Assembly (NCBI GenBank): GCA_001791995.1
Contig: MGFR01000003.1
Coordinates: 6,170 to 70,169, forward strand
Source of the DNA: Candidatus Woesebacteria bacterium RBG_13_46_13
GTDB lineage: Bacteria; Patescibacteriota; Microgenomatia; UBA8517
Length of the DNA: 64,000 nt
Reading direction: 5' to 3'
The translations under genes and the position numbers were made by a program. The notes below the pieces were generated by a model. The model was not told the origin of the DNA. It made no database searches and saw only the letters and a program-made list of their open reading frames with translations. How positions within the stretch are numbered: position 1 is the stretch's first letter; each line of letters opens with the position of its first letter. Positions 1 through 64,000 of this stretch are shown in pieces.

Positions 1-2
1 AA

Positions 3-137
3 CCAGCCGTTGAGGTGAACCAGGGCACGTTTGCCGCGGTTAATATCCCTTAAATAATACCTGTCGATTTTTCCACCCTTCTGCAGAAACGTGTCTATAA
101 GCTTTGTAAGTGAAGAATCAGTGATCAATATAGCCAT
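3..137 (-). CDS. 5'-partial hypothetical CDS (N-terminal 45 aa; continues beyond window start)
   Basis: Hand translation of the minus strand from ATG at 137 gives MAILITDSSLTKLIDTFLQKGGKIDRYYLRDINRGKRALVHLNGW with no stop before the window edge. A GGGGTGG SD-like motif lies 5-6 nt upstream. Not in the ORF track because it is under 60 aa. Confidence 0.25.
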   Translation of the reverse strand, partial: MAILITDSSLTKLIDTFLQKGGKIDRYYLRDINRGKRALVHLNGW

Positions 138-299
138 TATACCACCCCCAGGTGTCATTATGGGGCCAAAAATGCTATAATACCGCTAGGTTACTAGTCC
201 ATTCCGACAAAGCATACTAAATCGATACTTCCGGTATCCGTTTCCAGGCTTCTTGGTGGAGGAGTTTCCAAAAACAAAAGAAAGGAGGTGACAAAATTA

Positions 300-629
300 A
301 TGGCAAAAAGATTGTTTGTAGGGAGTCTTCCCTACACTACAACTTCTGAAGAGCTGAAGGAACTTTTCGCAAAAATTGGAGAAGTTACTGCGGCTGATGT
401 TATTACCGATAAATTTACCGGTCAAGGTAAAGGTTTTGCTTTTGTGGAGTTTGCAGATGATGCAAATGCCGATAAGGCAATCAAAGAGTTAAACGGTACG
501 GATTATAACGGAAGAAAGCTCGTTGTAAACGAAGCCAGACCTCGCGAAGAGAGATCTTCGGGTGGTGGTGGATACGGCGGCGACAGAGGTGGTGGATTTA
601 GAGGAGGCGGAGGCTCAAGGCGCTATTAA
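300..629 (+). CDS. RRM-type RNA-binding protein with Gly/Arg-rich (RGG-like) C-terminal tail
   Basis: RNP1-like GFAFVEF and RNP2-like LFVGSLPY motifs. C-terminal tail GGGGYGGDRGGGFRGGGGSRRY. Strong SD AAAGGAGGTG 7 nt upstream of ATG 300; the ORF track begins 12 nt earlier at 288. Confidence 0.85.
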   Translation: MAKRLFVGSLPYTTTSEELKELFAKIGEVTAADVITDKFTGQGKGFAFVEFADDANADKAIKELNGTDYNGRKLVVNEARPREERSSGGGGYGGDRGGGFRGGGGSRRY

Positions 630-757
630 GCGCTAATATCCTTTCGTTGTCCTTTGGATTGGCTGTGAGGAGAAACGGTTTTAAATTTAGTGTGAAGAAA
701 ACTCTGTCCAAACTGGATTTTGACACTTCGCTTAAGGTTTATTAGAATACTCCTGAT

Positions 758-1633
758 ATGAGCCCGGAAAGAAAGGTTGAGGTTGTTACCGACAGCGGCT
801 CTTCGATCAGACCCAAAGATACGCTGGCCAGAGAAAGCGGTGTTACCGTTGTTCCTTTGGATCTGAAATTCTTCGAAAACGACCAATATGTCAGCTACTC
901 CGATGCGGATGTGGAAACCGAAGAGTTCTACCGCCGGATGCGGGAAGGCAAAAAACTTCCCCAGACTTCGGGAGCAATTCCCGGAAGAATAGTCGAAACA
1001 TTCAAGCACCTTTCCGAAAAAGCCCAATCTATTGTTTCTATCCATATTACTTCCAAACACTCGGTTGTTTGGGAGTCGGCCGTATTGGGAAAGAAACTCT
1101 TTCAAGACGATACCCAAAAAGATACACCGATTGAGATTGTGGACTCAAAGCAGGTTTCCCTGGCCACCTGGTTTCCGGCGGAAGATGCCGCGCAGCTGGC
1201 CGAAAAAGGAGCGACCCTTGAGCAGATTATGGAAGAGCTCAAGCAAAGGATGCCCAAAATCAGCCTTTATGCGGTTCTGGAAAGCTTTGACAATCTCAAG
1301 CTCGGAGGTCGTGCTGAAGATTTGGTTAAGGGATATCTTGCCTCTCTACTCTCGATTTATCCAGTTCTGACCTTTGTCGAAGGGAAACTTACCCAAGCAG
1401 CCAGAGCCAGAACGGCCCAGAAAGCCAGAGACAAAATGGTTGAAATGGTTGCCGATGCGGGAAAACTCGTTAGACTTGCAGTTTTGCATGCAAACGCCCT
1501 CGAAACCGCCAGAAACGTCAAAGAAGCCTTAAGTAAAGCTTATAAAGGTGACATTCCCATTCACGAAGCCGGTCCGGTCCTTGCCGTCCACGCGGGTGAG
1601 GGCACGGTTGGGGTGGTTCTACAAAGGGCTTAA
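758..1633 (+). CDS. DegV family protein (fatty-acid-binding DegV/EDD fold)
   Basis: N-terminal VEVVTDSGSSI matches the DegV signature (I-x-TDS-x-x-D). 291 aa is typical for the family. Confidence 0.7.
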   Translation: MSPERKVEVVTDSGSSIRPKDTLARESGVTVVPLDLKFFENDQYVSYSDADVETEEFYRRMREGKKLPQTSGAIPGRIVETFKHLSEKAQSIVSIHITSKHSVVWESAVLGKKLFQDDTQKDTPIEIVDSKQVSLATWFPAEDAAQLAEKGATLEQIMEELKQRMPKISLYAVLESFDNLKLGGRAEDLVKGYLASLLSIYPVLTFVEGKLTQAARARTAQKARDKMVEMVADAGKLVRLAVLHANALETARNVKEALSKAYKGDIPIHEAGPVLAVHAGEGTVGVVLQRA

Positions 1634-1689
1634 TCTCTCTTCGGGTTTAAAGATTGACAGGCTAATTTAAAGGTGGTATTTATGTACAC

Positions 1690-2184
1690 ATGTCGGAAAG
1701 AACAACGGTAAATTTCGGTCCTCCCCAAAGCTACGAAGAGGCACTTCTCAGGTTCCCTAGGGGAATGGATTTAACCGTTGCAATGTATGAGTTTAAGCAA
1801 CTATTAACTTCACCTGTCCTGGATCGATTACCGCTTACGCGCAGAATAATGGAAGTATCGGCAGAATCCTTAAAGGCGATGGAAGAGATATCTTTCAGAA
1901 GGAATGTGGATAGCGTTGGGAAAACAAACTGGGATTACTTTTTACCTTACTGCCGGGTAGAACCCTTAAGCTCCGTATTTGAGGCCGATGAGCTATTTAG
2001 AGAACTCAAGATTTGGACGCTTAGGCCAGAGGTAAGGGATGACAAGTTTCTTTTGGTCTGTGTGCTGGCCGACCCGGGCTTTCACTTCGATTCTCCGGAG
2101 TATTATTTGGGAATTCTGAGACACCACGAATACGATTTGCTTATTCCCCCGGTTGTGCCTTCCAGCCTAAGCAGGAATCCATAA
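1690..2184 (+). CDS. hypothetical protein (164 aa), first gene of accessory island
   Basis: Long ORF with no recognisable motifs. Sits between the housekeeping degV and the defence-like genes. Confidence 0.4.
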   Translation: MSERTTVNFGPPQSYEEALLRFPRGMDLTVAMYEFKQLLTSPVLDRLPLTRRIMEVSAESLKAMEEISFRRNVDSVGKTNWDYFLPYCRVEPLSSVFEADELFRELKIWTLRPEVRDDKFLLVCVLADPGFHFDSPEYYLGILRHHEYDLLIPPVVPSSLSRNP

Positions 2185-2251
2185 AAACGGGAGAGTAGTC
2201 TTCAAGGTTCAGATTATTGTGGAGCTATATTACCTTAAGTAGCTGTTTTCT

Positions 2252-2602
2252 TTAATCTCTATCCTTGGCAATAAAGTCGACAAATTTGAATAATATTTCC
2301 AACAAGATGACGGAAAGCCATGCGAGGAAAGAATAATAAGCCAAAGGGTATAAGATAATAGCTGCAAGCGTTCCTTTGGCTACGCTTTTTTCGACCATTT
2401 CCGACGGAATCTCCAGGCAGGCAAGAACAAGATTTATTAAGTTTGATTTCACTTCCTGAAACTTTGCGGGATTTATACCGAAAGGATGACGGTTTACCCG
2501 CTTGGGGGCGTCCCACATAAAAAATATCTTGATCCACTTCCAGATACGCCCCAGATCCTTTTTGAATTCTTTCCTGCTGGCAACTTCAATTTCTAAGCCC
2601 AC
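2252..2602 (-). CDS. hypothetical small membrane protein (116 aa)
   Basis: ORF with a hydrophobic C-terminal half (LAAIILYPLAYYSFLAWLSVILLEILF). Fills the gap between flanking genes. No family recognised. Confidence 0.25.
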   Translation of the reverse strand: MGLEIEVASRKEFKKDLGRIWKWIKIFFMWDAPKRVNRHPFGINPAKFQEVKSNLINLVLACLEIPSEMVEKSVAKGTLAAIILYPLAYYSFLAWLSVILLEILFKFVDFIAKDRD

Positions 2603-2673
2603 TCCGCTATTTTACTCCCGAAATTCTACTTCGGAGAGATTATGGGGTCAAATTTTCAAACGCGTGCCACTCT

Positions 2674-3615
2674 TTATCTGTCAGGCGCTGCTTCATACGA
2701 TTCTTTAATAATCGGCATCATATAATCAATAGTTTTATCTGATTTTACATCTATCCACCAAAGCGGTGTTTTCCCCCATTTATAAGACTCCGGTATTTTG
2801 GTCAACTTATTGGCGGTATCGTGGTTTAATTTTTCCTTCCTCACAGTGACTCTAAGCTTATCTTTATATACATGAATTGAAACAAAGTTATACCAATTTA
2901 TTTTGTACCCAATATAGTTGCCTACCGGTTTTTCAATAATCTGATCATCGATCTGTTTAATCCTATCTCTAATTTCGTCAAGAAGTCGGGTAATCTGCGG
3001 CGAAGCTTTCTTATAGTGATCATCTACAGAGTAAACTTTTATTTCGCTACTGACTTTTCTTATTGCCTTGCTTTTCGTCACTTTGGTAATAGATTCTTCT
3101 GCCTCAGCTGGTTTTATCTGACTAAAGAAAACGGTATCGTTTTCAAAAAGTTCAGCTTCCCATAGCTCAAAGGGTAAATCTTTGAAAGCAACGGCACCCA
3201 ACTGATGGAGCGTAAAGGAAGGGGCGATAAACACAACTCTAGATTGCGTCCAATCAACGTCTGTTCTTTTAATAGATTTCTCTGTCCTTTCGGCGTATTC
3301 GAGAACGAATTCCGCCTTATTATTAAGCATAAGTCCCAAATAGTTGAAGCCTTGATCAATCACGGAAAAGCTTTCGTTTCGTTTGTATTCGATAATCACA
3401 AAGGATTTTGTTTCTGGATCAAATGCTAGTGTGTCAATAATAAAATTTCTTACAATAAACTGTTTGTTTTTCTTACCAGAGACAAACTGAAGTCCAAAAA
3501 CTTCTTCTAGCGATTCTTCCGTAAGAAGTTGTAAATCCTTTTCAAGATTAAAGGATCTTTCTTTAATTCTTGTTAGCTTCGGACCATTGATTTTAAAAAT
3601 CGGCATTTGAGGCAA
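2674..3615 (-). CDS. PD-(D/E)xK nuclease-fold protein (putative restriction-endonuclease-like / defence nuclease)
   Basis: Motif block NFIIDTLAFD ... SFVIIEYKRNE (D ... E-x-K) in the N-terminal half. Distinct beta-rich C-terminal domain. Located in the defence island. Confidence 0.5.
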   Translation of the reverse strand: MPQMPIFKINGPKLTRIKERSFNLEKDLQLLTEESLEEVFGLQFVSGKKNKQFIVRNFIIDTLAFDPETKSFVIIEYKRNESFSVIDQGFNYLGLMLNNKAEFVLEYAERTEKSIKRTDVDWTQSRVVFIAPSFTLHQLGAVAFKDLPFELWEAELFENDTVFFSQIKPAEAEESITKVTKSKAIRKVSSEIKVYSVDDHYKKASPQITRLLDEIRDRIKQIDDQIIEKPVGNYIGYKINWYNFVSIHVYKDKLRVTVRKEKLNHDTANKLTKIPESYKWGKTPLWWIDVKSDKTIDYMMPIIKESYEAAPDR

Positions 3616-3640
3616 TTATACTACTTCAAAAATCAACCAG

Positions 3641-4531
3641 CTAAACGTTCCTTTTGCACTCCATGCATAGACCCTGTGTTAAAGGATTGCTATCATATCC
3701 GTCAGATAGGCTGAGTGGTTTTCCACATCTTTTGCAGGGGTTAACAATATATGCAGACAGGGTTGGTCCAGAGGGCCCAGTTGGGAATGTCCCTGAAGCA
3801 ATACTTAAGTTGCTTAATGATTGCTCTGAAACTTTATTTTGTAATTTAGAGATGTCCGACTCTTTTTTAAGGATTTCTTTCTCAAGATCTTCAATCTCTT
3901 CTGTTTTATCCTTAGCAAGTTGGTCTTTCTGCGTTTTGAGACTTTTCAGTTCTCCATTTAGAGTGTTGATTGAATCTTCTTTAAGTCTCATTTCTTCAAA
4001 ATAATCCACTATTTCTACAGATGCTGGATTAATATCAGCCCAGTCAGTGATAGAATTTAAAATATCCTTGTCAACATTACTTATAAGATTTTGAATTTCA
4101 TCAAGATTCCTGTCATCCTTTTCGTTAAATATTTTTATGCGGTCGGAAATATTTTTAACTTTATATTTAAGCGATTGCAAATATCTTATTGATGTAACGC
4201 TTTTTTTTGAAAGGATTGTGTTCCCTTTGGCTTCAATCAAATTTTGTACTATGACCGCTGTAGTTACTGAAGAAAAGATAATTTCAAAAATTTCAAGAGC
4301 AATACGAGTAGTGCCTTCTAGAGATTGCGCATACAGAAACAGTGCGATTGCAATTAATGCCGGCGCAACTGCACCTGGCGTTAAAACAATCGATAATGCA
4401 AATACCCATTTTTCTTTCAGAGAAGCCAGATATATTTTGATGTTCGCGAGTGAAACATTTATAGTATTGTGTGGTACTTGCCTAGCAAATCTGTTTCCTG
4501 CTTCCATTCTTTTTTTACTATGTTTTTTCAT
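3641..4531 (-). CDS. membrane-anchored coiled-coil protein with C-terminal CxxC...CxxC zinc ribbon
   Basis: Two predicted TM helices after MKKHSKKR. Long charged heptad-like region (KEDSINTLNGELKSLKTQKDQLAKDKTEEIEDLEKEILKKESDISKLQNKV). C-terminal CKRCGKP...CMECK. The ORF track starts 30 nt earlier. Confidence 0.45.
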   Translation of the reverse strand: MKKHSKKRMEAGNRFARQVPHNTINVSLANIKIYLASLKEKWVFALSIVLTPGAVAPALIAIALFLYAQSLEGTTRIALEIFEIIFSSVTTAVIVQNLIEAKGNTILSKKSVTSIRYLQSLKYKVKNISDRIKIFNEKDDRNLDEIQNLISNVDKDILNSITDWADINPASVEIVDYFEEMRLKEDSINTLNGELKSLKTQKDQLAKDKTEEIEDLEKEILKKESDISKLQNKVSEQSLSNLSIASGTFPTGPSGPTLSAYIVNPCKRCGKPLSLSDGYDSNPLTQGLCMECKRNV

Positions 4532-4577
4532 AAAAAACTGCCCTTGCGGGCAGCAACTCAATAATATTCCTAAACGC

Positions 4578-6347
4578 CTATGGGGTCAAATTGGTCCACT
4601 TAGACGATGTTTGAATTATTGTGTTGAACCATTCAGTTTCATTGTCAAAATTATCCGCAATGGAGCTTGCCCATTTAAGAAAACTGTAGATTTGTTCCGC
4701 CTCAACACCGCCTTCATTATAAGCATGGTCTAATATTTTTTTAAACGCATCCAGGTTTAAAGGAATTATCTGTGCCTTACCACCATAATGTACAACATTT
4801 GTTTTTCGAAGCACAAAGAAAAGGGCCACGACTGAAGGATTTATCGAGGGGGCCAAAAATAATCCAAACACTGGCCGTTTATCTGCGTTAGTCCGCAATA
4901 CTTCGACAACATCTCCGAGGTGTCTTGCAACCGGTTCCCCCTCTGAATCATACTGCCTCGCACCAGTCGAAAGAGTAACTTCAACCACAAGGACAAAATT
5001 ATTGTAATAGCAGACCAAATCAGGAAGTTTTGGCGGGGCATTATGTAAAGGTCTACCGTCGTTATCGATAGAAAGATTTCCGATAATATTCCCATCGTCC
5101 AACATATTCAGCGCCCTCCAAGTGTTCCATTCAAAAAAAAGAGGCTTGTCTGGTATATCAATGTCGCCCCGGTCCTGAATTTTATTAAAAACCCCAATTA
5201 TATCCGGATACAACTTATAAGTTTGCAGTGCCTTTACCTCTTCATTGATTAAAGCCGACTGTAAAACCTGCTCAAGTTCTGTTTTCAAACCCCACAGCTC
5301 GTCTATCATTAGAGTGGTTAGCTTCCCCATCGAGTAGGTTTCATCTGGCTTTGGAAGTTTGCCAGATGCTGATCTAATTTTTACAACGAGTGCTATTATT
5401 TCTTCTCTCAATACACCAACATCATCTTCAGGAAGCGACGGCAAATTGGAATTACCGAGAAAGTCCAAAAAGACAGACGGTGATTTTTCATACTCTTCTG
5501 GTTCTCGCGGAAAAGTTTTAAGAATGGTCCTGACAATGCGCGTCTTGGTATCAAGAATTTCCAGCCTATAAGTCCTTCCAGAAATAGTAAAAAGGCCGGT
5601 CGCTCGAAAATATCGAATTGCTGCATCGGCGTAATCAATAGAATTTCTCATTTTTGTTTTAACAAAATCGTCTATGCTTGGTTTTCTGCCTTTCCTTTGC
5701 CTGAGTGTAATAGAGCCTTTGTTAATATCCACTAGATAGAGTGCAACATATTTTGCTAAATGAGTTTTTATAGCTAAGGCTTTCTTATCGCGACTGTTCT
5801 TTATGCTTTCTATGTTCTTTCGGAAATCAAGAATTTCTTTTTTCGTTCCCTCATAGTTTTGGTAATCAATTAGGGTTATCCCAAACATAGCGATTTCCCG
5901 CTTGCTTAGCCCATCAAGATCATAGACCAATCGCAAAATTTCCAAAAATGGCTTAATACGAAAGTCTTTATATCTCTCATCCCAATGTTTTGGTGATGGA
6001 TATTGCCATTTAAGGAGTTGTCGTAGAAATAAATCGTCTAATCGCCTTTTTTCTATTAGCCGCCTTCCTGCTGGAGTTATTTGTATTTTCTTTTCGTCAT
6101 CAAACCTCACGAAACCAAGAGTTTTTGGGCTTCTATTTATTCTGTCTCTAGCAGAAAATGAGGGTTCCTTTTCGTAGATTTTTCCCTCAAAAAAACCACT
6201 TTTCGCTAGCAATCTTGCGTATTGCTCTTGAATTTTGGAATCCCATTTCTTTCCTTCAAACCGGGCTAGCAGAGCTAGCTCATCACTTAGTTTATAAGGG
6301 TTTCTAGGCGAAGTTGACACCGACCACGTGTGTTTAGTTTCCGACAT
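4578..6347 (-). CDS. putative type II restriction endonuclease (589 aa), cognate of upstream methyltransferase
   Basis: Lies 8 bp downstream of the DNA methyltransferase on the same strand, the classic M-R arrangement. Its size and a C-terminal PD...E-V-T-like block (PDLVCYYNNFVLVVEVTLS) are compatible with a large type II REase such as the AlwI-like family. The family assignment is not verified. Confidence 0.45.
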   Translation of the reverse strand: MSETKHTWSVSTSPRNPYKLSDELALLARFEGKKWDSKIQEQYARLLAKSGFFEGKIYEKEPSFSARDRINRSPKTLGFVRFDDEKKIQITPAGRRLIEKRRLDDLFLRQLLKWQYPSPKHWDERYKDFRIKPFLEILRLVYDLDGLSKREIAMFGITLIDYQNYEGTKKEILDFRKNIESIKNSRDKKALAIKTHLAKYVALYLVDINKGSITLRQRKGRKPSIDDFVKTKMRNSIDYADAAIRYFRATGLFTISGRTYRLEILDTKTRIVRTILKTFPREPEEYEKSPSVFLDFLGNSNLPSLPEDDVGVLREEIIALVVKIRSASGKLPKPDETYSMGKLTTLMIDELWGLKTELEQVLQSALINEEVKALQTYKLYPDIIGVFNKIQDRGDIDIPDKPLFFEWNTWRALNMLDDGNIIGNLSIDNDGRPLHNAPPKLPDLVCYYNNFVLVVEVTLSTGARQYDSEGEPVARHLGDVVEVLRTNADKRPVFGLFLAPSINPSVVALFFVLRKTNVVHYGGKAQIIPLNLDAFKKILDHAYNEGGVEAEQIYSFLKWASSIADNFDNETEWFNTIIQTSSKWTNLTP

Positions 6348-6355
6348 TAAAAAAT

Positions 6356-7141
6356 TTAGAGCAACTTATTTTGTAAACTTTTTTTTAAATCTTCAGGCAA
6401 TGCGCTACGCTTTTGGTAAATGTCGATTCCTGTTTTAAGAAAGCAATCAGCCCTTTTTTTGGCTATTCGGCAGGCCTTTAGGGAAATGTCTGCACCAATG
6501 AAATCGCAACTCGCTTTCAGTGCGCCTATACTGGAGCTTCCACTACCAACAAACGGGTCACACACCAGAAACCCCGGGGAGGAGCTAGCTTTCAACATCA
6601 TATCAAAAAGCTCTACGGGTTTCTGCGTAGGGTAGATACCCCTAGGTATTCTTTTAATTCTCCAAACATCAGGAATACTTTTAGAGTTCAGTTTTCTATA
6701 TCCCTTAGTTGCAAAAAGAATGAACTCATGTCTTCGTCTAAAATAATGGCCCATTCCGAAATTAACCTTATCCCAAACTAGAAGGTTTTTAACGTCAAAA
6801 ACATCTCTAACTATGTGACCTAGCGAAAGGAGAGAAAAGCTGTCAAACATAATATATAAGTGTCTATTGTTTTTTAATACTCTATGACACAGTTTAAGAA
6901 AGTATAAAAAAGTTTCAGGCTCATCCTTAAATTCAGGAAACCATTTTTCATTTCCCCCCTTTTTATACTCACCAACAATCCTGCCATTACCAAAATTCAT
7001 TTTATTGTTCATTCCAGAATATGCTGGATCAGTCACAATAATATCTACGCTTTCTTCGGGAAGAGATTTTAAAAATTCGAGGCAATCTTTTTGCAAAATC
7101 TCAAATCTTGAGGCTTTTGTAACTTTTTTGGTCGGTCTCAT
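6356..7141 (-). CDS. DNA methyltransferase, beta-class (probable N6-adenine or N4-cytosine)
   Basis: Motif IV IIVTDPAYSG (DPPY-like) is N-terminal to motif I CDPFVGSGSS (FxGxG SAM-binding). This order is the hallmark of beta-class amino-MTases. Confidence 0.8.
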   Translation of the reverse strand: MRPTKKVTKASRFEILQKDCLEFLKSLPEESVDIIVTDPAYSGMNNKMNFGNGRIVGEYKKGGNEKWFPEFKDEPETFLYFLKLCHRVLKNNRHLYIMFDSFSLLSLGHIVRDVFDVKNLLVWDKVNFGMGHYFRRRHEFILFATKGYRKLNSKSIPDVWRIKRIPRGIYPTQKPVELFDMMLKASSSPGFLVCDPFVGSGSSSIGALKASCDFIGADISLKACRIAKKRADCFLKTGIDIYQKRSALPEDLKKSLQNKLL

Positions 7142-7239
7142 TATTTTCCCTCGCCCATTTTACTACTTTTTAGGTCTAGGAACTAAGGGTCGGATTTGTC
7201 TAACTCGCCTTCAATACCCACAATGGGGGCTATCTTACT

Positions 7240-9054
7240 CTATCCCGCCCCTCCGCCGCCACCTCCGCCTCCCCCACCCCCTCCTCCGGAGAATGCTCCG
7301 GAGGAGCCCACTCCGTGGGCGCCGTATCCGGAGAAAGACGACGAAAGCGAAGAGAAGCTATTGCCGAAATCCGCAAAGGTGGTCCCCACTAACGGATAAA
7401 GGTTTGAGTTTTTGGCGATGTTGTAATCGACAGGCAGTTCGCTTAAGGCTTTTTGGGATATCCCCAAGGCGGTTCCGTAGACAAGGTATTTTTCCCAGAG
7501 GATTACGGAATCGATGGGATAGTTTTTGGTAACTCTATAATCTTTGAGAAATTGTTTGAAGGCCAGCCATGAAGCCAGTTCAAGGTTTCCGATAGGAGTT
7601 CTTTTCATCATAAAAATTGCAAAGATGATAAGAATAATTATTCCGGCGATTGAAAGCATTCCTGCCGTGACCAGAAGGAGAGCGGTAGAGCTTGCAATGA
7701 GAAAAGGCATTGCTACAAAGTAGATGAATATTAGTATTCCGAAAAGTACGATATCGGCAATGATACTGCCGGACATTTCTTTACTTTTCTCTTCGAATAT
7801 TCCGGTATCCAGAAGACTATCGTGAACCTTTTCTTTCCAATCGGACCAAAACTCCGTTGTGGCCGAGGGTTTAGTTTTCGGAAAGGATTTAATCTCCGAG
7901 AAACTTATCTTCTTCTCCACTCCGGAAAAGATGAAATCGACAAGTTTTTTCTCCAGAGCGGTAAGTTTTACCTTTGATTCAGATTTTAAGATTAGGGTGT
8001 ATTCCGGGCCGACGCTGAAAAGCCCCATTACGAGTTTTTTGGGCTTTTCTATTTGGATTTCCAGAACCTTCTTCCTTATAAGATTAACGATAGTTGCCAC
8101 AATGCTTTTGCCGGTCGGGCCGTAGCCCGGCTGGCGGGTTAAAGCCTCAACCAGGGCCGGTTCCAGATCGCTCGGGGGCTCATGCAGTTTCCCGGAAAGG
8201 TTAACCTCGGGTAAGGGAGCGTCCTTCCCGTATTTAAGGAAGCGCTCGGTCCAGACTATTAGTCTATATAGAAGAAAAAGACAAATAGAGGCAAGAATAA
8301 CGTTCAGGGTTAAGGACGAAACGGCATTTTTGGTTTGGAAGCCTTTTTCTTCTTTGAGTATTTCCTCTTTTGAGGAAGTTCCCTTTTGGGCAAAGGCTGC
8401 ATTTTCCAGTTTGGGGAAAAGTATTCTTGCCTCAACGAATTTATTGGCCGGCAGGCCCATTGCCGAATAGGTAACCTTATCTCCCGCCACAATTGCCACC
8501 TTGCCGTTTAAGGGTCCGTGACCGAATGCGTAGAGGGAGTCGGAAGGATAGCTCTCCGGTAAGGTAATGGTTGCGGAAACATTGGAGACTCCCTTGGCCC
8601 AGGCGTCTCCTATAAGTTGCCAGTAAAATTCCGAAGTATCGACCTGGAGGATAACCGCGTTTTTGATTCTGTAGGACAGGCTAAAGGTTTTGGGTTCACT
8701 CTGGGCTTGATAGAACCATTTGATATAGAGCTTTTCCGGAGTTGGTCCCAGCTGATAGGTTCCCGGCTCCTCTTCTTCGGAAAGAAGATAATCCTTTCCG
8801 CCTTCCTTTATGGAAACGTCCTCGATTATGGAGTTTTTGCAGCCGTCGCATTTGGCCTTAAGGTTAATCCATTCATCCGCCCAGGAGAACGAGCCGTCAA
8901 AATCGTAGGTCCGGGTTTCGGCGACACTTGCACTGCCGTCGGAGTTGATATCAACAGAAATTGTGGCCTGGGTGATGGAATAGTCTTTGGCGAGGGCTGT
9001 TTTTGGGAAAAGAAGTAAAAGGAAGAAGAGGAGAACTAAAATCGCTTTCTTCAT
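7240..9054 (-). CDS. DUF2207-family membrane protein with poly-Gly C-terminal tail
   Basis: Signal peptide MKKAILVLLFFLLLLFPKTALA, a large extracytoplasmic domain and multiple TM helices. C-terminus is a Gly-rich SGAFSGGGGGGGGGGGGGAG tail. This architecture is typical of DUF2207. The ORF track gives an alternative upstream start at 9108. Confidence 0.65.
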   Translation of the reverse strand: MKKAILVLLFFLLLLFPKTALAKDYSITQATISVDINSDGSASVAETRTYDFDGSFSWADEWINLKAKCDGCKNSIIEDVSIKEGGKDYLLSEEEEPGTYQLGPTPEKLYIKWFYQAQSEPKTFSLSYRIKNAVILQVDTSEFYWQLIGDAWAKGVSNVSATITLPESYPSDSLYAFGHGPLNGKVAIVAGDKVTYSAMGLPANKFVEARILFPKLENAAFAQKGTSSKEEILKEEKGFQTKNAVSSLTLNVILASICLFLLYRLIVWTERFLKYGKDAPLPEVNLSGKLHEPPSDLEPALVEALTRQPGYGPTGKSIVATIVNLIRKKVLEIQIEKPKKLVMGLFSVGPEYTLILKSESKVKLTALEKKLVDFIFSGVEKKISFSEIKSFPKTKPSATTEFWSDWKEKVHDSLLDTGIFEEKSKEMSGSIIADIVLFGILIFIYFVAMPFLIASSTALLLVTAGMLSIAGIIILIIFAIFMMKRTPIGNLELASWLAFKQFLKDYRVTKNYPIDSVILWEKYLVYGTALGISQKALSELPVDYNIAKNSNLYPLVGTTFADFGNSFSSLSSSFSGYGAHGVGSSGAFSGGGGGGGGGGGGGAG

Positions 9055-9055
9055 C

Positions 9056-9268
9056 TTACTTTTCCGTTGGCCCTTCGGGGGCATCCGGGGCGGGCATTCC
9101 TTCGACAACCGTCTTGGTCACGACAGATTGGCTGGAATTACTGGGAACGGGCTCCACGGTAACCCCTCTTTCCTTAAAGGCCCTATCCGCTTTGAATACG
9201 TTTACCCCGGAGCTATTAACCCTTCTGGGTCTTCTTACCCAGTCTACTCTCTTTTCTTCCTCGGACAT
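9056..9268 (-). CDS. hypothetical small protein (70 aa)
   Basis: ORF ends 1 nt before the DUF2207 start. Acidic/Pro-rich, no known motif. Confidence 0.2.
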   Translation of the reverse strand: MSEEEKRVDWVRRPRRVNSSGVNVFKADRAFKERGVTVEPVPSNSSQSVVTKTVVEGMPAPDAPEGPTEK

Positions 9269-9299
9269 ATCTATATCCTAATTAAAAAAGCTTCCGTTA

Positions 9300-9599
9300 T
9301 CAAATCTTCCTTTTGGGATAGCCGGGACAAGAGGCGGGAGTTCCAAGTGGAGTATTTTCATAAAGAGAGACGGGGGTATAACCCTTGCTGCAGCCAAGAG
9401 CTACGACTTCTTTACCGTCTTTGCGTCCGAATCTAAGCTCCAGATTTTCGCATTTGCCGCATAAGCCCTCCAGGGCCCTAAGCCTGTTGGCGTTATCCTG
9501 GGCGGCATCGCCGTGTATACGGTGATGCGGTTTGGAATAACGCGTTTGCAGGTGCCGGACGACTTCCTTTGCGGCGGCAATTCGTTTCTCTGATTCCAT
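9300..9599 (-). CDS. hypothetical protein (99 aa) with Cys-rich segment
   Basis: ORF containing CGKCENLE...GCSKGY...CPGYP. No family recognised. Confidence 0.3.
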   Translation of the reverse strand: MESEKRIAAAKEVVRHLQTRYSKPHHRIHGDAAQDNANRLRALEGLCGKCENLELRFGRKDGKEVVALGCSKGYTPVSLYENTPLGTPASCPGYPKRKI

Positions 9600-9613
9600 T
9601 ATAGGGTATTATA

Positions 9614-9787
9614 TCACGGTTTCTTGCGGGGTTCCTTTTTCTGGGGTCTGGGCATGTCGCGGCGGATATGCCATTGAAGCTCTTCCGGCAGGGCCAGAGG
9701 CCTGGGCCGTGCCACCTCGTGGCTCCCGTTTCCGTTCCCGTTGCCGTTTGTCCTGTTTTTCTTAGCAAAAGATGCTTCAGGAGTCAT
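9614..9787 (-). CDS. hypothetical small ORF (57 aa) with NGNGNGNG repeat
   Basis: Hand translation gives MTPEASFAKKNRTNGNGNGNGSHEVARPRPLALPEELQWHIRRDMPRPQKKEPRKKP. It differs from the ORF-track frame 9493..9768. Stop lies 15 nt before the next gene. Confidence 0.15.
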   Translation of the reverse strand: MTPEASFAKKNRTNGNGNGNGSHEVARPRPLALPEELQWHIRRDMPRPQKKEPRKKP

Positions 9788-9928
9788 AGAAGTAACTAAT
9801 AACAGATAACGCCGAGCTTATTCAAGGGGAAATTTTTTGTAAATTGCCCCAGTTAGTATTAGAATAAGGCCAAGCACGTTGACTTTAACCCTCTTGTCAA
9901 ATGCGACAAGAATCATCAAGGAGGTAGC

Positions 9929-10153
9929 ATGGCAGACATGGATGTAGGAATAGAATCCTCCAGGGTCGAACCGTACTATCTTGCACAGACCGCTTTGGCG
10001 GAAACGTCGGTCAGGTGCAACAGATGCGTGTACGACGGAACCAAGTTCTGCCGGATTGCCTCGGAAGAGGAGATGCGTCACGCCGTCAAACGGCTGGTTC
10101 GCTACCGTATTCCCGTACCTCCCTGCCTCAAATGGGTTGAAGGCGAAATGTGA
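9929..10153 (+). CDS. hypothetical small Cys-containing protein (74 aa)
   Basis: Near-perfect SD AAGGAGGT 6 nt upstream of ATG 9929. Contains CNRC...C...C. Convergent with the hppA 3' end. Confidence 0.35.
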   Translation: MADMDVGIESSRVEPYYLAQTALAETSVRCNRCVYDGTKFCRIASEEEMRHAVKRLVRYRIPVPPCLKWVEGEM

Positions 10154-10216
10154 AGAAAGAGTTTTAAGAGAGCCGGTTTTGGCTTCTTACCCAAGAAGAC
10201 TACCGGCTTTCTCTCT

Positions 10217-12451
10217 TTAAGAAGCTACCTCTACTGCCTTACTCTGCTTTATTGCCCAGACGAAGATGACAAGAAGAACCGCGATGGCTATCTTGGCTCC
10301 GATTGATGCCTCGTAAGCCACAATTACGGGCGCGGCGATTAAGGAAACCAGGGTAACAACTTTAATCATTGGGTTTAAGGCCGGCCCAGCGGTATCTTTT
10401 AAGGGGTCCCCCACCGTATCACCCTCAATCGAAGCGTTATGCGCATCCGAACCTTTACCTCCCAAATGTCCGTCCTCGATGTACTTCTTGGCGTTATCCA
10501 TGGCCCCACCAGCTACGGCCATAAAGACGGCCATCAGTTGCCCCGTCAGGATAACCCCGGCCAGAAAAGCTCCCAAGGCTTCGACTTTAAAGATTAGCCC
10601 GACGATTAAAGGCAGGGTTACCGCTATCGCTACCAAGCTGATCAGGTCTTTTTGGGCTGCGGCGGTGGTGATACTTACCACTTTCTCGTATTCGGGCGTG
10701 ACCGTTCCTTCCATAACTCCGGGAACTTTAAACTGGCGTCTGACTTCCTCAACTACCTTGGCGGCACCTTTGGCCACCGCTTTGATGGAGATGGAGGAGA
10801 AAAGGAAAGGAAGAGAACCTCCTACCAGAAAGCCGATTACGGTATCGATGGTTGAGACCCGGATATCCTTAAGAACGGCCAGACCGAGCCTTGCCTGGAC
10901 AATGCCGACATCGGTCACAAAAGAGAAGAAAAGGGCCGTTGCGGCAATAACTGCGGAGGCAATTGCCAGCTGTTTGGTTATTGCCTTGGTGGTGTTTCCC
11001 ACCGAATCCAACTCGGCCATAATTTTCCAGGCCTTCTTGTCCACCCCGCTCATCTCCCCGATACCGTTGGCATTATCCGCAATCGGGCCGAATGTATCCA
11101 TCGCAACATTATTTCCCGTTAAGGACAACATGCCTATACCGATCATGGCCACGCCGTAAAGCATATAGATGGGAGGCATGCCCAGATAAACCAGGTAGCT
11201 TGAAGCCAGAGCCAAGGCGACGACGATGACGCTGGCAACCGAGGATTCCATACCGACCGCGAGGCCGGAAAGGATAGTTGTGGCCGGACCGGACTTGGTT
11301 GCCTCGACAATTTCCTTGACCGGGCGCTTTTTGTACGAGGTAAAGTAGCTGGTCAAGGGGTTAAAGACCACGGCCAGAAGAATTCCGATGGTATTTAAAA
11401 GGGCCAGTTTCCATTCCCCGGCGTAGTAGAAGGCGAAAGCAAAAGCCAGGACAATGGTGGTGATACTGGAAAGCTCGTAGGAGCGGAACATTGCCTCTTC
11501 CGCGTCTTTGGCCCTAACTAGCTTCAGAGGGAAGTTTTCCCAGATAGGCACAGCCAGGGTCCCGAGAATCGAGGAAAGTACCCCAATGGCCCTGACCACC
11601 AAAGGATAGACGATCCAGAAGGTGTTGCCGGTCAGGTGGAAAAGAACCAACCCCAAAATTAAGGCCGAGACAATGGTTACCTCGTAGGATTCGAAGATAT
11701 CCGCCGCCATTCCGGCACAATCCCCAACATTATCCCCGACCAAGTCGGCTATAACACCCGCGTTTCTCGGGTCATCCTCGGGAAGGCCTTTTTCGACTTT
11801 GCCCACCAAATCTGCCCCGACATCTGCGGCTTTGGTATATATTCCCCCACCGATTCTCATAAAAAGGGCAACCAGAGTGCCTCCGAAACCGAAACCCAAA
11901 AGCGCATCCGGTGCGGCTTTACCGAAGACCATGAATATTACCGTGCCGCCCAAAAGACCCAGCCCGTCGGTCAGCATTCCGGTAAAGGTTCCGGCCCGAT
12001 AGGCAACCGTTAATGCGCCGTTATGATCACCCGCAACGGCTTTGGCGGTGACCCGGACATTGCCTTCGATTGCCACGCGCATACCAAGCTGTCCCACCAA
12101 GGTTGAGAATGTAGCTCCGACGATAAAGGCGATGGTCCGGCCGATGGCAACAATCAGCGTGGCGTTGGAGCCGAATCTGGCGATTGCTTCGGAAGAGGGA
12201 GGAACGATATAAACCGAGAGAAAAAGAACTACGGTTAAAGGGACAAGAAACAAGAGGATTGTCTTAAGTTGTTTTTTGAGATATCCCTGGGCGCCTTTCT
12301 TGATGGCGTTCCACACCGCTTGGGCTTTTTCGCTGCCTTTATCCTGGGCAATGGTTTGGCGCCAAATCCAGAAAGCATAGACAAGGGCAGTTGCTGCAAC
12401 TCCGACAACACTCCAGAGGAAAATTTGTTCCAGATAGCTTAAGTCGCTCAT
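10217..12451 (-). CDS. hppA: membrane-bound proton/sodium-translocating pyrophosphatase
   Basis: Hallmark motifs GDNVGDCAGMAAD, DNAKKYIEDG and EGDTVGDPLKDTAGPALN. 744 aa, polytopic. Confidence 0.9.
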   Translation of the reverse strand: MSDLSYLEQIFLWSVVGVAATALVYAFWIWRQTIAQDKGSEKAQAVWNAIKKGAQGYLKKQLKTILLFLVPLTVVLFLSVYIVPPSSEAIARFGSNATLIVAIGRTIAFIVGATFSTLVGQLGMRVAIEGNVRVTAKAVAGDHNGALTVAYRAGTFTGMLTDGLGLLGGTVIFMVFGKAAPDALLGFGFGGTLVALFMRIGGGIYTKAADVGADLVGKVEKGLPEDDPRNAGVIADLVGDNVGDCAGMAADIFESYEVTIVSALILGLVLFHLTGNTFWIVYPLVVRAIGVLSSILGTLAVPIWENFPLKLVRAKDAEEAMFRSYELSSITTIVLAFAFAFYYAGEWKLALLNTIGILLAVVFNPLTSYFTSYKKRPVKEIVEATKSGPATTILSGLAVGMESSVASVIVVALALASSYLVYLGMPPIYMLYGVAMIGIGMLSLTGNNVAMDTFGPIADNANGIGEMSGVDKKAWKIMAELDSVGNTTKAITKQLAIASAVIAATALFFSFVTDVGIVQARLGLAVLKDIRVSTIDTVIGFLVGGSLPFLFSSISIKAVAKGAAKVVEEVRRQFKVPGVMEGTVTPEYEKVVSITTAAAQKDLISLVAIAVTLPLIVGLIFKVEALGAFLAGVILTGQLMAVFMAVAGGAMDNAKKYIEDGHLGGKGSDAHNASIEGDTVGDPLKDTAGPALNPMIKVVTLVSLIAAPVIVAYEASIGAKIAIAVLLVIFVWAIKQSKAVEVAS

Positions 12452-12495
12452 GCAAAAATTTTATGAAAAGCGGTCAGGCTTTTCAATAGCCTGTT

Positions 12496-14475
<1,980 letters not shown>

Positions 14476-14518
14476 TTATACCTCCAAAAGAACCTAATTT
14501 AAAGCGGGAAAAAACCTT

Positions 14519-15124
14519 TCAGGAAAGATTGACAACCAAATTTGTCAGCTGCAAAGAAACGTTGCCGTTGGCTTTCAGCCGGGTCAGAGTCAGACCTCCT
14601 GCCTTCAGATACTTGGCCAAAAGAGAGTGTTTGTCCCGGGTTTTATGCAGCAGGTCATGACAGGAAAGGATAAAGCTTTCGCTAAAAGCGACTGCTTCGT
14701 CCCGATTTCTGATTTTATCCAGGATTGCCAGTTTTTCCTCGGGGGGCATTTTGATAAATTCCAGAATCTTTTTACTATCCGAAAAGCCGCTGCCTTTAAC
14801 CTCAATCGTTTGGCAGCGGGAAAGAATGGTGGGCAGCACGGCTTTTTTGCTGCGGCAGGTCAGGAGGTAATAAAGGTTTTCCTGGGGTTCTTCCAGATTT
14901 TTCAGAAAGGCATTTTGGGCGGACACGGTTGCCGTGTCGATATCTTTGACTACAATGGCCGTGGGTTTGGTCAGCTTCAGATTGGCAAAGGAGTCCAAGC
15001 TCCTCACCTGCTCGATTTTTTGCAAAGGAAACTCCATTACGGCCACTCCGAGTTTTTTTATCTGTGTTTGGATTGCTTCGTCCGTACCTTCGGGATTTTG
15101 GCCTACAAAGAGAAATGCATGCAT
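14519..15124 (-). CDS. holB: DNA polymerase III delta' subunit-like clamp-loader protein (short form)
   Basis: AFLKNLEEPQ and ILSRCQ signature boxes of the clamp-loader delta'/tau family. HAFLFVG start. Degenerate P-loop, as in delta'. Confidence 0.55.
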   Translation of the reverse strand: MHAFLFVGQNPEGTDEAIQTQIKKLGVAVMEFPLQKIEQVRSLDSFANLKLTKPTAIVVKDIDTATVSAQNAFLKNLEEPQENLYYLLTCRSKKAVLPTILSRCQTIEVKGSGFSDSKKILEFIKMPPEEKLAILDKIRNRDEAVAFSESFILSCHDLLHKTRDKHSLLAKYLKAGGLTLTRLKANGNVSLQLTNLVVNLS

Positions 15125-15168
15125 GTAATAGATTTTAGAGGGCAAAAGCCAAATGTCAAAAGTCAAAA

Positions 15169-15198
15169 TTGCGGGAATTTCCCGAATATTGTTATAAT
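15169..15198 (+). promoter_or_regulatory. sigma70-like promoter of the pilus operon (TTGCGG-17-TTATAAT); transcript likely leaderless
   Basis: -35 TTGCGG at 15169-15174, 17-18 nt spacer, -10 TATAAT at 15193-15198. The pilB ATG at 15208 lies about 10 nt after the -10 with no SD. Confidence 0.4.
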
Positions 15199-15207
15199 GA
15201 ACATACC

Positions 15208-16935
15208 ATGCCTGCTGCCCCTATTCTCCCAAATACGGACGGTGCTGTAACCCTGGCGGACATTCTTGCCCAGCAGGGAGCTTTGGATCCCGAAAGAGCC
15301 AAGCAGGTCAAACTAGCGGAAATTCAGTCCGGCAAACCCCAGGAAGAAATTATCACAGGCCAAAAGCTGGTTACCGAAGACGCTTTGGTTAAGGCCAAGG
15401 CGGTTTTTTACAACATTCCCTTTATCGATTTAGGAGCAATTCCCACCTCCCCCGAAGCCCTAAATACGATTTCTCAGGAAGTGGCCGAAAGGTTTAAGGT
15501 CTATCCCGTTTCCATCGACGCTGCAGCCAAACAGTTGATTTTGGCCATGGCCGACCCTTTAAACTTAACCGCCATCGAATTTATCGAGCAGAAAACCGGC
15601 TTAAGGGTCAAGCCCGAGGCGGCCGTTCCTTCCAAGGTCGATGAGTTTATCTCAACCCGCTATTCGACCGAACTGTCCCAGCAGGTAACGGAAGCCTTAA
15701 AGGAAGTCGAGCCGGAAGAGGAAAAGAAATCTGTCGACTTGTCCAAGACCGGCTTTATCCGGGAAGAAAAAGTCTCCGAGATAGTCAGCCACATCTTGGA
15801 TTTTGCCATGCGGGCCAGGGCTTCCGACGTGCACATTGAACCCCAGGAGAAATTAACCAGAGTACGCTATCGAATCGACGGAATTTTGCAGGAGAAGCTC
15901 ACCATCCCGAGTAATTTGCACGACTCTTTGGTTTCAAGAATCAAAATCCTGTCGGGAATTAAAATAGACGAAAAGCGAATTCCCCAGGACGGCAGATTCA
16001 ATTTTAAGGCGGGAGATAATGAAGTGGACTTGAGGGTTTCGACCCTACCCACTTCCTGGGGAGAAAAGGTAGTCATGCGGCTTTTAAAAAAGTCCGGCGG
16101 TGTACCGGAACTTATAGAATTGGGACTAAGAGGAACCTCTCTTAAGAATCTGCAGGATGCGATTTTAAGACCTCACGGAATCGTTATCATCTGCGGCCCG
16201 ACCGGTTCGGGAAAAACCACCACTCTTTATTCCCTAATTTCCAAGATCAGTACCCCCAAGGTCAATATCGTGACACTGGAGGACCCGGTGGAATATAAAA
16301 TTGCCGGGGTCAACCAGGTGCAGATTAACCCGGCGGCGGGTTTGACCTTTGCTTCGGGACTGCGTTCTTTCTTAAGACAGGACCCGAACATTATTTTGGT
16401 GGGAGAAATCCGAGACCGCGAAACCGCCGATCTGGCCATCCAGGCCTCCTTAACCGGCCACTTGGTCTTTTCCACCCTGCACACCAACGATGCCTCGGGG
16501 GCCCTCCCCAGACTATTGGATATGGGGGCGGAACCCTATCTTCTGGCTTCCTCAATGACGGCCATTGTCGCCCAGAGGGTGGTCAGGAAAATTCACGACA
16601 AATGTAAAGTCAGCTATGTCCCCGACCCCAAGATAGTTGAAGACATGAAACAGGTACTGGGACCCTTGTGGCCGGCCGGTAAAGAGACGAAACTGTATAA
16701 AGGTCAGGGTGATGCCGAGTGCGGCGATTCGGGCTATTTGGGCAGGGTGGGAATCTTTGAGGTCTTACCCATCAGCGAGAAGATCTCAAGACTGATTCTG
16801 CAGCGCTCTCCCGCCTCGGATATCGAAAAGCAGGCCAAAGAGGAAGGAATGGTAACATTAAAGCAGGACGGATATTTGAAGGCTCTCGAAGGAGTTACCT
16901 CTATCGAGGAGATTCTCAGGGTTGCCCAGGAATAG
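15208..16935 (+). CDS. pilB: type IV pilus assembly ATPase PilB (GspE family)
   Basis: GspE N-terminal domain, Walker A GPTGSGKTTTLYS, Asp box, His box, and tetra-Cys C...C...C zinc motif. The ORF-track start at 15169 overlaps the promoter, so ATG 15208 is preferred. Confidence 0.85.
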   Translation: MPAAPILPNTDGAVTLADILAQQGALDPERAKQVKLAEIQSGKPQEEIITGQKLVTEDALVKAKAVFYNIPFIDLGAIPTSPEALNTISQEVAERFKVYPVSIDAAAKQLILAMADPLNLTAIEFIEQKTGLRVKPEAAVPSKVDEFISTRYSTELSQQVTEALKEVEPEEEKKSVDLSKTGFIREEKVSEIVSHILDFAMRARASDVHIEPQEKLTRVRYRIDGILQEKLTIPSNLHDSLVSRIKILSGIKIDEKRIPQDGRFNFKAGDNEVDLRVSTLPTSWGEKVVMRLLKKSGGVPELIELGLRGTSLKNLQDAILRPHGIVIICGPTGSGKTTTLYSLISKISTPKVNIVTLEDPVEYKIAGVNQVQINPAAGLTFASGLRSFLRQDPNIILVGEIRDRETADLAIQASLTGHLVFSTLHTNDASGALPRLLDMGAEPYLLASSMTAIVAQRVVRKIHDKCKVSYVPDPKIVEDMKQVLGPLWPAGKETKLYKGQGDAECGDSGYLGRVGIFEVLPISEKISRLILQRSPASDIEKQAKEEGMVTLKQDGYLKALEGVTSIEEILRVAQE

Positions 16936-16938
16936 ATT

Positions 16939-18009
16939 ATGACTATTAAGGATTTATTGCAGCTGACGGTTGAGAAAAACGCTTCCGATTTGCATGTTGT
17001 GGCGGGGATTCCCCCGACCTTAAGAATCGACGGAGAACTTGCCCCCATTGCCAACGAGGCATTTTTGACCCCGGATGCAATCGCCGCTCATCTTAAAGAG
17101 GTCATCTCGGCCGAACAGCTGGAGCGGCTAATGGTCAATAAGGAAATCGATTTTTCCCTGGCCTTTTCGGATAAGGCCCGTTTCCGGGTTAACGCCTATA
17201 CCCAAAAAGGCTCTTTGGCAGCCGCTTTCAGGAGAATCCCCCTGATTATTCCGGAAATAGACAACCTGGGCTTGCCCAAAATACTGCACTCTTTTACCGG
17301 TCTGAGACAGGGCTTTATTCTGGTTACGGGTCCAACCGGTCACGGAAAATCAACCACTCTGGCGGCGATGATTAACGAAATCAATAAAACCCGCGCCTGC
17401 CATGTGGTCACCATCGAGGACCCCATTGAATTTGTCTTTAGAGCGGAAAAGTCGATTATCTCCCAGCGGGAGATGCGCAGCGATACCCACTCCTGGCAGG
17501 TAGCCTTAAGAAGCGTACTCCGGGAAGATCCGGATGTTGTTTTGGTGGGAGAAATGAGGGATTACGAAACAATCGCCGCGGCCCTAACCGTTGCGGAGAC
17601 CGGCCACTTGGTTTTTGCAACCCTACATACCAACTCGGCCGCTCAAACCATCGACAGAATAGTGGACGTCTTTCCCGAGGAGCAGCAATCCCAGGTGCGG
17701 CTGCAGCTTTCCAACGTTATCGAGGCGGTTTTTTCGCAAAGACTTATCCCGGCTCTCGCCGGCGGCAGAGTCGTGGGCTACGAGGTGATGTTGGGTACAA
17801 CCGCCATCAGAACCGCCATCCGGGAAGGTAAGACCCACCAGATAGACTCCATGCTGCAGACTTCACAGGAGGTCGGAATGAATACCATCGAAAACTCCCT
17901 GGCCGCACTTATCAAGGACGGAAAGATCAGCCTGGAGGTGGCCCAAAGTTATTCCTTAAGACCCGAACAGCTGACCAGACTGGTCCGTGTTCCCGAAGGA
18001 ATTAAGTAA
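16939..18009 (+). CDS. pilT: type IV pilus retraction ATPase PilT
   Basis: DLHVVAGIPPTLRIDGEL, Walker A GPTGHGKSTT, 356 aa. Confidence 0.85.
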   Translation: MTIKDLLQLTVEKNASDLHVVAGIPPTLRIDGELAPIANEAFLTPDAIAAHLKEVISAEQLERLMVNKEIDFSLAFSDKARFRVNAYTQKGSLAAAFRRIPLIIPEIDNLGLPKILHSFTGLRQGFILVTGPTGHGKSTTLAAMINEINKTRACHVVTIEDPIEFVFRAEKSIISQREMRSDTHSWQVALRSVLREDPDVVLVGEMRDYETIAAALTVAETGHLVFATLHTNSAAQTIDRIVDVFPEEQQSQVRLQLSNVIEAVFSQRLIPALAGGRVVGYEVMLGTTAIRTAIREGKTHQIDSMLQTSQEVGMNTIENSLAALIKDGKISLEVAQSYSLRPEQLTRLVRVPEGIK

Positions 18010-18012
18010 TGA

Positions 18013-19218
18013 ATGAAAAGATTTACCTACAAGGCAAAAGATAAAGAGGGCAAGGTAGTTACGGGAGAAGTAGAAGCATCTTCGGACTCGGTCGCAGCCA
18101 AACTCGTCAGACAGAAGGGCTTAACCGTGATCTCGATTAAGCCTGCCAGGGAAAATTTGCTCTCCTTTATCAGAAGATTAAGGGAGCGGATAAGCCTGAC
18201 CGACGTGTCAACCTTCACCCGACAGCTGGCCACCATGGTCAATGCCGGTCTGCCCATTACCGAGGCTTTGCTTATTTTGCGTTCCCAAACCAAGGGACCG
18301 ATGCAGAAGGTGGCTGCCCAAATCTTAACCGATGTCGAAGGCGGAGAATCCCTCTCCATTGCCCTATCCCGCCACCCCAAGGTTTTCGGGCCCACCTATA
18401 TCGCCTTGGTTAAATCCGGCGAACTCGGAGGGGTTATCGATGAGGTCTTGGCGAGGCTTGCCGATAACTTGGAGAAACAACAGGAATTTAAAGGTAAGGT
18501 CAAGGGAGCTTTAATCTACCCCGCAATAATTGTTGTCGGCATGTTTGTGGTGGGGATGGTGATGATGATTTTTGTCATTCCCCGCTTAACCTCCCTTTAC
18601 GGGGATTTTAATGCCCAGCTGCCCGCCGCTACCAAACTGTTGATAGGAATTTCCAATATCTTCCTCAAATTCTGGCCGTTTTTGATCGTTTTGCTGGTAG
18701 GCGGTATTTGGGGCTTTACCGCCTTCCGCAGAACGCCTGCCGGAAAAAGGAAAACCGATGAGCTGATCTTTAAACTTCCGATAGTGGGAGAGCTGCAGAA
18801 GGAAGTTCTTTTGGCCGAGCTGACCCGGACGCTTTCTTTAATGGTGGGATCGGGTGTATCTATTCTTGATGCCTTAAACATCTCGGCCGGAGTTGTCGGA
18901 AATGAAGTTGTGGCCAGTGCCTTAAGGGATGCATCCAAGCAGGTGGAAAAGGGTTTCCCCATCGCCTACTCTTTCTCCAAACATCCTGAGGCCTTCCCTT
19001 TTATTCTCTCCCAGATGGTGGCCGTGGGAGAGGAAACCGGAAAGATGGAAGAGGTACTGGGCAAGGTCAGTCACGTCTTTGAAGTGGAGAGCGATCAGAA
19101 AGTCAAAGCTCTAACCTCGGCGGTAGAGCCTTTGGTGATGATAATTTTAGGTCTGGGGGTGGGCTTCTTGGTTATTGCCATCATCTTGCCTATTTATAAC
19201 CTGACCAGCCAGTTTTAA
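18013..19218 (+). CDS. pilC: type IV pilus platform protein PilC (GspF family)
   Basis: Two T2SSF repeats, each with TM helices. N-terminal FTYKAKDKEGKVVTGEVEA motif typical of PilC. Confidence 0.85.
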   Translation: MKRFTYKAKDKEGKVVTGEVEASSDSVAAKLVRQKGLTVISIKPARENLLSFIRRLRERISLTDVSTFTRQLATMVNAGLPITEALLILRSQTKGPMQKVAAQILTDVEGGESLSIALSRHPKVFGPTYIALVKSGELGGVIDEVLARLADNLEKQQEFKGKVKGALIYPAIIVVGMFVVGMVMMIFVIPRLTSLYGDFNAQLPAATKLLIGISNIFLKFWPFLIVLLVGGIWGFTAFRRTPAGKRKTDELIFKLPIVGELQKEVLLAELTRTLSLMVGSGVSILDALNISAGVVGNEVVASALRDASKQVEKGFPIAYSFSKHPEAFPFILSQMVAVGEETGKMEEVLGKVSHVFEVESDQKVKALTSAVEPLVMIILGLGVGFLVIAIILPIYNLTSQF

Positions 19219-19297
19219 TGCCTTGACAGCCAATTGCTTAATAGACGATACTGGATTAGAAAGCGAGAGGGGGTGAAAAGTAATTAATACTGCTCAT

Positions 19298-19888
19298 ATG
19301 ATAAGACAAAAGGGTTTCACCTTGGTTGAACTTCTTATTGTTATTGCACTTTTGGGAGTCTTGGCAGCTGCCGTTTTGGCGGCTATCAATCCTCTCGAGC
19401 AGGCAAATAGGGCCAGAGACACCAGAGTCCGCTCCGATGCCAGCCAACTTTTGGCGGCAACCGACAGATATTTCGTTGCACAGGATAAGTTTCCCTGGGT
19501 AACCAGCGGAGACGTAACCACCAACGACGGTGCTTATGGGTTTATCAGTGCCCAGGACGACGGAGCCGGGATTTGTGCTGCGACCGGTTGTGCCGGTGCG
19601 GCCGACGACGGCTTCCTGATTACCAACAACGAGCTGAAGACGGAATTCAGAAACAGGGATTTTGTCAAAGCAACCGTAGATACGGAGATGCTCTATATCG
19701 GTAAGGCCACGGGAGCATCGTCCTCGGTCTATGCCTGTTGGGTTCCCAAGAGCAAATCGGAAAGGCAAAAATCAACAAAGACGCTTACGCTGGGAAGTAC
19801 CACATTGGGTACAACCACAACCGCGGATTGCGGAACCAGAACATATGCTGATTTGGCGACGTCCTGCGTTGTTTGCTTGCCGCAATAA
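19298..19888 (+). CDS. pilA: type IV major pilin (PilA-like)
   Basis: Class III signal MIRQKG|FTLVELLIVIALLGVLAA with Glu+5. 196 aa with a C-terminal Cys pair. Confidence 0.8.
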   Translation: MIRQKGFTLVELLIVIALLGVLAAAVLAAINPLEQANRARDTRVRSDASQLLAATDRYFVAQDKFPWVTSGDVTTNDGAYGFISAQDDGAGICAATGCAGAADDGFLITNNELKTEFRNRDFVKATVDTEMLYIGKATGASSSVYACWVPKSKSERQKSTKTLTLGSTTLGTTTTADCGTRTYADLATSCVVCLPQ

Positions 19889-19891
19889 TTC

Positions 19892-20674
19892 GTGGTTTTA
19901 ATAATATTTTTGCTGGGACTTGCATTCGGGTCCTTTGTGGGAGTTTTAACTTGGAGACTTCCGAGGGGAAAGCAATTTCTTCTCGGTCGCTCCATTTGTC
20001 CCCACTGTAAACATCAAATTGCCTGGTTTGACAATATTCCGCTTGTTTCTTTCCTGGCCTTAAAGGGAAGATGCAGACACTGTAGGGCCAGAATTTCACG
20101 GCGCTATCCGGCTGTTGAGCTTGCTTTGGGAGTGCTGTTTGTTCTTCTCTACCTTAGACTTTTATCCTGTCCGTCCCCAGAGGCGGTTTGTCTGATAAGA
20201 ACCACTTATGCTTTACCCGGAATACTCTTTTTATTTTTTATCCTGCTTCTTAATCTGGCTATTTTTGTGATCGATATCGAAAAAAGAATAATTCCCGACG
20301 AGCTGGTGTTTGCGGGTTTGGCTAGCTTAAGCATTCTTCTGGTTTTGGGTCCCCAGCATGCGTTCTATCTTCGTTTTTTCTCGGCATTTTTGGCAGCATT
20401 TTTACTGCTTACCTTAAACATTGCCACCAAAGGCAAAGGTATGGGCCTCGGGGACGTCAAATATGCCCTTTTGGGAGGTCTTTTTTTCGGCTGGCCCTTG
20501 ACCCTTGTCTGGCTTCTGACCGCTTTCTTGACAGGGGCTTTGGCCGCAATCATACTGATTTTGACGGGTAAGGCAGGTATGAAGGACAAGATTGCCTTCG
20601 GTCCTTTTATGGCAATCGCCTTAGTAATAGTGATGTTTTTCGGAGAAAGGATTTTAGGACTAATTTGGCTATGA
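19892..20674 (+). CDS. pilD: prepilin peptidase (A24 family)
   Basis: CPHC...CRHC zinc-binding motif. Polytopic, with a GTG start immediately after the pilin stop. Confidence 0.85.
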   Translation: MVLIIFLLGLAFGSFVGVLTWRLPRGKQFLLGRSICPHCKHQIAWFDNIPLVSFLALKGRCRHCRARISRRYPAVELALGVLFVLLYLRLLSCPSPEAVCLIRTTYALPGILFLFFILLLNLAIFVIDIEKRIIPDELVFAGLASLSILLVLGPQHAFYLRFFSAFLAAFLLLTLNIATKGKGMGLGDVKYALLGGLFFGWPLTLVWLLTAFLTGALAAIILILTGKAGMKDKIAFGPFMAIALVIVMFFGERILGLIWL

Positions 20675-20679
20675 GAAAA

Positions 20680-21285
20680 ATGCGTTTAATGCGGGGGTTA
20701 ACCGTTACGGAACTGATGATTGTGGTGGTAATTATTGCGTTCTTGGCTCTTTTGGCATTTTGGGCTGTCAGAACCCAGGTTTATAAAGGCTTCGACGCCC
20801 GACGCAAAGCGGATATCCACAGAATTAAAGTGGCGGTTGAGGAATACGAAAAGGACCACGACTGCTACCCCACCCCGGATTTGGTTGTTTGTAAGCCCCA
20901 GGATACCGGTCTAAGGCCCTACCTGGACAAAATTCCCTGCGACCCGAGAACGAACGGGTCTTATTATTACGACCACGAAAACTCTTCCTGTCCCAAGTGG
21001 TACCGGCTATATACGGCTTTTGAAAACATCAAGGATTCAGACTATATGGGTCCTTTGGGGCCCGGTAATTCCTTCAACTATTTTTCGGGCAGTCCCAACG
21101 CTCCTTATCCCTCAGCTCCACCCTCCAACTTTTACGGCTGCAGAAGCGGAGTCTGCGTTCCCATCCTATGGAACCCCACCCGCCCGGGTGCGGAGTGCGA
21201 CCCGAATTTCGGTAGCTCCTCCTGCTACGGTAAATGTACGGATCCGAATACCGGGGCTCCGATTAACGAATGCACCCAAATATGA
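20680..21285 (+). CDS. pilin-like protein with Cys-rich C-terminal domain
   Basis: Prepilin-type N-terminus MRLMRG|LTVTELMIVVVIIAFLALL with Glu+5. The C-terminal half has 8 Cys. Start ambiguous: in-frame starts at 20665, 20671, 20680 and 20689. Confidence 0.6.
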   Translation: MRLMRGLTVTELMIVVVIIAFLALLAFWAVRTQVYKGFDARRKADIHRIKVAVEEYEKDHDCYPTPDLVVCKPQDTGLRPYLDKIPCDPRTNGSYYYDHENSSCPKWYRLYTAFENIKDSDYMGPLGPGNSFNYFSGSPNAPYPSAPPSNFYGCRSGVCVPILWNPTRPGAECDPNFGSSSCYGKCTDPNTGAPINECTQI

Positions 21286-21899
21286 AGAACTTTTTGACCC
21301 GGAAAGAAATTGTCGGGATTACACTTATCTTAACCTTCATTTTCGCCCTCTCTTCTTATAACTTCAAACTCAGTCTGCGCCGCTCGCGGGATATCCAAAG
21401 AAGAGACGACTTAACCGCCCTCGCCCAGGGTCTGGAGAGCTTTTACGATGACGACGACTTCGGTTTCTATCCCCCGTCCAGTCCGGACGGAAAGATATTG
21501 GCTTGTATTCCCGCCGGGGTTGACCCCGAAACGATCAAAGAGATTGTCGGAGGAAGAGCGGTGAACAAGAAAAAGATTTTTGCCGCTCTCACCGGCTGCG
21601 AGTGGGGCAACTCCGCTTTAGTAGATGCGTCTGACTTGTCCAAGGAACCCTATTTAAGCGCAATTCCCCAAGATGTTAAGGAATCCTCGGGTTATTCCTA
21701 TATCTATTTCTCTACCGGAAAGCATTTTCAGGTTTACGGGGCTTATGAAGGCAAAGGCTTACCCGAATACGACCCTAAGATAGTTGCCAGGGGGATTCTT
21801 TGTGGAAGGCAAATCTGCACTTTCGGTAAAGCCTCCCGCGGAACACCTTTGGACAAATCTTTGGAAGAATTTGAAAGAGAACTTCAAAAAGGTCCGTAA
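21282..21899 (+). CDS. pseudopilin-like protein with non-canonical N-terminus
   Basis: Hydrophobic N-terminus TRKEIVGITLILTFIFAL lacks the G-F-x-x-x-E motif. It retains the pseudopilin RRSRDIQRRDDLTALAQGLESFY block. ATGA overlap with the upstream gene. Confidence 0.5.
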   Translation: MKNFLTRKEIVGITLILTFIFALSSYNFKLSLRRSRDIQRRDDLTALAQGLESFYDDDDFGFYPPSSPDGKILACIPAGVDPETIKEIVGGRAVNKKKIFAALTGCEWGNSALVDASDLSKEPYLSAIPQDVKESSGYSYIYFSTGKHFQVYGAYEGKGLPEYDPKIVARGILCGRQICTFGKASRGTPLDKSLEEFERELQKGP

Positions 21900-21923
21900 T
21901 TTGAGTATAGTGTATATAGGGAT

Positions 21924-22472
21924 ATGCCCACTGCCAAAAGAAAATACCAAAAGACTTCCCCGGGTTTTACCCTGGTAGAGCTTCTGGTGGTCATGGCCAT
22001 CATCTCCATTCTGGCAACCCTTATCGTCGGCGGATTCCGGACGGCCCAGATGCGCGGCCGGGACGCCCAAAGGAAAAGCGATTTAAAACAAATTTCAAAC
22101 GCTTTGGAGCTTTTCTATGCGGATTACGGAAAATACCCTGCGGCCTCGGGAACACAAATCGCAGCCTGTGCATATAACCCCCAAACCGGGGCGGGTGCGG
22201 CCTGTGTCTGGGGAACATCGCAGGTAACGGACGGCAAGACCACCTACTTCAGGGTTATTCCCAAAGATCCGGCAACGGGACAGAATTATGTTTATAAAGT
22301 CTCAAGTGCCAAAAACATGTACCAGCTCTATGCCCACATAGAAAATCCCCAGGATAAAAACTGCATCGACGCAAATTGCGTAAACCCCGTTACGGACACC
22401 TGCGGAGGAACTTTGGTTTGTAACTTTGCCGTAAACAGTACCAATACGACAGCCACGGAGGTTTTGCCATGA
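21924..22472 (+). CDS. pseudopilin (GspG-like), paralogue 1 of 4
   Basis: SPG|FTLVELLVVMAIISILA with Glu+5. RGRDAQRKSDLKQISNALELFYADYGKYP block. Confidence 0.75.
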   Translation: MPTAKRKYQKTSPGFTLVELLVVMAIISILATLIVGGFRTAQMRGRDAQRKSDLKQISNALELFYADYGKYPAASGTQIAACAYNPQTGAGAACVWGTSQVTDGKTTYFRVIPKDPATGQNYVYKVSSAKNMYQLYAHIENPQDKNCIDANCVNPVTDTCGGTLVCNFAVNSTNTTATEVLP

Positions 22473-22963
22473 ACAGACTCAAAACCACAATTTCCAAGGG
22501 CTTTACGCTGGTTGAGCTCTTGGTGACAATTTCCATAATTGCCATAATTTCCACAGTGCTCCTTTCCAACTTCAATGCGGCCAGGGAAAGAGGCAGGGAC
22601 GCTCAAAGAAAAGCGGATTTGAGAAATATTCAGACAGCACTCAGAATTTTTTACAACGACTACGGAGGATTTCCGACAAGCGGAACGGGGGCAAACTTGG
22701 GTAAAATCGTAGCCTGCGGGCAATCCACCACGCCCGGTCCTTTTACCTGTGAGTACGGTTCGGCCTGGAGTGCCGACAATAAGACAATTATGTCCGTCCT
22801 TCCCAAAGATCCCCTTTCTAGCCAGGCCTATCAGTATACCCAGACCGATGCGGACTCGTATACTCTTCAGGCGTGCCTGGAAAACAAAAGCGACGACAAA
22901 GGTATTACCGCCGGAGGAACCACCTGGTGTCCGACCAACTGGATGTATCAGGTCAAACCATGA
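22469..22963 (+). CDS. pseudopilin (GspG-like), paralogue 2 of 4
   Basis: SKG|FTLVELLVTISIIAI. RGRDAQRKADLRNIQTALRIFYNDYGGFP block. ATGA overlap upstream. Confidence 0.75.
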   Translation: MNRLKTTISKGFTLVELLVTISIIAIISTVLLSNFNAARERGRDAQRKADLRNIQTALRIFYNDYGGFPTSGTGANLGKIVACGQSTTPGPFTCEYGSAWSADNKTIMSVLPKDPLSSQAYQYTQTDADSYTLQACLENKSDDKGITAGGTTWCPTNWMYQVKP

Positions 22964-23448
22964 AGAAAATAAAATTAAATAAGGGTTTTACTTTGGTTGA
23001 ACTGTTAGTGGTTATCTCCATCATCGGGATTTTGGCGGCCATTGCTTTGGTATCCTTTACCAGTTCGCAAAAACAGGCCAGGGATACGGCCAGAAAATCC
23101 GATATCAAGCAGTACCAGCTGGCTCTGGAAGGTAACGCCAATAAAACGGGCGGGCTATATCCGCAGAGACCGGATGGGGGCGGCGTAGTTGCCTGGACTA
23201 CCCTTTGTACCGATTTGGCCTTAACCACTTGCCCGCAGGATTTACGCTACACCAAGGATGCAACTTTTGTATATCAATACCAATCCGACGGAACGGTTTC
23301 CGACGGCACCGCGGTGGGAACCAAATATGTACTTTGGGCAAAACTGGAAAATATATCCCCCACCAACTACTGGATAGTCTGTTCCAACGGCAAATCGGGT
23401 CAGTCGGCATCGGGAGTTCCGCCTTCGGGAGGAACGTGTCCTATATGA
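22960..23448 (+). CDS. pseudopilin (GspG-like), paralogue 3 of 4
   Basis: NKG|FTLVELLVVISIIGILAA. ARDTARKSDIKQYQLALEG block. ATG overlaps the upstream TGA (ATGA). The ORF track starts at 22873 in the same frame. Confidence 0.7.
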   Translation: MKKIKLNKGFTLVELLVVISIIGILAAIALVSFTSSQKQARDTARKSDIKQYQLALEGNANKTGGLYPQRPDGGGVVAWTTLCTDLALTTCPQDLRYTKDATFVYQYQSDGTVSDGTAVGTKYVLWAKLENISPTNYWIVCSNGKSGQSASGVPPSGGTCPI

Positions 23449-23882
23449 TCAAAAAAGGTTTTACCCTTATCGAGTTGTTGGTGGTTATTTCCATCGTGGG
23501 GATTTTAATCGGGCTTTCGATCTTCGGCTTGGCGGGGGCCAGGGAGAGCTCGCGCGATGCCAGACGCAAAGCTGACTTGGAGCTTGTCAGGAGCGGGATC
23601 GAAATTTACCGCGCGGACTGCAACACCTACCCGGTTGCAACCTATACGACCAACTGGCCGGCACAGATTGTCGGGGACGGAAGCAGTACCTCGTGTGCGG
23701 TAGCCAATTCTTATCTGAGTAGCCCCGCCGATCCCAACTCCCCGACCAGATATTATCGGTACTCATCAGCCGGTACGACCTATGAGCTCTGTGCCTCCCT
23801 TGAACAAGGCACGGGATCCGTAACCTGTGGGGGTTCAGGCGACTGTGGTCAAGCGTGTAATTACAAAGTAACCAATCCCTGA
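23445..23882 (+). CDS. pseudopilin (GspG-like), paralogue 4 of 4
   Basis: KKG|FTLIELLVVISIVGILIG. SRDARRKADLELVRSGIEIYRADCNTYP block. ATGA overlap. The ORF track starts at 23205 in the same frame. Confidence 0.7.
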   Translation: MIKKGFTLIELLVVISIVGILIGLSIFGLAGARESSRDARRKADLELVRSGIEIYRADCNTYPVATYTTNWPAQIVGDGSSTSCAVANSYLSSPADPNSPTRYYRYSSAGTTYELCASLEQGTGSVTCGGSGDCGQACNYKVTNP

Positions 23883-23888
23883 CATGAG

Positions 23889-24389
23889 ATGCAAAAACAT
23901 TCTGCCTACACAAAACTAAACTCCGCCTATACCTTCATCGAGATTTTGGTTGCCTTAACCATCATCAGCCTGATCTTCGGCGTGGGCTACGTCAGCTTTA
24001 GGGATTTCTCCAGACGTCAGGCCTTAGCCGGTGCCGCCAGAGGAATCGTCGGAGATCTGCGTCTGGCCCAGGAAGAAGCCATCGCGGGCCAGAAACCAGC
24101 GGATATTTTTTGCAACCCGCCGGCAATCCTTAACGGATATAACTTTCGTGTGGTAAATGCCCAGAATTATGTGGTGGAAGCCAACTGCTCGGGAGGCAAT
24201 GTTCAGGTAAAAAGCGTAACCATCGCTTCCGATATTTCGATGTCCATTCCGTCTCCCAACCCCATTACTTTCAAGATTTTGGCCCAGGGAACCAATATTA
24301 ATGCCCCGTCCGCTACTCTGACACTGACTCAAAAAGGCACCGCGGCCACGCGGCCAATTTCCATCAGCCAAGCGGGAGAAATAAAATAG
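23889..24389 (+). CDS. minor pilin, GspH/FimT-like
   Basis: Prepilin-like N-terminus SAYTFIEILVALTIISLIF, with Ala replacing Gly at -1. RRQALAGAARGIVGDLRLAQEEAI block resembles FimT/GspH. Confidence 0.55.
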   Translation: MQKHSAYTKLNSAYTFIEILVALTIISLIFGVGYVSFRDFSRRQALAGAARGIVGDLRLAQEEAIAGQKPADIFCNPPAILNGYNFRVVNAQNYVVEANCSGGNVQVKSVTIASDISMSIPSPNPITFKILAQGTNINAPSATLTLTQKGTAATRPISISQAGEIK

Positions 24390-24860
24390 ATGACCAAAAA
24401 AATGGAAAAAGGACAAAGCCTGTTCGAAATAGTTTTGGCTCTGGCAATTGCTACCTTAATTGTTGTGGCCTTGGTTGCTCTGGCCTCCTCCGCCATCAGA
24501 AACTCCACCTTTGCCAAAAACAAAAGTTTGGCTACCCGCTATTCCCAGGAGGCAACCGAATGGTTGAGGGGGGAAAGGGACACGGATTGGGACGTCTTCT
24601 ACGCCCGAACGGCAAATCCCCTTTACTGCCTAAAATCTCTTTCCTGGACCGAGGCGACGATCGGTCAGTGTACCTCCGGGCAGGAAATAACGGGCACGGT
24701 TTATAAAAGAGAGATTGGTTTTACCCGCGAGACAGTCGATGTGGGTGGCGTCCCCAAGAACGTAGTCGAGGCGGAAATAAATGTCTATTGGCAGGACGCC
24801 CAGGGGATTCATGAGGTTAAATCCGTAACCAACTTTACCGACTGGAGGGACACAATATGA
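24390..24860 (+). CDS. minor pilin (GspI/PilV-like)
   Basis: KG|QSLFEIVLALAIATLIV with Glu+5. 156 aa. Confidence 0.6.
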   Translation: MTKKMEKGQSLFEIVLALAIATLIVVALVALASSAIRNSTFAKNKSLATRYSQEATEWLRGERDTDWDVFYARTANPLYCLKSLSWTEATIGQCTSGQEITGTVYKREIGFTRETVDVGGVPKNVVEAEINVYWQDAQGIHEVKSVTNFTDWRDTI

Positions 24861-25357
24861 AAAAACAGATATCTGCCCGCGGGGTGAGCTTTATCGAGAT
24901 TTTGGTGGTTATTGCCATTTTTGCAATTTTGGGTGTTTTGGTCGGCAGAATTACCTTGATTACCCTTAGGGGTTCCAATAAAAGCGAGTCTTTGGGAAAG
25001 GTTAGGACCAACCTGGATTATTCGTTGGCCGTAATGGAGCGCCAGTTGAGAAATGCCGAAACCGCATCTCCCTGCAACAACACCGCAGTGACGACCATCA
25101 ATTATACCGATATCGATGGAATCCCAAGTTCCTTCTCCTGTGTCAATATCGGCCCTACGGGCTATATTGCCTCAAGCTCGGCAAGGCTGACCACCGATGA
25201 GATAAAAATAACCGCCTGTTCCTTTACCTGCTCCCCTGCCGCAGGCAGGGTTCCGCCGGCAGTGACGATTTCGCTGGAGGCAGCTGATGCCAAAACAACC
25301 GGAATAGAGGCTGCCAAAGTTACGGCAACCACCAAAATCTTTCTTAGAACTTATTAG
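24857..25357 (+). CDS. minor pilin (GspJ/PilW-like)
   Basis: ARG|VSFIEILVVIAIFAIL with Glu+5. YSLAVMERQLRNA block. ATGA overlap upstream. Confidence 0.6.
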   Translation: MKKQISARGVSFIEILVVIAIFAILGVLVGRITLITLRGSNKSESLGKVRTNLDYSLAVMERQLRNAETASPCNNTAVTTINYTDIDGIPSSFSCVNIGPTGYIASSSARLTTDEIKITACSFTCSPAAGRVPPAVTISLEAADAKTTGIEAAKVTATTKIFLRTY

Positions 25358-25406
25358 CAAGTTTTAAGATTGACCGGGGTATACTTGATTGCTAAACTGA
25401 TAACGT

Positions 25407-26309
25407 ATGAAAAAACTGTCCCTGTGGGAAAATAGCTCCGGCCAGGCACTTCTTCTGGTACTTTTGTCGATGGCGGTTGTTTTGACTATTGTTCTTTCGA
25501 TACTTTCCCGAAGCGTAACCGACGTTGCGGTAACAACCCGGGAAGAGGAGGCCTTACGGGCCTTTTCCGCAGCCGAGGCAGGGGTGGAAAGGGCTTTGAT
25601 AGTAGGCTCGAGTATTGGTAGTACCGAAATAGGAGACGCTTCCTTTACCGCTGATGTTTCGGGTACTGCCCAGGCCGGTATCGAGTTTGCCAACCCGGTC
25701 GGAATCCTTTCCGGGGAATCCCTTATCTTTTGGTTCGTTGCCCATGACGATACGGGAAATTTAATCTGTAATGCCGGCAACCCCTGTTTTACGGGAAGTA
25801 AGTTTAAAATTTGTTGGGGCAAGGAAGGAACCGCTTCTGGTGATGCAACCACTCCTGCGATAGAGGTTTCCACTTATTATGCAACCACCCCGGGAGATTA
25901 CGCGACCGTCCAAATTGTCAGAGACACAGCGGATCCCAATAGTTCCAGACGGGGAACGAACAATTTCTCTGCCAACGATGCGGGAACCTGTACGGCAGGC
26001 GGGGAAAATTTCCAGTTTCAAAAGACCGTGGATTTGGCTCTCTTGGGAGTTCCGGTAGGCGCATACGGCGTGCAAAACGGATTGCAGTTTGCCAAGGTCA
26101 GAATGTTTTACAACACGGGTGTGGGTCACCAGATCGGTATCACTACGAGTTTTCCGGGCAATACATTACTCCCCTCCCAAGGTTTAAGGATCGTTTCAAC
26201 CGGGGTATCAGGAGACTCCAACAGAAAGATAGAAGTCTTTCAGGGCTTCGGGGAACTTCCGCCGATATTCGACTCTGCGGTATTTAGCTCAGGAGGAATC
26301 TCCAAATAA
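25407..26309 (+). CDS. minor pilin PilX/GspK-like
   Basis: SSG|QALLLVLLSMAVVLTIVLSIL followed by ALRAFSAAEAGVERAL, typical of PilX/GspK. No Glu+5, as in the GspK class. Confidence 0.55.
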   Translation: MKKLSLWENSSGQALLLVLLSMAVVLTIVLSILSRSVTDVAVTTREEEALRAFSAAEAGVERALIVGSSIGSTEIGDASFTADVSGTAQAGIEFANPVGILSGESLIFWFVAHDDTGNLICNAGNPCFTGSKFKICWGKEGTASGDATTPAIEVSTYYATTPGDYATVQIVRDTADPNSSRRGTNNFSANDAGTCTAGGENFQFQKTVDLALLGVPVGAYGVQNGLQFAKVRMFYNTGVGHQIGITTSFPGNTLLPSQGLRIVSTGVSGDSNRKIEVFQGFGELPPIFDSAVFSSGGISK

Positions 26310-26310
26310 C

Positions 26311-27321
26311 ATGGTGGGGCTGGACATAGGTTCCAAAACGATAAAAGTAGTTGAGTTGGCCAAAGAGGGCAACTCTTGGAGGCTTAAAGCCTCGGGTGTG
26401 ATCGGTTTTCAGGGAACCAGCCCGGATAAAGCCAAGGACCAAAGCGAACTGGCTGCCCTTGCACAAATAATTAAAAAGCTTTTTAAGGAGGCGAATATTT
26501 CCTCAAAAGAGGTAGCCCTTGCACTTCCCGAATCGCAGGTTTTCTCACGCACCGTGAAGTTCCCGCCCTTAACCGATCAGGAAATAGACTCGGCTGTTAA
26601 ATGGGAAGCCGAACAATATATTCCGATTCCGGTCAATGAGGCAATCATCGAGCATCAGATAATTGAAAGGAGAGACACCGCCTCTCCTCCGGAAGTGGTT
26701 GTTCTTTTGGTGGCGGCGCCCAGGAATCTGGTCGAACCTTATGTCAGAACGGTGCAGATGGCGGGACTCACGGTTGTCGGGGTAGAAACGGAACTAATTG
26801 CTCTGGCCAGATCCATCTCCCCCGCCAACCAAACCGTTCTCTTGGTGGATTTTGGTGCCCGCTCAACCGATATCGCCATTGTCAGGAATAACCAGTTAAG
26901 CTTTACCCGCACTATTCCCACAGCCGGAGAGGCCTTCACCAGAGCTGTTGCCCAGAGCTTGGGAGTGGAGGTTCAGCAGGCCGAAGAGTACAAAAGGGCC
27001 TATGGGCTTTCCCAAAGCCAGTTGGAGGGCAAGGTTAAGGGAGCTTTAGAGCCCATCTTCAGGGTTGTAGTCGATGAGATGAAAAAAGCAATCCATTTTT
27101 ACCAGTCGGAGGAAAAAGGGGAAGCTCCGAAATCGATTATTCTTTCGGGAGGTACGGCGGGCATGCCCGAGGCGCTATCACTTCTGACCAAGATGATGGG
27201 ACTGGAAGTGGTGGTGGGCAATCCTTTTGCCAAGGTTGCGGTTGATGCCCAGGCCGCCAAGAGTTTAGCAGCATTCGCCCCTCTCTACTCGATTGCCGTG
27301 GGGCTCGCGATGAGGGAGTAA
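26311..27321 (+). CDS. pilM: type IV pilus assembly protein PilM (actin-like ATPase)
   Basis: N-terminal VGLDIGSKTIKVVEL and internal DFGARSTDIAIV actin-fold phosphate motifs. 336 aa. Confidence 0.85.
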   Translation: MVGLDIGSKTIKVVELAKEGNSWRLKASGVIGFQGTSPDKAKDQSELAALAQIIKKLFKEANISSKEVALALPESQVFSRTVKFPPLTDQEIDSAVKWEAEQYIPIPVNEAIIEHQIIERRDTASPPEVVVLLVAAPRNLVEPYVRTVQMAGLTVVGVETELIALARSISPANQTVLLVDFGARSTDIAIVRNNQLSFTRTIPTAGEAFTRAVAQSLGVEVQQAEEYKRAYGLSQSQLEGKVKGALEPIFRVVVDEMKKAIHFYQSEEKGEAPKSIILSGGTAGMPEALSLLTKMMGLEVVVGNPFAKVAVDAQAAKSLAAFAPLYSIAVGLAMRE

Positions 27322-27324
27322 GTT

Positions 27325-27855
27325 ATGGCCGCCATTAATCTTCTACCCAAAGATCTGTTGCCGAGCGCGGGGCTAATCAAAACCGCGAAACTTCTCAAAA
27401 ATCTTTTAACCTTGGGCTTTGGCATTTTTACGATAGTCCTTGTCGGTTTGGTTGCTTTTTTTGTCCTAAACTCGATTAGCCTGCGTTCCTCCACCGCCCG
27501 CCAGGAAGAATTGAAAAATTCCATCAAGGCCCTCGAGCAAACGGAGCAGGGACTGGTCTTGGTCAAGGATAGACTTACCAAAGTCAAGGAGGTATTGGCC
27601 AAAGATTCGGGAGCGGAAGAGGTGGATAACCTGGCCAAAGTTTCGTCTTTGACCACAGCCGGTGTGGATTTGACCGAAGCCGTTGTCTTTAAAGAAGAGT
27701 TGGATACGACCTTTAACGTTTCCGATGCCAGCGTTCTGACCAGTTTTATGGCCCAGATAATTGCCTCCGGGGACTACAAGAGAATCGATTTAAACTCCTT
27801 CAGTTTTAATCCCAGCGTGGGTTATCTTATCAGTCTGGCCTTTATCAGCAAATAA
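27325..27855 (+). CDS. pilN: PilN-like bitopic pilus alignment protein
   Basis: Short cytoplasmic INLLPKD motif, which binds PilM. Single TM, coiled coil. Position immediately after pilM. Confidence 0.6.
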   Translation: MAAINLLPKDLLPSAGLIKTAKLLKNLLTLGFGIFTIVLVGLVAFFVLNSISLRSSTARQEELKNSIKALEQTEQGLVLVKDRLTKVKEVLAKDSGAEEVDNLAKVSSLTTAGVDLTEAVVFKEELDTTFNVSDASVLTSFMAQIIASGDYKRIDLNSFSFNPSVGYLISLAFISK

Positions 27856-27856
27856 C

Positions 27857-28552
27857 ATGGCACAAAGCGATTTATCAAAAAAACTACTCTCCCCCAACGT
27901 CAAGGCCTTTATGGGGCCTGTCGGGCTTTTACTGCTTTTGGCAATTTTGAGTGTTTTTGCCTTCCGCTTCGGTTTTGCCAAGATCTCCGAACAAAGGCAG
28001 TCTGTGGCCACGGCCAGACAAAACGAGTCGGTCCTGTCCCAGAAAGAGTCTATCTTAAAGGATGTCCAATCCGGTGTGCCCTCTTACGTCAAGGCGGTTG
28101 CGGCGGCACTCCCTGAGAAAAACCCCAGCCTTTCGATGGTTTCGCAACTGAGAATATTAAGCGGAGAAAAGGGCCTATCTTTGGGAAATATTAAGGTCGG
28201 TTCGGAAATAGCGGCAGGTGGGGCTTCGATTTCCGAGGTCGACGTCACCTTCGGGATAGAAGGTCCGGCCGCAGAAATAGTTTCTTTTTTGGCAGCCGTC
28301 AAGGATCTTGCACCGGTCTCAACCATTGAAAAGGCCAAAATCAACAGATCCTCAATCGGTACCCGGGCCGATATTACCTTAAGAGTCTATAAATCGGAAT
28401 TTCCCCAGAAGTTACCATCGTTAACGGAGCCCGCCAGAGCCTTAACCGATGACGAGAAGACCACTCTCACCAAACTCTCGGCTTTAAGGCTGCCCATATT
28501 TTCGGAGCTGACCCCGCAAGGAGGAGCCGTGAGGGAAAATCCCTTCGAGTAA
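27857..28552 (+). CDS. pilO: PilO-like bitopic pilus alignment protein
   Basis: Single TM followed by a coiled coil and a C-terminal alpha/beta domain. Position after pilN. Confidence 0.5.
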   Translation: MAQSDLSKKLLSPNVKAFMGPVGLLLLLAILSVFAFRFGFAKISEQRQSVATARQNESVLSQKESILKDVQSGVPSYVKAVAAALPEKNPSLSMVSQLRILSGEKGLSLGNIKVGSEIAAGGASISEVDVTFGIEGPAAEIVSFLAAVKDLAPVSTIEKAKINRSSIGTRADITLRVYKSEFPQKLPSLTEPARALTDDEKTTLTKLSALRLPIFSELTPQGGAVRENPFE

Positions 28553-28562
28553 TAATACGGAG

Positions 28563-28796
28563 TTATTGCTTTTCTACGACTTCGACCGAAACCGCTATTT
28601 TGTCCAGTGTGGCCCTGACCCTTAAGATATTTCTGATCGCTTTGATTGTACTACCCCCTTTGCCGATAATTATCCCCATGGCTTCTTTAGGAGCCTTAAC
28701 AGTCAGACTTAGTCTGCCTTCGTCTTGCACCTCTTCGATTTCGAAGTCCTTTATACCGGTGATGTTTTCGATGACAAAAGACAACAGCTCTTTCAT
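28563..28796 (-). CDS. KH-domain RNA-binding protein (YlqC/UPF0109 family)
   Basis: GIIIGKGGSTIKAIRNIL KH motif, 77 aa. Conserved position downstream of rpsP. Confidence 0.75.
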   Translation of the reverse strand: MKELLSFVIENITGIKDFEIEEVQDEGRLSLTVKAPKEAMGIIIGKGGSTIKAIRNILRVRATLDKIAVSVEVVEKQ

Positions 28797-29023
28797 TTTG
28801 CCTTCTTATCTATGAGTTCTTTGACCGCCTTGGTAACCTGTGCTCCCTTTTTCAACCATTTATCCAATTTTTCCTTGTCGATTTCGAGGGCATCTTTGGA
28901 GGGGTGCCAATAACCGATTATCTCAAGGGCCACCCCGCTGGCTTTTTGGGAGTCCTCGATGGCCACAATTCTGTAAAAGGCTTTTTTTCTGACACCAAGA
29001 CGATAGAGTCGTATTTTTACCAT
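28793..29023 (-). CDS. rpsP: 30S ribosomal protein S16
   Basis: MVKIRLYRLGVRKKAFYRIVA...GYWHP is a textbook bS16 N-terminus. Confidence 0.9.
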   Translation of the reverse strand: MVKIRLYRLGVRKKAFYRIVAIEDSQKASGVALEIIGYWHPSKDALEIDKEKLDKWLKKGAQVTKAVKELIDKKAK

Positions 29024-29034
29024 ATTGCTGGATT

Positions 29035-29718
29035 CTACTTTTTTTGAGGCTTTTTTACAAGCTCAAGTGCGGCCTCTGCCGCTTTTTGTTCCGCTTCGCT
29101 TTTGCTCTTTCCTTCGCCTTTGCCCAGGCATTTCCCGTCCGCCTTAACCTCGACGATAAAGCGCTTGTTGTGGTCGGGACCGGATTCCTCTACCACCGAA
29201 TACTTGGGAGCACCCAAGCCTTCTGACTGGACGTATTCCTGAAGACGGCTCTTGGGGTCTTTGAGGGGTCCTGCTACTTTCTCGGGTACCTCGCTGATAA
29301 GGTTGACCTTGATAAATTCATGGGTAGTTTCCAACCCCTGATCCAAAAAAAGAGCTCCGATGATGGCCTCGACGGTATCGGCCAAAAGCGAAGGGTTGTC
29401 CCGGCCTCCGCCCTCCTCTTCGCCTTTGGAAAGAAAAAGAGACGCTCCGACATTAAGCTTTCTGGCCAAACCCGCCAGGTTATCGGTATTTACCAGATTT
29501 GCCCTTAAGGCCGTGAGGTACCCTTCTTCCTTCTCCGGGAAGGAGCTGTAAAGCTCTTTGGAGACGACGAATTCGAGGATTGCATCCCCCAGAAATTCCA
29601 GTCTTTCGTTGGAGGCTCTTTCGCCCAGGTGTTCGTTAACCCAGGATTTGTGGGTAAAAGCCTGGTCCAAAAGGTTTTTGTCGCTAAAAAGATTTCTTAA
29701 GTTTTCCAGTTTATCCAT
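29035..29718 (-). CDS. rnc: ribonuclease III
   Basis: ERLEFLGDAILEF RNase III signature plus a C-terminal dsRBD (GPDHNKRF...AEQKAAEAAL). Confidence 0.9.
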   Translation of the reverse strand: MDKLENLRNLFSDKNLLDQAFTHKSWVNEHLGERASNERLEFLGDAILEFVVSKELYSSFPEKEEGYLTALRANLVNTDNLAGLARKLNVGASLFLSKGEEEGGGRDNPSLLADTVEAIIGALFLDQGLETTHEFIKVNLISEVPEKVAGPLKDPKSRLQEYVQSEGLGAPKYSVVEESGPDHNKRFIVEVKADGKCLGKGEGKSKSEAEQKAAEAALELVKKPQKK

Positions 29719-29719
29719 A

Positions 29720-29962
29720 TTATTCGGCTACGTGTGAAGAAACCGTTTCCACCAGCTCCTCGACACTTAAGGCGGGGGAAAGCTCCAGGGATTGGGCATC
29801 AATGCCCAGCCCGCCAAGGGTATTTAAAAAGTCGGTGAAATCGGTGGCACTCATGTGCAGCTCTTCGGAGAAGGTGTCGGTATCCTCGATATCTTCAACC
29901 TCCACCCCAATGGTGTCCGCGATTTTACCTTTGATGAACTCTTTGAGTTTTTCTTCTTTCAT
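29720..29962 (-). CDS. acyl-carrier-protein-like small acidic protein
   Basis: 80 aa, acidic, four-helix pattern. Sits in the acpP position upstream of rnc. The phosphopantetheine-Ser context (EELHMSATDF) is non-canonical relative to D-S-L. Confidence 0.45.
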   Translation of the reverse strand: MKEEKLKEFIKGKIADTIGVEVEDIEDTDTFSEELHMSATDFTDFLNTLGGLGIDAQSLELSPALSVEELVETVSSHVAE

Positions 29963-30321
29963 TGGGCCTGTTCCTCCTTTTTGTATATAGTACCCAATAC
30001 ACCGTTGATAAATGAAGAGGAGTTTTCGCTGCCGAACTCTTTGGCCAGCTCTACCGCCTCATCGATGACTACCTTGGGTGGGGCTTCCCCCACCTCCAGC
30101 TCATAGATTGCCAGTCTTAAAATGGCCAAATCAATTCTATTGAGTTTATCTATCGGCCAGGCTGTGGCAGCTTTCTGAATCTCGGCGTCAATAGTGTCCT
30201 TTTTGGCCAGAATTGCAGCCACCGCTTCGTTCTTGGAAGGTTGCGGGGTATAACTTTCGGCAAAGAGCTCTTTGACGATTTCTCTTCTTTTTTGGTGACG
30301 GGGATCTCGGGCAGTCTTCAT
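29959..30321 (-). CDS. nusB: transcription antitermination factor NusB
   Basis: RIDLAILRLAIYEL and FINGVLG motifs, 120 aa. Confidence 0.85.
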   Translation of the reverse strand: MKTARDPRHQKRREIVKELFAESYTPQPSKNEAVAAILAKKDTIDAEIQKAATAWPIDKLNRIDLAILRLAIYELEVGEAPPKVVIDEAVELAKEFGSENSSSFINGVLGTIYKKEEQAQ

Positions 30322-30333
30322 TGTTTGGGTGCC

Positions 30334-30498
30334 TTAGGCATTCTTATAAAATCCACAATGGGGGCATGCACGGTGAGGTTCCCTGAGTTTTCCGCAGGAA
30401 GGGCATTTGACCAAAGAAGTCAGACCCAACTTGGCGGTAATGGCCCTGCGGGTATTACTGCGACCCCTGGTATGTTTCTTCTTGGGTAGCGGTGTCAT
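30334..30498 (-). CDS. rpmF: 50S ribosomal protein L32
   Basis: Hand translation gives MTPLPKKKHTRGRSNTRRAITAKLGLTSLVKCPSCGKLREPHRACPHCGFYKNA (54 aa), with the bL32 CxxC...CxxC zinc ribbon. Missed by the ORF track because of the 60-aa cutoff. Confidence 0.75.
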   Translation of the reverse strand: MTPLPKKKHTRGRSNTRRAITAKLGLTSLVKCPSCGKLREPHRACPHCGFYKNA

Positions 30499-30510
30499 AC
30501 TTCGGCAATT

Positions 30511-32517
30511 TTAAACCATACTAGCCTTAGTGGCAAGCACGAAACCCTTGTCTGAAAGCATCTGGGCTACCCGCTTGGCTTTTTGGATTAACTCCGTGTC
30601 CTGCCAGGAAGCGATCTTTAGTTCGGGGAATCCGTGCTGTCTGGTGCCGAAGACTTCTCCGGGACCTCTTAAGCTCAAATCCAACTCGGCGAGTTCAAAT
30701 CCGGAAATCCCTTTTTCGAGTGCGGCCAAGCGTGTCAAAACTCGCGGTGCTGCGGAATCAGAGAAGATTAGGCAGTAGGATTTCTTTTCCCCTCTGCCCA
30801 CCCTGCCCCTCAGCTGGTGCAGCTGGGCCAGACCGAAGCGCTCGGAGCCTTCGATGAGCATGATGGTGGCGTTGGCAACGTCGATACCGACCTCGACCAC
30901 GGGAGTTGCGACCAGGACGTCTATTTTTCCTTTTCTGAAGTCCGACATCACTCGATCCTTGTCTTTACCGGAGAGCTTACCGTGTATCAGACCGAATGAA
31001 AGTTCGGAAAAAATCTTTTTCTGCTCGGCGTATTCCTTGGCAGCCGCTTTGACCGACTGCATGGTCTCTTTGTCCGACTCTTCGATTAAGGGGCAAATCA
31101 GAAAAGCCTGAACTTTGTCTTTGAGAATTTCGTCTTTGACCCAGGTCATGGCCTTGGGCCTCTTGGCCGGTGGAACTATCCAGGTGGTTATTTTTTGTCT
31201 GCCTCCCGGAAGTTCTTTCAAAACAGACAGGTCCAAGTCTCCATAGAGGGTTAGGGCTACCGTTCTGGGAATTGGGGTTGCGGTCATAGTCAGAATATGC
31301 GGCATCAGTTTCTTTTTGCCGACTTGTTTGACCAGCAGGGCTCTTTGTTCAACGCCAAAGCGGTGCTGTTCGTCGATTACCACCAGACCTACATTTTCAA
31401 AGAGACCCTTTTTGTTAAGAAGAGCGTGGGTGCCAACAAAAATATCCGTTCTGCCCAGGTCTTTTTTAACCAAACCCGAAGTAATCAGGGCTACCCTAAG
31501 CTTGAAAGGCTTAAAAATTCTCTGCAGGGTTTCGTAGTGCTGCTGGGCCAGAATTTGGGTAGGCGCCATTACGGCGGTCTGTAGGCCGTTGATGAAACAA
31601 ACGAAAGCCGCAATTGCTGCCACCACGGTTTTGCCGCTACCCACATCACCCTCCAAAAGCCTATTCATCGGCCAGGCGCGGGTTAGGTCCCCAAGAATTT
31701 CTTCCACGGCGCTTTGCTGCGATGCGGTTAGGGCAAATGGAAGAGAATCTATAAATTTATCGACATCGCTTTCTTCAAAGGCCAAGGTATGTCCCGTTTG
31801 GTTATTCTTCCAACCTGCTTTTCTGGAGATGCTTGTCAACTGTAATTCCAACAACTCATCAAACGCCAGCCGCTGCCTACCTTTCTCGGCCTCATCTTCA
31901 CTGGCAGGATGATGAACGGCGTGAATTGCGTCGGTCAAAGGTATCAGCCCTTCGGACTTAATGAATTTTAAAGGAAGAGTTTCTTTTATCGTGCTTCCCA
32001 GACTGGCCAAGGTTTCGGCAATTCTTCCCCTAAGCCACTTGGAAGAAAGTCCGAAAGTTTCGGGATAGATGGGCACCAGACCCGAGGTGTGAATGCTTGT
32101 CTTGCCTTGCTTTATCAGTTCGTATTCCGGGGAGATTAAAGCCTTTCGTCCGGAGAAGAACCCGACCTTACCTGCCAGAGAGATTTCGGCTTCGGGAAAA
32201 AGAACCCTAACCAAAAACGGCTGGTTAAACCAGACAACCGTAATTTTGCCCGATGCATCCTCAACCTCCCCGATTTGGATTTTGCGCCCGGATCGGGTGT
32301 ACTGGTTTTTAATGGAAACTACCTTGCCTCTTATCGTTAAAACATCTTCCGGAGCGGCCGCTCTCACGGGAGAGGAGACCCTAAAGTCCAGATATCTGTG
32401 GGGAACGTGATAGAGCAGATCTTTGATTGAAACAATCCCAAGATTATTCAGGCGCCTTGCGTAAGAAGGACCGACCAGAGGAAGCTCCTCAACCGGTGAG
32501 TTTAGATACATTGTCAA
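30511..32517 (-). CDS. recG: ATP-dependent DNA helicase RecG
   Basis: N-terminal wedge/OB domain. Helicase motifs GDVGSGKT and DEQHRFG. Motif VI QLRGRVGRG. 668 aa. Confidence 0.85.
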   Translation of the reverse strand: MTMYLNSPVEELPLVGPSYARRLNNLGIVSIKDLLYHVPHRYLDFRVSSPVRAAAPEDVLTIRGKVVSIKNQYTRSGRKIQIGEVEDASGKITVVWFNQPFLVRVLFPEAEISLAGKVGFFSGRKALISPEYELIKQGKTSIHTSGLVPIYPETFGLSSKWLRGRIAETLASLGSTIKETLPLKFIKSEGLIPLTDAIHAVHHPASEDEAEKGRQRLAFDELLELQLTSISRKAGWKNNQTGHTLAFEESDVDKFIDSLPFALTASQQSAVEEILGDLTRAWPMNRLLEGDVGSGKTVVAAIAAFVCFINGLQTAVMAPTQILAQQHYETLQRIFKPFKLRVALITSGLVKKDLGRTDIFVGTHALLNKKGLFENVGLVVIDEQHRFGVEQRALLVKQVGKKKLMPHILTMTATPIPRTVALTLYGDLDLSVLKELPGGRQKITTWIVPPAKRPKAMTWVKDEILKDKVQAFLICPLIEESDKETMQSVKAAAKEYAEQKKIFSELSFGLIHGKLSGKDKDRVMSDFRKGKIDVLVATPVVEVGIDVANATIMLIEGSERFGLAQLHQLRGRVGRGEKKSYCLIFSDSAAPRVLTRLAALEKGISGFELAELDLSLRGPGEVFGTRQHGFPELKIASWQDTELIQKAKRVAQMLSDKGFVLATKASMV

Positions 32518-32620
32518 CGGAAGGCAGTCAGAAAAGGCAGGAACGACCCCAACACCAAAAGCAGCCCCGCGACAATGATTATTGCCGTGAACAGCCTTCT
32601 TTGTTTTCTGGTAAGTATCA

Positions 32621-33775
32621 TTATTTAGTGGCTATCAAGAAGGTTCTTTCCCCGACCCTAATTTTGTCCCCGACTTTAACAACATAGGCCGCATCGGAAA
32701 CCGTTTTGCCGTTAATATCAACCGCATGCTGTTTAATTATCCGTTTGGCGTCACTGATGCTTTCAAGACGGGTGTAGGGCGAGATGGTTTTGGCCAGGCT
32801 TTCTCCGGCCGAGACTCTGATATCAAAAGAGGGTGCTCTTTCCTGGAACGTTCTTTCGAAATATTTTTGGGCAGCCTCTGCGGATGCTCCTCCCCAAAGG
32901 AGTTTAACAAGCTCATATGCCAGTCTTTTTTTCTCTGCGAGGGGTTCTTTTTTGACTTTGGCCTCGATCCCCTGCAAAGGAAAGGAAGTCAAAAGTTCAT
33001 AAGCCAAAGGCAGTACTGTGTCGGGGAAAGACATGATGCCTGCATAGAAATTCTCCGGAGAACTATCCAAAAACAAAGCGTTGCCCGTGGTTTTACCGAC
33101 TTTATTGCCCTCTTTATCTACCAAGAGTTTGGTTCCGAGTACGAATTTTTCTTTACCCTTAATCGCCTGCATCAGGGTACGGCCGACAAGCATGTTAAAT
33201 ATCTGATCGCTGCCCCCTATTTCCAAATCAACATCCATGGCGACGGAATCATAGCCCTGAAGAACCGGATAGAGAAACTCATGCACTCTGACCGTTCCTT
33301 CTTCTTTAAGTCTTTTTTGGAACATATCCCGCTCGATAAGCTGGGGAACGGTTAAATTTGCACAGATGGTCAGAAACTCTTCCATCGAGAGTGCCGAGAG
33401 CCATTCGGAGTTAAAGAGCATTTTGGCGGGGTTGGGCCCTTCAAAATCCAAAACCTTAGCGGCTTGCTCTTTCCACTTGGCAACATTTTCCTTAACCTCT
33501 TTGGGGGAAAGCTGTTTTCTGGTTGCGAGCTTATCCGTCGGGTCCCCGATCATTCCCGTAAAATCCCCGACCAAAAATATCACTTTGTGGCCCAATTCTT
33601 GGAATTGGGAGAGTTTTAATAGTCCAACCAGATTTCCCAAATGCAAAGAGGGCATGGAAGGGTCGAAGCCCTGATAAAGGGTAATCGGTCCCTTGGCCAT
33701 GATCTTGGCCAGTCCTTCTTTTGAGGGCAGGATTTCGGCAACTCCGCGGGTTAAAACTTCATCGATTGGGTTCAT
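32621..33775 (-). CDS. tyrS: tyrosine--tRNA ligase
   Basis: HIGH-class motif PSLHLGNLV, KMSKS-like KVGKT, and a C-terminal S4 domain. Confidence 0.85.
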   Translation of the reverse strand: MNPIDEVLTRGVAEILPSKEGLAKIMAKGPITLYQGFDPSMPSLHLGNLVGLLKLSQFQELGHKVIFLVGDFTGMIGDPTDKLATRKQLSPKEVKENVAKWKEQAAKVLDFEGPNPAKMLFNSEWLSALSMEEFLTICANLTVPQLIERDMFQKRLKEEGTVRVHEFLYPVLQGYDSVAMDVDLEIGGSDQIFNMLVGRTLMQAIKGKEKFVLGTKLLVDKEGNKVGKTTGNALFLDSSPENFYAGIMSFPDTVLPLAYELLTSFPLQGIEAKVKKEPLAEKKRLAYELVKLLWGGASAEAAQKYFERTFQERAPSFDIRVSAGESLAKTISPYTRLESISDAKRIIKQHAVDINGKTVSDAAYVVKVGDKIRVGERTFLIATK

Positions 33776-33814
33776 TTATACCCATTTTAAGCTCGTTTTG
33801 ATACAATAACAAGT

Positions 33815-36361
33815 ATGTGGAGAGAGAGGGCGAGAAGAAGAACCAGTGCATACGTTCCGGAAAGGGTTCGCAAGAGCAGACAGGTAGTTAGGCTTGCCAA
33901 GCTGATGTTTCTGGGAGTTATCGGACTTTTTCTGGCCAGCTTTCTCATTTTCCCCATTTTTGCATTCAACCTGCCTTCCCCCGACAAAATAGTCAGGCGG
34001 GAAGGTTTTTCCACCAAGATTCTGGACAGAAACGGAGAGGTGCTCTACGACATCTTTGCCGACCAAAGAAGAACCCCGGCCAGCCTCGCCGATATCCCCC
34101 TTTACCTGCGCCAGGCAACGGTGGCAATTGAGGATAAGAATTTTTACAAGCACCAGGGCTTTGACCCCTTAGGAATCATCAGGGGTTTTACCAGACTCTT
34201 TACTTCAGGCCGCGCCCAGGGGGGCTCTACCCTAACCCAGCAGCTGGTCAAAAACGTTTTGCTGACGCCCGAGCGGTCAATCTTCAGGAAAATCAAAGAA
34301 TTTATTCTGGCCGTGCAAATCGAAAGAAAATATACCAAGGACGAAATCCTGCAGATGTACTTAAACGAAGCGCCCTACGGAGGAACCGCCTGGGGAGTCG
34401 AAACCGCTGCCGAGACTTATTTCGGAAAGAAAGCTAAAGACCTTTCCCTTGTCGAGTCGGCAATCTTGGCGGGCTTGCCCCAAAGACCCTCGGCTTATTC
34501 CCCCTATTCCTCAACCCCGAAAGCCTATGTCGGTAGAACCCAGGATGTCCTCAGGCGGATGCGCGAGGACGGATATATCAACAAAGACCAGGAAGCCCAG
34601 GCCAAAGCAGAACTGGAGAGTGTTACCTTCCAAGAACGCGGGGGTTCATTTAAGGCCCCGCACTTTGTCCAATATGTCCAAAAGATATTGGAGGAGCGCT
34701 ACGGCGAAGCATCGGTTGAGCAGGGAGGGCTGAAAGTGACCACCACCCTGGATTGGAAACTGCAGGAAGCAGCCCAAGATATCGTCAAGGAGGAAATTGC
34801 CAAGGTCGAATCGCAAAGGATCACAAACGGCGCAGCCGTGGTTCTAAATCCCGAAACCGGGGAAATCGTGGCCATGGTCGGATCCAAGAATTTTAACGAT
34901 CCCAACTATGACGGACAGGTCAACGTCACCATGAGTCTCAGGCAGCCCGGCTCTGCAATTAAACCTGTTACTTATGTAACGGCTTTTAAGGAAGGCTATA
35001 CCCCCTCTACTCTACTAATGGATGTTCCGACCACCTTTCCGGGAGGGGTCGGCCAGCCGGATTATAACCCGGTAAACTACGACGGCAAATACCGGGGCCC
35101 CATCCAGGTCAGATACGCTCTGGGAAATTCGATCAACGTGGCCGCGGTTAAGATGCTGGCTATGGTGGGAATCAAGGACACTCTGGAGACGGCCTACGAT
35201 TTGGGTATAACCACTCTGGCTCCCACCCAGGAAACCTTAAACAGGGTAGGGCTTTCCCTGACTTTGGGAGGAGGCGAAGTGCGTCTTTTGGAGCTAACCG
35301 GTGCTTATGCGGCTTTCATGAACAAGGGTTATAAGATAGAGCCTACCGCGATACTTAAGGTTGAAGATTCCGAAGGCAAGGTGCTGGAGGAGACCAAGCC
35401 GGAAAAGAAAAAGCGGGTTCTCTCCGAAGGCCAGGCGTACCTGATTGCCAATATCCTTTCGGACAATTCCGCCCGTTCGCAGGTTTTCGGAACCAACTCG
35501 CTGTTGAATATTCCGGGCAAAACCATTGCGGTTAAAACCGGTACCACCAACGACAAAAGGGACAACTGGACGATAGGGGGCAATCCCCAGGCGATGGTCG
35601 GAGTTTGGGTCGGCAATAACGATAACTCCCCGATGCTTAACGTAGCCTCCGGAGTATCCGGGGCCTCGCCTATCTGGAGAAGGGTTCTTTTGGAGGCTTT
35701 ATCCGGTAAGCCCAATGTCTCGTTTGAAACCCCTTCCGAAATAGTGACGGCTACGGTTGATGCGGTTTCCGGATATCGGGCTCACGACGGATTTGCGGAA
35801 AGAAGCGAAAGTTTTATCAAGGGTACCGAGCCGGGAGAAGACCCGATACATGTTAAGCTGAAAGTCTGTAAAACCGACGGTAAGCTGGCCTCCCCGTTTG
35901 ATATCAACCAAAGCAATTACGAGGAAAAGGAATATTTTGTCTTCAAAGAAGAGGATCCGACCGCAGCCAAGGGCCAGCCCAATAAATGGCAGGAAGGAAT
36001 TCTTAACTGGCTGGCTACCCAAACCGAAGCGAAATACCACCCGCCGACGGATTATTGCGGTACGGCCAATCCGATAAGTATTAAGTTTTTGACTCCAACC
36101 GATCAAACCTCGAATCTGGGTAGTGCCTTTAAGATCAGATTTGAGGCTGCTTCAACCGTCGCCATTACCCAAGCCGATCTATATATAGACGCCAACAAGG
36201 TCAGGGGTTATAGCGGTCCGCCTTACGAATACGATGCTTCGGGCCTATCCGACGGAGCCCATACCCTAAAAGTGGTTGCCACAGATGCCAACTCGAAGCA
36301 GTCCGACAGCATAATCAGAATTGGCGTCAATAGCCTCTGGGACGCTACCCCTACTCCCTAG
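33815..36361 (+). CDS. class A penicillin-binding protein (PBP1A-type transglycosylase/transpeptidase)
   Basis: GT51 motifs AIEDKNFYKHQGFD and GGSTLTQQLVKN. Transpeptidase SAIKP, SIN and KTGTT motifs. N-terminal TM anchor. Extra C-terminal beta-rich domain. Confidence 0.85.
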   Translation: MWRERARRRTSAYVPERVRKSRQVVRLAKLMFLGVIGLFLASFLIFPIFAFNLPSPDKIVRREGFSTKILDRNGEVLYDIFADQRRTPASLADIPLYLRQATVAIEDKNFYKHQGFDPLGIIRGFTRLFTSGRAQGGSTLTQQLVKNVLLTPERSIFRKIKEFILAVQIERKYTKDEILQMYLNEAPYGGTAWGVETAAETYFGKKAKDLSLVESAILAGLPQRPSAYSPYSSTPKAYVGRTQDVLRRMREDGYINKDQEAQAKAELESVTFQERGGSFKAPHFVQYVQKILEERYGEASVEQGGLKVTTTLDWKLQEAAQDIVKEEIAKVESQRITNGAAVVLNPETGEIVAMVGSKNFNDPNYDGQVNVTMSLRQPGSAIKPVTYVTAFKEGYTPSTLLMDVPTTFPGGVGQPDYNPVNYDGKYRGPIQVRYALGNSINVAAVKMLAMVGIKDTLETAYDLGITTLAPTQETLNRVGLSLTLGGGEVRLLELTGAYAAFMNKGYKIEPTAILKVEDSEGKVLEETKPEKKKRVLSEGQAYLIANILSDNSARSQVFGTNSLLNIPGKTIAVKTGTTNDKRDNWTIGGNPQAMVGVWVGNNDNSPMLNVASGVSGASPIWRRVLLEALSGKPNVSFETPSEIVTATVDAVSGYRAHDGFAERSESFIKGTEPGEDPIHVKLKVCKTDGKLASPFDINQSNYEEKEYFVFKEEDPTAAKGQPNKWQEGILNWLATQTEAKYHPPTDYCGTANPISIKFLTPTDQTSNLGSAFKIRFEAASTVAITQADLYIDANKVRGYSGPPYEYDASGLSDGAHTLKVVATDANSKQSDSIIRIGVNSLWDATPTP

Positions 36362-36422
36362 AAAAATCCACATTTGCCTTCTGTAGTATAATATTTGTTA
36401 AGTATGAACCTGCCGAAACAAA

Positions 36423-36854
36423 ATGGGAAAAGAACAACTCACAAGTTGTAACGATGAGTTTGAGGCCAAACTTCAGGCCAAAGATCCCCGTTTGCCCAAA
36501 CACCTTCGTACCTACATCAGAAGATTAAAACAGGCCGGAAAAATCGATGAGGCGATAAAGCACCGAGAGCATTTTGTCCACCAGAGGAGAAACAAACACG
36601 AGATAGCCGTTGATGAGCTTCACAAAACCATAGCCGAGGTTATCTGCACCGACGACCCGGTAAAGGAAGCTGCGGGAAATATCAAAGTTACCTGGCTTTT
36701 GAATGTTGTGGGAGTTATCGAGACCCCGGAGGAAAGAAAAGCCCAGATATTAGAGATTTACGAATCTACACCCGAACACGTTCAGGTTGTACTTGAGGAG
36801 TTGATGCCTCTAATCAGAAACGAAGTTTCACCCCTGATGCCGACCGCGGCCTAG
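36423..36854 (+). CDS. hypothetical protein (143 aa)
   Basis: ORF with no recognised motif. Confidence 0.35.
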   Translation: MGKEQLTSCNDEFEAKLQAKDPRLPKHLRTYIRRLKQAGKIDEAIKHREHFVHQRRNKHEIAVDELHKTIAEVICTDDPVKEAAGNIKVTWLLNVVGVIETPEERKAQILEIYESTPEHVQVVLEELMPLIRNEVSPLMPTAA

Positions 36855-36855
36855 C

Positions 36856-38802
36856 TTATTTTGCAATCGCTCCGAAGTCCCTCTTGAGGATTTTAAGAAT
36901 GGTTCCCCTGATCTTTTCTGTTTCGCTATCGGTTAAAGTCTTTTGGGGGTGCTGGTAATTAAGCCTGAAGGTATAGGCATCGTTATATATCGTCCCCAGG
37001 ACGACCTCGGATATCAGAGGTGATGTAGATTTGATGGCAAAAATTACATCCCCGACCCTGCTCTTTGCGGGAAGAATCAAAGTAATATCTTCGATTTGGG
37101 CCGGGTGAGAAGGAATCTTTTTGTACTGCCTGGGCTGAATTCCTAATTTCAGAAGAGCCATATCCAATTCGTAGTAAATCTCTCCCGTTTCCAACATCCC
37201 GAACTGGCCCAGAAATTTATTTGAGCATTTTAACAAGAGCCTTTGGCTGGGCTGAAAATATTGCGAATCTTCGGGAATAAACCCAAGGGTAACGTTTAGC
37301 TCTTCCGCCAGGGCTTCAATAATTCCTTTAGCTTGCCTAAAGCCGGTATTAACAAATATTCCGGCCAGCATCATTTTTTCCTGAGGCAGGTCTCCCTTTC
37401 TGGGAAGATAAACATTGGCCATTTCAAAAAGGTGGAAAGCCTCCTTTACCCCGGCATTTTCCCCGGCGGCACGGGCAAGAGACGGCAGAAGTGAAGTTCT
37501 CAGGAATGAGGAATCCTCGCCCAATGGATTCGCCAGCTGAAGGGCTCCTTGTCCGGCTTCATGCTTTGCAACAAGAGACAGGCTATAGACTTCTATGCCT
37601 GCGTACCCCTTGAGTATATTTTTGACCTTCGCCTCGAAGCCAAACGGAGAATCTACCAAGGGTTCGGTTAAGGCTCCCTGCATGATAATACCGGGCAGCC
37701 TTTGATACCCCCAAATTCTGGCAATCTCTTCGATAACATCCTCTTTAATCTGTACATCTTTAAGTCTCCACGAGGGAACTTTTACGGATAGCGATTTGCC
37801 CCTCCAGCCAGCTTCGAAACCCAAGGACGTCAGGGCTTTTCCTATCTGATGTTTAGGAAGGACAGTTCCCAGAAAGCCGCTTATAAAATCAAAGTCCAAA
37901 GCAATAGTTTTAGCCCCGGGAGGGTTGGGATAAATATCGAGGATCGTCTCTTCCGCTTTTCCGCCGGTTAGGGTTTCGAAAAGATCTATGCCGCGGCGGA
38001 TAGCCAAGCTTATCAGTTCCGGGTCCGTTCCTTTTTCGAATATATCCGAAGCCTCGGAGCGGTGGGCCAAGGACATCGCGGTCCTTCTGATATTTAAGGG
38101 GTTATAAGTTTGGACAAACAAAAGAACATTTTTGGTTTTGTCATCAATGGCGCTTAGTGTCCCGCCCATTATTCCGGCCAAATCAATAAGTCTTCCCTTT
38201 CCGTCTTCGATGACGATATCTCCCCCCGGGAGTGTATGCTTTTTCTCATCAAGCGTGGTTATGGTTTCTCCCTTACGACTGGGCCTTAAGAGCATCTTTC
38301 CTTTAAGGATTTTGTCGTAGTCGAAGGTATGTACGGGCTGGCCCAGCTCCTTCATGATGTAGTTGGAGATATCAACAACGTTATTAATGGATCTAACTCC
38401 TACTCTTTCCAGTCTTTGGCTCATCCATTCGGGAGATGCCGCCATCTTGACTCCTTTGATCAAGACAGCCGCAAACCTGGGGCACAAAGTAGTGTCAACC
38501 TCGGCTTTTAAGTACCTTACCGTCTTGGCAAATGTCTGTCGGGACTTACTTTTTAAGGGCACAAGTGAAGCCTTAACGGTGTGTGCAGGAAGGGCGGCTG
38601 AGGCTTCCCTGGCAATGCCGTAGACGCCCATGCAGTCTACCCTATTGGTGGTTACTTCGATTGAATAAAGCGAGTCGTCTTTGAGCCTGGTGACCTTTTC
38701 TACAGATGGGCCGGATAAAGAAAGGGCATCGGCGATTTTACTTGAGGCGGCCTTGGTTTTTAGATAATCTCTTAACCAGTTATCCGATATTGTTATATTC
38801 AT
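36856..38802 (-). CDS. pheT: phenylalanine--tRNA ligase beta subunit (short form)
   Basis: N-terminal DNWLRDYL B3/B4 region. Directly downstream of pheS. 648 aa, lacking the N-terminal tRNA-binding extension. Confidence 0.8.
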   Translation of the reverse strand: MNITISDNWLRDYLKTKAASSKIADALSLSGPSVEKVTRLKDDSLYSIEVTTNRVDCMGVYGIAREASAALPAHTVKASLVPLKSKSRQTFAKTVRYLKAEVDTTLCPRFAAVLIKGVKMAASPEWMSQRLERVGVRSINNVVDISNYIMKELGQPVHTFDYDKILKGKMLLRPSRKGETITTLDEKKHTLPGGDIVIEDGKGRLIDLAGIMGGTLSAIDDKTKNVLLFVQTYNPLNIRRTAMSLAHRSEASDIFEKGTDPELISLAIRRGIDLFETLTGGKAEETILDIYPNPPGAKTIALDFDFISGFLGTVLPKHQIGKALTSLGFEAGWRGKSLSVKVPSWRLKDVQIKEDVIEEIARIWGYQRLPGIIMQGALTEPLVDSPFGFEAKVKNILKGYAGIEVYSLSLVAKHEAGQGALQLANPLGEDSSFLRTSLLPSLARAAGENAGVKEAFHLFEMANVYLPRKGDLPQEKMMLAGIFVNTGFRQAKGIIEALAEELNVTLGFIPEDSQYFQPSQRLLLKCSNKFLGQFGMLETGEIYYELDMALLKLGIQPRQYKKIPSHPAQIEDITLILPAKSRVGDVIFAIKSTSPLISEVVLGTIYNDAYTFRLNYQHPQKTLTDSETEKIRGTILKILKRDFGAIAK

Positions 38803-38806
38803 ATTA

Positions 38807-39892
38807 TTAAAATTGTTTCAAGAATCGTAGGTCCGATCCGTATATTAGCCTGATATCGGGAATCTGCAGTCCGGACTTCATCATATAGGTTCTTTCCACT
38901 CCCCACCCGAAGGCATAACCGGAATATTTCTCGGGGTTTATTCCCCCGGCCGCAAGAACCCTGGGGTGAACCATGCCTGCACCCCCGAGCTCGAGCCAGC
39001 CGTTTTTACAAAGCTTACATCCTCTCCCCAGGCAAACTCCGCAGGTCACGTCTACTTCGAAAGAGGGCTCGGTAAATTGAAAATGAAACGGTCTAAGTCT
39101 GGTTTTTCTCTCCGGACCAAAGAAATTCCTGGCAAAATAGTCCAAAGTTCCTTTGAGGTTGGCAACGGATATGCCTTTATCGATAACCAATCCTTCAAAC
39201 TGATGGAACATCGGTACGTGAGAAGCATCGATTTGCCTGCGGTAGCACTTGGCGATGTTAATCATCCTGACGGGAGGGGATTTGACCCTTTGCATTTCCC
39301 TGACCTGGGCGGAGGAAGTATGGGGGGTCAGAACCATTTGTCCGAATTTGGGGTTGGCCGGGGCATCCACGAAAAAAGTTTCCCATTCGTCCCGCGCCGG
39401 GTGCCCCTCGGGCATATTTAAAGTCTCGAATGCATACCAGTCCCATTCGACTTCCGGGTACCTATTTCTGACAAAGCCCAATTGGGTAAAAAGAGCCGAT
39501 ATTTCCTCAATCGCCTGAGTCACCAGGTGCAGATGTCCCATCGCCGGCTTTATCCCCGGAACCGTTGGGTCAAACCAGGCCCTGGCGCTTTCTTTGAGAT
39601 GATTTTTCTGCGAAGCTAAGGCTTTGACAATTGTATTTTTGGCTTCGTTGACGAGCAGCCCTGCTTGCTTCCTCTTTTCGGGAGAGACTTCCCTAATTCT
39701 TTTGATTAAGGAGGTAAACTTGCCGCTTCTTCCCAGGTAGGTAACCCTGATTGTTTCGAGCTCTTCAAAAGAGGACACCTCCATTATTTGGGCCAGGGCT
39801 TCGTTTTTGAGATTGATTACTTCTTCCTGCATATTGTCTCGAACCATTAAAAAAGCTCTCCGGAGGAGAGCTGTCTTGATAGTGTTCTCCAC
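38807..39892 (-). CDS. pheS: phenylalanine--tRNA ligase alpha subunit
   Basis: Class II motifs, FHQFEGLVID motif 2 region, 361 aa. Confidence 0.85.
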   Translation of the reverse strand: MENTIKTALLRRAFLMVRDNMQEEVINLKNEALAQIMEVSSFEELETIRVTYLGRSGKFTSLIKRIREVSPEKRKQAGLLVNEAKNTIVKALASQKNHLKESARAWFDPTVPGIKPAMGHLHLVTQAIEEISALFTQLGFVRNRYPEVEWDWYAFETLNMPEGHPARDEWETFFVDAPANPKFGQMVLTPHTSSAQVREMQRVKSPPVRMINIAKCYRRQIDASHVPMFHQFEGLVIDKGISVANLKGTLDYFARNFFGPERKTRLRPFHFQFTEPSFEVDVTCGVCLGRGCKLCKNGWLELGGAGMVHPRVLAAGGINPEKYSGYAFGWGVERTYMMKSGLQIPDIRLIYGSDLRFLKQF

Positions 39893-39936
39893 CGGCTAAC
39901 TAATATTACCGAAAAAGCCGGAGAAGAAAAAGAATT

Positions 39937-40278
39937 TCATTTTTTTACAACTTCGACTATCTTAGCGAAAGCCTTAGGGTCTGATATCGCGATATCCGAA
40001 AGAATTTTTCTATCAAGGCTGATATTGGCTTTTTTGGCCAGAAGAATGAACTTCGAATAGCTCAAGCCCTTTTCCCTTAATGCCGCATTCAGACGGGTTA
40101 TCCAGAGAGCCCTTAAGTCTCTTTTTTTGAGTCTTCGGCCTTCATAGGCATACTGTCCCGCATGCAAGAGTGCTTCTTTGGCTACCTGAATTCTTTTTCT
40201 CCTCGCTTGCCCGAAGCCTTTGGCACGTTTCAAAAACTTCCTGTGTTTTCTCGAAGCGGTTGATTTTACTCTGGCCAT
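39937..40278 (-). CDS. rplT: 50S ribosomal protein L20
   Basis: MARVKSTASRKHRKFLKRAKGF...YAYEGRRLKKRDLRALWITRLNAA matches bL20. Confidence 0.9.
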   Translation of the reverse strand: MARVKSTASRKHRKFLKRAKGFGQARRKRIQVAKEALLHAGQYAYEGRRLKKRDLRALWITRLNAALREKGLSYSKFILLAKKANISLDRKILSDIAISDPKAFAKIVEVVKK

Positions 40279-40279
40279 A

Positions 40280-40486
40280 TTATTTTTTTAGGGATTTACC
40301 CAAAGCCTTTCTAAGTTTCTTGGCATAAAAGCCTTTGATGGTTTTCATCTTTTTCAGTCCGGAAAGTCTTTTTTGCGACTTTCTGCCTTTCAAATGCCGC
40401 ATTCCGGCCTGTCTTCTTAAGACCTTGCCGGTTTTGGTGATACGGAATCTTCTGATGACCGATTTTCTAGTTTTCTGTTTTGGCAT
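40280..40486 (-). CDS. rpmI: 50S ribosomal protein L35
   Basis: MPKQKTRKSVIRRFRITKTGKVLRRQAGMRHL matches bL35. 68 aa. Confidence 0.85.
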   Translation of the reverse strand: MPKQKTRKSVIRRFRITKTGKVLRRQAGMRHLKGRKSQKRLSGLKKMKTIKGFYAKKLRKALGKSLKK

Positions 40487-41027
40487 CTAATTCTTCTTTC
40501 TTGGCAATTTTTTTGGCGGTCGGCGAGATAACCATAATCAAGTGCTTTCCCAAAAACTTGGGTTCCATGTCGATGGAAATCGCATCTCCCAACTCTTGGA
40601 CGATTCTTTTCAAGAGGGCAAAACCGAAGGGCTTACTGCCCATCTGTCTGCCTTTAAAAACTACAACCAGTCTGACCTTATTGCGTTCGGATAAAAATTC
40701 CTTAACCCTCGAGAGCCTGAAAGCGTAATCGTTTTCCGCGATAAAGGGAGAGAATCTGACTTCCTTGATGTCTCCGCCTTTGGTCTTGGTTCTGCTTCTT
40801 AGTTTTTTCTCTTCCTGGTATCTGAATTTTCCGAACTCAACAATCTTGGCAACCGGTGGGAGCGCTTTCGGCGCAATCTCAACCAGGGTCAGTCCGGCCT
40901 TTTTGGCCTTTTCGATTGCCTCGGCAGTTTTGATAATACCCAGCTGTTTGCCGTCCGAGCCGATTAGTCTTACTTCCGGGACGCGGATTGCTTCGTTTAC
41001 TCGCCAGAAAAGTGTGCTGTTTTTCAA
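40467..41027 (-). CDS. infC: translation initiation factor IF-3
   Basis: INEAIRVPEVRLIGSDGKQLGII...AGLTLVEIAP matches IF-3. Starts on TTG, which fits the unusual-start autoregulation known for infC. Overlaps rpmI by 20 nt. Confidence 0.85.
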   Translation of the reverse strand: MKNSTLFWRVNEAIRVPEVRLIGSDGKQLGIIKTAEAIEKAKKAGLTLVEIAPKALPPVAKIVEFGKFRYQEEKKLRSRTKTKGGDIKEVRFSPFIAENDYAFRLSRVKEFLSERNKVRLVVVFKGRQMGSKPFGFALLKRIVQELGDAISIDMEPKFLGKHLIMVISPTAKKIAKKEELDAKTEN

Positions 41028-41077
41028 CTTACGGTCTAAATTCTACTAAATGTTAGCCTCGCAAGCAAGAAGAGCTT

Positions 41078-42829
41078 CTAGGAGATTATTTTTTTGGCGA
41101 TCTCCTCCTTAATATCTGCCATAAATTTAGGAAGCCCTACCGCCCCGGAGGTCTTTCCCAGCCTGTTTCTGACCGAAACCAAAGATGCTTCTTCTTCCTT
41201 GGGACCCAGGATTAACATATATGGTACCTTGGCAAGCTGCGCATCCCTGATCTTGGCCGCAAGCGTTTCATTGCGGCTATCCACTTCCGTGCGGATACCG
41301 GCCTCCTTAAGTTTAAGGTAGACGGAGTTAGCGTATTTAAGAGCCTTTTCCGTAATGGGCAAGACTTTAACCTGGACCGGGGAAAGCCACAAGGGAAAAC
41401 TGCCGTGATATTTCTCGATCAAAAAAGCAATCGTTCTTTCCAGACAGCCGATTGATGCCCGATGGATAACCACGATTTCTTTCTCCTTGCCGTCCTTGTC
41501 GATATATTTCAGATCGAAACGCTTGGGCATGACAAAGTCGTACTGCACGGTAAAGGCGGTTTCTTCCTTGCCCGAAAGTTTTCTGACCTGGACATCGATT
41601 TTGGGACCGTAAAAGGCCGCCTCTCCTGCGGCTTCATAGAAGGGCACGTCCTGGGCCTTGAGCACTTTTCTTAAGATTCCTTCCGCCTTATCCCAGGCTT
41701 TATCGTCCTTGTAATATTTCTTGGCATCGCCTCTATCCCCCAAAGACAATCGGTAGCGATAGTCCTCGCCTTTTTTAAGTCCCATCACCGAATTGGCGTA
41801 ACTTATCAAATCCAAAACTCCTTCTATCTCGCCTTCGGCGGCCTCCGGTGCAGTAAAGATATGGGCATCGGCCAAGTTAAACATCCGGATTCGGATAAGC
41901 CCGGTCAGCTCCCCGCTCTTTTCGTAACGGTATTGGGGAGCGATCTCGGCAATTCTGATGGGTAGCTCCCGGTAGCTGTGGACTTCGGAGCTATAAAGCA
42001 TGAAATGGTGGGGACACGTCATGGGCCGAAGAATGAGTTCCTCGTCGTCAACCTTCATGACCGGATACATAGTGTCCTTGTAATAGGGATAGTGACCCGA
42101 TTTTTTATAAAGGTCGGTTTTGGCCAAAGGCGGAGTGTAAACGTGCTGGTAACCTCTTTTTATTTCCTCATCAACGATAAATCTTTCCAGCTCCCGCCTG
42201 ATGGTTGAACCCTTGGCGGTTAACAGCGGAAGTCCTTTGCCGACCAAATCCGAGAAGACAAAAAGCCCCAGATCTTTACCTATTTTGCGGTGGTCGTTTT
42301 CCGAAGCTTCTTCGATGGAATCAAGATATTTGTCCAGTTCTGCTTTTGATGTAAAAGCCGTTCCGTAAATCCTGGTCAGCATTTTGTTTTTTTCGCTGCC
42401 CCGCCAGTAAGCACCGGCCAGAGAAAGCAGTTTGAAGTATTTTATTTCGGAAGCTTTGGTTACATGACCACCCCTGCACAAATCCACAAAGGCCCCGGAC
42501 TTATAAAGAGTGATTCCTTCACCTGATTTTTCCAGTTCCTCAATCAGCTCTATCTTGTAGGAGTTTTCTTTGAATAATTTCTTGGCTTGAGTAGCCGTGA
42601 CCTCTTTTTTCGCGAATTTATCCCATCCCGGGAGAATTTGGGACATTGCCTCTTCGATTTTGCCGAGGTCTTTTTCGGATATTTTTACCTTACCCATATC
42701 GAAGTCGTAATAAAAACCGTTTTCGATAACGGGTCCTATTGTCGGCTTGGCATCGGGCCAGAGTTTAACCACGGCCGCTGCCAAAAGATGGGCCGTTGAA
42801 TGCCGCAGATTATCCAAAACGTTTTTCAT
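41078..42829 (-). CDS. thrS: threonine--tRNA ligase
   Basis: Class II core RPMTCPHHFMLY and RIRMFNLADAHIF, plus a C-terminal anticodon-binding domain. First gene of the thrS-infC-rpmI-rplT-pheST cluster. Confidence 0.85.
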   Translation of the reverse strand: MKNVLDNLRHSTAHLLAAAVVKLWPDAKPTIGPVIENGFYYDFDMGKVKISEKDLGKIEEAMSQILPGWDKFAKKEVTATQAKKLFKENSYKIELIEELEKSGEGITLYKSGAFVDLCRGGHVTKASEIKYFKLLSLAGAYWRGSEKNKMLTRIYGTAFTSKAELDKYLDSIEEASENDHRKIGKDLGLFVFSDLVGKGLPLLTAKGSTIRRELERFIVDEEIKRGYQHVYTPPLAKTDLYKKSGHYPYYKDTMYPVMKVDDEELILRPMTCPHHFMLYSSEVHSYRELPIRIAEIAPQYRYEKSGELTGLIRIRMFNLADAHIFTAPEAAEGEIEGVLDLISYANSVMGLKKGEDYRYRLSLGDRGDAKKYYKDDKAWDKAEGILRKVLKAQDVPFYEAAGEAAFYGPKIDVQVRKLSGKEETAFTVQYDFVMPKRFDLKYIDKDGKEKEIVVIHRASIGCLERTIAFLIEKYHGSFPLWLSPVQVKVLPITEKALKYANSVYLKLKEAGIRTEVDSRNETLAAKIRDAQLAKVPYMLILGPKEEEASLVSVRNRLGKTSGAVGLPKFMADIKEEIAKKIIS

Positions 42830-42897
42830 CAGTTCAATTGTATCCTATTTACAGGCACATTCAAATCAATTATATAAGGAGAAAGGCAAGTACGACC

Positions 42898-44394
42898 TTG
42901 AGAAAAATAATTCTGGGAATAGTTGTTTTCGTAACCGGTGCAAGCGTGATGGTCACGGAGATCGTGGCTTCCAGAATTCTAGCTCCTTATATCGGCACTT
43001 CAATAATCGTCTGGACGAGCTTAATCGGGGTAATTCTCGGGGGTCTGGCATTGGGATACTATTGGGGAGGAAGGCTTGCGGATAAGGCGGGAAGCTATTT
43101 TCTTTTAAGAAACATTCTCTTTCTGGCCTCGGTTTATATTTTCGGCGTCAGCCAGGCAAGCGGATATCTTTTAACCCGGCTGATAGAGGCCAATGCGGAT
43201 ATCAGAATCTCCTCTCTGGTTTCATCACTGACTCTATTTCTGCCCCCAACAATTTTGCTGGGGATGGTTATACCCTTTGCGGTGGCCCTCTCGCTGAAAG
43301 AAGTAAATAAAGCCGGCAGGGTTGCGGGAGGGCTTTATGCCCTCTCTACGCTTGGGAGTATTTTGGGAACTTTCTGGTGCGGCTTTTTCCTTTTGGCAGA
43401 TATCGGCAGTATAAAGATATTGGTTCTTATCTCGCTTCTTCTTATTTTAATTGCGATTTTGCTCAATTTTGCAGCAGAGAAGGCAAAAACCCTTTGGTTT
43501 CTGATATTGCTCTCCGCAGCTTTGCTTTTTGTCTTTATTGCGGCAGGAGCCAAGGTTAAGGAAGAGGGATTGCTTTTGGATACGGACACTTTATATTCCC
43601 GGGTGATAATTAAAGCCGGGAGAGAGCCAGAAACAGGTAGAGAAACCATCGAACTGACTAAAGGCAGATTTATCGAAAGCTATGCTTACACTCAGGGGGA
43701 CGATTTATTCGGATATTACAACTATTATGATCTGGCCTCTATTTTTAATCCCGAGCTGTCGAGGGTTTTGATGATCGGCGGAGCGGGGTTTGTCTACCCA
43801 AAGCATTTTTTGAAAACCCTTCCCAAGACGTTGCTGGACGTGGTTGAATTAGACCCTGCGATGTTGGAGCTTGCAGAAGAATACTTCGGATTTACCCCCA
43901 ACCCCACGCTTCAGGTGTATCACGAAGATGCCAGAACCTATCTCAACTCCACGCAGAAAAAATATGACGCTTTATTGATTGACGTTTTCGATAGCGACAT
44001 TACACTTCCCTTCCAACTGACAACCGTGGAGGTAATCAAAAAATACTATGAGGCGTTAACCCCAAAAGGAGTGTTAATTGTTAACATTATCGGTCAGATA
44101 GAGGGCGAGGAAGGAGAGTTCTTGCGTTCGGAGTATCTAACCTACTTACAAATGTTCCCTTTTGTAGAGCTCTACCCGATAAGCGATGCCAAAGACGGAA
44201 GTCGAATTCAAAATATTATGCTGGTGGCTACCAAAAACAAACAAGAAGAAATATCGAAAGATGCCAGGATAGCCGCAATGCTCGGGCACCGATGGGAGAA
44301 AACAATTGAAGGAAAGGCAATAATCTTGACAGACGATTTTGCACCTGTGGAACAGATGATGGCCAAACGGACCAGGTGGGATTATCTGTATTAA
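42898..44394 (+). CDS. polyamine aminopropyltransferase (spermidine-synthase-like) fused to an N-terminal polytopic membrane domain
   Basis: C-terminal VLMIGGAGFV...VVELDPAMLELAEEYF...DALLIDVFDSD motifs. About 7 predicted TM helices N-terminally. Start ambiguous: TTG 42898 or ATG 42949. The ORF-track start at 42796 would overlap thrS. Confidence 0.65.
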   Translation: MRKIILGIVVFVTGASVMVTEIVASRILAPYIGTSIIVWTSLIGVILGGLALGYYWGGRLADKAGSYFLLRNILFLASVYIFGVSQASGYLLTRLIEANADIRISSLVSSLTLFLPPTILLGMVIPFAVALSLKEVNKAGRVAGGLYALSTLGSILGTFWCGFFLLADIGSIKILVLISLLLILIAILLNFAAEKAKTLWFLILLSAALLFVFIAAGAKVKEEGLLLDTDTLYSRVIIKAGREPETGRETIELTKGRFIESYAYTQGDDLFGYYNYYDLASIFNPELSRVLMIGGAGFVYPKHFLKTLPKTLLDVVELDPAMLELAEEYFGFTPNPTLQVYHEDARTYLNSTQKKYDALLIDVFDSDITLPFQLTTVEVIKKYYEALTPKGVLIVNIIGQIEGEEGEFLRSEYLTYLQMFPFVELYPISDAKDGSRIQNIMLVATKNKQEEISKDARIAAMLGHRWEKTIEGKAIILTDDFAPVEQMMAKRTRWDYLY

Positions 44395-44397
44395 GAG

Positions 44398-44471
44398 TGG
44401 ACCCGGGGGGATTCGAACCCCCAACCCCCTGACTGCCAGCCAGGTGCGCTAACCAATTGTGCCACGGGCCC
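44398..44471 (-). tRNA. tRNA-Ala (anticodon GGC), CCA encoded
   Basis: Hand-folded cloverleaf. G3:U70 alanine identity pair, anticodon loop CUGGCAG, T-loop GGTTCGAATCC. Confidence 0.8.
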
Positions 44472-44475
44472 GCGG

Positions 44476-44549
44476 TGGACGGTAAGGGACTCGAACCCCT
44501 GACCTTTCGCACGTCAAGCGAACGCTCTAGCCAACTGAGCTAACCGTCC
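44476..44549 (-). tRNA. tRNA-Val (anticodon GAC), CCA encoded
   Basis: Cloverleaf with acceptor GGACGGU/ACCGUCC and anticodon loop UUGACGU. 4 nt from tRNA-Ala. Confidence 0.8.
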
Positions 44550-44592
44550 TTCAAGTTAAATATTATACCTTCTGGGGAAACCTTAGACAAAT

Positions 44593-44898
44593 TCAGGCCG
44601 AATTGGCACTGTCCAAATAGAAGCCAAAAGCAGGAATAGAATGCTCTTCGCAGGTAGCATAAAGTGTGTGTATACCTTGATCGCCCTTATGGTCCGTCAG
44701 GAATCTGGCTTTCTTTTCGCAGTGCGCACAAGTAAAAAGAGGAGTTTGTTCGGTGGCGGGTTTGATTTCGTAAAGTCTTGAGACGTGGTTTGTTTCGTCC
44801 GAAGGAAATTCACTTAAAAGTCTGACGGCGTCAATGCGCAGCGCAATCAAAGCTTCGGCTGCGGTCATGACAAACAGGTGGGAATTTTCCGGAGTCAC
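44593..44898 (-). CDS. hypothetical protein (101 aa) with CxxC ... C-x2-H motif
   Basis: ORF containing FTCAHCEKK and ATCEEH. No family recognised. Confidence 0.35.
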   Translation of the reverse strand: MTPENSHLFVMTAAEALIALRIDAVRLLSEFPSDETNHVSRLYEIKPATEQTPLFTCAHCEKKARFLTDHKGDQGIHTLYATCEEHSIPAFGFYLDSANSA

Positions 44899-44899
44899 G

Positions 44900-45529
44900 C
44901 TAGCCGGCCGAACGTTGTAGGTAATGGTCTGGAGACAGGAGAAACTTGCTGCCGTGTTTCTTATAAATACTCCAGAAATTCTTCTTTTCCGCCCGTCTGT
45001 TGGAGGCGTGCATCCAGATACCCGCGTTGTCTATCTTTTTCCTGAAAGACTTAACGAAATCCAAAAGTTTTTCGAAAAATACGATATGGTAGACCCCGGG
45101 GTTGACGGGTGCCTGCATAGAGGCTACTTCGATTTCTTCTCCCAAGCCTTGAGTACTTTGGGCCAGGGCGTAGACTTCCTGCATCAGAGCATGTAGTTGC
45201 AGTTTAAGCTGATTGCCTTTTTCCTCTATTCTGCGGTTTTCTTCCTGCAAGAGACTTCGCTCAAAAGCCATTTGGACTTTTTGTTTCTTTTTTTCTTCCC
45301 TGTCCCCCGTAAAAACATCGGTTAACTCTAAGGTTTCACCCGGAGTTATCTCTCCGGAGTATTTTTGTTTCTCGGCCCCGAAAAGCTGTTGCAAAAACTC
45401 CTCGGAAGAGGCCTTTAGAAGGTCGTTCTTGAGGCTACGTGAGGTGCCTCCTCCGATATCCTTGAGGCTCTCCAGAACATTGCTTCTGCGGATATTTTGC
45501 AGGTTTTTGGGCTTTTGGGATTTGTCCAT
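44900..45529 (-). CDS. hypothetical protein (209 aa), coiled-coil-rich
   Basis: ORF adjacent to the preceding one with a 1-nt gap. Charged coiled-coil middle region. Confidence 0.4.
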   Translation of the reverse strand: MDKSQKPKNLQNIRRSNVLESLKDIGGGTSRSLKNDLLKASSEEFLQQLFGAEKQKYSGEITPGETLELTDVFTGDREEKKKQKVQMAFERSLLQEENRRIEEKGNQLKLQLHALMQEVYALAQSTQGLGEEIEVASMQAPVNPGVYHIVFFEKLLDFVKSFRKKIDNAGIWMHASNRRAEKKNFWSIYKKHGSKFLLSPDHYLQRSAG

Positions 45530-45539
45530 ACTTGCGAGA

Positions 45540-46415
45540 TTACAATAAGGTCGTCAGCCAGTCAAGAGAGGCCCTGCGTCTTAAAATCGAAGCAATGAGC
45601 CGCCTTTGTTCGGGGGTATCCAGCCTTTGTTTGGTTTTTGCATCCGCCGTGCTGGCCGTGATGACCGCTTCGATTTCTTTTTCGTCAACCTTAAGATTTT
45701 GCTCGTCGGCGATTTTGTTGAGGATCAAATCCATGGTAATGGCTTCCTTGGCCTGCTTTTCGTAATCTTCCCTTAAAGTTTCGGGTGTTTTGCCGATTGA
45801 AGAAAGGTATCCTTCCAGGGTCAGGCCGAGTTTTTCGAGTCGGTCCAGAAGGTTAGAGAGTCTGGAGTTTGCCTCTTCTTCGATCAGCATTTTGGGGACA
45901 GTGACGTTAATCGTGGAAAGCAGAATTTTCAACACTTCCTGCTGTTTATCCTCCCTGGTCGGTTCCTTTGCCTCTTTCTTGGTATCCTTACCGGGAGTCC
46001 AGATCTTGCCCGAGGCCAAAGCGCCTTTGAGAGCTTTCTTGTAATTCCCCAAGACAATCTCGGGAAGTTCACAAGTTAGGGCCGTCACCTGCCAGTCCTT
46101 GTCTTCGTCCGCGCTTAGCACTTCGATTCTGGGATACGTGGCCGGCTTGAGCTTGTTGGCAACAATTGCGTCCCCTATCGCTTTGGGAATAATCCGGCCT
46201 ACGGTTTTTTCCACCAGCGTCATTCTGGAGACCCTTTCGGAGACTTTGGAGATAGGAGCGTTACCTTTTCTGAAACCGGGAACCTCGGTTTCTTTGGCCA
46301 ACTCGGCCAAGGCCTCGGCTTTGGCTTGCTTTACCGTTTCCCAAGGAAGGGTAAAGTTAAGCTGTACGCCACCGTCAGCTTCCTTGGCCAGTGTAGAGGA
46401 TATTTTAGTGCTCAT
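45540..46415 (-). CDS. tig: trigger factor (short form lacking PPIase domain)
   Basis: N-terminal ribosome-binding signature PGFRKGNAP (GFRxGxxP). 291 aa, where canonical Tig is about 430 aa. No FKBP-type region. Confidence 0.7.
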   Translation of the reverse strand: MSTKISSTLAKEADGGVQLNFTLPWETVKQAKAEALAELAKETEVPGFRKGNAPISKVSERVSRMTLVEKTVGRIIPKAIGDAIVANKLKPATYPRIEVLSADEDKDWQVTALTCELPEIVLGNYKKALKGALASGKIWTPGKDTKKEAKEPTREDKQQEVLKILLSTINVTVPKMLIEEEANSRLSNLLDRLEKLGLTLEGYLSSIGKTPETLREDYEKQAKEAITMDLILNKIADEQNLKVDEKEIEAVITASTADAKTKQRLDTPEQRRLIASILRRRASLDWLTTLL

Positions 46416-46474
46416 TTTAATTGGTTCTCAAAAAATCCACGTTCAGTCGAACGTGGTGGGCAATTATAACACAA

Positions 46475-46621
46475 CTAGCCGCCCTTGTGCTGGGTTCTAA
46501 ACTGGCTGGGGTTAAACTTGGCGGCCTTGAGATTGCCCTTACCCCCGAACCTGCTGGCTTTAAAAAACGAAGGGGTTCTGAAGCCCAAGGCCGGAGCCGC
46601 CTTCTTTTTGGTAAATGTCAT
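46475..46621 (-). CDS. hypothetical small basic protein (48 aa)
   Basis: Hand translation gives MTFTKKKAAPALGFRTPSFFKASRFGGKGNLKAAKFNPSQFRTQHKGG. AGAGGT SD about 9 nt upstream. Lies in the intergenic region upstream of tig. Confidence 0.2.
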   Translation of the reverse strand: MTFTKKKAAPALGFRTPSFFKASRFGGKGNLKAAKFNPSQFRTQHKGG

Positions 46622-46662
46622 AGGCTTATTTTACCTCTTAAAGGCTACTTCCTCAATATAAA

Positions 46663-46691
46663 TTGTCAATTGCGTGAAATTACTTTATACT
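46663..46691 (+). promoter_or_regulatory. sigma70-like promoter TTGTCA-17-TATACT upstream of second RRM gene
   Basis: -35 TTGTCA at 46663-46668, 17-nt spacer, -10 TATACT at 46686-46691. About 45-nt leader to GTG 46741. Confidence 0.35.
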
Positions 46692-46740
46692 TTGTAAAGT
46701 GCGAACAAGAGTGTTTGCATCTTAGAAAGGAGACAAGTTA

Positions 46741-46998
46741 GTGGCAACTAAGTTATTTGTCGGTAATCTTGAATACACTGTTACTGCCGATGATCTTCGA
46801 GAAGCTTTTTCTCAAGCCGGTACAGTGGCAGACGCCGTTGTAATTTCAGACAAAATGTCTGGTCGAAGCCGAGGATTCGGTTTCGTTGAAATGAGTTCGG
46901 ATGAGGAAGCGAAAGCTGCAATCGAAAAGATAAACGGTACAGAGATTAAAGGCAGAAAGATAAATGTGAACGAGGCTCGTCCTCAAGTAACTCGCTAA
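46741..46998 (+). CDS. RRM-type RNA-binding protein (85 aa)
   Basis: RNP2 LFVGNLEY and RNP1 RGFGFVEM motifs. GTG start with AAAGGAGA SD. Confidence 0.8.
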   Translation: MATKLFVGNLEYTVTADDLREAFSQAGTVADAVVISDKMSGRSRGFGFVEMSSDEEAKAAIEKINGTEIKGRKINVNEARPQVTR

Positions 46999-47062
46999 GT
47001 TATTCTTCTTAGCAACAAATTTAAGTCCTTTGGCTTTTAAGGGAGGAGTTTTTGTGGCCGAA

Positions 47063-47401
47063 TCAGTCCTGAGCCAGCCTGTGCAGAAACCAGGAGACCA
47101 AAGAAAGAACTATCGAAGCGGCAATTGCTGTCCAGAAGGTTGAGATTTCAAACCCCGGGACGATTTTGCTGGACAGATACAAAAGGCCAACGTTAATCAG
47201 AAAGGCAGCAATGCCAAAGGTGAATATTGATATCGGCAGGGCGATAAGCTGTAAAATAGGTTTGATAAAGGTATTGACCACCCCGATGACAACCGCCGCA
47301 ACAGTTGCCGTTGCCAGATCCTTAAGGATAAACCCCGGAACAAGATATTCAACAATCAGAAGAGCAAAGATATTGATGGCCAACCTCATTAAAAGTCTCA
47401 T
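47063..47401 (-). CDS. phage-holin-4 / DUF360 (YvlD-like) family small membrane protein
   Basis: 112 aa with four TM segments. NTFIKPILQLIALPISIFTFGIAAFLINV is a characteristic stretch of that family. Confidence 0.6.
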   Translation of the reverse strand: MRLLMRLAINIFALLIVEYLVPGFILKDLATATVAAVVIGVVNTFIKPILQLIALPISIFTFGIAAFLINVGLLYLSSKIVPGFEISTFWTAIAASIVLSLVSWFLHRLAQD

Positions 47402-47419
47402 TATTTAATAATCCCCTAT

Positions 47420-48433
47420 TTAATCCGCCTTTGTCAAATCCTGATTGAAGAACAGGAGGTTTCTGGCTACAACCGTGTTCCACGCAGGGTTTAGGTTATG
47501 GTCGGCCCCCGGGTATTTGAAGTAGGCTATATCTTTTTCTAGGTCTTTAAGGCTTTTGGAGAGAGAATCGCTCCATTCAACAGGCACGGCATCATCTACC
47601 GTACCCTGATGTAACTCTAGGGGGGCATTTATTCTGTCGTAGTAGCGGTCGATGGCATATAAGTCTGGGTCATAAAGTCTTTCAAAATCCGCCAGCTCGT
47701 GCCTGATCAGCTTGCCCCTGTCTTCGGATTCATCCGTGTAGTAAAGGATTGAGTAAGGGAAGGGCTTTGATACCGGAGCCCAGAGGACGGTTGGAATTTG
47801 TCTTTGCGTAATCTCCAAAAGAGTTAAGGCAATCTGGCCGCCGTTGGAGTGAGCCCAAATAAAGACGTTTTGGCTGTCCCAATCTTTAATCGAGGGAAGC
47901 GAAGCCAGAAGGACCAGGGCGGTGGTATAGGTTTGGAAGCGCGATTCGAAAATGTTGCCCGCCTCGGGGTCGGACTCTGCATATCCCAAAAAGTCCGGAG
48001 CCAGGGTGATATAACCGTTTGAGGCAAAATATTCTGCGGCCCGCTGGGTTCCCGTACCCGTTTTGTATATTTTCTGGTCGACATAACCCCGAAACATGAT
48101 AACCAGAGGGAAAGGACCCTGGCCTTTGGGGATATTTATTTGACCGCTGACCTTTTTGGCAGCTTTATTGGAGAGAGTCGGATCAAACGAAAAATAAAAC
48201 AAGAATGAGGTGTAATCAGGAGTTTCCTTAATAGTTTCCCCCTTTTCGATAGCAACCGGCTTGATAGATAATTCCGATAGGTTTTCTATAGAATATTTAT
48301 CCAAAGGTCGGGGGATTATTTTTTCAGCCGCCTTTTCCAAGCCTGTATCTCGTATTTCAAAAAACGAGTGAATGTACCACCCCAAAACCAGAGATAATAA
48401 GATTACGATCGGAAGATATAAATAGTTTTTCAT
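47420..48433 (-). CDS. alpha/beta-hydrolase fold protein (S9 peptidase / dienelactone-hydrolase-like), membrane-anchored
   Basis: Nucleophile elbow G-H-S-N-G-G (IWAHSNGGQIA), downstream Asp and His. N-terminal TM helix. Confidence 0.6.
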   Translation of the reverse strand: MKNYLYLPIVILLSLVLGWYIHSFFEIRDTGLEKAAEKIIPRPLDKYSIENLSELSIKPVAIEKGETIKETPDYTSFLFYFSFDPTLSNKAAKKVSGQINIPKGQGPFPLVIMFRGYVDQKIYKTGTGTQRAAEYFASNGYITLAPDFLGYAESDPEAGNIFESRFQTYTTALVLLASLPSIKDWDSQNVFIWAHSNGGQIALTLLEITQRQIPTVLWAPVSKPFPYSILYYTDESEDRGKLIRHELADFERLYDPDLYAIDRYYDRINAPLELHQGTVDDAVPVEWSDSLSKSLKDLEKDIAYFKYPGADHNLNPAWNTVVARNLLFFNQDLTKAD

Positions 48434-49836
48434 GCCCCGAAAAGCCTCGGCATATTTTGGATTATGGTAAGAGCGCTAAAGACTCCGTAGAAGATGAAAG
48501 CAGCTGCAATTACCGCAACTCGGATAAAGGAAGGCCTGAGAGCAGGCGAAAAAGTTCTAACGTTTAAGAAAACTATTAAGGCGCTATATACAAACATCGC
48601 CATGGCATTAAGTGCCGCACCTATCACGACCAGGGTTAAAGGTTCTGTTAACCCTAAAGAAAAGATAGCGACACCGGCCAATATTTGAATCCATAAAAAG
48701 ATGTAGTAGTAGACCGGAAGTTTTCCGATTTTAAACCTATTGGATGCAATTATCAGGTTTTCAGACATTATTCTACTTGTAGCGTCTAAGACTGAAAATT
48801 GTGTGGAAAAAAGCATCGCAGCAGCGATTAGCAAAAACAGAGTTCCGATTATGGGTAAAGTTTTGGCTGCAATAACTCCGGCTTCGCTTAAAAGAAACAT
48901 TATTCCCTGTGACCCCTGGGGATTTCCGTAAACCGTAGTGTAGGCAAGCAAGGAAAGCATAATCATGGAGACGGCTCCCGTTGCCCAAAAAATAAGCAAA
49001 TGTTCGATATTGATTCTTTTCCACCAAACTCTAAAAAACTTAAGATTTTTAGGGGTAGGTTCAAAAGTTACCCCTTCCAGCTTTATGTTCTCTTTCCTCC
49101 CTGTTAAGATGCTCGTAATTCTTCCAGAATATTTTCCCATTCCATAACCTTTTTCCTTGACATAATAACCCTGAGCCAAATTTAAATTCCCGCCCGCTCC
49201 TGCATAGGCAAAGGCACCCAAAAAGGTCGCCAGAGAGATTCCTGCAGGCAGAAATAAATAGCCTCGACCCTGCCCAACAAGACCTTTTGCAAGTTCAACC
49301 CAATCGGGAGTCTTGGCTAAGATAAAGGCGACAGCGAAGATAAAAGGCACACCGATTAAGATCAGTGTTTTTTGAAAGACCTCTTGAGTTTTATAGACCA
49401 CCGGACCCAAGGTGAGGACCAAACCGATAAGCACAAGTAGGATTATCGGAATAATTGGAGAGTAGGTTAATCCAAAAATATGGGCGATAAGGGTTGCCGA
49501 GGAAGCAATTATTCCGGGCCACATCCAGGGGATTAGGGTGGAGAAAATAAACCACACCGGCGATACGAGCTTAAGCTTTCTGGCAAGGCCCACAAAAACG
49601 CTTTCTCCGGTAACTAGTGTATATCTTTCAATTTCCATATTGATAAAAAACTGAAAAGTTATTCCCAGAAGAGCCCCCCAGATTATCCCCAGACCATAAT
49701 TGGCGGAAAGAAAAGGCCAGAGGATAAGTTCGCCACTGCCGAAACCTAAACCCAAAAGAATAAAACTTGGACCGATTAGCCTTAAGAGAGGTAACGGTTT
49801 AGGGAGGTTTCCTTTTCCCAAAGGTGCAAGTTTCAT
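48430..49836 (-). CDS. Nramp-fold (MntH-related) membrane transporter with non-canonical metal-site motif
   Basis: TM1-TM2 region IGPSFILLGLGFGSGELILWP...QFFINMEIERYTLVTGESV aligns with Nramp GP-x-(DPGN)...E-x-R-x-G-I-x-TG. DPGN is replaced by GSGE. 468 aa, about 11 TM helices. Confidence 0.55.
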   Translation of the reverse strand: MKLAPLGKGNLPKPLPLLRLIGPSFILLGLGFGSGELILWPFLSANYGLGIIWGALLGITFQFFINMEIERYTLVTGESVFVGLARKLKLVSPVWFIFSTLIPWMWPGIIASSATLIAHIFGLTYSPIIPIILLVLIGLVLTLGPVVYKTQEVFQKTLILIGVPFIFAVAFILAKTPDWVELAKGLVGQGRGYLFLPAGISLATFLGAFAYAGAGGNLNLAQGYYVKEKGYGMGKYSGRITSILTGRKENIKLEGVTFEPTPKNLKFFRVWWKRINIEHLLIFWATGAVSMIMLSLLAYTTVYGNPQGSQGIMFLLSEAGVIAAKTLPIIGTLFLLIAAAMLFSTQFSVLDATSRIMSENLIIASNRFKIGKLPVYYYIFLWIQILAGVAIFSLGLTEPLTLVVIGAALNAMAMFVYSALIVFLNVRTFSPALRPSFIRVAVIAAAFIFYGVFSALTIIQNMPRLFGA

Positions 49837-49914
49837 TCTCCCAGTTTAGGATTTTACGGGGTTTTTGGCAAGGAAATTGACTAAGTTTTCAAGGTGAAGT
49901 ATTATAGGCTTCCC

Positions 49915-50727
49915 ATGAAAGAAAACGAAGACAGATTGGGCAGAAGGGACTTCTTAAAAGCCAGTGCAATTGTGGCGGCCACGATTTTGGTAAGACCCGT
50001 CGCACACATTCCTCCGGAGCAGCCTGATGAGTGTATTCCCCAGGGTGTAACACCCGAGTTGCAGGAGTTTCTCGCTTCCCACGAAGTCAGAAAAGGAGAT
50101 ATCGATAGAAACGTGGTTTTGATGACCTACGACGATTTCGGCAACCACGAACGCTTTAACGCCATTCTGGATACTTACCAGGAATTGGGGGCCAAAGCCA
50201 CCTTTTTTGTACCCGGAGGATACGCCCGGGATAAAATTTACCTAAGGTATTACTCCAGGGAGATAGAAAGAATTGTTGCCGAAGGTCATGCACTGGGTTG
50301 CCACGGGCTCATCCACGAACCGCTCACGGTTTATAAAAAAGACCAGTTAAGCAAAGATATAAGACAATGGTTGGGACTGGTATCTTCTATAGTCCCGGGA
50401 TACGAAGTAAAATATTTCAGGTTTCCTTTCGGTGCCAGCGATCAGGACGCAAGGGAGGTTTTTGCCGAATACGGCCTGCAAAGCGTTCTTTGGTCCTTGG
50501 AGTCCGGGGGAACCGAAGAGCGTACCTTACAAAACGTACTCGAACGCGTCAGCGCGGGAGATATCGTCTTGAGCCATACCCCCCGTTTTTACGATGCCTA
50601 TTACTCCAGGCAAATAGTCGAAAGTCTGTTATCCTCCGGTTATAGCCTGGAAAGTGTCGCGACTGGACTTAAAAAGGAAGATTGTCCTTCTGCCAGGCTT
50701 GATCCCCAAGAATGTCCGAATAACTAG
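49915..50727 (+). CDS. polysaccharide deacetylase (NodB/CE4) with twin-arginine signal peptide
   Basis: Tat motif GRRDFLKASAIVAA. NodB motifs VLMTYDD and HGLIHE. The ORF-track start at 49894 is in frame. Confidence 0.7.
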   Translation: MKENEDRLGRRDFLKASAIVAATILVRPVAHIPPEQPDECIPQGVTPELQEFLASHEVRKGDIDRNVVLMTYDDFGNHERFNAILDTYQELGAKATFFVPGGYARDKIYLRYYSREIERIVAEGHALGCHGLIHEPLTVYKKDQLSKDIRQWLGLVSSIVPGYEVKYFRFPFGASDQDAREVFAEYGLQSVLWSLESGGTEERTLQNVLERVSAGDIVLSHTPRFYDAYYSRQIVESLLSSGYSLESVATGLKKEDCPSARLDPQECPNN

Positions 50728-50763
50728 TCTTGACTTCGGGTTTTATTCGGGATAGATTGAGAT

Positions 50764-51024
50764 ATGTTGGAGAAGATTTCAGCTCCGGTTTCCGTAACCC
50801 TGGTTTTTGACCACGCCAAAAGAAAAGTTTTTCCCAAGTGGCTGGTTTGGGAAGGAAAGCTCTATCCGCTCGAAAAAGTCGGCCTGCACCACACCTTCAG
50901 ACAGGGCCGCACCCTTTTCCACGTCTTCTCCGTGGCCTCAGAAACCCTATTTTTCCGACTTGTTTTCAATACCGACAATTTATTCTGGCGCCTGGAGGAA
51001 ATTTCAGATGGTCTTCCCGACTAA
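50764..51024 (+). CDS. hypothetical small protein (86 aa) immediately upstream of Y-family polymerase
   Basis: ORF ending within 17 nt of the polymerase start. No motif recognised. A YolD/UmuD-like accessory role is speculative. Confidence 0.3.
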   Translation: MLEKISAPVSVTLVFDHAKRKVFPKWLVWEGKLYPLEKVGLHHTFRQGRTLFHVFSVASETLFFRLVFNTDNLFWRLEEISDGLPD

Positions 51025-52270
51025 CCTTCCTTTCAATTCCAAACCCTCGACCGTGATGCATCTGGATTTGAATTCCTGCTTTGCCACCATCGAACAACAG
51101 GCCAACCCGCTTTTAAGGGGAAAGCCCGTGGCCGTGGCAGCCTACACTACTCCTTCGGGTTGTATTGTGGCCCCCTCTGTCGAGGCCAAACGCCTGGGCA
51201 TAAAAGTCGGAATGAGGGTCAAAGACGGAAAACTTCTTTGCCCCAGCCTGATAGTTTTGGCTCCCGACCCTTGGAAATACCGCAATGTCCACCTGGGCTT
51301 AAGGAAGATTGTCTCCGACTATACGCAGGAGTTTAGCCCCAAATCGATAGACGAGTTTGTGCTTAACCTGGAAGGCTACCCCGCCTTGCAGAAAGGCATG
51401 TGTAACCTCGCCAGAGAGATCAAGAGGCGGATTAGGGCCGAAGTCGGTGATTGGCTCAGCGTCTCAATAGGAATCGCTCCCAACAGGTTCCTGGCCAAGA
51501 CCGCGGCCGGGTTGCACAAGCCCGACGGGCTGGACGAGATCAATAAGGATAATTTCGTCAAGGTCTACTCCGGACTTGAACTTACGGACCTCTGCGGGAT
51601 TAAGGAGAGAAACGCGGTCAGGCTAAACGGTATGGGCATATATAGCGTTCCGGACTTTTACAAGGCCCCTTTCTGGAAGCTGAAGGCAGCCTTCAGCTCG
51701 ATTGCCGGCTATTATTGGTATTTGAGGCTTAGAGGTTGGGAAATAGACGATGTGGCCTTTGCCCGACGAAGCTACGGCAATTCCTACGCCTTACCCAAGC
51801 CTTTCTCAAGCATCAAGGAACTATCCCCCATTCTCTCCAAGCTGGTCGAGAAAATGGGGATACGGCTAAGGAGGGCCGGGTATAAAGCCAAAGGGGTCCA
51901 CCTGGCCATCTTCTTCAGAAACGGCTCTTTTTGGCACAAAGCGGCAGCCTCAGCCAAAGTTCTTTTCGATTCCAGAGACATCTATCAAGAGGCTTTTAGA
52001 CTCCTTGTCCGTTGTCCCCACCGTAGCCCGGTACGTGAACTGGCGGTTTCCTGCTTCAACCTTTCCCGGGATACAAGCCTACAAATGGAACTTTTCGCAG
52101 ACGTTGCCAGAAAACAAAAAATAGTCGAGGCGCTCGATGCAGTCAATGAACGCTGGGGAAACTTTGTGGTTACTCCGGCCAGAATGGCGGGGATGAACGA
52201 CACGGTTTTGGACAGGGTGGCTTTCGGTGGGGTGAAAGAACTGGAAGAGTTTACTCTAAATTCCAGATAG
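51008..52270 (+). CDS. Y-family DNA polymerase, UmuC/UvrX-like
   Basis: MHLDLNSCFATIEQ...LRGKPVAV...GCIVAPSVEAKRLGIKVGM closely parallels the UmuC N-terminus (CDVNAFYAS...GKPVVV...GCVIARNAEAKALGVKMG). GGAGGA SD 8 nt upstream of ATG 51008. An alternative start is ATG 51056. Confidence 0.75.
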   Translation: MVFPTNLPFNSKPSTVMHLDLNSCFATIEQQANPLLRGKPVAVAAYTTPSGCIVAPSVEAKRLGIKVGMRVKDGKLLCPSLIVLAPDPWKYRNVHLGLRKIVSDYTQEFSPKSIDEFVLNLEGYPALQKGMCNLAREIKRRIRAEVGDWLSVSIGIAPNRFLAKTAAGLHKPDGLDEINKDNFVKVYSGLELTDLCGIKERNAVRLNGMGIYSVPDFYKAPFWKLKAAFSSIAGYYWYLRLRGWEIDDVAFARRSYGNSYALPKPFSSIKELSPILSKLVEKMGIRLRRAGYKAKGVHLAIFFRNGSFWHKAAASAKVLFDSRDIYQEAFRLLVRCPHRSPVRELAVSCFNLSRDTSLQMELFADVARKQKIVEALDAVNERWGNFVVTPARMAGMNDTVLDRVAFGGVKELEEFTLNSR

Positions 52271-52747
52271 ATCAACTTCAGTTCCAAGAGTAACGTTGTT
52301 ATTGTCCGAGAAGCCGGCGTTAACCTCAAGAACGTAGTCGATCGGCTTTTCAGGATAATAAAGAGTCAAATGTCCTTCGGGTATGTCCTTATCAGGAGGT
52401 TGGAGAGCCTTGTCTATCTTGACCACCTTGGCATCGTTGACCCAGATAATATCGATGGGGATCAGCATCTCTTTCATCCAGAAAGAAGGGTAAATGTCTT
52501 TTTTGTCGAAGATAAAAAGCATTCCTGAATCGGCACCCAAGGAGGTTTTCCCGGATAGCCCGTTTTTTCTTTCGGCCTCATTATCCGCCAAGGTTACGCT
52601 AATCACTTTTTCCCCAACCTTGATCTCCTTTTTCGGTTCAGAACCCAAGGAAAGAGGAATTTTGGCCTGAAAATGGGAACTTCCCAGGACCCCGGCCAGA
52701 ACAACTATAATCCCGGTTACCAAAAACAGAAAAATAATACTTCTCAT
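52256..52747 (-). CDS. DUF192 domain protein, secreted/membrane-anchored
   Basis: VTLADNEAERKNGL...GMLFIFD...FWMKEMLIPIDIIWV...YVLEVNAG matches the DUF192 consensus. N-terminal TM or signal. Confidence 0.75.
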   Translation of the reverse strand: MRSIIFLFLVTGIIVVLAGVLGSSHFQAKIPLSLGSEPKKEIKVGEKVISVTLADNEAERKNGLSGKTSLGADSGMLFIFDKKDIYPSFWMKEMLIPIDIIWVNDAKVVKIDKALQPPDKDIPEGHLTLYYPEKPIDYVLEVNAGFSDNNNVTLGTEVDLSGI

Positions 52748-52754
52748 CGGGCCC

Positions 52755-53003
52755 TTACTCTGAAGATCCTATTTCGGCCTCAATTTCGGAGAGTTCCTTG
52801 TCGATATCATTTAGATTAGTTGCCTCCAGATCCTTCTCGATTTCATCGATTTCGGTAGAATCCGACTGTACTTCCATTTCCCTGATCGACGTTTCATAAG
52901 GAACGCGCGACGTCAGATTCCCGCTTGCCAGAAGGTAAGAAAATGCACCCAATGTTATTAAGAGAATTGCTGCTAAAACCAATATAAGTGTTTTATCTTT
53001 CAT
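52755..53003 (-). CDS. hypothetical small membrane-anchored acidic protein (82 aa)
   Basis: N-terminal TM followed by an acidic tail. Confidence 0.3.
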   Translation of the reverse strand: MKDKTLILVLAAILLITLGAFSYLLASGNLTSRVPYETSIREMEVQSDSTEIDEIEKDLEATNLNDIDKELSEIEAEIGSSE

Positions 53004-53004
53004 A

Positions 53005-53568
53005 TCAGCTTGGTGTAGGCGTAGGGGTAGGAGAATCGCCTCCTACTCTCAGCCCTTTTATACTTCCTATCGCATGCACAAGAAGCTTGTGTATTTCAAC
53101 CAGATTTGCCTTAATGTCCTGGACGGTGTCAATAACCTTTCCGAGAGCAAATTTCGGGTCTTCGCTTTCCAATACGATTTCGATATCTCCTTTTGCTGTT
53201 TCCAGCATTACCCCAGCTTCATTAAGAAGTTTCTTGGCCTCCGCAAGGTCTCCCTTGGCAAGCGTGGTATCGATATCCGAATCTCCGGAATCGATAATTG
53301 CCAGTCTATCCTCGATTCTCTCGATCAGCTTCTGGAGACGATCAATCGCAGCCGTGATTCTGGTCAACATCCTGCTCCAGTAAGTTCTCACTCTCTCTCT
53401 TCGTATCAAGCTTAGCTTTGCCGCTACCGTTGCCCTGTTTTGATCTCTTGCCTGAGACGAGCTTGGAGATACGGTTGCCACTCGATTTATGGCGGACGGC
53501 GAAGTTGTAATCCTGTTGGTGTTGGGAGAAGCCAAAAGCAGATTTAATGCCAAAAGTAAAGTAAACAT
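53005..53568 (-). CDS. hypothetical secreted protein (187 aa) with PTPTPTPS tail
   Basis: Signal-peptide-like N-terminus, coiled-coil core, Pro/Thr repeat at the C-terminus. Confidence 0.4.
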   Translation of the reverse strand: MFTLLLALNLLLASPNTNRITTSPSAINRVATVSPSSSQARDQNRATVAAKLSLIRRERVRTYWSRMLTRITAAIDRLQKLIERIEDRLAIIDSGDSDIDTTLAKGDLAEAKKLLNEAGVMLETAKGDIEIVLESEDPKFALGKVIDTVQDIKANLVEIHKLLVHAIGSIKGLRVGGDSPTPTPTPS

Positions 53569-53573
53569 CTTAT

Positions 53574-53786
53574 CTATTTTGCAGGAACTGTTGAATTATT
53601 GTCAAGTTTTACCTCGTCTCCCAAAACATCCGGACTGGAAGTAGAGGCTGTTTGTCTGCCTCGCTGGGAAGAAACAAAAAGGGCCAAAACCAGAATGAAA
53701 GCCAAAAGAGGTATGAAAAGCAGATAGATGGTAGAGTTTTTGGAGATTTTGTTGGTATGGATGTGTAGGATTTCCAGTTCGGGCAT
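53574..53786 (-). CDS. hypothetical small membrane protein (70 aa)
   Basis: One TM helix (LLFIPLLAFILVLALFV). Confidence 0.3.
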   Translation of the reverse strand: MPELEILHIHTNKISKNSTIYLLFIPLLAFILVLALFVSSQRGRQTASTSSPDVLGDEVKLDNNSTVPAK

Positions 53787-53829
53787 AGATTAAGTTTACA
53801 CCTTAATCTCAAGACACAAAACAGGAGGG

Positions 53830-53912
53830 TGCCGAGGAAGGGAGTCGAACCCCCACGTCCTTAAGGACACGTGGCCCTAAACCACGCGCGTCTGCCATTC
53901 CGCCACCTCGGC
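53830..53912 (-). tRNA. tRNA-Leu (anticodon TAG), type II long variable arm; CCA not encoded
   Basis: Hand fold: acceptor GCCGAGG/CCUCGGC, anticodon loop UUUAGGG, variable stem-loop UGUCCUUAAGGACGU, T-loop GGTTCGACTCC. Confidence 0.8.
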
Positions 53913-53920
53913 GCGGCTAT

Positions 53921-53955
53921 ATTATAACAAAAAGGGACCCCCTTTCGGGGGTCCC
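53921..53955 (-). terminator. intrinsic-terminator-like hairpin (9-bp GC stem, UUUC loop, U-tract) downstream of methyltransferase gene
   Basis: Plus-strand gggaccccc-tttc-gggggtccc. On the minus strand it is followed by UUUUUGUUAUAAU. It lies only 8 nt before the tRNA-Leu(TAG) 5' end. Confidence 0.45.
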
Positions 53956-54097
53956 AGGAAAAATTCCGACGCTCAGACCAGTAAACTGGCTTTGCCTCAG
54001 AATCTAGTAGGGACTATAACATAATACTCTAGGATTGTCAAGTGTAGAGGAAGGTGCGAAGATGCCTACATTAAGGGTTTTCTCTGACTACTAAAGG

Positions 54098-54856
54098 CTA
54101 TCCCCTTTTCCTGGCTAAGACAAAGACCGACGGTCCGAAATTAAACAAGGATAGGGGTTTTTGTAAATGCTTCTCGTAAGCCAAAAGCGTATAACTGGGA
54201 ACAAGTCTCTTGATAAAGGCACTTCTGATGTTTGATACCGAACGCTTTTCGACTATAGAAAAGCCGAAATGCTCGAGTTTCTCCAGGATGACATCGGGGT
54301 GGTAGTTGAGAAAATTGATCGAGTGCTGCCTGCGCGATTTTTTGCTACGCTTATCCGAAGGAAAAATATCAAAGCGGAAAGTCAGATTCCCCTTTAAGAA
54401 CTGAATCAGCGTGGCTTTAAGGTGCATCTTGTTGGGAAATTCCAGAATAAAATAACCGTTGGGCTTAACAAGTTTTTCGACCGCAGTTAAGGCCTTATCC
54501 AAATCCTCTATGTGGTGTAGCACCCTGACCATGATGACCAGATCGGCGCTTTGCGCCCTTAGCTTCTCATTGAGGTTTTCTACGCCGGAATGGATGATCC
54601 GTATATTTTTGAGCTGGGAGAATTCCTCTCTGGCGATTTTCAGCAGTTTGGAGGACGGATCGGTCAAGATTACCCTTTTGGCCCGGTAGAGATATGTCGG
54701 AACAAGTCTACCGAAACCCGCTCCGATTTCGATAATGGTGGAAATCCTGGGTATCCGTTCCAAAAAAGCCTTTAAGGCAATTATTTCCGAACCGTGCTCG
54801 TAATCCCTGCCTATCCAGTAGTTTGGGTAATCGTAGGTGTCATAATGCGCAGCCAT
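54098..54856 (-). CDS. class I SAM-dependent methyltransferase
   Basis: Motif I IIEIGAGFGRL and motif II region DLVIMVRVLHH. 252 aa. Substrate unknown. Confidence 0.7.
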   Translation of the reverse strand: MAAHYDTYDYPNYWIGRDYEHGSEIIALKAFLERIPRISTIIEIGAGFGRLVPTYLYRAKRVILTDPSSKLLKIAREEFSQLKNIRIIHSGVENLNEKLRAQSADLVIMVRVLHHIEDLDKALTAVEKLVKPNGYFILEFPNKMHLKATLIQFLKGNLTFRFDIFPSDKRSKKSRRQHSINFLNYHPDVILEKLEHFGFSIVEKRSVSNIRSAFIKRLVPSYTLLAYEKHLQKPLSLFNFGPSVFVLARKRG

Positions 54857-54899
54857 ATTGTTTTGAGGCGAAACTCGATTATACAGGAGAGTTCAAAAA

Positions 54900-55538
54900 C
54901 TACTCCATTTCGCTCATGAATTTATTTACTCCCGCAGCCCATGAGCCATTGGAAAGAGGAGTGTATTTACTCATAATATCCTCGATAGTTTCGTAGCCCT
55001 TGTTCAGGTATTCGTTTCTTATCCCTTGCGAGACCGTATCTATTCCTTCTTCGAAGGAGGTAAAGCCGAGAGTGCCCCGGCTGTGGATTCCCCAACCCCA
55101 GCAATTGTAGCTTCCGGGAGGTATTATTTTACAGAGGTTTGATTCCTGTTGGGCGATGGCGGTAATTAAACGATAATCGAGCTGGTATCTATCGGCTGTG
55201 GCGACAATAAAGTCCGAATAAGGGACCAAAGGAGAGGCGTAGCTTGCCAGATACTGGCGGACTATTTCGCTTCTGGCATCGGCAGTATTGGGATCTCCCG
55301 AGATTTCCGGAAGAGTAGTCGGAAGAGATGCAAAAACTTTGACTCCCGATTGCGGATACAAAATATAGTTGGATTCCATCAGATTCGGATTTTCTGCCTT
55401 ACCGTTCTTGGAGAGAGAAAGCAAAGAGAATAGGCTGGTGGCCAAAGTAAGCGGGGCAACGGTAAAGAATATCGCAATCAAAAAAAGGTTTTTCCAAAAG
55501 GAAAAATCTTCCTTGAAGGTAAAGTTTTCTTGATGCAT
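54900..55538 (-). CDS. membrane-anchored lysozyme-like (putative peptidoglycan glycosidase/transglycosylase) protein
   Basis: N-terminal TM. LITAIAQQESN...CWGWGI resembles the catalytic Glu-Ser and Gly-rich motifs of lysozyme-like/SLT/glucosaminidase folds. Confidence 0.4.
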   Translation of the reverse strand: MHQENFTFKEDFSFWKNLFLIAIFFTVAPLTLATSLFSLLSLSKNGKAENPNLMESNYILYPQSGVKVFASLPTTLPEISGDPNTADARSEIVRQYLASYASPLVPYSDFIVATADRYQLDYRLITAIAQQESNLCKIIPPGSYNCWGWGIHSRGTLGFTSFEEGIDTVSQGIRNEYLNKGYETIEDIMSKYTPLSNGSWAAGVNKFMSEME

Positions 55539-55604
55539 ATCGGGCAGAGTATGCTGCCAAAGTCAGGATGCCACAAATGACCAGGCAAAGTCAAGAAATT
55601 TTAG

Positions 55605-55676
55605 TGAGCCTGGGAGGAATCGAACCTCCAACCGCTTCCTTAAGAGGGAATCGCTCTACCGTTGAGCTACAGGCCC
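55605..55676 (-). tRNA. tRNA-Lys (anticodon CTT); CCA not encoded
   Basis: Hand fold: acceptor GGGCCUG/CAGGCUC, anticodon loop CUCUUAA, T-loop GGTTCGATTCC. The 5' end overlaps the upstream CDS stop by 10 nt. Confidence 0.75.
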
Positions 55677-57064
55677 TTGATTAGCTTCAATATTGTAGCA
55701 AAGAAACCGTCTATTTTCATTCTTGGAGGGGAAACGATAAACAATTGGAAAAATTCAGGGGAAGAAATTGCATTACCGCCTTTTGTCAGAGTCAAGGATT
55801 TTAGCTGGACACCGGACTCTTCGGGGGCCAGTATCTTGAAAGAGATGAAGCCTATAGAGCCGGGTTCAAGGGTCTCGAAGGAGGGAGATATTCCTAATGC
55901 AGATTCTTCTTGCGAAATTAAACCTATATCACTTTTGTTCCAGATAGACTGGCCGGTATTCTTTACAAGTAAGGTGCCGGAGATTATGGAACCTGTTAAG
56001 CGGAAGGGTTGAACGATAACGCTTTCGATTTCGGCCTTTTCTTCCTGGACAGGTTCCCCCTTGACCTTATTTAGGCTTGCTACCTCAAAATAGAAAGGGT
56101 AAAAAAATCCTTCTTTGTCTTTCCAGGAAAAAGTGTCGAAAGGAGGCTCGTTATAGGAAAGCAGAAACGGGGTAACCGCGATAATTTTTTTGTCCGTCCA
56201 GACTTGGGTAAAGGCAAAAGAAAGCCTTTCTCCGATTATATCGGTACTTATGGCTTTTTTCTTTTCGCCGTTCATGGCATGGGCCCAACCGGTTTCGGTA
56301 ATAAATACGGGTAATTCTTTGGCTATCCCCAGCTCCTTTAAAAGAGAAAGTTCCCAGTCATATGTTCTAACGGAGCCCCTTCCGTATCCGTTTTGGCTAC
56401 CGGAAAAATCGGGGTTGGGGTAGGAATGCGACGCCCAGCCGTCGACGTTTGCAAAGACTTGCGGCTCTTTGGCCAGCATTTTTTTGATAAAAGTAGCTTC
56501 GTCCATGGTATCTTTTGAATTCCCGGCGGAGGCATCTAGTCCTGCGGGTAAGACGAAAAAGTCGGAGGAGGCACCCTTTAGTTTTGAGGAAAATTCCCTC
56601 AGATAAGTCGCATACTCTTCCGGATTTATCTCACCACCCCACTCCTTGGTGTGATTGGGTTCGTTGGCGATAACCACATAGCGGTTTTTGACAACCCAAT
56701 TTAGAGAGTTTAAAAAACTCACCCAGCCGTCAATTTCGCCCAGACTTGGCTTTTCCCAAATATCTCCCAAGGGTCTGGTGGCAATTCTTACAATTGGTAT
56801 CAGATGCAGCCGTCGGGCTTTGTTAAAAGTATCCTGCCATTTATCCTTGTTTTTGTCGGTTTGCTGGATAACCAGAGTTACGTAACCCCAGTCTCCTCCG
56901 CTGGAATTGACCAGTTTGGCCGCATCCTCCAAATCGTTGGAATCGATAATGTGGATTCCGAAACGGTTATTGGCAACCGAGGCAAGATCGTAAGCAGCTG
57001 CTATTCTTGAGCCAAAAAGCAAAAAACAGATTGAAACAAATAATGAGGTTAGTAGTTTTTTCAT
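55667..57064 (-). CDS. secreted GH-A clan (GH5-like) glycoside hydrolase
   Basis: Signal peptide. VIANEPN (acid/base Glu of the NEP motif) and FITETGWA (nucleophile Glu), spaced as in TIM-barrel GH5-type enzymes. C-terminal beta-rich domain. Confidence 0.6.
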   Translation of the reverse strand: MKKLLTSLFVSICFLLFGSRIAAAYDLASVANNRFGIHIIDSNDLEDAAKLVNSSGGDWGYVTLVIQQTDKNKDKWQDTFNKARRLHLIPIVRIATRPLGDIWEKPSLGEIDGWVSFLNSLNWVVKNRYVVIANEPNHTKEWGGEINPEEYATYLREFSSKLKGASSDFFVLPAGLDASAGNSKDTMDEATFIKKMLAKEPQVFANVDGWASHSYPNPDFSGSQNGYGRGSVRTYDWELSLLKELGIAKELPVFITETGWAHAMNGEKKKAISTDIIGERLSFAFTQVWTDKKIIAVTPFLLSYNEPPFDTFSWKDKEGFFYPFYFEVASLNKVKGEPVQEEKAEIESVIVQPFRLTGSIISGTLLVKNTGQSIWNKSDIGLISQEESALGISPSFETLEPGSIGFISFKILAPEESGVQLKSLTLTKGGNAISSPEFFQLFIVSPPRMKIDGFFATILKLIKGL

Positions 57065-57096
57065 CCAGAATAATCTTAGCAGAAGCGAATTATTTG

Positions 57097-57170
57097 TGCC
57101 CCCGGCGCGACTCGAACGCGCAACCCTATCGTTAGAACCGATGCGCTCTATCCAATTGAGCTACGGGGGC
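57097..57170 (-). tRNA. tRNA-Arg (anticodon TCT); CCA not encoded
   Basis: Hand fold: acceptor GCCCCCG/CGGGGGC, anticodon loop GUUCUAA, T-loop GTTCGAGTC. Confidence 0.75.
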
Positions 57171-57174
57171 TCGG

Positions 57175-57246
57175 AGCGGGCGAAGGGAATTGAACCCTCT
57201 GTCTCTTCCTTGGCAAGGAAGCATTTTACCGGTAAACTACGCCCGC
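57175..57246 (-). tRNA. tRNA-Gly (anticodon GCC); CCA not encoded
   Basis: Hand fold: acceptor GCGGGCG/CGCCCGC, anticodon stem CUUCC/GGAAG with loop UUGCCAA, T-loop GGTTCAATTCC. Confidence 0.8.
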
Positions 57247-57433
57247 ACTGTGCTGAAGGCGCTATCAGAGTCAAGCACCCCAATTTGATTCCAGCAATTC
57301 AATAATACTATAAACGAGGCTGAAATTCTAATTACACAACAGAAAGTTCTAAAAGCTTACCAAGCGGAGCATATAATTATACTTAAACCATATTAAAATT
57401 GTGCGAATAATTGACATAGTTTGTTGTATATAA

Positions 57434-57462
57434 TTGACTTTTTGATGATAAGTGGGTATATT
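57434..57462 (+). promoter_or_regulatory. near-consensus sigma70 promoter TTGACT-17-TATATT with AT-rich upstream region
   Basis: -35 TTGACT at 57434-57439, 17-nt spacer, -10 TATATT at 57457-57462. AT-rich UP-like tract at 57370-57430. Confidence 0.45.
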
Positions 57463-57468
57463 CGAGGT

Positions 57469-57560
57469 GTGCTGGTGGGCGAAAGCCCCTCTTCGGCTAA
57501 GGTATATCTAAGCTGAGAGCCAGCACACTAGGAGCGTCCGCGAGGACGCTTCTTGTTTCT
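57469..57560 (+). ncRNA. candidate small structured RNA (about 92 nt), function unknown
   Basis: Bounded by the promoter above and an intrinsic terminator. Predicted closing helix GUGUGCUGG/CCAGCACAC encloses a GGGC-GAAA-GCCC hairpin and a UCGGCUAAG/CUAAGCUGA hairpin. No plus-strand ORF in the transcript. Confidence 0.4.
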
Positions 57561-57944
57561 GGAACGTTTATTGTTAGGCATTACACTTACAAATTCAACC
57601 TTTCCCGTTCCTATTTTCTCAAGAACGACCCTCATTTCTGTATCTTTTGCTATTTCGCTAACCAGGCCGTATTGGATAACAGATTTCTTTTTACCCTTTA
57701 TTTCTTTTGTTGTGTTTCTAGCTTTAAACTCCTTACTTTCTCTTATTACTCTAGGTGCATGAGGTAAACACATTAACTTGAGATATTGTTCGTCAATCGT
57801 TCGTGGCCTTCGATTTTTCTTGTACAGAAGGTGATTGAAGCCATTCGATGTAAAGAAAACGGTATCTCCCAAGGCTGGACAATAAATTGAAACAATGCTG
57901 TTATAGAAAGCACGCCTTCGAAGTTTTAGAATTTCAATATTCAT
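57528..57944 (-). CDS. hypothetical basic protein (138 aa) in AT-rich segment
   Basis: ORF in a low-GC stretch between tRNA genes. Lys/Arg-rich C-terminus. The ORF-track start at 57998 would overlap tRNA-Phe, so the internal ATG at 57944 is used. No SD. Confidence 0.25.
   Translation of the reverse strand: MNIEILKLRRRAFYNSIVSIYCPALGDTVFFTSNGFNHLLYKKNRRPRTIDEQYLKLMCLPHAPRVIRESKEFKARNTTKEIKGKKKSVIQYGLVSEIAKDTEMRVVLEKIGTGKVEFVSVMPNNKRSRNKKRPRGRS
57533..57560 (+). terminator. rho-independent terminator (7-bp stem AGCGUCC/GGACGCU, GCGA tetraloop, UCUUGUUUCU tract)
   Basis: Read directly from the sequence. The U-tract occurs only on the plus strand. Confidence 0.55.
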
Positions 57945-57971
57945 TAAGCGAAAGCTAACAGAAAATTTCTG

Positions 57972-58044
57972 TGCCGAGAGTGTGAGTCGAACACACATCT
58001 GACGCTCTTCAGGCGCCCGCCGTGACCACCTTGGCTATCTCGGC
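57972..58044 (-). tRNA. tRNA-Phe (anticodon GAA); CCA not encoded
   Basis: Hand fold: acceptor GCCGAGA/UCUCGGC, anticodon stem GGCGC/GCGUC with loop CUGAAGA, T-loop TGTTCGACTCA. Confidence 0.7.
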
Positions 58045-58056
58045 AAATTACTCCTG

Positions 58057-58130
58057 TGGTCGCTGAGGGTCTCGAACCCCCGACCTTGCGGATGTAAACC
58101 GCACGCTCTAACCAACTGAGCTAAGCGACC
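58057..58130 (-). tRNA. tRNA-Val (anticodon TAC); CCA not encoded
   Basis: Hand fold: acceptor GGUCGCU/AGCGACC, anticodon loop UUUACAU, T-loop GGTTCGAGACC. Confidence 0.8.
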
Positions 58131-58215
58131 TGGTGCCGGGAAGAGGACTCGAACCTCCACACCTTGCGGTACACGCACCTCAAGCGTGCCTGTCTACCAG
58201 TTTCAGCATCCCGGC
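58131..58215 (-). tRNA. tRNA-Leu (anticodon GAG), type II; CCA encoded
   Basis: Acceptor GCCGGGA/UCCCGGC, anticodon loop UUGAGGU, long variable arm. Directly abuts tRNA-Val with 0-nt spacing. Confidence 0.8.
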
Positions 58216-58247
58216 ATGGTGCAGATAAGCCAAGCTTGTCTGCTCTG

Positions 58248-58333
58248 TGCAGATGAGAGGACTTGAACCTCTACGGACGTTTAAAGTCCATACGGCCCTG
58301 AACCGTACGCGTCTGCCATTCCGCCACATCTGC
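58248..58333 (-). tRNA. tRNA-Leu (anticodon CAG), type II; CCA not encoded
   Basis: Acceptor GCAGAUG/CAUCUGC, anticodon loop UUCAGGG, variable arm GGACUUUAAACGUCC. Confidence 0.8.
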
Positions 58334-58362
58334 AAATAACCTGAATATTATATCAAAAAGGG

Positions 58363-59442
58363 CTATATAAATCTTACTTGGAGTTCTGGACTAACTTTGG
58401 TGGTTAGAGGTACCTCCTGACCGGGAAAATGTGCGGCCGGTCCCCAGATTTTGGCCAGCTTTTTATCAGAGGCAAAATCTTCTCCTATCTCTTCGGCGAC
58501 CTGGGCCAGTGTTTTTCCTTCTTTGGTAATCATGGGGTTTGCCGTTCCCGGCTCCTCATCCGCCTTGACCAGATAAATCTTAAGAAGCCTAAGCCTCTGC
58601 CAAATTTGAGTCAAAAGCTCATCTATTCCCTCTCCGGTTTCTGCGCTGATTGCTATGAAAATGTCTTTCGGCAGTCTATTAATTTTTTTGTCCTGGTCGA
58701 TTTTATTGATTACGAAGATAGCGTCAAGATAGGCCCTACTTGGAGAAAAAGCGTCAAGCAGCCGCTCCATTGAAAAATTCTCTTTTAAGACGATATCAGC
58801 ATTTTTGATGCCGTATTCCTTAGCTATCTCCTTGATGGTCTCTTTGGACAGCTGTTGGGTTATGTTCGACTGAACGTTTAGGCCCCCTTCGGGCTTTTTG
58901 TCGATACGAATCCCAGGTTGGGTTTTGTTTATCCTTATTCCTGCCTCCTCGAGTTCCTTCTGAAGTGTTTGGGTTTGGTCGGCCCTCTCGACGTCGGTCA
59001 TGATCAGCAATAGATCCGCACCGCGAGCAACGGAGAGGACTTCTTTGCCTCTTCCTTTACCGTGCCTTGCGCCTTCGATCAGCCCCGGTACGTCCATAAT
59101 TTGAATATAGGCGTCGTTGAATTTAAGCATTCCGGGAATTACCGAGACCGTGGTAAAAGCATATGGGGCTACCTTGCTTTCGGCGTTGGTCAGTCGATTG
59201 ATTAAAGTGGATTTTCCGGCAGAAGGAGGACCTATAAGTACAACCGTAGCGTCACCCTCTTTCCTGACGGCATAACCTCCTCCGCCCCCTCCGTGGGCAC
59301 GGATGACCCCTTCGAATTGTCTGTCTTTTAGACGCGAAAGTCTGGCTCTTAACTTTCCGATATGGTGCTCCGTCCCTTTGTGGTAGGGGGTTTCTCTTAT
59401 CTCCTTTTCGATATCCTCAATTTGTTGGGTAAAATCGGCCAT
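58363..59442 (-). CDS. DRG/Rbg1-family (Obg-like, TGS-containing) GTPase
   Basis: Near-colinear with eukaryotic/archaeal DRG1: EIEKEI..T..NK.TEHH.G.L.A.L, the GGGGGG...GDA stretch, G1 GPPSAGKSTL, G2 FTT, G3 DVPGLIEGA..GKGRG, NKID, and C-terminal TGS block LVKADEEPG...IWG. Confidence 0.8.
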   Translation of the reverse strand: MADFTQQIEDIEKEIRETPYHKGTEHHIGKLRARLSRLKDRQFEGVIRAHGGGGGGYAVRKEGDATVVLIGPPSAGKSTLINRLTNAESKVAPYAFTTVSVIPGMLKFNDAYIQIMDVPGLIEGARHGKGRGKEVLSVARGADLLLIMTDVERADQTQTLQKELEEAGIRINKTQPGIRIDKKPEGGLNVQSNITQQLSKETIKEIAKEYGIKNADIVLKENFSMERLLDAFSPSRAYLDAIFVINKIDQDKKINRLPKDIFIAISAETGEGIDELLTQIWQRLRLLKIYLVKADEEPGTANPMITKEGKTLAQVAEEIGEDFASDKKLAKIWGPAAHFPGQEVPLTTKVSPELQVRFI

Positions 59443-59467
59443 TGTTGTATAATTATATCTGATTTTA

Positions 59468-59539
59468 GCCTCTGTGGCTTAACGGATAGAGCATCGGTCT
59501 TCGGAACCGAGGGTGGAGGTTCGATTCCTCCCAGAGGCA
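59468..59539 (+). tRNA. tRNA-Arg (anticodon TCG); CCA not encoded
   Basis: Hand fold: acceptor GCCUCUG/CAGAGGC, anticodon stem UCGGU/ACCGA with loop CUUCGGA, T-loop GGTTCGATTCC. Confidence 0.75.
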
Positions 59540-59588
59540 CATTATATCTACTCCGAAGAAAATGTGGAGTTTCCCCAACGAAACGGGA

Positions 59589-60032
59589 TTATCTTGCGGG
59601 CTTGATAAAGGTTTTTACCCTGGCAACGCTAAAGCCGATAAATAGGCCCAAAAGTAAAGCCCAGCGGTAATTGACTATCCCCAACCCGGTAAAGGGTGCA
59701 AATCTGGCCACGGTCCAAACGGCTGCGCTGCCGATTAGGATGTAAAAAACCAGAGAGCCGAATCTGCTTTCGGGATGAAGGCCCCTTACCACAACCAAAT
59801 CCTTAATGGCCCAGTTTAGGAAACTGATCCAAAATCCCGAATAGATAATGGCGTCAATTAGCCCGAACTTGTAGTTTCCCAAGACGACGCTATCCGGAAA
59901 AATGATGTGGGCCAAATAAACAAAGAAAGACGTGATAAGCCAGGATAGTAAAAAGACAAAATGCTCGCTCAGATAATTCACCCCCTTTTCACCTTGAGTA
60001 TCGTATTTGGTGAAAAGTTTGTCAATGAGCAT
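59589..60032 (-). CDS. hypothetical polytopic membrane protein (147 aa)
   Basis: Four predicted TM helices. No motif recognised. Confidence 0.4.
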   Translation of the reverse strand: MLIDKLFTKYDTQGEKGVNYLSEHFVFLLSWLITSFFVYLAHIIFPDSVVLGNYKFGLIDAIIYSGFWISFLNWAIKDLVVVRGLHPESRFGSLVFYILIGSAAVWTVARFAPFTGLGIVNYRWALLLGLFIGFSVARVKTFIKPAR

Positions 60033-60060
60033 GCAGGCATAGTAAAATATGCATAGCTTA

Positions 60061-60145
60061 GCCGAGGTGGCGGAACGGTAGACGCACAGGACTTAAAATC
60101 CTGAGACCCATTTGGGTCGTGGGGGTTCGACTCCCTTCCTCGGCA
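60061..60145 (+). tRNA. tRNA-Leu (anticodon TAA), type II; CCA not encoded
   Basis: Acceptor GCCGAGG/CCUCGGC, anticodon loop CUUAAAA, variable arm GACCCAUUUGGGUCG. Confidence 0.8.
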
Positions 60146-60146
60146 C

Positions 60147-60221
60147 CGGGGAGTAGCTCAGCTGGTTTAGAGTGCGCGCTTTGGGAGCGCGAGGTCGCCG
60201 GTTCGAATCCGGCCTCCCCGA
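60147..60221 (+). tRNA. tRNA-Pro (anticodon TGG); CCA not encoded
   Basis: Acceptor CGGGGAG/CUCCCCG, anticodon stem CGCGC/GCGCG with loop UUUGGGA, T-loop GGTTCGAATCC. Only 1 nt after tRNA-Leu. Confidence 0.8.
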
Positions 60222-60222
60222 C

Positions 60223-60690
60223 TTACCTGGAGACTTGAATTGTGGCGCTGTTCTCCGCGTTACAGGCCTTAACGGTAACTATACTATTTGAATCCGAAAC
60301 TACCGAATAGTAGGTAGTGCTGGCAGAGCCCCCACCGGGATCAACGGGAATAGACTTCAAATACTTGGCCAAGGTCACGGAAAGATCCAAACAGGCAGCG
60401 GCCGCTCCGGTACATTGAGATCCTCCCCCTGAGCCGCAGGTTCCGAGCTGCTTTTCGGTTGAGGTAACGCCGGTTGGAAGGCTTCCGTTATTGTCGATGA
60501 TGTATTCATGAACCGCGGTCAAGACAGAATTGACGTCATTCCACCGACGGGAGTTTCTGGCATCCGCAAATCTTTGTACGGGATTTAGGGCCACGATTAC
60601 GATTGAAGCCAAAATAGCGATGATGGCAATAACCAAGAGTAATTCAATGAGTGTAAAACCGCTTTTGTTAGAAGATGGAGCGTTGGGCAT
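60223..60690 (-). CDS. type IV pilin (second PilA-like paralogue)
   Basis: KSG|FTLIELLLVIAIIAILASI with Glu+5. NPVQRFADARNSRRWNDVNSVLTAVHEY parallels the first pilin (19298..19888). Cys pair. Confidence 0.75.
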   Translation of the reverse strand: MPNAPSSNKSGFTLIELLLVIAIIAILASIVIVALNPVQRFADARNSRRWNDVNSVLTAVHEYIIDNNGSLPTGVTSTEKQLGTCGSGGGSQCTGAAAACLDLSVTLAKYLKSIPVDPGGGSASTTYYSVVSDSNSIVTVKACNAENSATIQVSR

Positions 60691-60735
60691 GTCTTTAATT
60701 ACTACAGCACATAGCCGATTTTAAGTCAAGGCCGC

Positions 60736-61107
60736 TCAAATCTCTTTCCAAAAAACCGGTGTGATCGTTGTCGCCCTGGTTGTTATAACCCGTATCGATT
60801 TGCCGTAGCCGTTGACCGTTGCCGAGACCGTAAAGGTCCAGTCAAAGCCGGTATGCGAATCCACGACCAGAGAGCAGATTCCCTCGGGCAGGGTTATTGT
60901 CGAAGGAAGGCTGTTGTTGGTATTGATGGAGTAAATCGCATCCTCAATGCAGGCTTCAACACGATTAATAGTTTCTTCCCTTCTTCTTCCGGATAGAGAT
61001 TTTTGGGCTTCGGAGATTGATGTTAGGGCCAAAGTTACACCTATAACCAAAAGAACAGCCGAAATAATCAGAACGCTTGAAAACGCAATGTAACCCTTTT
61101 GTCTCAT
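60736..61107 (-). CDS. minor-pilin-like protein with degenerate prepilin motif
   Basis: QKGYIAFSSVLIISAVLLVIGV hydrophobic N-terminus without Glu+5. Start taken at ATG 61107 to avoid a 71-nt overlap with the upstream gene; the ORF track gives 61179. Confidence 0.4.
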   Translation of the reverse strand: MRQKGYIAFSSVLIISAVLLVIGVTLALTSISEAQKSLSGRRREETINRVEACIEDAIYSINTNNSLPSTITLPEGICSLVVDSHTGFDWTFTVSATVNGYGKSIRVITTRATTITPVFWKEI

Positions 61108-61108
61108 T

Positions 61109-61633
61109 TTAATTAGATCTAACCTCCGCTGCCGAAATAAACGTCTGAGAACGATCAAATTCGCTCCTGGTAGAGGCATTAACCGAGTCGATGGTTAAGG
61201 AAAACCTGATATTTTTGGTCAGAGATCCGCTGGTTAGATTGGTAAAGGTCAGGCCGCTCACGCTAACCAAGTTTGAGGTCAGGGCTACGTCATTTGAGAG
61301 CGCGGCGCAGACAGGTGAGCCTCCTCCCCAACCGATTCTTAAAACTCCTGACGCAAGATAAATTCTGGTAGGATTTCTGGTAGCGTCGGAATTAGACATA
61401 CAAATAGAAGTGGCCGAGACGGAATTAATGTCGGAGGCATTTCTTATTTCAAAGAGAATCCTTTTTGAAGCCAGTCTAAGATTCTGGGTAACTTCTGTGT
61501 AAACGTTTGATTTGATCCTACCGTAAATAATGTTCCAGCCAAACTGGACAGCACCATAAACAAAAATTGTAACCAGAGCGATATAGACGATCAGTTCGAT
61601 AAAGGTAAAACCGTTGTTTATATTTTTTCTCAT
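61109..61633 (-). CDS. pseudopilin / minor pilin
   Basis: NNG|FTFIELIVYIALVTIFV with Glu+5. 174 aa. Confidence 0.65.
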   Translation of the reverse strand: MRKNINNGFTFIELIVYIALVTIFVYGAVQFGWNIIYGRIKSNVYTEVTQNLRLASKRILFEIRNASDINSVSATSICMSNSDATRNPTRIYLASGVLRIGWGGGSPVCAALSNDVALTSNLVSVSGLTFTNLTSGSLTKNIRFSLTIDSVNASTRSEFDRSQTFISAAEVRSN

Positions 61634-61634
61634 C

Positions 61635-63065
61635 TTATAAGGGCTTAAAACCGGCTAGTTCTTGTGCATTGGCCTCTGTTGCTCCGTATGCCCTGTCGTT
61701 AAACGCAGAGTAAGCGACGCCGTTAATGTTGTTCGTGTAATCAAACGATCCGAAAAGGGCTGGAGTAGAAAAAGTACCGATTGTCACGATTTGAAATTCG
61801 GAAGAGGCGTTATTGGTCCCCAGAAACACATAGTTGTTGGCGTTACCGAGCGCTATGTCGTTAATATTTGCCCCGGCCAGGTAGGTTCCGGAAAGCGTAG
61901 GCGCCGAGGGTGTTGAGACGCTTATCGTGTCCAATTCTCCCCCTTGTCTAGATATGATAATTGCTAAGTCAAATCCGGAGATTGAAGTTGCATCGGAACC
62001 TCCGGTAATGTCTAAAGACCCTACCAAGGAGGGCGAGGCAGGCGTTGAAACGCCTACCACTTGAAGCTCCTGGGTATTGGAGGAGGAAGCAACGAAGGCA
62101 TTAGATCCCAAAACAACAATCTCGTTGGCGTCGGCACCCAAGTCTAATGAACCGGTCAGAGAAGGGGCTGAAGGCGTACTGATATCCGTGACAATAAATT
62201 CATCATCCGCGCTGCTGTCCCTGACCAGATAGGCGTAGTTTCCGATAACAAACACGCCGTTGGCGTTGGCGGCCCCTGCAGCATCAAACGTGCCGACAGA
62301 ACTGGGGGTGGAGGGTGTACAAACGTCTATAATCTGCAATTCTGTGGCGTCCGCTTCGTTGGTAATGTAGGCGTATCTGCCCCAGACGTAGATGTTGGTG
62401 GGGTTACCCGAAAGAGTTAAAGATGAAGTCAAGCTGGGGGTAGAGGTCGAAATATCAAATATGGCAAAGTTCGGCGAGCCGGTATTCCTGGTCAGGTAAG
62501 CATAATGTCCCTGAACTTGGATTTTGTCTCCATTGTCGTTGCCAGCAAGGTCAACACTCGACTCCTGGGAAGGGCTGGCCCAGTTACCGACGGCTGTTTT
62601 TTTCCAATTCGTATAGTAAGTCTCGAAACTAACGGTATTTGCTCTGGCAATGGTGAAATTCCAACTGACGGTCGAAGTTATCTTCTTGGCGTTTAAATCC
62701 AGAACGTTGGCGCAGCCCGAAAGAACCGGATTATTCGTGGGAATATCCCGGTAGACGTCGGCAACACTGATTTGTCTGGTATAGCTACCTTTGGTGTCCG
62801 AAGAGCCCGAAAAAGCCCAAGTACCTCCACCGCTGGTAGCCCCATGGTTACCGTTGGTTAACAAAGACCAGGACTGGTTCTTGATGGAGCGTGCGGCTTC
62901 TATCCCCTCCTGGGCGTAAAGGGTTGCGTCACTTTCGTTGTCTCCGAGCCTATTTATAGAGAATATTTGCAGAATGGCGGTTACCGCGGAGACGGCGACA
63001 ACCACGAATATTCCGACTGCGACAATTACTTCAATGATTGCGAAGCCTGATTTAGATTTTACCAT
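61635..63065 (-). CDS. prepilin-leader protein fused to LVIVD-repeat beta-propeller (candidate pilus adhesin)
   Basis: N-terminus KSG|FAIIEVIVAVGIFVVVA with Glu+5. The C-terminal about 330 aa carries at least 7 tandem repeats of about 40 aa: [YAY(L/I/V)..x10-15..(E/N)(L/F)xI(I/V)D(I/V)S(T)P(S)xPSLxGS]. Confidence 0.7.
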   Translation of the reverse strand: MVKSKSGFAIIEVIVAVGIFVVVAVSAVTAILQIFSINRLGDNESDATLYAQEGIEAARSIKNQSWSLLTNGNHGATSGGGTWAFSGSSDTKGSYTRQISVADVYRDIPTNNPVLSGCANVLDLNAKKITSTVSWNFTIARANTVSFETYYTNWKKTAVGNWASPSQESSVDLAGNDNGDKIQVQGHYAYLTRNTGSPNFAIFDISTSTPSLTSSLTLSGNPTNIYVWGRYAYITNEADATELQIIDVCTPSTPSSVGTFDAAGAANANGVFVIGNYAYLVRDSSADDEFIVTDISTPSAPSLTGSLDLGADANEIVVLGSNAFVASSSNTQELQVVGVSTPASPSLVGSLDITGGSDATSISGFDLAIIISRQGGELDTISVSTPSAPTLSGTYLAGANINDIALGNANNYVFLGTNNASSEFQIVTIGTFSTPALFGSFDYTNNINGVAYSAFNDRAYGATEANAQELAGFKPL

Positions 63066-63066
63066 G

Positions 63067-63507
63067 TCAATTAATATCCAATTCCCCCGCGCTATTTAAT
63101 ATTAAGTTTTTGGTCCCGGTCGAGGCCGAAATTGTAATTGTCAGGGTAGAAGAGGGTTCGCCGCGGTCTGTCGAAAAGGTCACGTTGGAAAATCCGGAAA
63201 TGCCAACGCTGGAGGGATAACTAAAATCCTCCGAGAACGACGGAGAACCACAGGTTCCTCTAAAAAGGCGGATGTTTGTTCCGTCTAAACAGGCACCCCA
63301 GGCAACATTGTTTTTGCCGTCCATGGAATAGCTTTGGGCTTTCTTGAGGGTGCTGACAACTTTATCGACGGTGGCGTCAAGATTGGTTTGGATGAAAAAT
63401 CTGGCTAAAAAAGGAGATGTCGTTGCGGCCAGGATTGATATTAAGGCCACAACCATTAAAAGCTCTATAAAGGTAACACCGTTTTCCGGATAAGAGTTTT
63501 TCAGCAT
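63067..63507 (-). CDS. pseudopilin (GspH/FimT-like)
   Basis: ENG|VTFIELLMVVALISILAA with Glu+5. 146 aa. Confidence 0.65.
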   Translation of the reverse strand: MLKNSYPENGVTFIELLMVVALISILAATTSPFLARFFIQTNLDATVDKVVSTLKKAQSYSMDGKNNVAWGACLDGTNIRLFRGTCGSPSFSEDFSYPSSVGISGFSNVTFSTDRGEPSSTLTITISASTGTKNLILNSAGELDIN

Positions 63508-63511
63508 CTGG

Positions 63512-64000
63512 CTATCTGATACTTCCGGTAAGCTGGTAGATGGGACTGATTATTGCGATTGCAATTAAGGCCACGATAAGCCCCACGACAATCAGCAGAA
63601 TAGGCTCCAAAACGGTGGTCAGGTTTTTAGTAACATTGTCCAGCTCTTCGTCATAATAATCGGCCAAGTATAAAAGCGAGTCGGCGAGTTTACCGCTTTT
63701 TTCCCCTACCGATATCATTTTCGTAACCAGAACGGGGAAAAGACGATCTTTGGAGAGGGATTCGGTCAAGGATTTCCCCTGCTCAACCCCGGCTTGAGCT
63801 TGGTTGACTAATTTTTGAAAAGACTGGTTGGATAAAGTTTTCGCCGTAACCGCTAGGGCCTGAGATATCGGAACTCCGCTTTGCAGGAGAGTTCCCAGGT
63901 TTCTGCAGAATCGGGTAATCTGAAAATTCTTGGCGATTGCGCCCACAAAAGGAAGTCTAATAACTATCTGCCCCCAAACGGATTTAAGAGGAGTCAGGAT
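63512..64000 (-). CDS. GspF/PilC-family platform protein, C-terminal part (5'-truncated by window edge)
   Basis: The 144-aa ORF-track segment (63512..63946) is in frame to the window edge. T2SSF repeat with the SGKL motif region ISVGEKSGKLADSL and terminal TM helix. Confidence 0.7.
   Translation of the reverse strand: MLTPLKSVWGQIVIRLPFVGAIAKNFQITRFCRNLGTLLQSGVPISQALAVTAKTLSNQSFQKLVNQAQAGVEQGKSLTESLSKDRLFPVLVTKMISVGEKSGKLADSLLYLADYYDEELDNVTKNLTTVLEPILLIVVGLIVALIAIAIISPIYQLTGSIR

What the first reader, a model, noticed from the sequence alone, without database searches (positions are those of the whole stretch)
48430..49836. Nramp-fold transporter in which the metal-coordinating DPGN motif is replaced by GSGE
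The TM1-TM2 region aligns residue by residue with MntH (GP...G.(DPGN)...G...G.LW...E.R.LVTG). The Asp and Asn that bind Mn2+/Fe2+ are replaced (G-S-G-E). This is reminiscent of Nramp-related transporters with altered selectivity. The substrate is probably not a canonical transition metal.
Basis: partly seen in the sequence, partly recalled or inferred. Interest (0 to 1): 0.5.

Follow-up and report, generated by a model that had tools for sequence, protein, structure and literature searches.

The report
Nramp-like transporter without its metal site
This gene encodes a membrane transporter with the shape of the Nramp manganese/iron importers, but every residue those importers use to hold the metal and relay protons is replaced; it belongs to a large, untested family common in ultra-small (CPR) bacteria, so its database label "divalent metal transporter" is probably wrong.

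Summary
Window 48430-49836 (- strand) is an intact 468-aa ORF. Four independent alignments place its G33-S34-G35-E36 on the D-P-G-N of MntH/NRMT. There is no Asp in residues 1-177 and no Met or His anywhere around TM6.

The protein is a typical member of a large uncharacterised Nramp-related clade, with at least 547 species, mostly Patescibacteria. The clade is defined by three motifs:
- TM1: G-[SAG]-G-E-x3-[WG]-P
- TM6: [YF]-A-G-[AS]-G-G
- a cytoplasmic RDKGxGMG loop

A 2026 preprint already notes that Nramp-related groups carry diverse residues in place of DPGN/MPH and are mostly uncharacterised.

The substrate cannot be settled here. I favour a small amino- or hydroxy-carboxylic acid, with the invariant Glu36 as coupling or amine-binding site (about 0.45). 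A hard cation such as Mg2+ or K+ is the main rival (about 0.3). Canonical Mn2+/Fe2+:H+ symport is unlikely. Interest is moderate.

The parts
48430..49836 (-). Gene for a 468-aa, 11-helix LeuT-fold carrier of an uncharacterised Nramp-related clade
49729..49740 (-). TM1 motif G33-S34-G35-E36, at the position of the Nramp metal-binding D-P-G-N
   Evidence: Translation. Alignments. E36 is kept in 59/60 relatives, G33 and G35 in 93%.
49714..49773 (-). TM1 as a whole: G22-P-S-F-I-L-L-G-L-G-F-G-S-G-E-L-I-L-W-P41. Family signature is G-[SAG]-G-E-x3-[WG]-P.
   Evidence: P41 is invariant (60/60); G22 is kept in 98%.
49624..49653 (-). TM2 segment Q62-F-F-I-N-M-E-I-E-R71. The segment continuing from R71 (R71-Y-T-L-V-T-G77) aligns with the Nramp 'A-K/R-L-G-I-x-T-G' segment.
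   Evidence: Q62 is kept in 59/60, E68 in 56/60, R71 in 58/60. Aligned to MntH ...SAKLGIATG.
49513..49530 (-). TM3 kink P103-W-M-W-P-G108, where canonical Nramps carry the proton-pathway acids (E. coli E102, D109, E112)
   Evidence: hhalign columns. W106 is kept in 78%, P107 in 88%, G108 in 75% family-wide. Break in the TM3 helix at 104-108 in the model.
49186..49206 (-). Unwound, glycine-rich part of TM6, Y211-A-G-A-G-G-N217, replacing the Nramp A-x-x-M-P-H segment
   Evidence: Helix break at 211-215 in the model. G213, G215 and G216 are kept in 90-95%, and position 211 is aromatic in 56/60. No Met or His in 195-232. The exact register against MPH differs.
49132..49158 (-). Cytoplasmic TM6-TM7 loop motif K227-E-K-G-Y-G-M-G-K235 (family consensus R-D-K-G-x-G-M-G). 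It lies in an insertion with no aligned counterpart in MntH.
   Evidence: It was the most conserved stretch, chosen automatically as the search pattern. The region falls in an alignment gap against MntH.
48772..48786 (-). TM8 charged pair D351...R355
   Evidence: Position 351 is acidic in 59/60 and R355 is kept in 57/60. A role next to E36 is inferred, not shown.
47420..48433 (-). Downstream gene for a 337-aa alpha/beta serine hydrolase with an N-terminal membrane anchor. Its ATG overlaps the transporter's stop codon (ATGA). Probably co-transcribed; a functional link is unproven.
   Evidence: It is adjacent on the same strand in 22-25 of the 80 closest species, all within the Woesebacteria synteny block.

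Best explanation
**Shown.** The gene encodes an 11-helix LeuT-fold secondary carrier. It belongs to a large, deep-branching, uncharacterised sister lineage of the Nramp/SLC11 family. No side chain that makes canonical Nramps Mn2+/Fe2+:H+ symporters has an aligned counterpart:
- TM1 Asp is Gly33.
- TM1 Asn is Glu36.
- TM6 has neither the Met nor the His.
- The TM3 acids are replaced by P-W-x-W-P-G.
- The TM9 Arg pair is absent (low-confidence alignment region).

In their place the whole clade keeps two glycine-rich unwound segments, G-S-G-E in TM1 and Y-A-G-A-G-G in TM6. It also keeps one invariant buried carboxylate (Glu36), aromatic residues in TM3 and TM6, and a TM8 Asp/Arg pair.

**Inferred.** The protein works by alternating access, but not on a transition metal. 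The most likely substrate is a small organic acid carrying an alpha-amino or alpha-hydroxy group: an amino-acid-like or hydroxy-acid-like nutrient or fermentation product. Backbone groups of the TM1 and TM6 glycine-rich breaks would hold the carboxylate, as in amino-acid carriers of the same superfamily. Glu36 would serve as the H+ (or Na+) coupling site, or as the partner of the substrate's ammonium group.

The statement that it is Nramp-related and lacks the canonical site is near certain. The substrate class is the weak step.
For: **Fold and homology.** NF037982 matches this protein and E. coli MntH equally well, at 318 and 319 bits.

**Loss of the metal and proton residues.**

**Clade-wide conservation.** Searches cover GxGE, AGxGG, W106-P107-G108, D351/R355 and E152.

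**Strong constraint.** The transporter is 72-78% identical between species in which the trigger factor of the same synteny block is 50-52% identical.

**Precedent inside the Nramp-related radiation.** The nearest sequence relatives carry G-P-G-T at the same site and sit next to hydantoinase/oxoprolinase genes. The YcsG/PxpT group is required for growth on 5-oxoproline, an organic carboxylate (PMC13274462).

**Gene context of distant clade members points to organic acids, not metals:**
- Rhodococcus: LysR regulator, then the transporter, then a beta-hydroxyacid dehydrogenase whose start overlaps the transporter's stop, then an enolase-superfamily enzyme, then an MFS carrier.
- A PLP-dependent enzyme (PALP) lies within 10 bp downstream or about 500 bp upstream of two members.
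- An aminotransferase IV / ilvD / AHAS cluster follows the Moorella member.
- A GlcD-like FAD oxidase is divergent from a Planctomycetota member.
- GlcF-like proteins occur in 7 of 80 loci and GlcD-like proteins in 4 of 80.

**No metal signals.** The recurring neighbour clusters in 160 loci contain no recognisable metal-homeostasis gene, although metal-regulator families were not searched for explicitly. No metal riboswitch was found in the window or in 60 loci. Canonical plasmid Nramps, by contrast, sit next to metal-dependent regulators.

**Established knowledge, not tested here.** In LeuT-fold amino-acid carriers such as LeuT and AdiC, G-x-G breaks in TM1 and TM6 bind the substrate's carboxylate and amine through backbone atoms.
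Against: - No transport data exist for any member of this clade.
- Every biochemically characterised Nramp relative (SLC11, NRMT, NRAT) carries a metal cation. B. subtilis YcsG has also been reported as a Mn2+ importer, MntG (PMC10448178).
- An invariant buried Glu at the position of a metal ligand is just as compatible with a cation site.
- The context signals come from relatives only 25-35% identical to the window protein. They are sporadic and lineage-restricted.
- In the 80 Patescibacteria loci there is no informative partner. The hydrolase adjacency sits inside a synteny block that also holds housekeeping genes.
- I could not inspect model coordinates, so the geometry around Glu36 is not verified.
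- The TM6 register against M-P-H is ambiguous (disagree).
Confidence: 0.45

Rival explanations
1. It transports a hard inorganic cation (Mg2+, possibly Ca2+, K+ or NH4+). The carboxylate has simply moved from the first to the fourth position of the TM1 motif. Glu36, backbone carbonyls of the glycine-rich TM1 and TM6 breaks, and water would coordinate a hard or hydrated ion in an enlarged cavity. This is how EleNRMT handles hydrated Mg2+.
For: - NRMTs also lack Asn, Met and the proton relay, and bind Mg2+ with its hydration shell in an expanded site (PMC8806188).
- Glu36 is invariant and sits at a metal-ligand position.
- All characterised relatives carry cations.
- The gene usually stands alone, as ion carriers often do.
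Against: - The Asp retained by every characterised metal-transporting relative, including NRMT and NRAT (PMC8806188), is Gly here in 93% of the clade.
- Side-chain ligands drop from four (Asp, Asn, Met, and the TM10 Gln that aligns to Ala407) to one.
- The TM3 acids are replaced by conserved aromatic residues.
- A conserved Arg355 on TM8 may sit near the site (inference only).
- No M-box or other metal riboswitch, and no recognisable metal-homeostasis gene among the recurring neighbour clusters, was seen across 160 loci.
- Several relatives sit in organic-acid or amino-acid gene clusters.
Confidence: 0.3
2. It is what RefSeq calls it: an Nramp-family divalent transition-metal (Mn2+/Fe2+) importer. 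The site has diverged but still binds Mn2+.
For: - NF037982 'Nramp family divalent metal transporter' matches at 318 bits.
- EcoDMT binding-site mutants and EleNRMT still transport Mn2+, so the requirements for Mn2+ are loose (PMC8806188).
- YcsG/MntG, which has Gly at the Asp position, has been reported to raise cellular Mn2+ (PMC10448178).
Against: - NF037982 is a very broad model that scores MntH and this protein equally, so its name carries no functional information.
- Pfam Nramp and TIGR01197 do not match.
- The Asp, Asn, Met and His, the TM3 acids and the TM9 Arg are all replaced.
- The soft Met ligand that selects transition metals over Ca2+ and Mg2+ is gone.
- No metal-dependent regulator was recognised among the neighbours, unlike canonical Nramps (against 37, 67).
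Confidence: 0.07
3. The Nramp resemblance is only the generic LeuT fold. The protein belongs to a different APC-superfamily branch, and the GSGE/DPGN correspondence is an alignment accident.
For: - Pairwise similarity to MntH is marginal (E 0.08).
- phmmer and the close-homologue profile find nothing in the PDB.
- Foldseek E-values for Nramp and for other APC carriers differ by only about two orders of magnitude.
- The G-S-G motif is also typical of APC amino-acid permeases (from memory).
Against: - Profile-profile alignment covers residues 16-442 at 94% probability.
- The diverse family profile hits only EleNRMT in the PDB, E 1.2e-6.
- Only PF01566 recurs among relatives.
- The protein has 11 helices, as bacterial Nramps do.
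- It shares the TM2 'R/K-x-x-x-x-T-G' segment.
Confidence: 0.03

Closest known systems
EleNRMT / NRMT clade (Nramp-related Mg2+ transporters; PDB 7QIA)
   Same: - It is the only solved structure found by the family's sequence profile (E 1.2e-6).
- Both lack the Asn, the Met, the TM6 histidines and the TM3/TM9 proton relay.
- Replacement of the Nramp ligands by small residues here suggests an enlarged site of the kind EleNRMT has (inferred; PMC8806188).
   Different: - NRMTs keep the TM1 Asp (a DxxG...TxxA/T signature; PMC8806188). Here it is Gly, and the only carboxylate is Glu at the fourth motif position.
- This clade has a roughly 30-residue cytoplasmic TM6-TM7 insertion with the RDKGxGMG motif, and a PWxWPG kink in TM3.
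- Pfam PF01566 does not reach it.
Canonical Nramp/SLC11 (MntH, DraNramp, ScaDMT, DMT1)
   Same: - 11 TM helices.
- Full-length profile homology at 94% probability.
- Conserved GP at the start of TM1 and the R/K....TG segment at the end of TM2.
   Different: - DPGN is GSGE.
- MPH is absent.
- There are no TM3 acids and no TM9 Arg pair.
- Sequence identity in the structural alignments is 11-15%.
- It is therefore not expected to perform H+-coupled Mn2+/Fe2+ import.
YcsG / PxpT / MntG group ('G-motif 3' of PMC12873925) and the haloarchaeal G-P-G-T proteins next to hydantoinase/oxoprolinase genes
   Same: - Gly replaces the TM1 Asp.
- The haloarchaeal G-P-G-T proteins give the highest HMM scores to the family profile among the Nramp relatives tested (43 and 27 bits).
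- An integrative model of YcsG (PDB entry 9a52) is among the top Foldseek hits.
- The group is implicated in uptake of an organic carboxylate, 5-oxoproline (PMC13274462).

I did not compare the haloarchaeal G-P-G-T proteins with YcsG directly. Grouping them together rests on the Gly-first TM1 motif and on their oxoprolinase-family neighbours.
   Different: - The motif is G-P-G-T rather than G-S-G-E (no carboxylate).
- TM6 is T-I-V-G-Y-N rather than Y-A-G-A-G-G-N.
- Those genes are linked to pxpABC or oxoprolinase genes, and no such gene appears among the recurring neighbours here.
- Their substrate is itself disputed: 5-oxoproline or Mn2+ (PMC10448178).
NSS/LeuT-type and APC amino-acid carriers (functional analogy only)
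   Same: - The TM1 pattern G-x-G-[N/E]-x3-[F/W]-P resembles LeuT G24-L-G-N27-F-L-R-F-P32, where Asn27 and the substrate's carboxylate share Na1.
- G-S-G is the TM1 signature of APC permeases.

Both motif resemblances are recalled from memory and were not tested here.
   Different: - No sequence-level match: a phmmer search of TM1-TM2 against the PDB found nothing, and no APC or NSS Pfam family hits.
- The structural match is clearly weaker than to Nramps.

Membership tests
Nramp/SLC11 (canonical, Mn2+/Fe2+:H+ symporters) | LeuT fold with 11-12 TM helices, structurally closest to solved Nramps | tested here: met
   [not shown]
Nramp/SLC11 (canonical, Mn2+/Fe2+:H+ symporters) | Matches curated family models (Pfam PF01566; TIGR01197) above threshold | tested here: not met
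   No Pfam hit even at E<=1. TIGR01197 was not reported, whereas E. coli MntH scores 336 bits on it. Only the very broad NF037982 matches (318 bits). PF01566 hits 7 of 60 relatives weakly.
Nramp/SLC11 (canonical, Mn2+/Fe2+:H+ symporters) | TM1 metal-binding motif D-P-G-N | tested here: not met
   The motif is G-S-G-E at the aligned position. There is no Asp in residues 1-177.
Nramp/SLC11 (canonical, Mn2+/Fe2+:H+ symporters) | TM6 motif A-x-x-M-P-H (Met ligand, His of the proton path) | tested here: not met
   TM6 reads FAYAGAGGNLNLAQ, with no Met or His in residues 195-232 under any of the alternative registers.
Nramp/SLC11 (canonical, Mn2+/Fe2+:H+ symporters) | Proton-pathway acids on TM3 and Arg on TM9 | tested here: not met
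   hhalign puts L101, G108 and a gap opposite E. coli E102, D109 and E112, and puts P374 and V375 opposite the TM9 Arg-Arg. The TM9 region is aligned with low confidence.
NRMT (Nramp-related Mg2+ transporters) | DxxG on TM1 and TxxA/T on TM6 (PMC8806188) | tested here: not met
   The first position is Gly and the fourth is Glu (alignment to EleNRMT D-A-G-G). No equivalent Thr motif is evident in TM6.
NRMT (Nramp-related Mg2+ transporters) | Mg2+ transport, and association with the M-box riboswitch in some members (PMC4072509) | tested here: inconclusive
   No M-box or any other metal riboswitch was found in the window or in 60 related loci. Transport itself cannot be tested with these tools.
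YcsG/PxpT/MntG group ('G-motif 3') | G-P-G-T-type TM1 and linkage to 5-oxoprolinase (pxpABC) or hydantoinase/oxoprolinase genes | tested here: not met
   The motif is GSGE, not GPGT. No pxp or oxoprolinase gene appeared among the recurring neighbour clusters of 160 loci, but I did not search for these genes explicitly.
Uncharacterised 'Nramp-related' groups of PMC12873925 (other 'G-motif' groups) | Placement in that paper's tree, and its TM1/TM3/TM6/TM9 logos | not testable with these tools
   Only the legend of Figure 1 is held. It names the 'NRMT-like' and 'G-motif 3' groups and calls the remaining groups 'entirely uncharacterized'. No supplementary files are held. Gly at the Asp position makes membership of one of these groups likely.
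GxGE clade defined here (Patescibacteria-rich Nramp-related family) | TM1 G-[SAG]-G-E-x3-[WG]-P, TM6 [YF]-A-G-[AS]-G-G, and the loop motif [RK]-[DE]-K-G-x-G-M-G | tested here: met
   All three motifs are present. The protein is 64-83% identical to more than 100 clusters. The family profile hits 1887 50%-identity clusters at E<=1e-3 and 247 at E<=1e-30. At least 547 GTDB species encode a relative.
APC amino-acid/polyamine permeases (AA_permease-type) | Sequence match to APC family models, with APC carriers as the closest structures | tested here: not met
   [not shown]

The most novel reading that the evidence does not exclude
The GxGE clade may be a lineage in which an Nramp-type scaffold carries an organic nutrient or fermentation product rather than a metal ion. 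Candidates are an amino acid or a 2-hydroxy acid such as lactate, glycolate or glycerate. Glu36 would be the proton- or ammonium-handling residue. Because the gene is highly conserved and widespread in Microgenomates and other Patescibacteria, it could be one of the main routes by which these reduced, host-dependent bacteria exchange metabolites. The RefSeq label 'divalent metal transporter' on thousands of genomes would then be wrong.
Probability: 0.4. Interest if true: 0.65.

Novelty: new variant of a known kind. Interest (0 to 1): 0.4.

Why it matters
If the inference holds, thousands of genes now labelled "Nramp family divalent metal transporter" are mis-annotated. Metabolic reconstructions of Patescibacteria (CPR) would then credit these cells with a Mn/Fe importer they do not have, and would miss an importer or exporter they do have.

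The clade would also add a data point to an open question: how LeuT-fold carriers switch between ions and organic solutes. It keeps the Nramp scaffold but swaps a soft-metal site (Asp/Asn/Met) for glycine-rich breaks plus a single Glu.

The idea is testable. Orthologues exist in cultured, tractable organisms: Rhodococcus jostii (WP_265146716.1), where the gene sits in a LysR-controlled catabolic operon, and Moorella (WP_258358712.1).

The general fact that Nramp relatives lack DPGN/MPH is already published, so the surprise for a specialist is moderate.

Tried and rejected
1. **Single-sequence searches against the PDB.** phmmer and a close-homologue profile (A1) found nothing. Only the diverse profile A2 reached EleNRMT. 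A TM1-TM2 peptide query also found nothing, so the LeuT 'GLGN..FP' resemblance stays untested.
2. **First AF2 model.** With 22 close homologues the model was poor (pLDDT 67, TM6 below 50) and I discarded it. The 60-sequence alignment gave pLDDT 95.9.
3. **Conserved gene partners.**
   - In 80 Patescibacteria loci the only recurrent neighbours are the alpha/beta hydrolase, a PF04020 membrane protein, trigger factor, DinB and DUF192. All belong to one Woesebacteria synteny block (about 24 of 80). I treat this as lineage synteny, not as proof of a functional link.
   - In 80 metagenome loci of a distant subgroup, 205 neighbours fell into 162 clusters with no dominant partner.
   - GlcF-like, GlcD-like and DHDPS neighbours occur in 7, 4 and 4 loci, and the loci involved overlap.
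4. **Riboswitches as substrate clues.** Rfam scans of the window and 60 loci found no metal or amino-acid riboswitch. The one hit is a c-di-GMP-I-GGC aptamer upstream of a single member, in L158.
5. **The hydrolase neighbour as a clue.** It is a generic serine hydrolase/esterase of unknown specificity and is not informative.
6. **AlphaFold-database fold search.** The library was unavailable.
7. **Register of TM6 against M-P-H.** BLASTP, hhalign and the helix break in the model each suggest a different register. I did not commit to one. The conclusion that Met and His are absent holds under all three.
8. **Binding-site geometry.** The tools do not expose model coordinates, so I could not measure distances around Glu36.
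Full report
**What is there.** Window 48430-49836 on the minus strand is a 468-aa ORF. It has an ATG start preceded by GGGAGA. Its stop codon overlaps the start of a downstream alpha/beta-hydrolase gene (47420-48433) in an ATGA junction. The surrounding genes include trigger factor, an RRM protein, a Y-family DNA polymerase (DinB-like; Pfam IMS), DUF192 and many tRNAs. GC content is about 47%. The best homologues come from Candidatus Woesebacteria, which places the window in a Patescibacteria (CPR) genome.

- Residues 33-36 are G-S-G-E (window 49729-49740).
- BLASTP against E. coli MntH aligns G33/S34/G35/E36 with D34/P35/G36/N37 without gaps in the motif (E 0.08 for the pair).
- hhalign gives the same register, first with a 60-sequence family profile against MntH alone (E 1e-4). 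It gives it again against an alignment of eight canonical Nramps collected from plasmid records: probability 94%, E 1.4e-7, 367 columns, residues 16-442 against 17-389.
- The family HMM searched against all PDB sequences finds only the Mg2+ transporter EleNRMT (7qia, E 1.2e-6), with GsGE on its D-A-G-G.
The protein has only two Asp (178, 351) and two His (119, 279). There is no Asp in residues 1-177 and no Met or His in 195-232.

**It is Nramp-like in fold but remote in sequence.**
- Pfam finds nothing, even at E<=1.
- NCBIfam NF037982 ('Nramp_1') matches at 318 bits. The same model scores E. coli MntH at 319 bits, while MntH also hits TIGR01197 and PRK00701, which this protein does not. NF037982 is thus a very broad model whose product name says little.
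- A first AlphaFold run on close homologues was poor. A run on 60 diverse relatives gave pLDDT 95.9 and pTM 0.94, with 11 TM helices and breaks at 211-215 (TM6) and 104-108 (TM3).
- Foldseek agrees. Target-normalised TM-scores are 0.82-0.84 for DraNramp and 0.64 or less for non-Nramp carriers.
- The alternative that this is an unrelated APC branch is therefore not supported.

**The family.**
The listed ones are 64-83% identical, and the named ones among them are Woesebacteria, Microgenomates or Patescibacteria.
- A profile search of 1.84 billion 50%-identity representatives finds 1,887 clusters at E<=1e-3 and 247 at E<=1e-30.
- More distant members (24-40% identical) occur in cultured Moorella and Rhodococcus and in a Planctomycetota MAG.

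Residues kept across 60 relatives of 24-56% identity:

| Residue or motif | Location | Conservation |
|---|---|---|
| E36 | TM1 | 59/60 |
| P41 | TM1 | 60/60 |
| G33, G35 | TM1 | 93% |
| Q62 | TM2 | 59/60 |
| E68 | TM2 | 56/60 |
| R71 | TM2 | 58/60 |
| W106-P107-G108 | TM3 | 75-88% |
| E152 | TM5 | 57/60 |
| Aromatic at 211 | TM6 | 56/60 |
| G213, G215, G216 | TM6 | 90-95% |
| R-D-K-G-x-G-M-G | loop after TM6 | most conserved stretch |
| Acidic at 351 | TM8 | 59/60 |
| R355 | TM8 | 57/60 |

In the Woesebacteria synteny block the transporter is more conserved (72-78%) than trigger factor (50-52%). This argues for strong functional constraint.

**Canonical residues with no aligned counterpart.** In the hhalign alignment with canonical Nramps:

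| Canonical Nramp residue | Aligned position here |
|---|---|
| TM1 Asp | Gly33 |
| TM1 Asn | Glu36 |
| TM3 acids (E. coli E102, D109, E112) | L101, G108, and a gap within P-W-M-W-P-G |
| TM10 Gln | Ala407 |
| TM9 Arg-Arg | P374, V375 (low-confidence region) |

The TM6 register is ambiguous. BLASTP, hhalign and the helix break in the model give three different correspondences for M-P-H. None of them offers a Met or a His. Of the side-chain ligands and proton-relay residues of canonical Nramps, none survives, and the only carboxylate in the site region is Glu36.

**Position among Nramp relatives.**
- The family HMM scores haloarchaeal 'Nramp family' proteins best (43 and 27 bits). These carry G-P-G-T in TM1 and sit next to hydantoinase/oxoprolinase genes.
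- It scores a Rhizobium E-T-G-N protein at 31 bits and EleNRMT at 31 bits.
- It scores canonical Nramps at 21 bits or less.
- The clade is therefore nearest to the non-canonical 'Nramp-related' radiation.

**What the literature says.**
- Cellier describes an outgroup plus NRMTs inside PF01566 that lack the Slc11-specific residues (PMC9606685).
- Ramanadane et al. define the NRMT signature as DxxG...TxxA/T and show that Mg2+ binds hydrated in an expanded site (PMC8806188).
[quoted passage not shown] It says that apart from 'NRMT-like' and 'G-motif 3' (MntG/YcsG) the groups are 'entirely uncharacterized' (PMC12873925).
- YcsG/PxpT is required for growth on 5-oxoproline in C. glutamicum (PMC13274462). 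B. subtilis YcsG was also reported as a Mn2+ importer (PMC10448178).
- The figure that would show whether the GxGE clade is one of the preprint's 'G-motif' groups is not available to me.

**Clues to the substrate.**

*In Patescibacteria:*
- The gene has no informative partner.
- The overlapping alpha/beta hydrolase is membrane-anchored, is a generic esterase/peptidase-type enzyme, and is adjacent in 22-25 of 80 species.
- That adjacency lies within a block that also conserves housekeeping genes.

*In a distant subgroup:*
- Eighty metagenome loci show no dominant neighbour.
- GlcF-like (Fer4_8+CCG) proteins occur in 7 loci, GlcD-like in 4 and DHDPS-family in 4, with overlap among the loci involved.

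*Individual relatives:*
- Rhodococcus spp. have the order LysR, transporter, beta-hydroxyacid dehydrogenase (start overlapping the transporter's stop), enolase-superfamily enzyme, MFS.
- PLP-dependent PALP enzymes flank two members.
- Aminotransferase IV, ilvD and AHAS follow the Moorella gene.
- A GlcD-like FAD oxidase is divergent from a Planctomycetota gene.
- A glycerate-kinase-like gene lies downstream of another member, and a LarA gene several kilobases upstream of it.

*Metal signals:*
- No recognisable metal-homeostasis gene appeared among the recurring neighbour clusters. I did not search for metal-regulator families explicitly.
- No metal riboswitch appeared in the window or in 60 scanned loci.
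- Canonical plasmid Nramps, by contrast, sit beside metal-dependent regulators.

These signals are weak and come from proteins only 25-35% identical to the window protein. They point consistently to small amino- or hydroxy-carboxylic acids rather than to metals.

**Mechanism.**
- Shown: an Nramp-type LeuT-fold carrier whose transition-metal site and proton relay are gone. They are replaced clade-wide by glycine-rich TM1 and TM6 breaks, one buried Glu, aromatic residues in TM3 and TM6, and a TM8 acid/Arg pair.
- Inferred: alternating-access transport of a small organic acid. Its carboxylate would be held by backbone groups of the G-S-G and A-G-A-G-G breaks, as in LeuT and AdiC-type carriers (established knowledge, recalled). 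Glu36 would act as the H+/Na+ coupling site or as the ammonium partner. It occupies the position of the Nramp Asn and, by motif spacing G-x-G-[N/E]-x3-[F/W]-P, that of LeuT Asn27 (recalled, not tested; one search gave nothing).
- I put this at about 0.45.
- The main rival, at about 0.3, is a hard-cation carrier (Mg2+, K+ or similar). There Glu36 would take over from the lost Asp in an enlarged, EleNRMT-like site.
- Canonical Mn2+/Fe2+ import, as annotated, is about 0.07.
- An unrelated APC branch is about 0.03.

**Verdict.**
- The gene is a typical member of a very large, conserved and experimentally untouched Nramp-related clade. It is not a one-off.
- The general phenomenon, Nramp relatives without DPGN/MPH, is published. 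The specific GxGE signature, its dominance in Patescibacteria and its likely non-metal substrate are not described in what I could read.
- Novelty: new variant of a known kind. Interest: moderate (0.4). The main value is a clear mis-annotation risk and a testable orphan transporter with tractable orthologues.

Noticed in passing
window 47420-48433 (-): A 337-aa alpha/beta serine hydrolase with an N-terminal membrane anchor. Its best Pfam matches are Hydrolase_4/S33, Peptidase_S9 and DLH. Its start overlaps the transporter's stop codon (ATGA). It is adjacent on the same strand in 22-25 of the 80 closest species. Its specificity is unknown.
   Followed up: partly
window 47063-47401 (-): A 112-aa four-TM protein of Pfam PF04020 (Phage_holin_4_2), conserved just downstream of the hydrolase in 24 of 80 related loci. 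This is a chromosomal, non-phage context.
   Followed up: partly
window 50764-51024 (+): An 86-aa ORF immediately upstream of the DinB-like polymerase gene. It is conserved together with that gene in 19 related loci and has no Pfam or NCBIfam match. The mechanical polymerase ORF (TTG at 50807) overlaps it; the real polymerase start is probably the ATG near 51056.
   Followed up: partly
window 53830-60221 and 44398-44549: Thirteen tRNA genes in the window. Eleven lie within about 6.4 kb (53830-60221) and two at 44398-44549.
   Followed up: no
window 2001-8000: A segment with clearly lower GC (38-41%) than the rest of the window (about 45-53%). It may be a foreign or specialised region.
   Followed up: no
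window 46741-46998 (+): An 85-aa single-RRM RNA-binding protein (PF00076, E 1e-22). It is conserved nearby in only 5 of 80 related loci.
   Followed up: no
L158 390-469 and 2985-3064: Two c-di-GMP-I-GGC riboswitch aptamers (63 and 67 bits). One lies about 320 nt upstream of a distant GxGE-family member (791-2188). It was the only riboswitch found in 60 loci scanned.
   Followed up: no
L097 and L098 (Haloarcula and Haloferax megaplasmids): 'Nramp family' genes with G-P-G-T instead of DPGN are immediately followed by hydantoinase/oxoprolinase genes and preceded by a CopG regulator. This echoes the YcsG/PxpT link to 5-oxoproline.
   Followed up: partly
L099 and L100 (Sinorhizobium pSymA; Rhizobium CB3060 plasmid): Further Nramp relatives with other TM1 motifs: D-P-S-G with a long N-terminal extension, and E-T-G-N. 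They illustrate how variable this site is outside SLC11.
   Followed up: no
NCBIfam NF037982: The model is typed 'equivalog', has a 50-bit cut-off, and scores canonical MntH and this DPGN-less clade equally (about 318 bits). It therefore propagates the name 'divalent metal transporter' to proteins that lack the metal site.
   Followed up: yes
L141 3634-4190: A group II intron (D1-D4 and domain V/VI models) lies directly downstream of a distant family member.
   Followed up: no

What the first reader, a model, noticed from the sequence alone, without database searches (positions are those of the whole stretch)
50764..52270. UmuC-like Y-family polymerase with a small upstream ORF (possible UmuD/YolD-type accessory)
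The polymerase N-terminus carries the UmuC-type D-x-N catalytic variant (MHLDLNSCFA) rather than the DinB D-M-D. It aligns closely with UmuC through GKPV(A/V)V and GC(I/V)(V/I)A...AEAK.LG(I/V)K(V/M)G. An 86-aa ORF ends 17 nt into the polymerase ORF (or 32 nt before the alternative start). UmuC/UvrX-type polymerases usually need a small partner (UmuD' or YolD). The ORF shows no S24 peptidase motif, so it could be a YolD-like or novel accessory.
Basis: partly seen in the sequence, partly recalled or inferred. Interest (0 to 1): 0.5.

Follow-up and report, generated by a model that had tools for sequence, protein, structure and literature searches.

The report
SOS-type polymerase operon with ImuB-C-like partner
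A two-gene operon in a Woesebacteria (candidate phyla radiation) genome encodes an active lesion-bypass DNA polymerase preceded by a small, strongly conserved all-beta protein that is a divergent relative of the already described but functionally unexplained 'ImuB-C' accessory domain, behind a conserved damage-response-like operator.

Summary
An 86-aa ORF (50764-51024) sits directly upstream of a Y-family polymerase. The polymerase's real start is the ATG at 51008, which overlaps the small ORF by 17 nt.

The small ORF is a real gene. It has hundreds of homologues, dN/dS of about 0.14 and a confident all-beta model. The polymerase follows it directly in 74 of 80 species-level loci across Microgenomates; four more have mobile inserts between the genes.

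It is neither UmuD nor YolD. Profile comparison links it to standalone ImuB-C (Pfam DUF6504), including the published Deinococcus deserti ImuB-C (E 1e-5, near full length, far above shuffled controls). More distant relatives lie in lexA-small-polY operons, the arrangement published for ImuB-C.

The polymerase has intact catalytic residues, a QxxLF clamp motif and a RecA-NT-like tail. It scores closer to DinB-type models than to UmuC and forms its own clade.

A conserved direct repeat, TTCGGGTTTTATTCGGG, fills the promoter spacer. The same 16-mer precedes recA, imuA-like, imuB-like, dnaE2-like and radical-SAM genes in metagenomes, so it is probably a LexA box.

Verdict: a new, divergent member of a known kind (PolY + ImuB-C, presumably with RecA). 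Moderately interesting.

The parts
50730..50735 (+). -35 hexamer TTGACT of the operon promoter
   Evidence: Promoter scan finds TTGACT-17 nt-TAGATT. TTGAC directly precedes the repeat in most of the 71 orthologous loci that carry it.
50735..50751 (+). Direct-repeat operator TTCGGGTTTTATTCGGG (TTCGG-N6-TTCGG, period 11) in the promoter spacer; probable LexA box
   Evidence: Present in 71 of 78 Microgenomates loci. It is the only strong site in the 64-kb window: 28.6 bits, next best 14.8, shuffled maxima 8-19. The same 16-mer lies upstream of recA, imuA-like, imuB-like, dnaE2-like and radical-SAM genes in metagenome contigs.
50753..50758 (+). -10 hexamer TAGATT, 5 nt before the ATG; implies a leaderless or near-leaderless mRNA (inferred)
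   Evidence: The repeat starts 28-33 nt before the ATG in 35 of the 71 loci. No Shine-Dalgarno sequence fits in the 5 nt.
50764..51024 (+). Small ORF, 86 aa: standalone ImuB-C-like (divergent DUF6504) all-beta protein
50994..50998 (+). GGAGG Shine-Dalgarno for the polymerase, 9 nt before ATG 51008, inside the conserved L-E-E codons of the small ORF
   Evidence: Read from the sequence. LEE and D82-G83 are invariant or nearly so.
51008..52270 (+). Y-family DNA polymerase, 420 aa; the start codon sits in the D82-G83 codons (GATGG) of the small ORF (17-nt overlap, translational coupling inferred)
51008..51055 (+). Conserved N-terminal extension of the polymerase (MVFPTNLPFNSKPSTV; family motif L-x-F-N-P-K-P-S-T-I/V)
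   Evidence: Conserved at protein level whatever the spacing to the small ORF (F9 and N10 at >=90%). Also present in distant L087 and L088; absent from L084 and L161.
51065..51067 (+). Catalytic Asp D20 (of HLDLN)
   Evidence: Invariant in 66 orthologues.
51350..51355 (+). Catalytic D115-E116 (SIDEF motif)
   Evidence: Invariant in 66 orthologues.
52082..52096 (+). Beta-clamp-binding motif QMELF (QxxLF)
   Evidence: Q359 is invariant and Ql.lf is conserved. The motif definition comes from PMC12926913.
52109..52186 (+). C-terminal tail RKQKIVEALDAVNERWGNFVVTPARM, resembling the RecA-NT / DUF4113 motif of UmuC-, YqjW- and ImuB-type polymerases
   Evidence: D377, N380, G384 and M393 are conserved. 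22 of 66 orthologues give weak DUF4113 hits, best E 0.045. The motif concept comes from PMC6511836.

Best explanation
This is a two-gene, damage-inducible translesion-synthesis operon.

Promoter and operator. The promoter is TTGACT-17 nt-TAGATT. Its spacer is filled by the direct repeat TTCGG-N6-TTCGG. This is most likely the operator of the lineage's LexA repressor, which would keep the operon off until RecA-stimulated LexA cleavage (inferred).

Transcript and translation. The transcript is leaderless or nearly so and starts at the ATG of the small gene. The polymerase's Shine-Dalgarno sequence (GGAGG) and start codon lie inside the last codons of the small gene. The two proteins would therefore be made by coupled translation in fixed proportion (inferred from geometry).

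The polymerase. It is a catalytically competent Y-family enzyme with D20, D115 and E116 intact. It should be brought to stalled forks by its QxxLF beta-clamp motif. Its RecA-NT-like C-terminal tail should dock it onto RecA (inferred by analogy with UmuC, YqjW and ImuB).

The small protein. The 86-aa product is a standalone ImuB-C-type beta domain with no catalytic motif. It most likely acts as a non-catalytic subunit or adaptor of a PolY-[ImuB-C]-RecA complex. It would play the part that the covalently attached ImuB-C domain plays in ImuB, namely protein-protein contacts with the RecA-like partner and/or another polymerase. It might also contribute to recognising damaged DNA.

Shown versus inferred. 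Shown here: gene reality, tight conserved linkage, homology to ImuB-C, intact polymerase motifs, and a conserved operator shared with SOS-type genes. Inferred: LexA binding, physical complex formation, and the actual role of the small subunit.
For: Linkage. 78 of 80 species-representative loci (Woese-, Curtiss-, Shapiro-, Collier-, Davies-, Ames-, Gottesman- and Woykebacteria) show the polymerase within the 4 kb held downstream, directly adjacent in 74. In four of the 78 (L022, L032, L037, L046) 1.5-3.7 kb separates the genes, with DUF3800 and restriction-modification genes in three. In one locus with no polymerase in view (L047) a 4-kb insert fills the flank, and in the other (L069) the downstream genes differ.

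Distant relatives (25-40% identity) show the same pairing. L088 has lexA-like S24 gene, small gene and PolY, tightly packed. L084 has lexA, an 80-aa ORF, the small gene, an inserted 23S_IVP gene and PolY. L087 (72% GC) has the small gene overlapping a PolY with the same N-terminal motif.

Homology to ImuB-C.
- 24 of 100 divergent family members hit Pfam DUF6504, and no other family recurs in more than 4.
- DUF6504 is ImuB-C. It hits the C-terminus of a bona fide ImuB encoded between imuA-like and dnaE2 genes on S. meliloti pSymA. PGAP labels an ImuB 'DUF6504 family protein'. The published D. deserti standalone ImuB-C in lexA-imuY-imuB-C-dnaE2 is annotated DUF6504 and scores 30 bits (PMC8072749).
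- hhalign of the family profile against Deinococcus ImuB-C gives E 1.2e-5 to 1.7e-5, probability 79-81%, over 63-73 columns. The real score is 28.0; 200 column-shuffled controls gave 9.7 +/- 2.1, maximum 17.7. An unrelated upstream ORF gave E 0.5.
- An ImuB C-terminus HMM scores 38 of 365 family members at >=5 bits, against 21 of 3650 shuffled and 0 of 365 reversed sequences.

Polymerase motifs.

Operator. In L134 a lexA gene has TTCGGAGACGGTTCGG upstream. Distant modules carry other LexA-box-like sites (GTTC-N7-GTTC, TAGTAC-N4-GTACTA, AGAAC-N4-GTGCT).
Against: - No family member reaches Pfam's DUF6504 gathering score: best E 1.5e-4 and at most about 19 bits, against a cut-off of 24.2.
- hhalign probabilities are about 80%, not above 95%. 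The link to the proteobacterial ImuB C-terminus alone is weak (E 0.003-0.005).
- No lexA or recA lies in the 64-kb window or within 4 kb of any Microgenomates locus. The regulator of the repeat is therefore inferred.
- The function of ImuB-C is experimentally unknown in any organism.
- In ImuB the domain is modelled as contacting DnaE2 and ImuA. Whether this genome has DnaE2 is unknown.
- The DUF4113 / RecA-NT similarity of the polymerase tail is weak (best E 0.045).
Confidence: 0.72

Rival explanations
1. The small protein is a UmuD'- or YolD/YqjX-type subunit, making the pair a Pol V-like enzyme (UmuD'2C or YqjW-YqjX analogue).
For: The pair has the same overall logic as Pol V: a small gene next to a Y-family polymerase that carries a clamp motif and a RecA-NT-like tail. 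Local N-terminal motifs resemble UmuC (GKPVxV, GCxxA..EAK.LG.K.G).
Confidence: 0.05
2. The small protein is the DNA-binding regulator of the operon, or a damage sensor acting on DNA (Aravind's proposal for ImuB-C), rather than a polymerase subunit. It might itself recognise the TTCGG repeats.
For: No lexA lies near any Microgenomates locus. PMC3765255 proposes DNA or damage binding for ImuB-C. The operator is a direct repeat. The protein has 11 K/R residues and invariant H42, H43 and H53.
Against: The same 16-mer precedes recA, imuA-like, imuB-like, dnaE2-like and radical-SAM genes on contigs where no small gene is seen next to it, including high-GC contigs. That is the signature of a global SOS repressor. 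In L084 and L088 the small gene is co-transcribed with lexA behind quite different LexA-box-like sites. The net charge is about +1, and there is no known DNA-binding fold.
Confidence: 0.12
3. The small ORF is only a translational device (an upstream or leader ORF that delivers ribosomes to the polymerase start), and its product has no function.
For: The polymerase's Shine-Dalgarno sequence and ATG lie inside the small ORF's last codons. The small ORF appears leaderless.
Against: Protein-level conservation runs along the whole 86 aa (mean column identity 72%, 25 invariant positions). dN/dS is about 0.14. The fold prediction is confident. The family is retained when 1.5-4 kb is inserted between the genes, or when the intergenic gap is 100-430 nt.
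Confidence: 0.03
4. The resemblance to ImuB-C is convergent or spurious. The small protein would be an unrelated, CPR-centred family of unknown role that merely shares a neighbourhood with a polymerase.
For: All Pfam hits are sub-threshold. hhalign probability is about 80%. All-beta proteins of low complexity can give weak profile matches.
Against: The match is near full length and in register. The score lies about 8.6 standard deviations above column-shuffled controls. DUF6504 is the only recurrent family. The published defining contexts and descriptors are all reproduced.
Confidence: 0.08

Closest known systems
[quoted passage not shown]
   Same: A small beta-protein of about 80 aa is encoded immediately upstream of a catalytically intact PolY that has a clamp motif and a RecA-NT-like tail. 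The module is SOS-linked: lexA sits in the operon in distant relatives L084 and L088. No imuA or dnaE2 lies in the operon.
   Different: The sequences are too divergent for Pfam DUF6504 to call them. lexA is not in the operon in Microgenomates; instead a TTCGG-N6-TTCGG direct repeat sits in the promoter. The polymerase has a conserved N-terminal FNPKPST extension, and its start codon is embedded in the small gene. The lineage is the candidate phyla radiation, which the word searches run here did not find mentioned in the two polymerase surveys.
[quoted passage not shown]
   Same: It contains a standalone ImuB-C protein (80 aa, DUF6504) to which the window family aligns nearly end to end (E 1e-5). 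It is a LexA/RecA-controlled TLS cassette.
   Different: There the Y-family member (ImuY) is predicted to be inactive, DnaE2 is the synthesising enzyme, and the gene order is polY then imuB-C. Here the Y-family polymerase keeps its catalytic residues, no dnaE2 is adjacent, and the order is imuB-C-like gene then polY.
ImuA-ImuB-DnaE2 mutasome (Mycobacterium, Caulobacter, Pseudomonas; S. meliloti pSymA copy, L091)
   Same: The domain set matches: PolY fold, RecA-NT motif and ImuB-C domain. The operon is SOS-controlled.
   Different: In ImuB the three parts are one chain and the polymerase is catalytically dead. Here they are split over two genes and the polymerase is intact. Similarity of the small protein to the ImuB C-terminus alone is weak (E about 0.004).
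E. coli Pol V (UmuD'2C-RecA) and B. subtilis YqjW-YqjX / UvrX-YolD
   Same: It works on the same principle: an SOS-regulated Y-family polymerase with a small co-encoded partner and a RecA-binding tail.
   Different: The partner has a different fold and family (no S24 domain, no YolD, no autocleavage site). The polymerase is not in the UmuC or YqjW clades.
Direct-repeat LexA boxes (GTTC-N7-GTTC of Alphaproteobacteria, PMC8565304; Patescibacteria LexA cited as direct-repeat-binding in PMC7739468 via Sanchez-Osuna et al. 2017, which I could not read)
   Same: It is a direct repeat with an 11-bp period that overlaps the promoter. (C/A)TTC-N7-(A)TTC is contained within TTCGG-N6-TTCGG.
   Different: The exact consensus published for Patescibacteria could not be checked here. 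Identity with it is a lead, not a result.

Membership tests
ImuB-C superfamily / Pfam DUF6504 (PF20114) | Statistically supported sequence similarity to recognised members | tested here: met
   hhalign of the family profile against Deinococcus standalone ImuB-C gives E 1.2e-5 to 1.7e-5, probability 79-81%, over 63-73 columns. The score is 28.0, against 9.7 +/- 2.1 for shuffled controls.
ImuB-C superfamily / Pfam DUF6504 (PF20114) | Reaches Pfam's curated gathering score (24.2 bits) | tested here: not met
   The window protein gives no hit at E<=1. 24 of 100 relatives hit only below threshold, best E 1.5e-4. Bona fide ImuB C-termini are also sub-threshold (17-21 bits), so the model is narrow.
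ImuB-C superfamily / Pfam DUF6504 (PF20114) | Globular domain of about 80 residues, predominantly beta, with no solved structural relative | tested here: met
ImuB-C superfamily / Pfam DUF6504 (PF20114) | Conserved C-terminal tryptophan, conserved basic residues and no catalytic-looking motif | tested here: met
   W75 is invariant in A1 and present in >=90% of the 100 divergent sequences. R65 is invariant in A1. It aligns with the WW(L) of Deinococcus ImuB-C.
ImuB-C superfamily / Pfam DUF6504 (PF20114) | Gene neighbourhood with translesion polymerases and often lexA | tested here: met
ImuB-C superfamily / Pfam DUF6504 (PF20114) | Physical association with PolY, RecA/ImuA or DnaE2 | not testable with these tools
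UmuD / Peptidase S24 | S24 fold with Ser-Lys dyad and an Ala/Cys-Gly cleavage site | tested here: not met
   There is no PF00717 hit at E<=1. No UmuD or LexA structures appear among the fold matches.
YolD / YqjX (PF08863) | YolD-like domain, or at least its N-terminal arm | tested here: not met
   The window protein has no PF08863 hit at E<=1, and YolD is not among the 25 families most often hit in the 100-member scan. Homology to the N-terminal arm alone was not tested separately.
UmuC (Pol V catalytic subunit) | Membership of the UmuC subfamily and a umuD partner | tested here: not met
   NCBIfam PRK03609 scores 58 bits against a cut-off of 431, over residues 3-217 only. BLASTP to a plasmid UmuC gives 76 bits, lower than to DinB. 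No umuD is present.
UmuC (Pol V catalytic subunit) | C-terminal DUF4113 / RecA-NT motif | tested here: inconclusive
   22 of 66 orthologues give weak DUF4113 hits (best E 0.045). The conserved pattern is D377, N380 and G384. The motif is not specific to UmuC (PMC6511836).
DinB / Pol IV (Y-family core) | IMS and IMS_C domains with the catalytic D, D, E | tested here: met
   (best PDB match 7yll_A, DNA polymerase IV, 1.2e-63).
DinB / Pol IV (Y-family core) | Orthology to characterised Pol IV (NCBIfam equivalog cut-offs) | tested here: not met
   The best score is 195 bits against a cut-off of 399. In the NJ tree the protein lies outside the E. coli + Sphingomonas DinB pair (deep nodes unresolved).
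LexA (SOS) regulon | Conserved operator in the promoter, shared with canonical SOS genes | tested here: met
LexA (SOS) regulon | LexA binds the operator; the operon is induced by DNA damage | not testable with these tools
   This needs EMSA or expression data. No lexA gene lies in the sequence available for this organism.

The most novel reading that the evidence does not exclude
In the candidate phyla radiation, and in some high-GC relatives, the ImuB-C-like protein and the polymerase's lineage-specific N-terminal FNPKPST extension form a distinct obligate two-subunit translesion polymerase. This would be a third structural solution, besides UmuD'2C and YqjW-YqjX, to gating a Y-family enzyme. 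The small beta-barrel, with its invariant His42-His43-His53 cluster, would sense damage or RecA filaments. The pair would be controlled by a TTCGG-N6-TTCGG LexA box that defines an SOS regulon shared by CPR and an unidentified high-GC lineage.
Probability: 0.2. Interest if true: 0.65.

Novelty: new member of a known kind. Interest (0 to 1): 0.42.

Why it matters
ImuB-C is one of the least understood parts of bacterial mutagenic polymerase systems, and no experiment has defined what it does. This locus shows that a very compact, highly conserved form of the PolY + ImuB-C pair persists in the reduced genomes of Microgenomates. Small ORFs are 55-83% identical across eight candidate phyla. That argues the small subunit is indispensable to the polymerase rather than an optional add-on.

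The family supplies hundreds of sequences that the current Pfam model misses. It also gives a clean two-gene system with no DnaE2 or ImuA in the operon, suited to biochemical dissection. The sharply defined operator can be used to reconstruct the SOS regulon of uncultured lineages.

It does not overturn current views. It extends a published but untested model.

Tried and rejected
- Pfam and NCBIfam on the small ORF gave nothing.
- The second and third homologue searches mostly returned the same CPR family, with no Pfam labels, and did not bridge to named proteins.
- tblastn of divergent family members against plasmids found nothing.
- tblastn of the polymerase against plasmids was a slow route to ImuB, and one fetched hit was irrelevant. 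ImuB was finally found by reading pSymA blind.
- Literature searches for DUF6504 and PF20114 found no paper. The Patescibacteria SOS paper (PMID 28618189) is not held.
- hhalign against a single ImuB C-terminus, or against eight proteobacterial ones, is only weakly positive.
- The Megaera ORF upstream of the closest plasmid PolY is unrelated.
A fused small-plus-polymerase construct was therefore not attempted.
- Considered and rejected: a UmuD or YolD partner, a pure leader-peptide role, and the antisense ORF 50779-50922 (47 aa, not conserved as a frame).
Full report
**1. The observation**

The window comes from Candidatus Woesebacteria bacterium RBG_13_46_13; the small protein is 100% identical to a protein of that assembly. 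An 86-aa ORF occupies 50764-51024 on the + strand. A long ORF in another + frame ends at 52270 and carries the Pfam domains IMS (5.9e-35) and IMS_C (5.9e-14).

The flanking genes are unrelated. A polysaccharide deacetylase lies upstream on the same strand, and a DUF192 gene converges from downstream. The unit therefore consists of exactly two genes.

**2. The small ORF is a real, strongly constrained gene**

- A homologue search returned 318 proteins at E<=0.01. Nearly all of the 120 listed are 86 aa long, they are 67-83% identical, and all are unannotated.
- A profile search of cluster representatives found 447 clusters at E<=0.001.
- Against 52 orthologous coding sequences the median dN is 0.30. 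dS is saturated in 42 pairs. dN/dS is about 0.14 where it can be measured.
- AlphaFold2 with a 33-sequence alignment gives a confident all-beta model: pLDDT 92.4, pTM 0.78, six strands.

**3. Linkage to the polymerase**

I examined 80 species-representative loci. They come from Woese-, Curtiss-, Shapiro-, Collier-, Davies-, Ames-, Gottesman- and Woykebacteria.

- In 78 of them the polymerase lies within the 4 kb held downstream, and in 74 it follows directly, mostly with the same spacing as here.
- Four of the 78 (L022, L032, L037, L046) carry 1.5-3.7 kb between the two genes. The inserts of L022, L037 and L046 encode DUF3800 proteins, in L046 together with an Eco57I-type methylase.
- Two loci show no polymerase. 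In L047 a similar insert of about 4 kb fills the flank, so the polymerase probably lies beyond it. Only L069 seems to have lost the neighbour.

The polymerase frame upstream of MH(I/L)DLN encodes a conserved peptide, L-x-F-N-P-K-P-S-T-(I/V). It is present in nearly all loci whatever the intergenic distance. The 'M' of MHLDLN is often L or I. The true start in the window is therefore ATG 51008.

That ATG lies in the codons of the invariant D82 and near-invariant G83 (GATGG) of the small gene. A GGAGG lies 9 nt upstream of it, in the invariant L-E-E codons. This arrangement implies translational coupling (inferred).

**4. What the polymerase is**

Across 66 orthologues D20, D115 and E116 (SIDEF) are invariant. 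Q359 of a QxxLF clamp motif is also invariant. A C-terminal tail (K-K-x-x-L-V-x-A-x-D-x-I-N-E-R-W-G-x-F-V-I-T-P-A-R-M ... D-R-I-A-F-G-G) is conserved. This tail resembles the RecA-NT / DUF4113 motif that Timinskas and Venclovas found in UmuC, YqjW, ImuB and many other PolY groups (PMC6511836). The direct support here is weak: 22 of 66 orthologues hit DUF4113, best E 0.045.

The protein is not UmuC.

| Comparison | Score |
|---|---|
| NCBIfam UmuC model | 58 bits |
| Five best NCBIfam Pol IV models (all below their ortholog cut-offs) | 163-195 bits |
| BLASTP, Sphingomonas DinB | 120 bits |
| BLASTP, E. coli DinB | 105 bits |
| BLASTP, enterococcal plasmid PolY | 103 bits |
| BLASTP, plasmid UmuC | 76 bits |
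| Best solved relative, 7yll_A 'DNA polymerase IV' | E 1.2e-63 |

In a small NJ tree the protein groups with other small-ORF-linked polymerases. Bootstrap support with L088 is 100%, and the deeper nodes are unresolved. D-x-N also occurs in non-UmuC polymerases in this set, so it is not diagnostic.

**5. What the small protein is**

When 100 divergent family members were scanned, 24 hit Pfam DUF6504 below threshold (best E 1.5e-4). No other family recurred in more than four.

I then established what DUF6504 is.

- It hits the C-terminal domain of a bona fide ImuB. That ImuB is encoded between an imuA-like gene and dnaE2 on S. meliloti pSymA.
- PGAP names an ImuB lying between 'ImuA family protein' and 'error-prone DNA polymerase' a 'DUF6504 family protein'.
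- The published standalone ImuB-C of Deinococcus deserti (Deide_1p01890, in lexA-imuY-imuB-C-dnaE2; PMC8072749) is annotated DUF6504 and scores 30 bits.

DUF6504 is therefore the ImuB-C domain of Aravind et al. (PMC3765255).

Profile-profile comparison gave the following.

| Comparison | Result |
|---|---|
| Window family vs D. deserti ImuB-C | E 1.2e-5, probability 81% |
| Window family vs six Deinococcus ImuB-C | E 1.7e-5, probability 79%, 73 columns (nearly end to end) |
| Deinococcus ImuB-C vs proteobacterial ImuB C-termini (accepted link) | E 4.6e-6, probability 86% |
| Real score vs 200 column-shuffled targets | 28.0 vs 9.7 +/- 2.1 (maximum 17.7) |
| Reversed target | 9.2 |
| Unrelated upstream ORF of another PolY | E 0.5 |

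The link to the window family is thus about as strong as the accepted link within the superfamily. In addition, an HMM of ImuB C-termini scores 38 of 365 family members at >=5 bits, against 21 of 3650 shuffled and 0 of 365 reversed sequences.

The published descriptors of ImuB-C all fit: about 80 residues, all-beta, a conserved C-terminal Trp, conserved basic residues, no catalytic motif and no PDB relative (PMC3765255, PMC12926913).

**6. Context in distant relatives**

- P0268 (about 33% identical to the window protein): lexA-like S24 gene, small gene and PolY, packed without gaps on a 33% GC contig (L088).
- P0266: lexA, an 80-aa Cys-rich ORF, the small gene, an inserted 23S_IVP gene and PolY (L084). 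Its relatives are Parcubacteria/Uhrbacteria.
- P0269: the small gene overlaps a PolY with the same N-terminal motif on a 72% GC contig (L087).

This is the 'lexA-imuB-C-polY' arrangement described for Geobacter sulfurreducens and classed as a putative PolY-[ImuB-C]-RecA complex (PMC6511836 section 17; PMC12926913).

**7. Regulation**

The promoter is TTGACT (50730-50735), a 17-nt spacer, then TAGATT (to 50758). The spacer is filled by TTCGGGTTTTATTCGGG (50735-50751), a direct repeat of TTCGG with an 11-bp period.

- The TTGAC-repeat-TAtAAt block occurs in 71 of 78 Microgenomates loci. The repeat usually starts 28-33 nt before the ATG, and some loci carry a second copy downstream.
- In the 64-kb window it is the only strong match: 28.6 bits, next best 14.8, shuffled maxima 8-19.
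- The -10 box ends 5 nt before the ATG and there is no Shine-Dalgarno sequence. The mRNA is probably leaderless (inferred).

An exact search for the 16-mer in metagenome contigs returned 119 stretches holding 120 occurrences. Most of these lie in contexts with no evident link to DNA repair. The following occurrences are promoter-proximal to relevant genes.

| Downstream gene | Number | Loci |
|---|---|---|
| Small-ORF family | 10 | L111, L209, L210, L215 and six others |
| recA | 1 | L108 |
| RecA-like / imuA-like | 2 | L132, L137 |
| Y-family, ImuB-like N-terminus | 1 | L131 |
| Y-family, active-looking, no small gene | 1 | L161 |
| 1072-aa DnaE2-type polymerase | 1 | L146 |
| Radical-SAM gene (a second site lies before the next gene) | 1 | L154 |
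| HNH-endonuclease family | 5 | L145, L152, L160, L165, L203 |

In L134 a lexA gene has TTCGGAGACGGTTCGG upstream. This gene set is what one expects of an SOS regulon.

PMC7739468 cites the Patescibacteria LexA as one that recognises a direct repeat. I could not read the primary paper. Distant modules carry other LexA-box-like sites: GTTC-N7-GTTC before lexA in L084, TAGTAC-N4-GTACTA in L088 and AGAAC-N4-GTGCT in L087. No lexA or recA lies in the window, so the identity of the regulator remains inferred.

**8. Mechanism proposed**

After DNA damage the repressor, most likely LexA, leaves the repeat. A leaderless bicistronic mRNA is then made, and ribosomes finishing the small gene reinitiate at the embedded polymerase start.

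The active PolY would be recruited through its clamp motif and its RecA-NT-like tail. The ImuB-C-like protein would act as its non-catalytic partner. In ImuB the covalent ImuB-C barrel is modelled as contacting ImuA and the PHP domain of DnaE2 (PMC12926913). In this split, DnaE2-less operon the likely contacts are RecA, the PolY itself, or the replicative DnaE. All of these steps are inferred. The biochemical role of ImuB-C is unknown in every system.

**9. Comparison and novelty**

The module is a member of a kind already described in silico: standalone ImuB-C plus an active PolY. Four things are new here.

- A large, divergent subfamily, centred on the candidate phyla radiation, that Pfam and NCBIfam do not recognise.
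- The embedded-start, leaderless architecture.
- The polymerase's conserved N-terminal extension.
- The sharply conserved direct-repeat operator, shared with SOS-type genes in both low-GC and high-GC contigs.

I rate it a new member of a known kind, of moderate interest.

Noticed in passing
L145, L152, L160, L165, L203 (metagenome contigs; e.g. L145:6588-7169): A conserved family of about 190 aa with an HNH domain (Pfam HNH 6.5e-6), starting M..K(T)TT..CL.CNK.F.PA.SE.KRGNGKFCSLSC. It sits 13 nt downstream of the same TTGA-TTCGGGTTTTATTCGG-TATA promoter/operator. It may be an unrecognised SOS-regulated nuclease in CPR bacteria.
   Followed up: partly
L131, L132, L137, L146, L154, L134 (63-73% GC contigs): The AT-rich 16-mer TTCGGGTTTTATTCGG also precedes imuA-like, imuB-like, dnaE2-like, radical-SAM and hemerythrin genes in high-GC organisms of unknown identity. 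L154 has two strong sites. L134 has lexA nearby with TTCGG-N6-TTCGG upstream. The same operator type therefore seems to be used well outside the low-GC CPR lineages.
   Followed up: partly
L022:4262-5740, L037:1157-2530, L046:2313-5950, L047:4272-8125: The short gap between the small gene and the polymerase is a recurrent insertion site. The inserts encode DUF3800 proteins (Pfam-confirmed in L022; FxDESG motif in the others), and in L046 and L047 also a 900-1019 aa protein (Eco57I-type restriction-modification methylase by Pfam in L046).
   Followed up: partly
L084:4691-4933 and 5336-5656: In the lexA-small-polY operon of a Parcubacteria-like contig, an 80-aa Cys-rich ORF with no Pfam hit lies between lexA and the small gene. 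A 23S_rRNA_IVP (bAvd-like) gene is inserted between the small gene and the polymerase.
   Followed up: no
window 50716-50723 vs 50743-50750: CCGAATAA, at the end of the upstream deacetylase gene, is the exact inverted complement of TTATTCGG in the operator, 19 nt away. It may be a third half-site in inverted orientation, or chance.
   Followed up: no
window 50884-50895 and 50920-50922 (small ORF residues H42, H43, T44, H53): G-L-H-H-T ... H is invariant in the Microgenomates clade. Deinococcus ImuB-C has W/R-rich sequence in its place. This lineage-specific histidine cluster has no explanation so far; metal, ligand or interface roles are possible.
   Followed up: no
window 52256-52270: The 3' end of the polymerase gene overlaps the 3' end of the convergent DUF192 gene (52256-52747, minus strand) by 15 nt. 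No terminator-like hairpin lies between them on the + strand.
   Followed up: no
L013, L016, L041, L045, L050, L057, L062, L071 (upstream of the small gene): Several loci carry a second, downstream copy of the TTCGG-N6-TTCGG repeat between the promoter and the ATG (tandem operators). In these loci the mRNA is not leaderless.
   Followed up: no
L004, L005, L010-L014 and others (genome contigs titles): Many contigs that clearly carry this Microgenomates module are titled 'uncultured Gammaproteobacteria bacterium' or 'Pseudomonadales'. These are probably mislabelled MAG records.
   Followed up: no
P0154 (145 aa): One database 'protein' joins the first about 63 residues of the small protein, by an apparent frameshift, to LPFNPKPPTIMHLDLNSCFA... 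of the polymerase. It is probably an assembly or gene-calling artefact, but it independently shows the conserved N-terminal extension.
   Followed up: no
L161:6280-7560 (minus strand): A CPR-like Y-family polymerase (427 aa, HADLN) sits directly behind the same operator with no small gene between the operator and its start. Not every polymerase under this operator has the ImuB-C-like partner.
   Followed up: no
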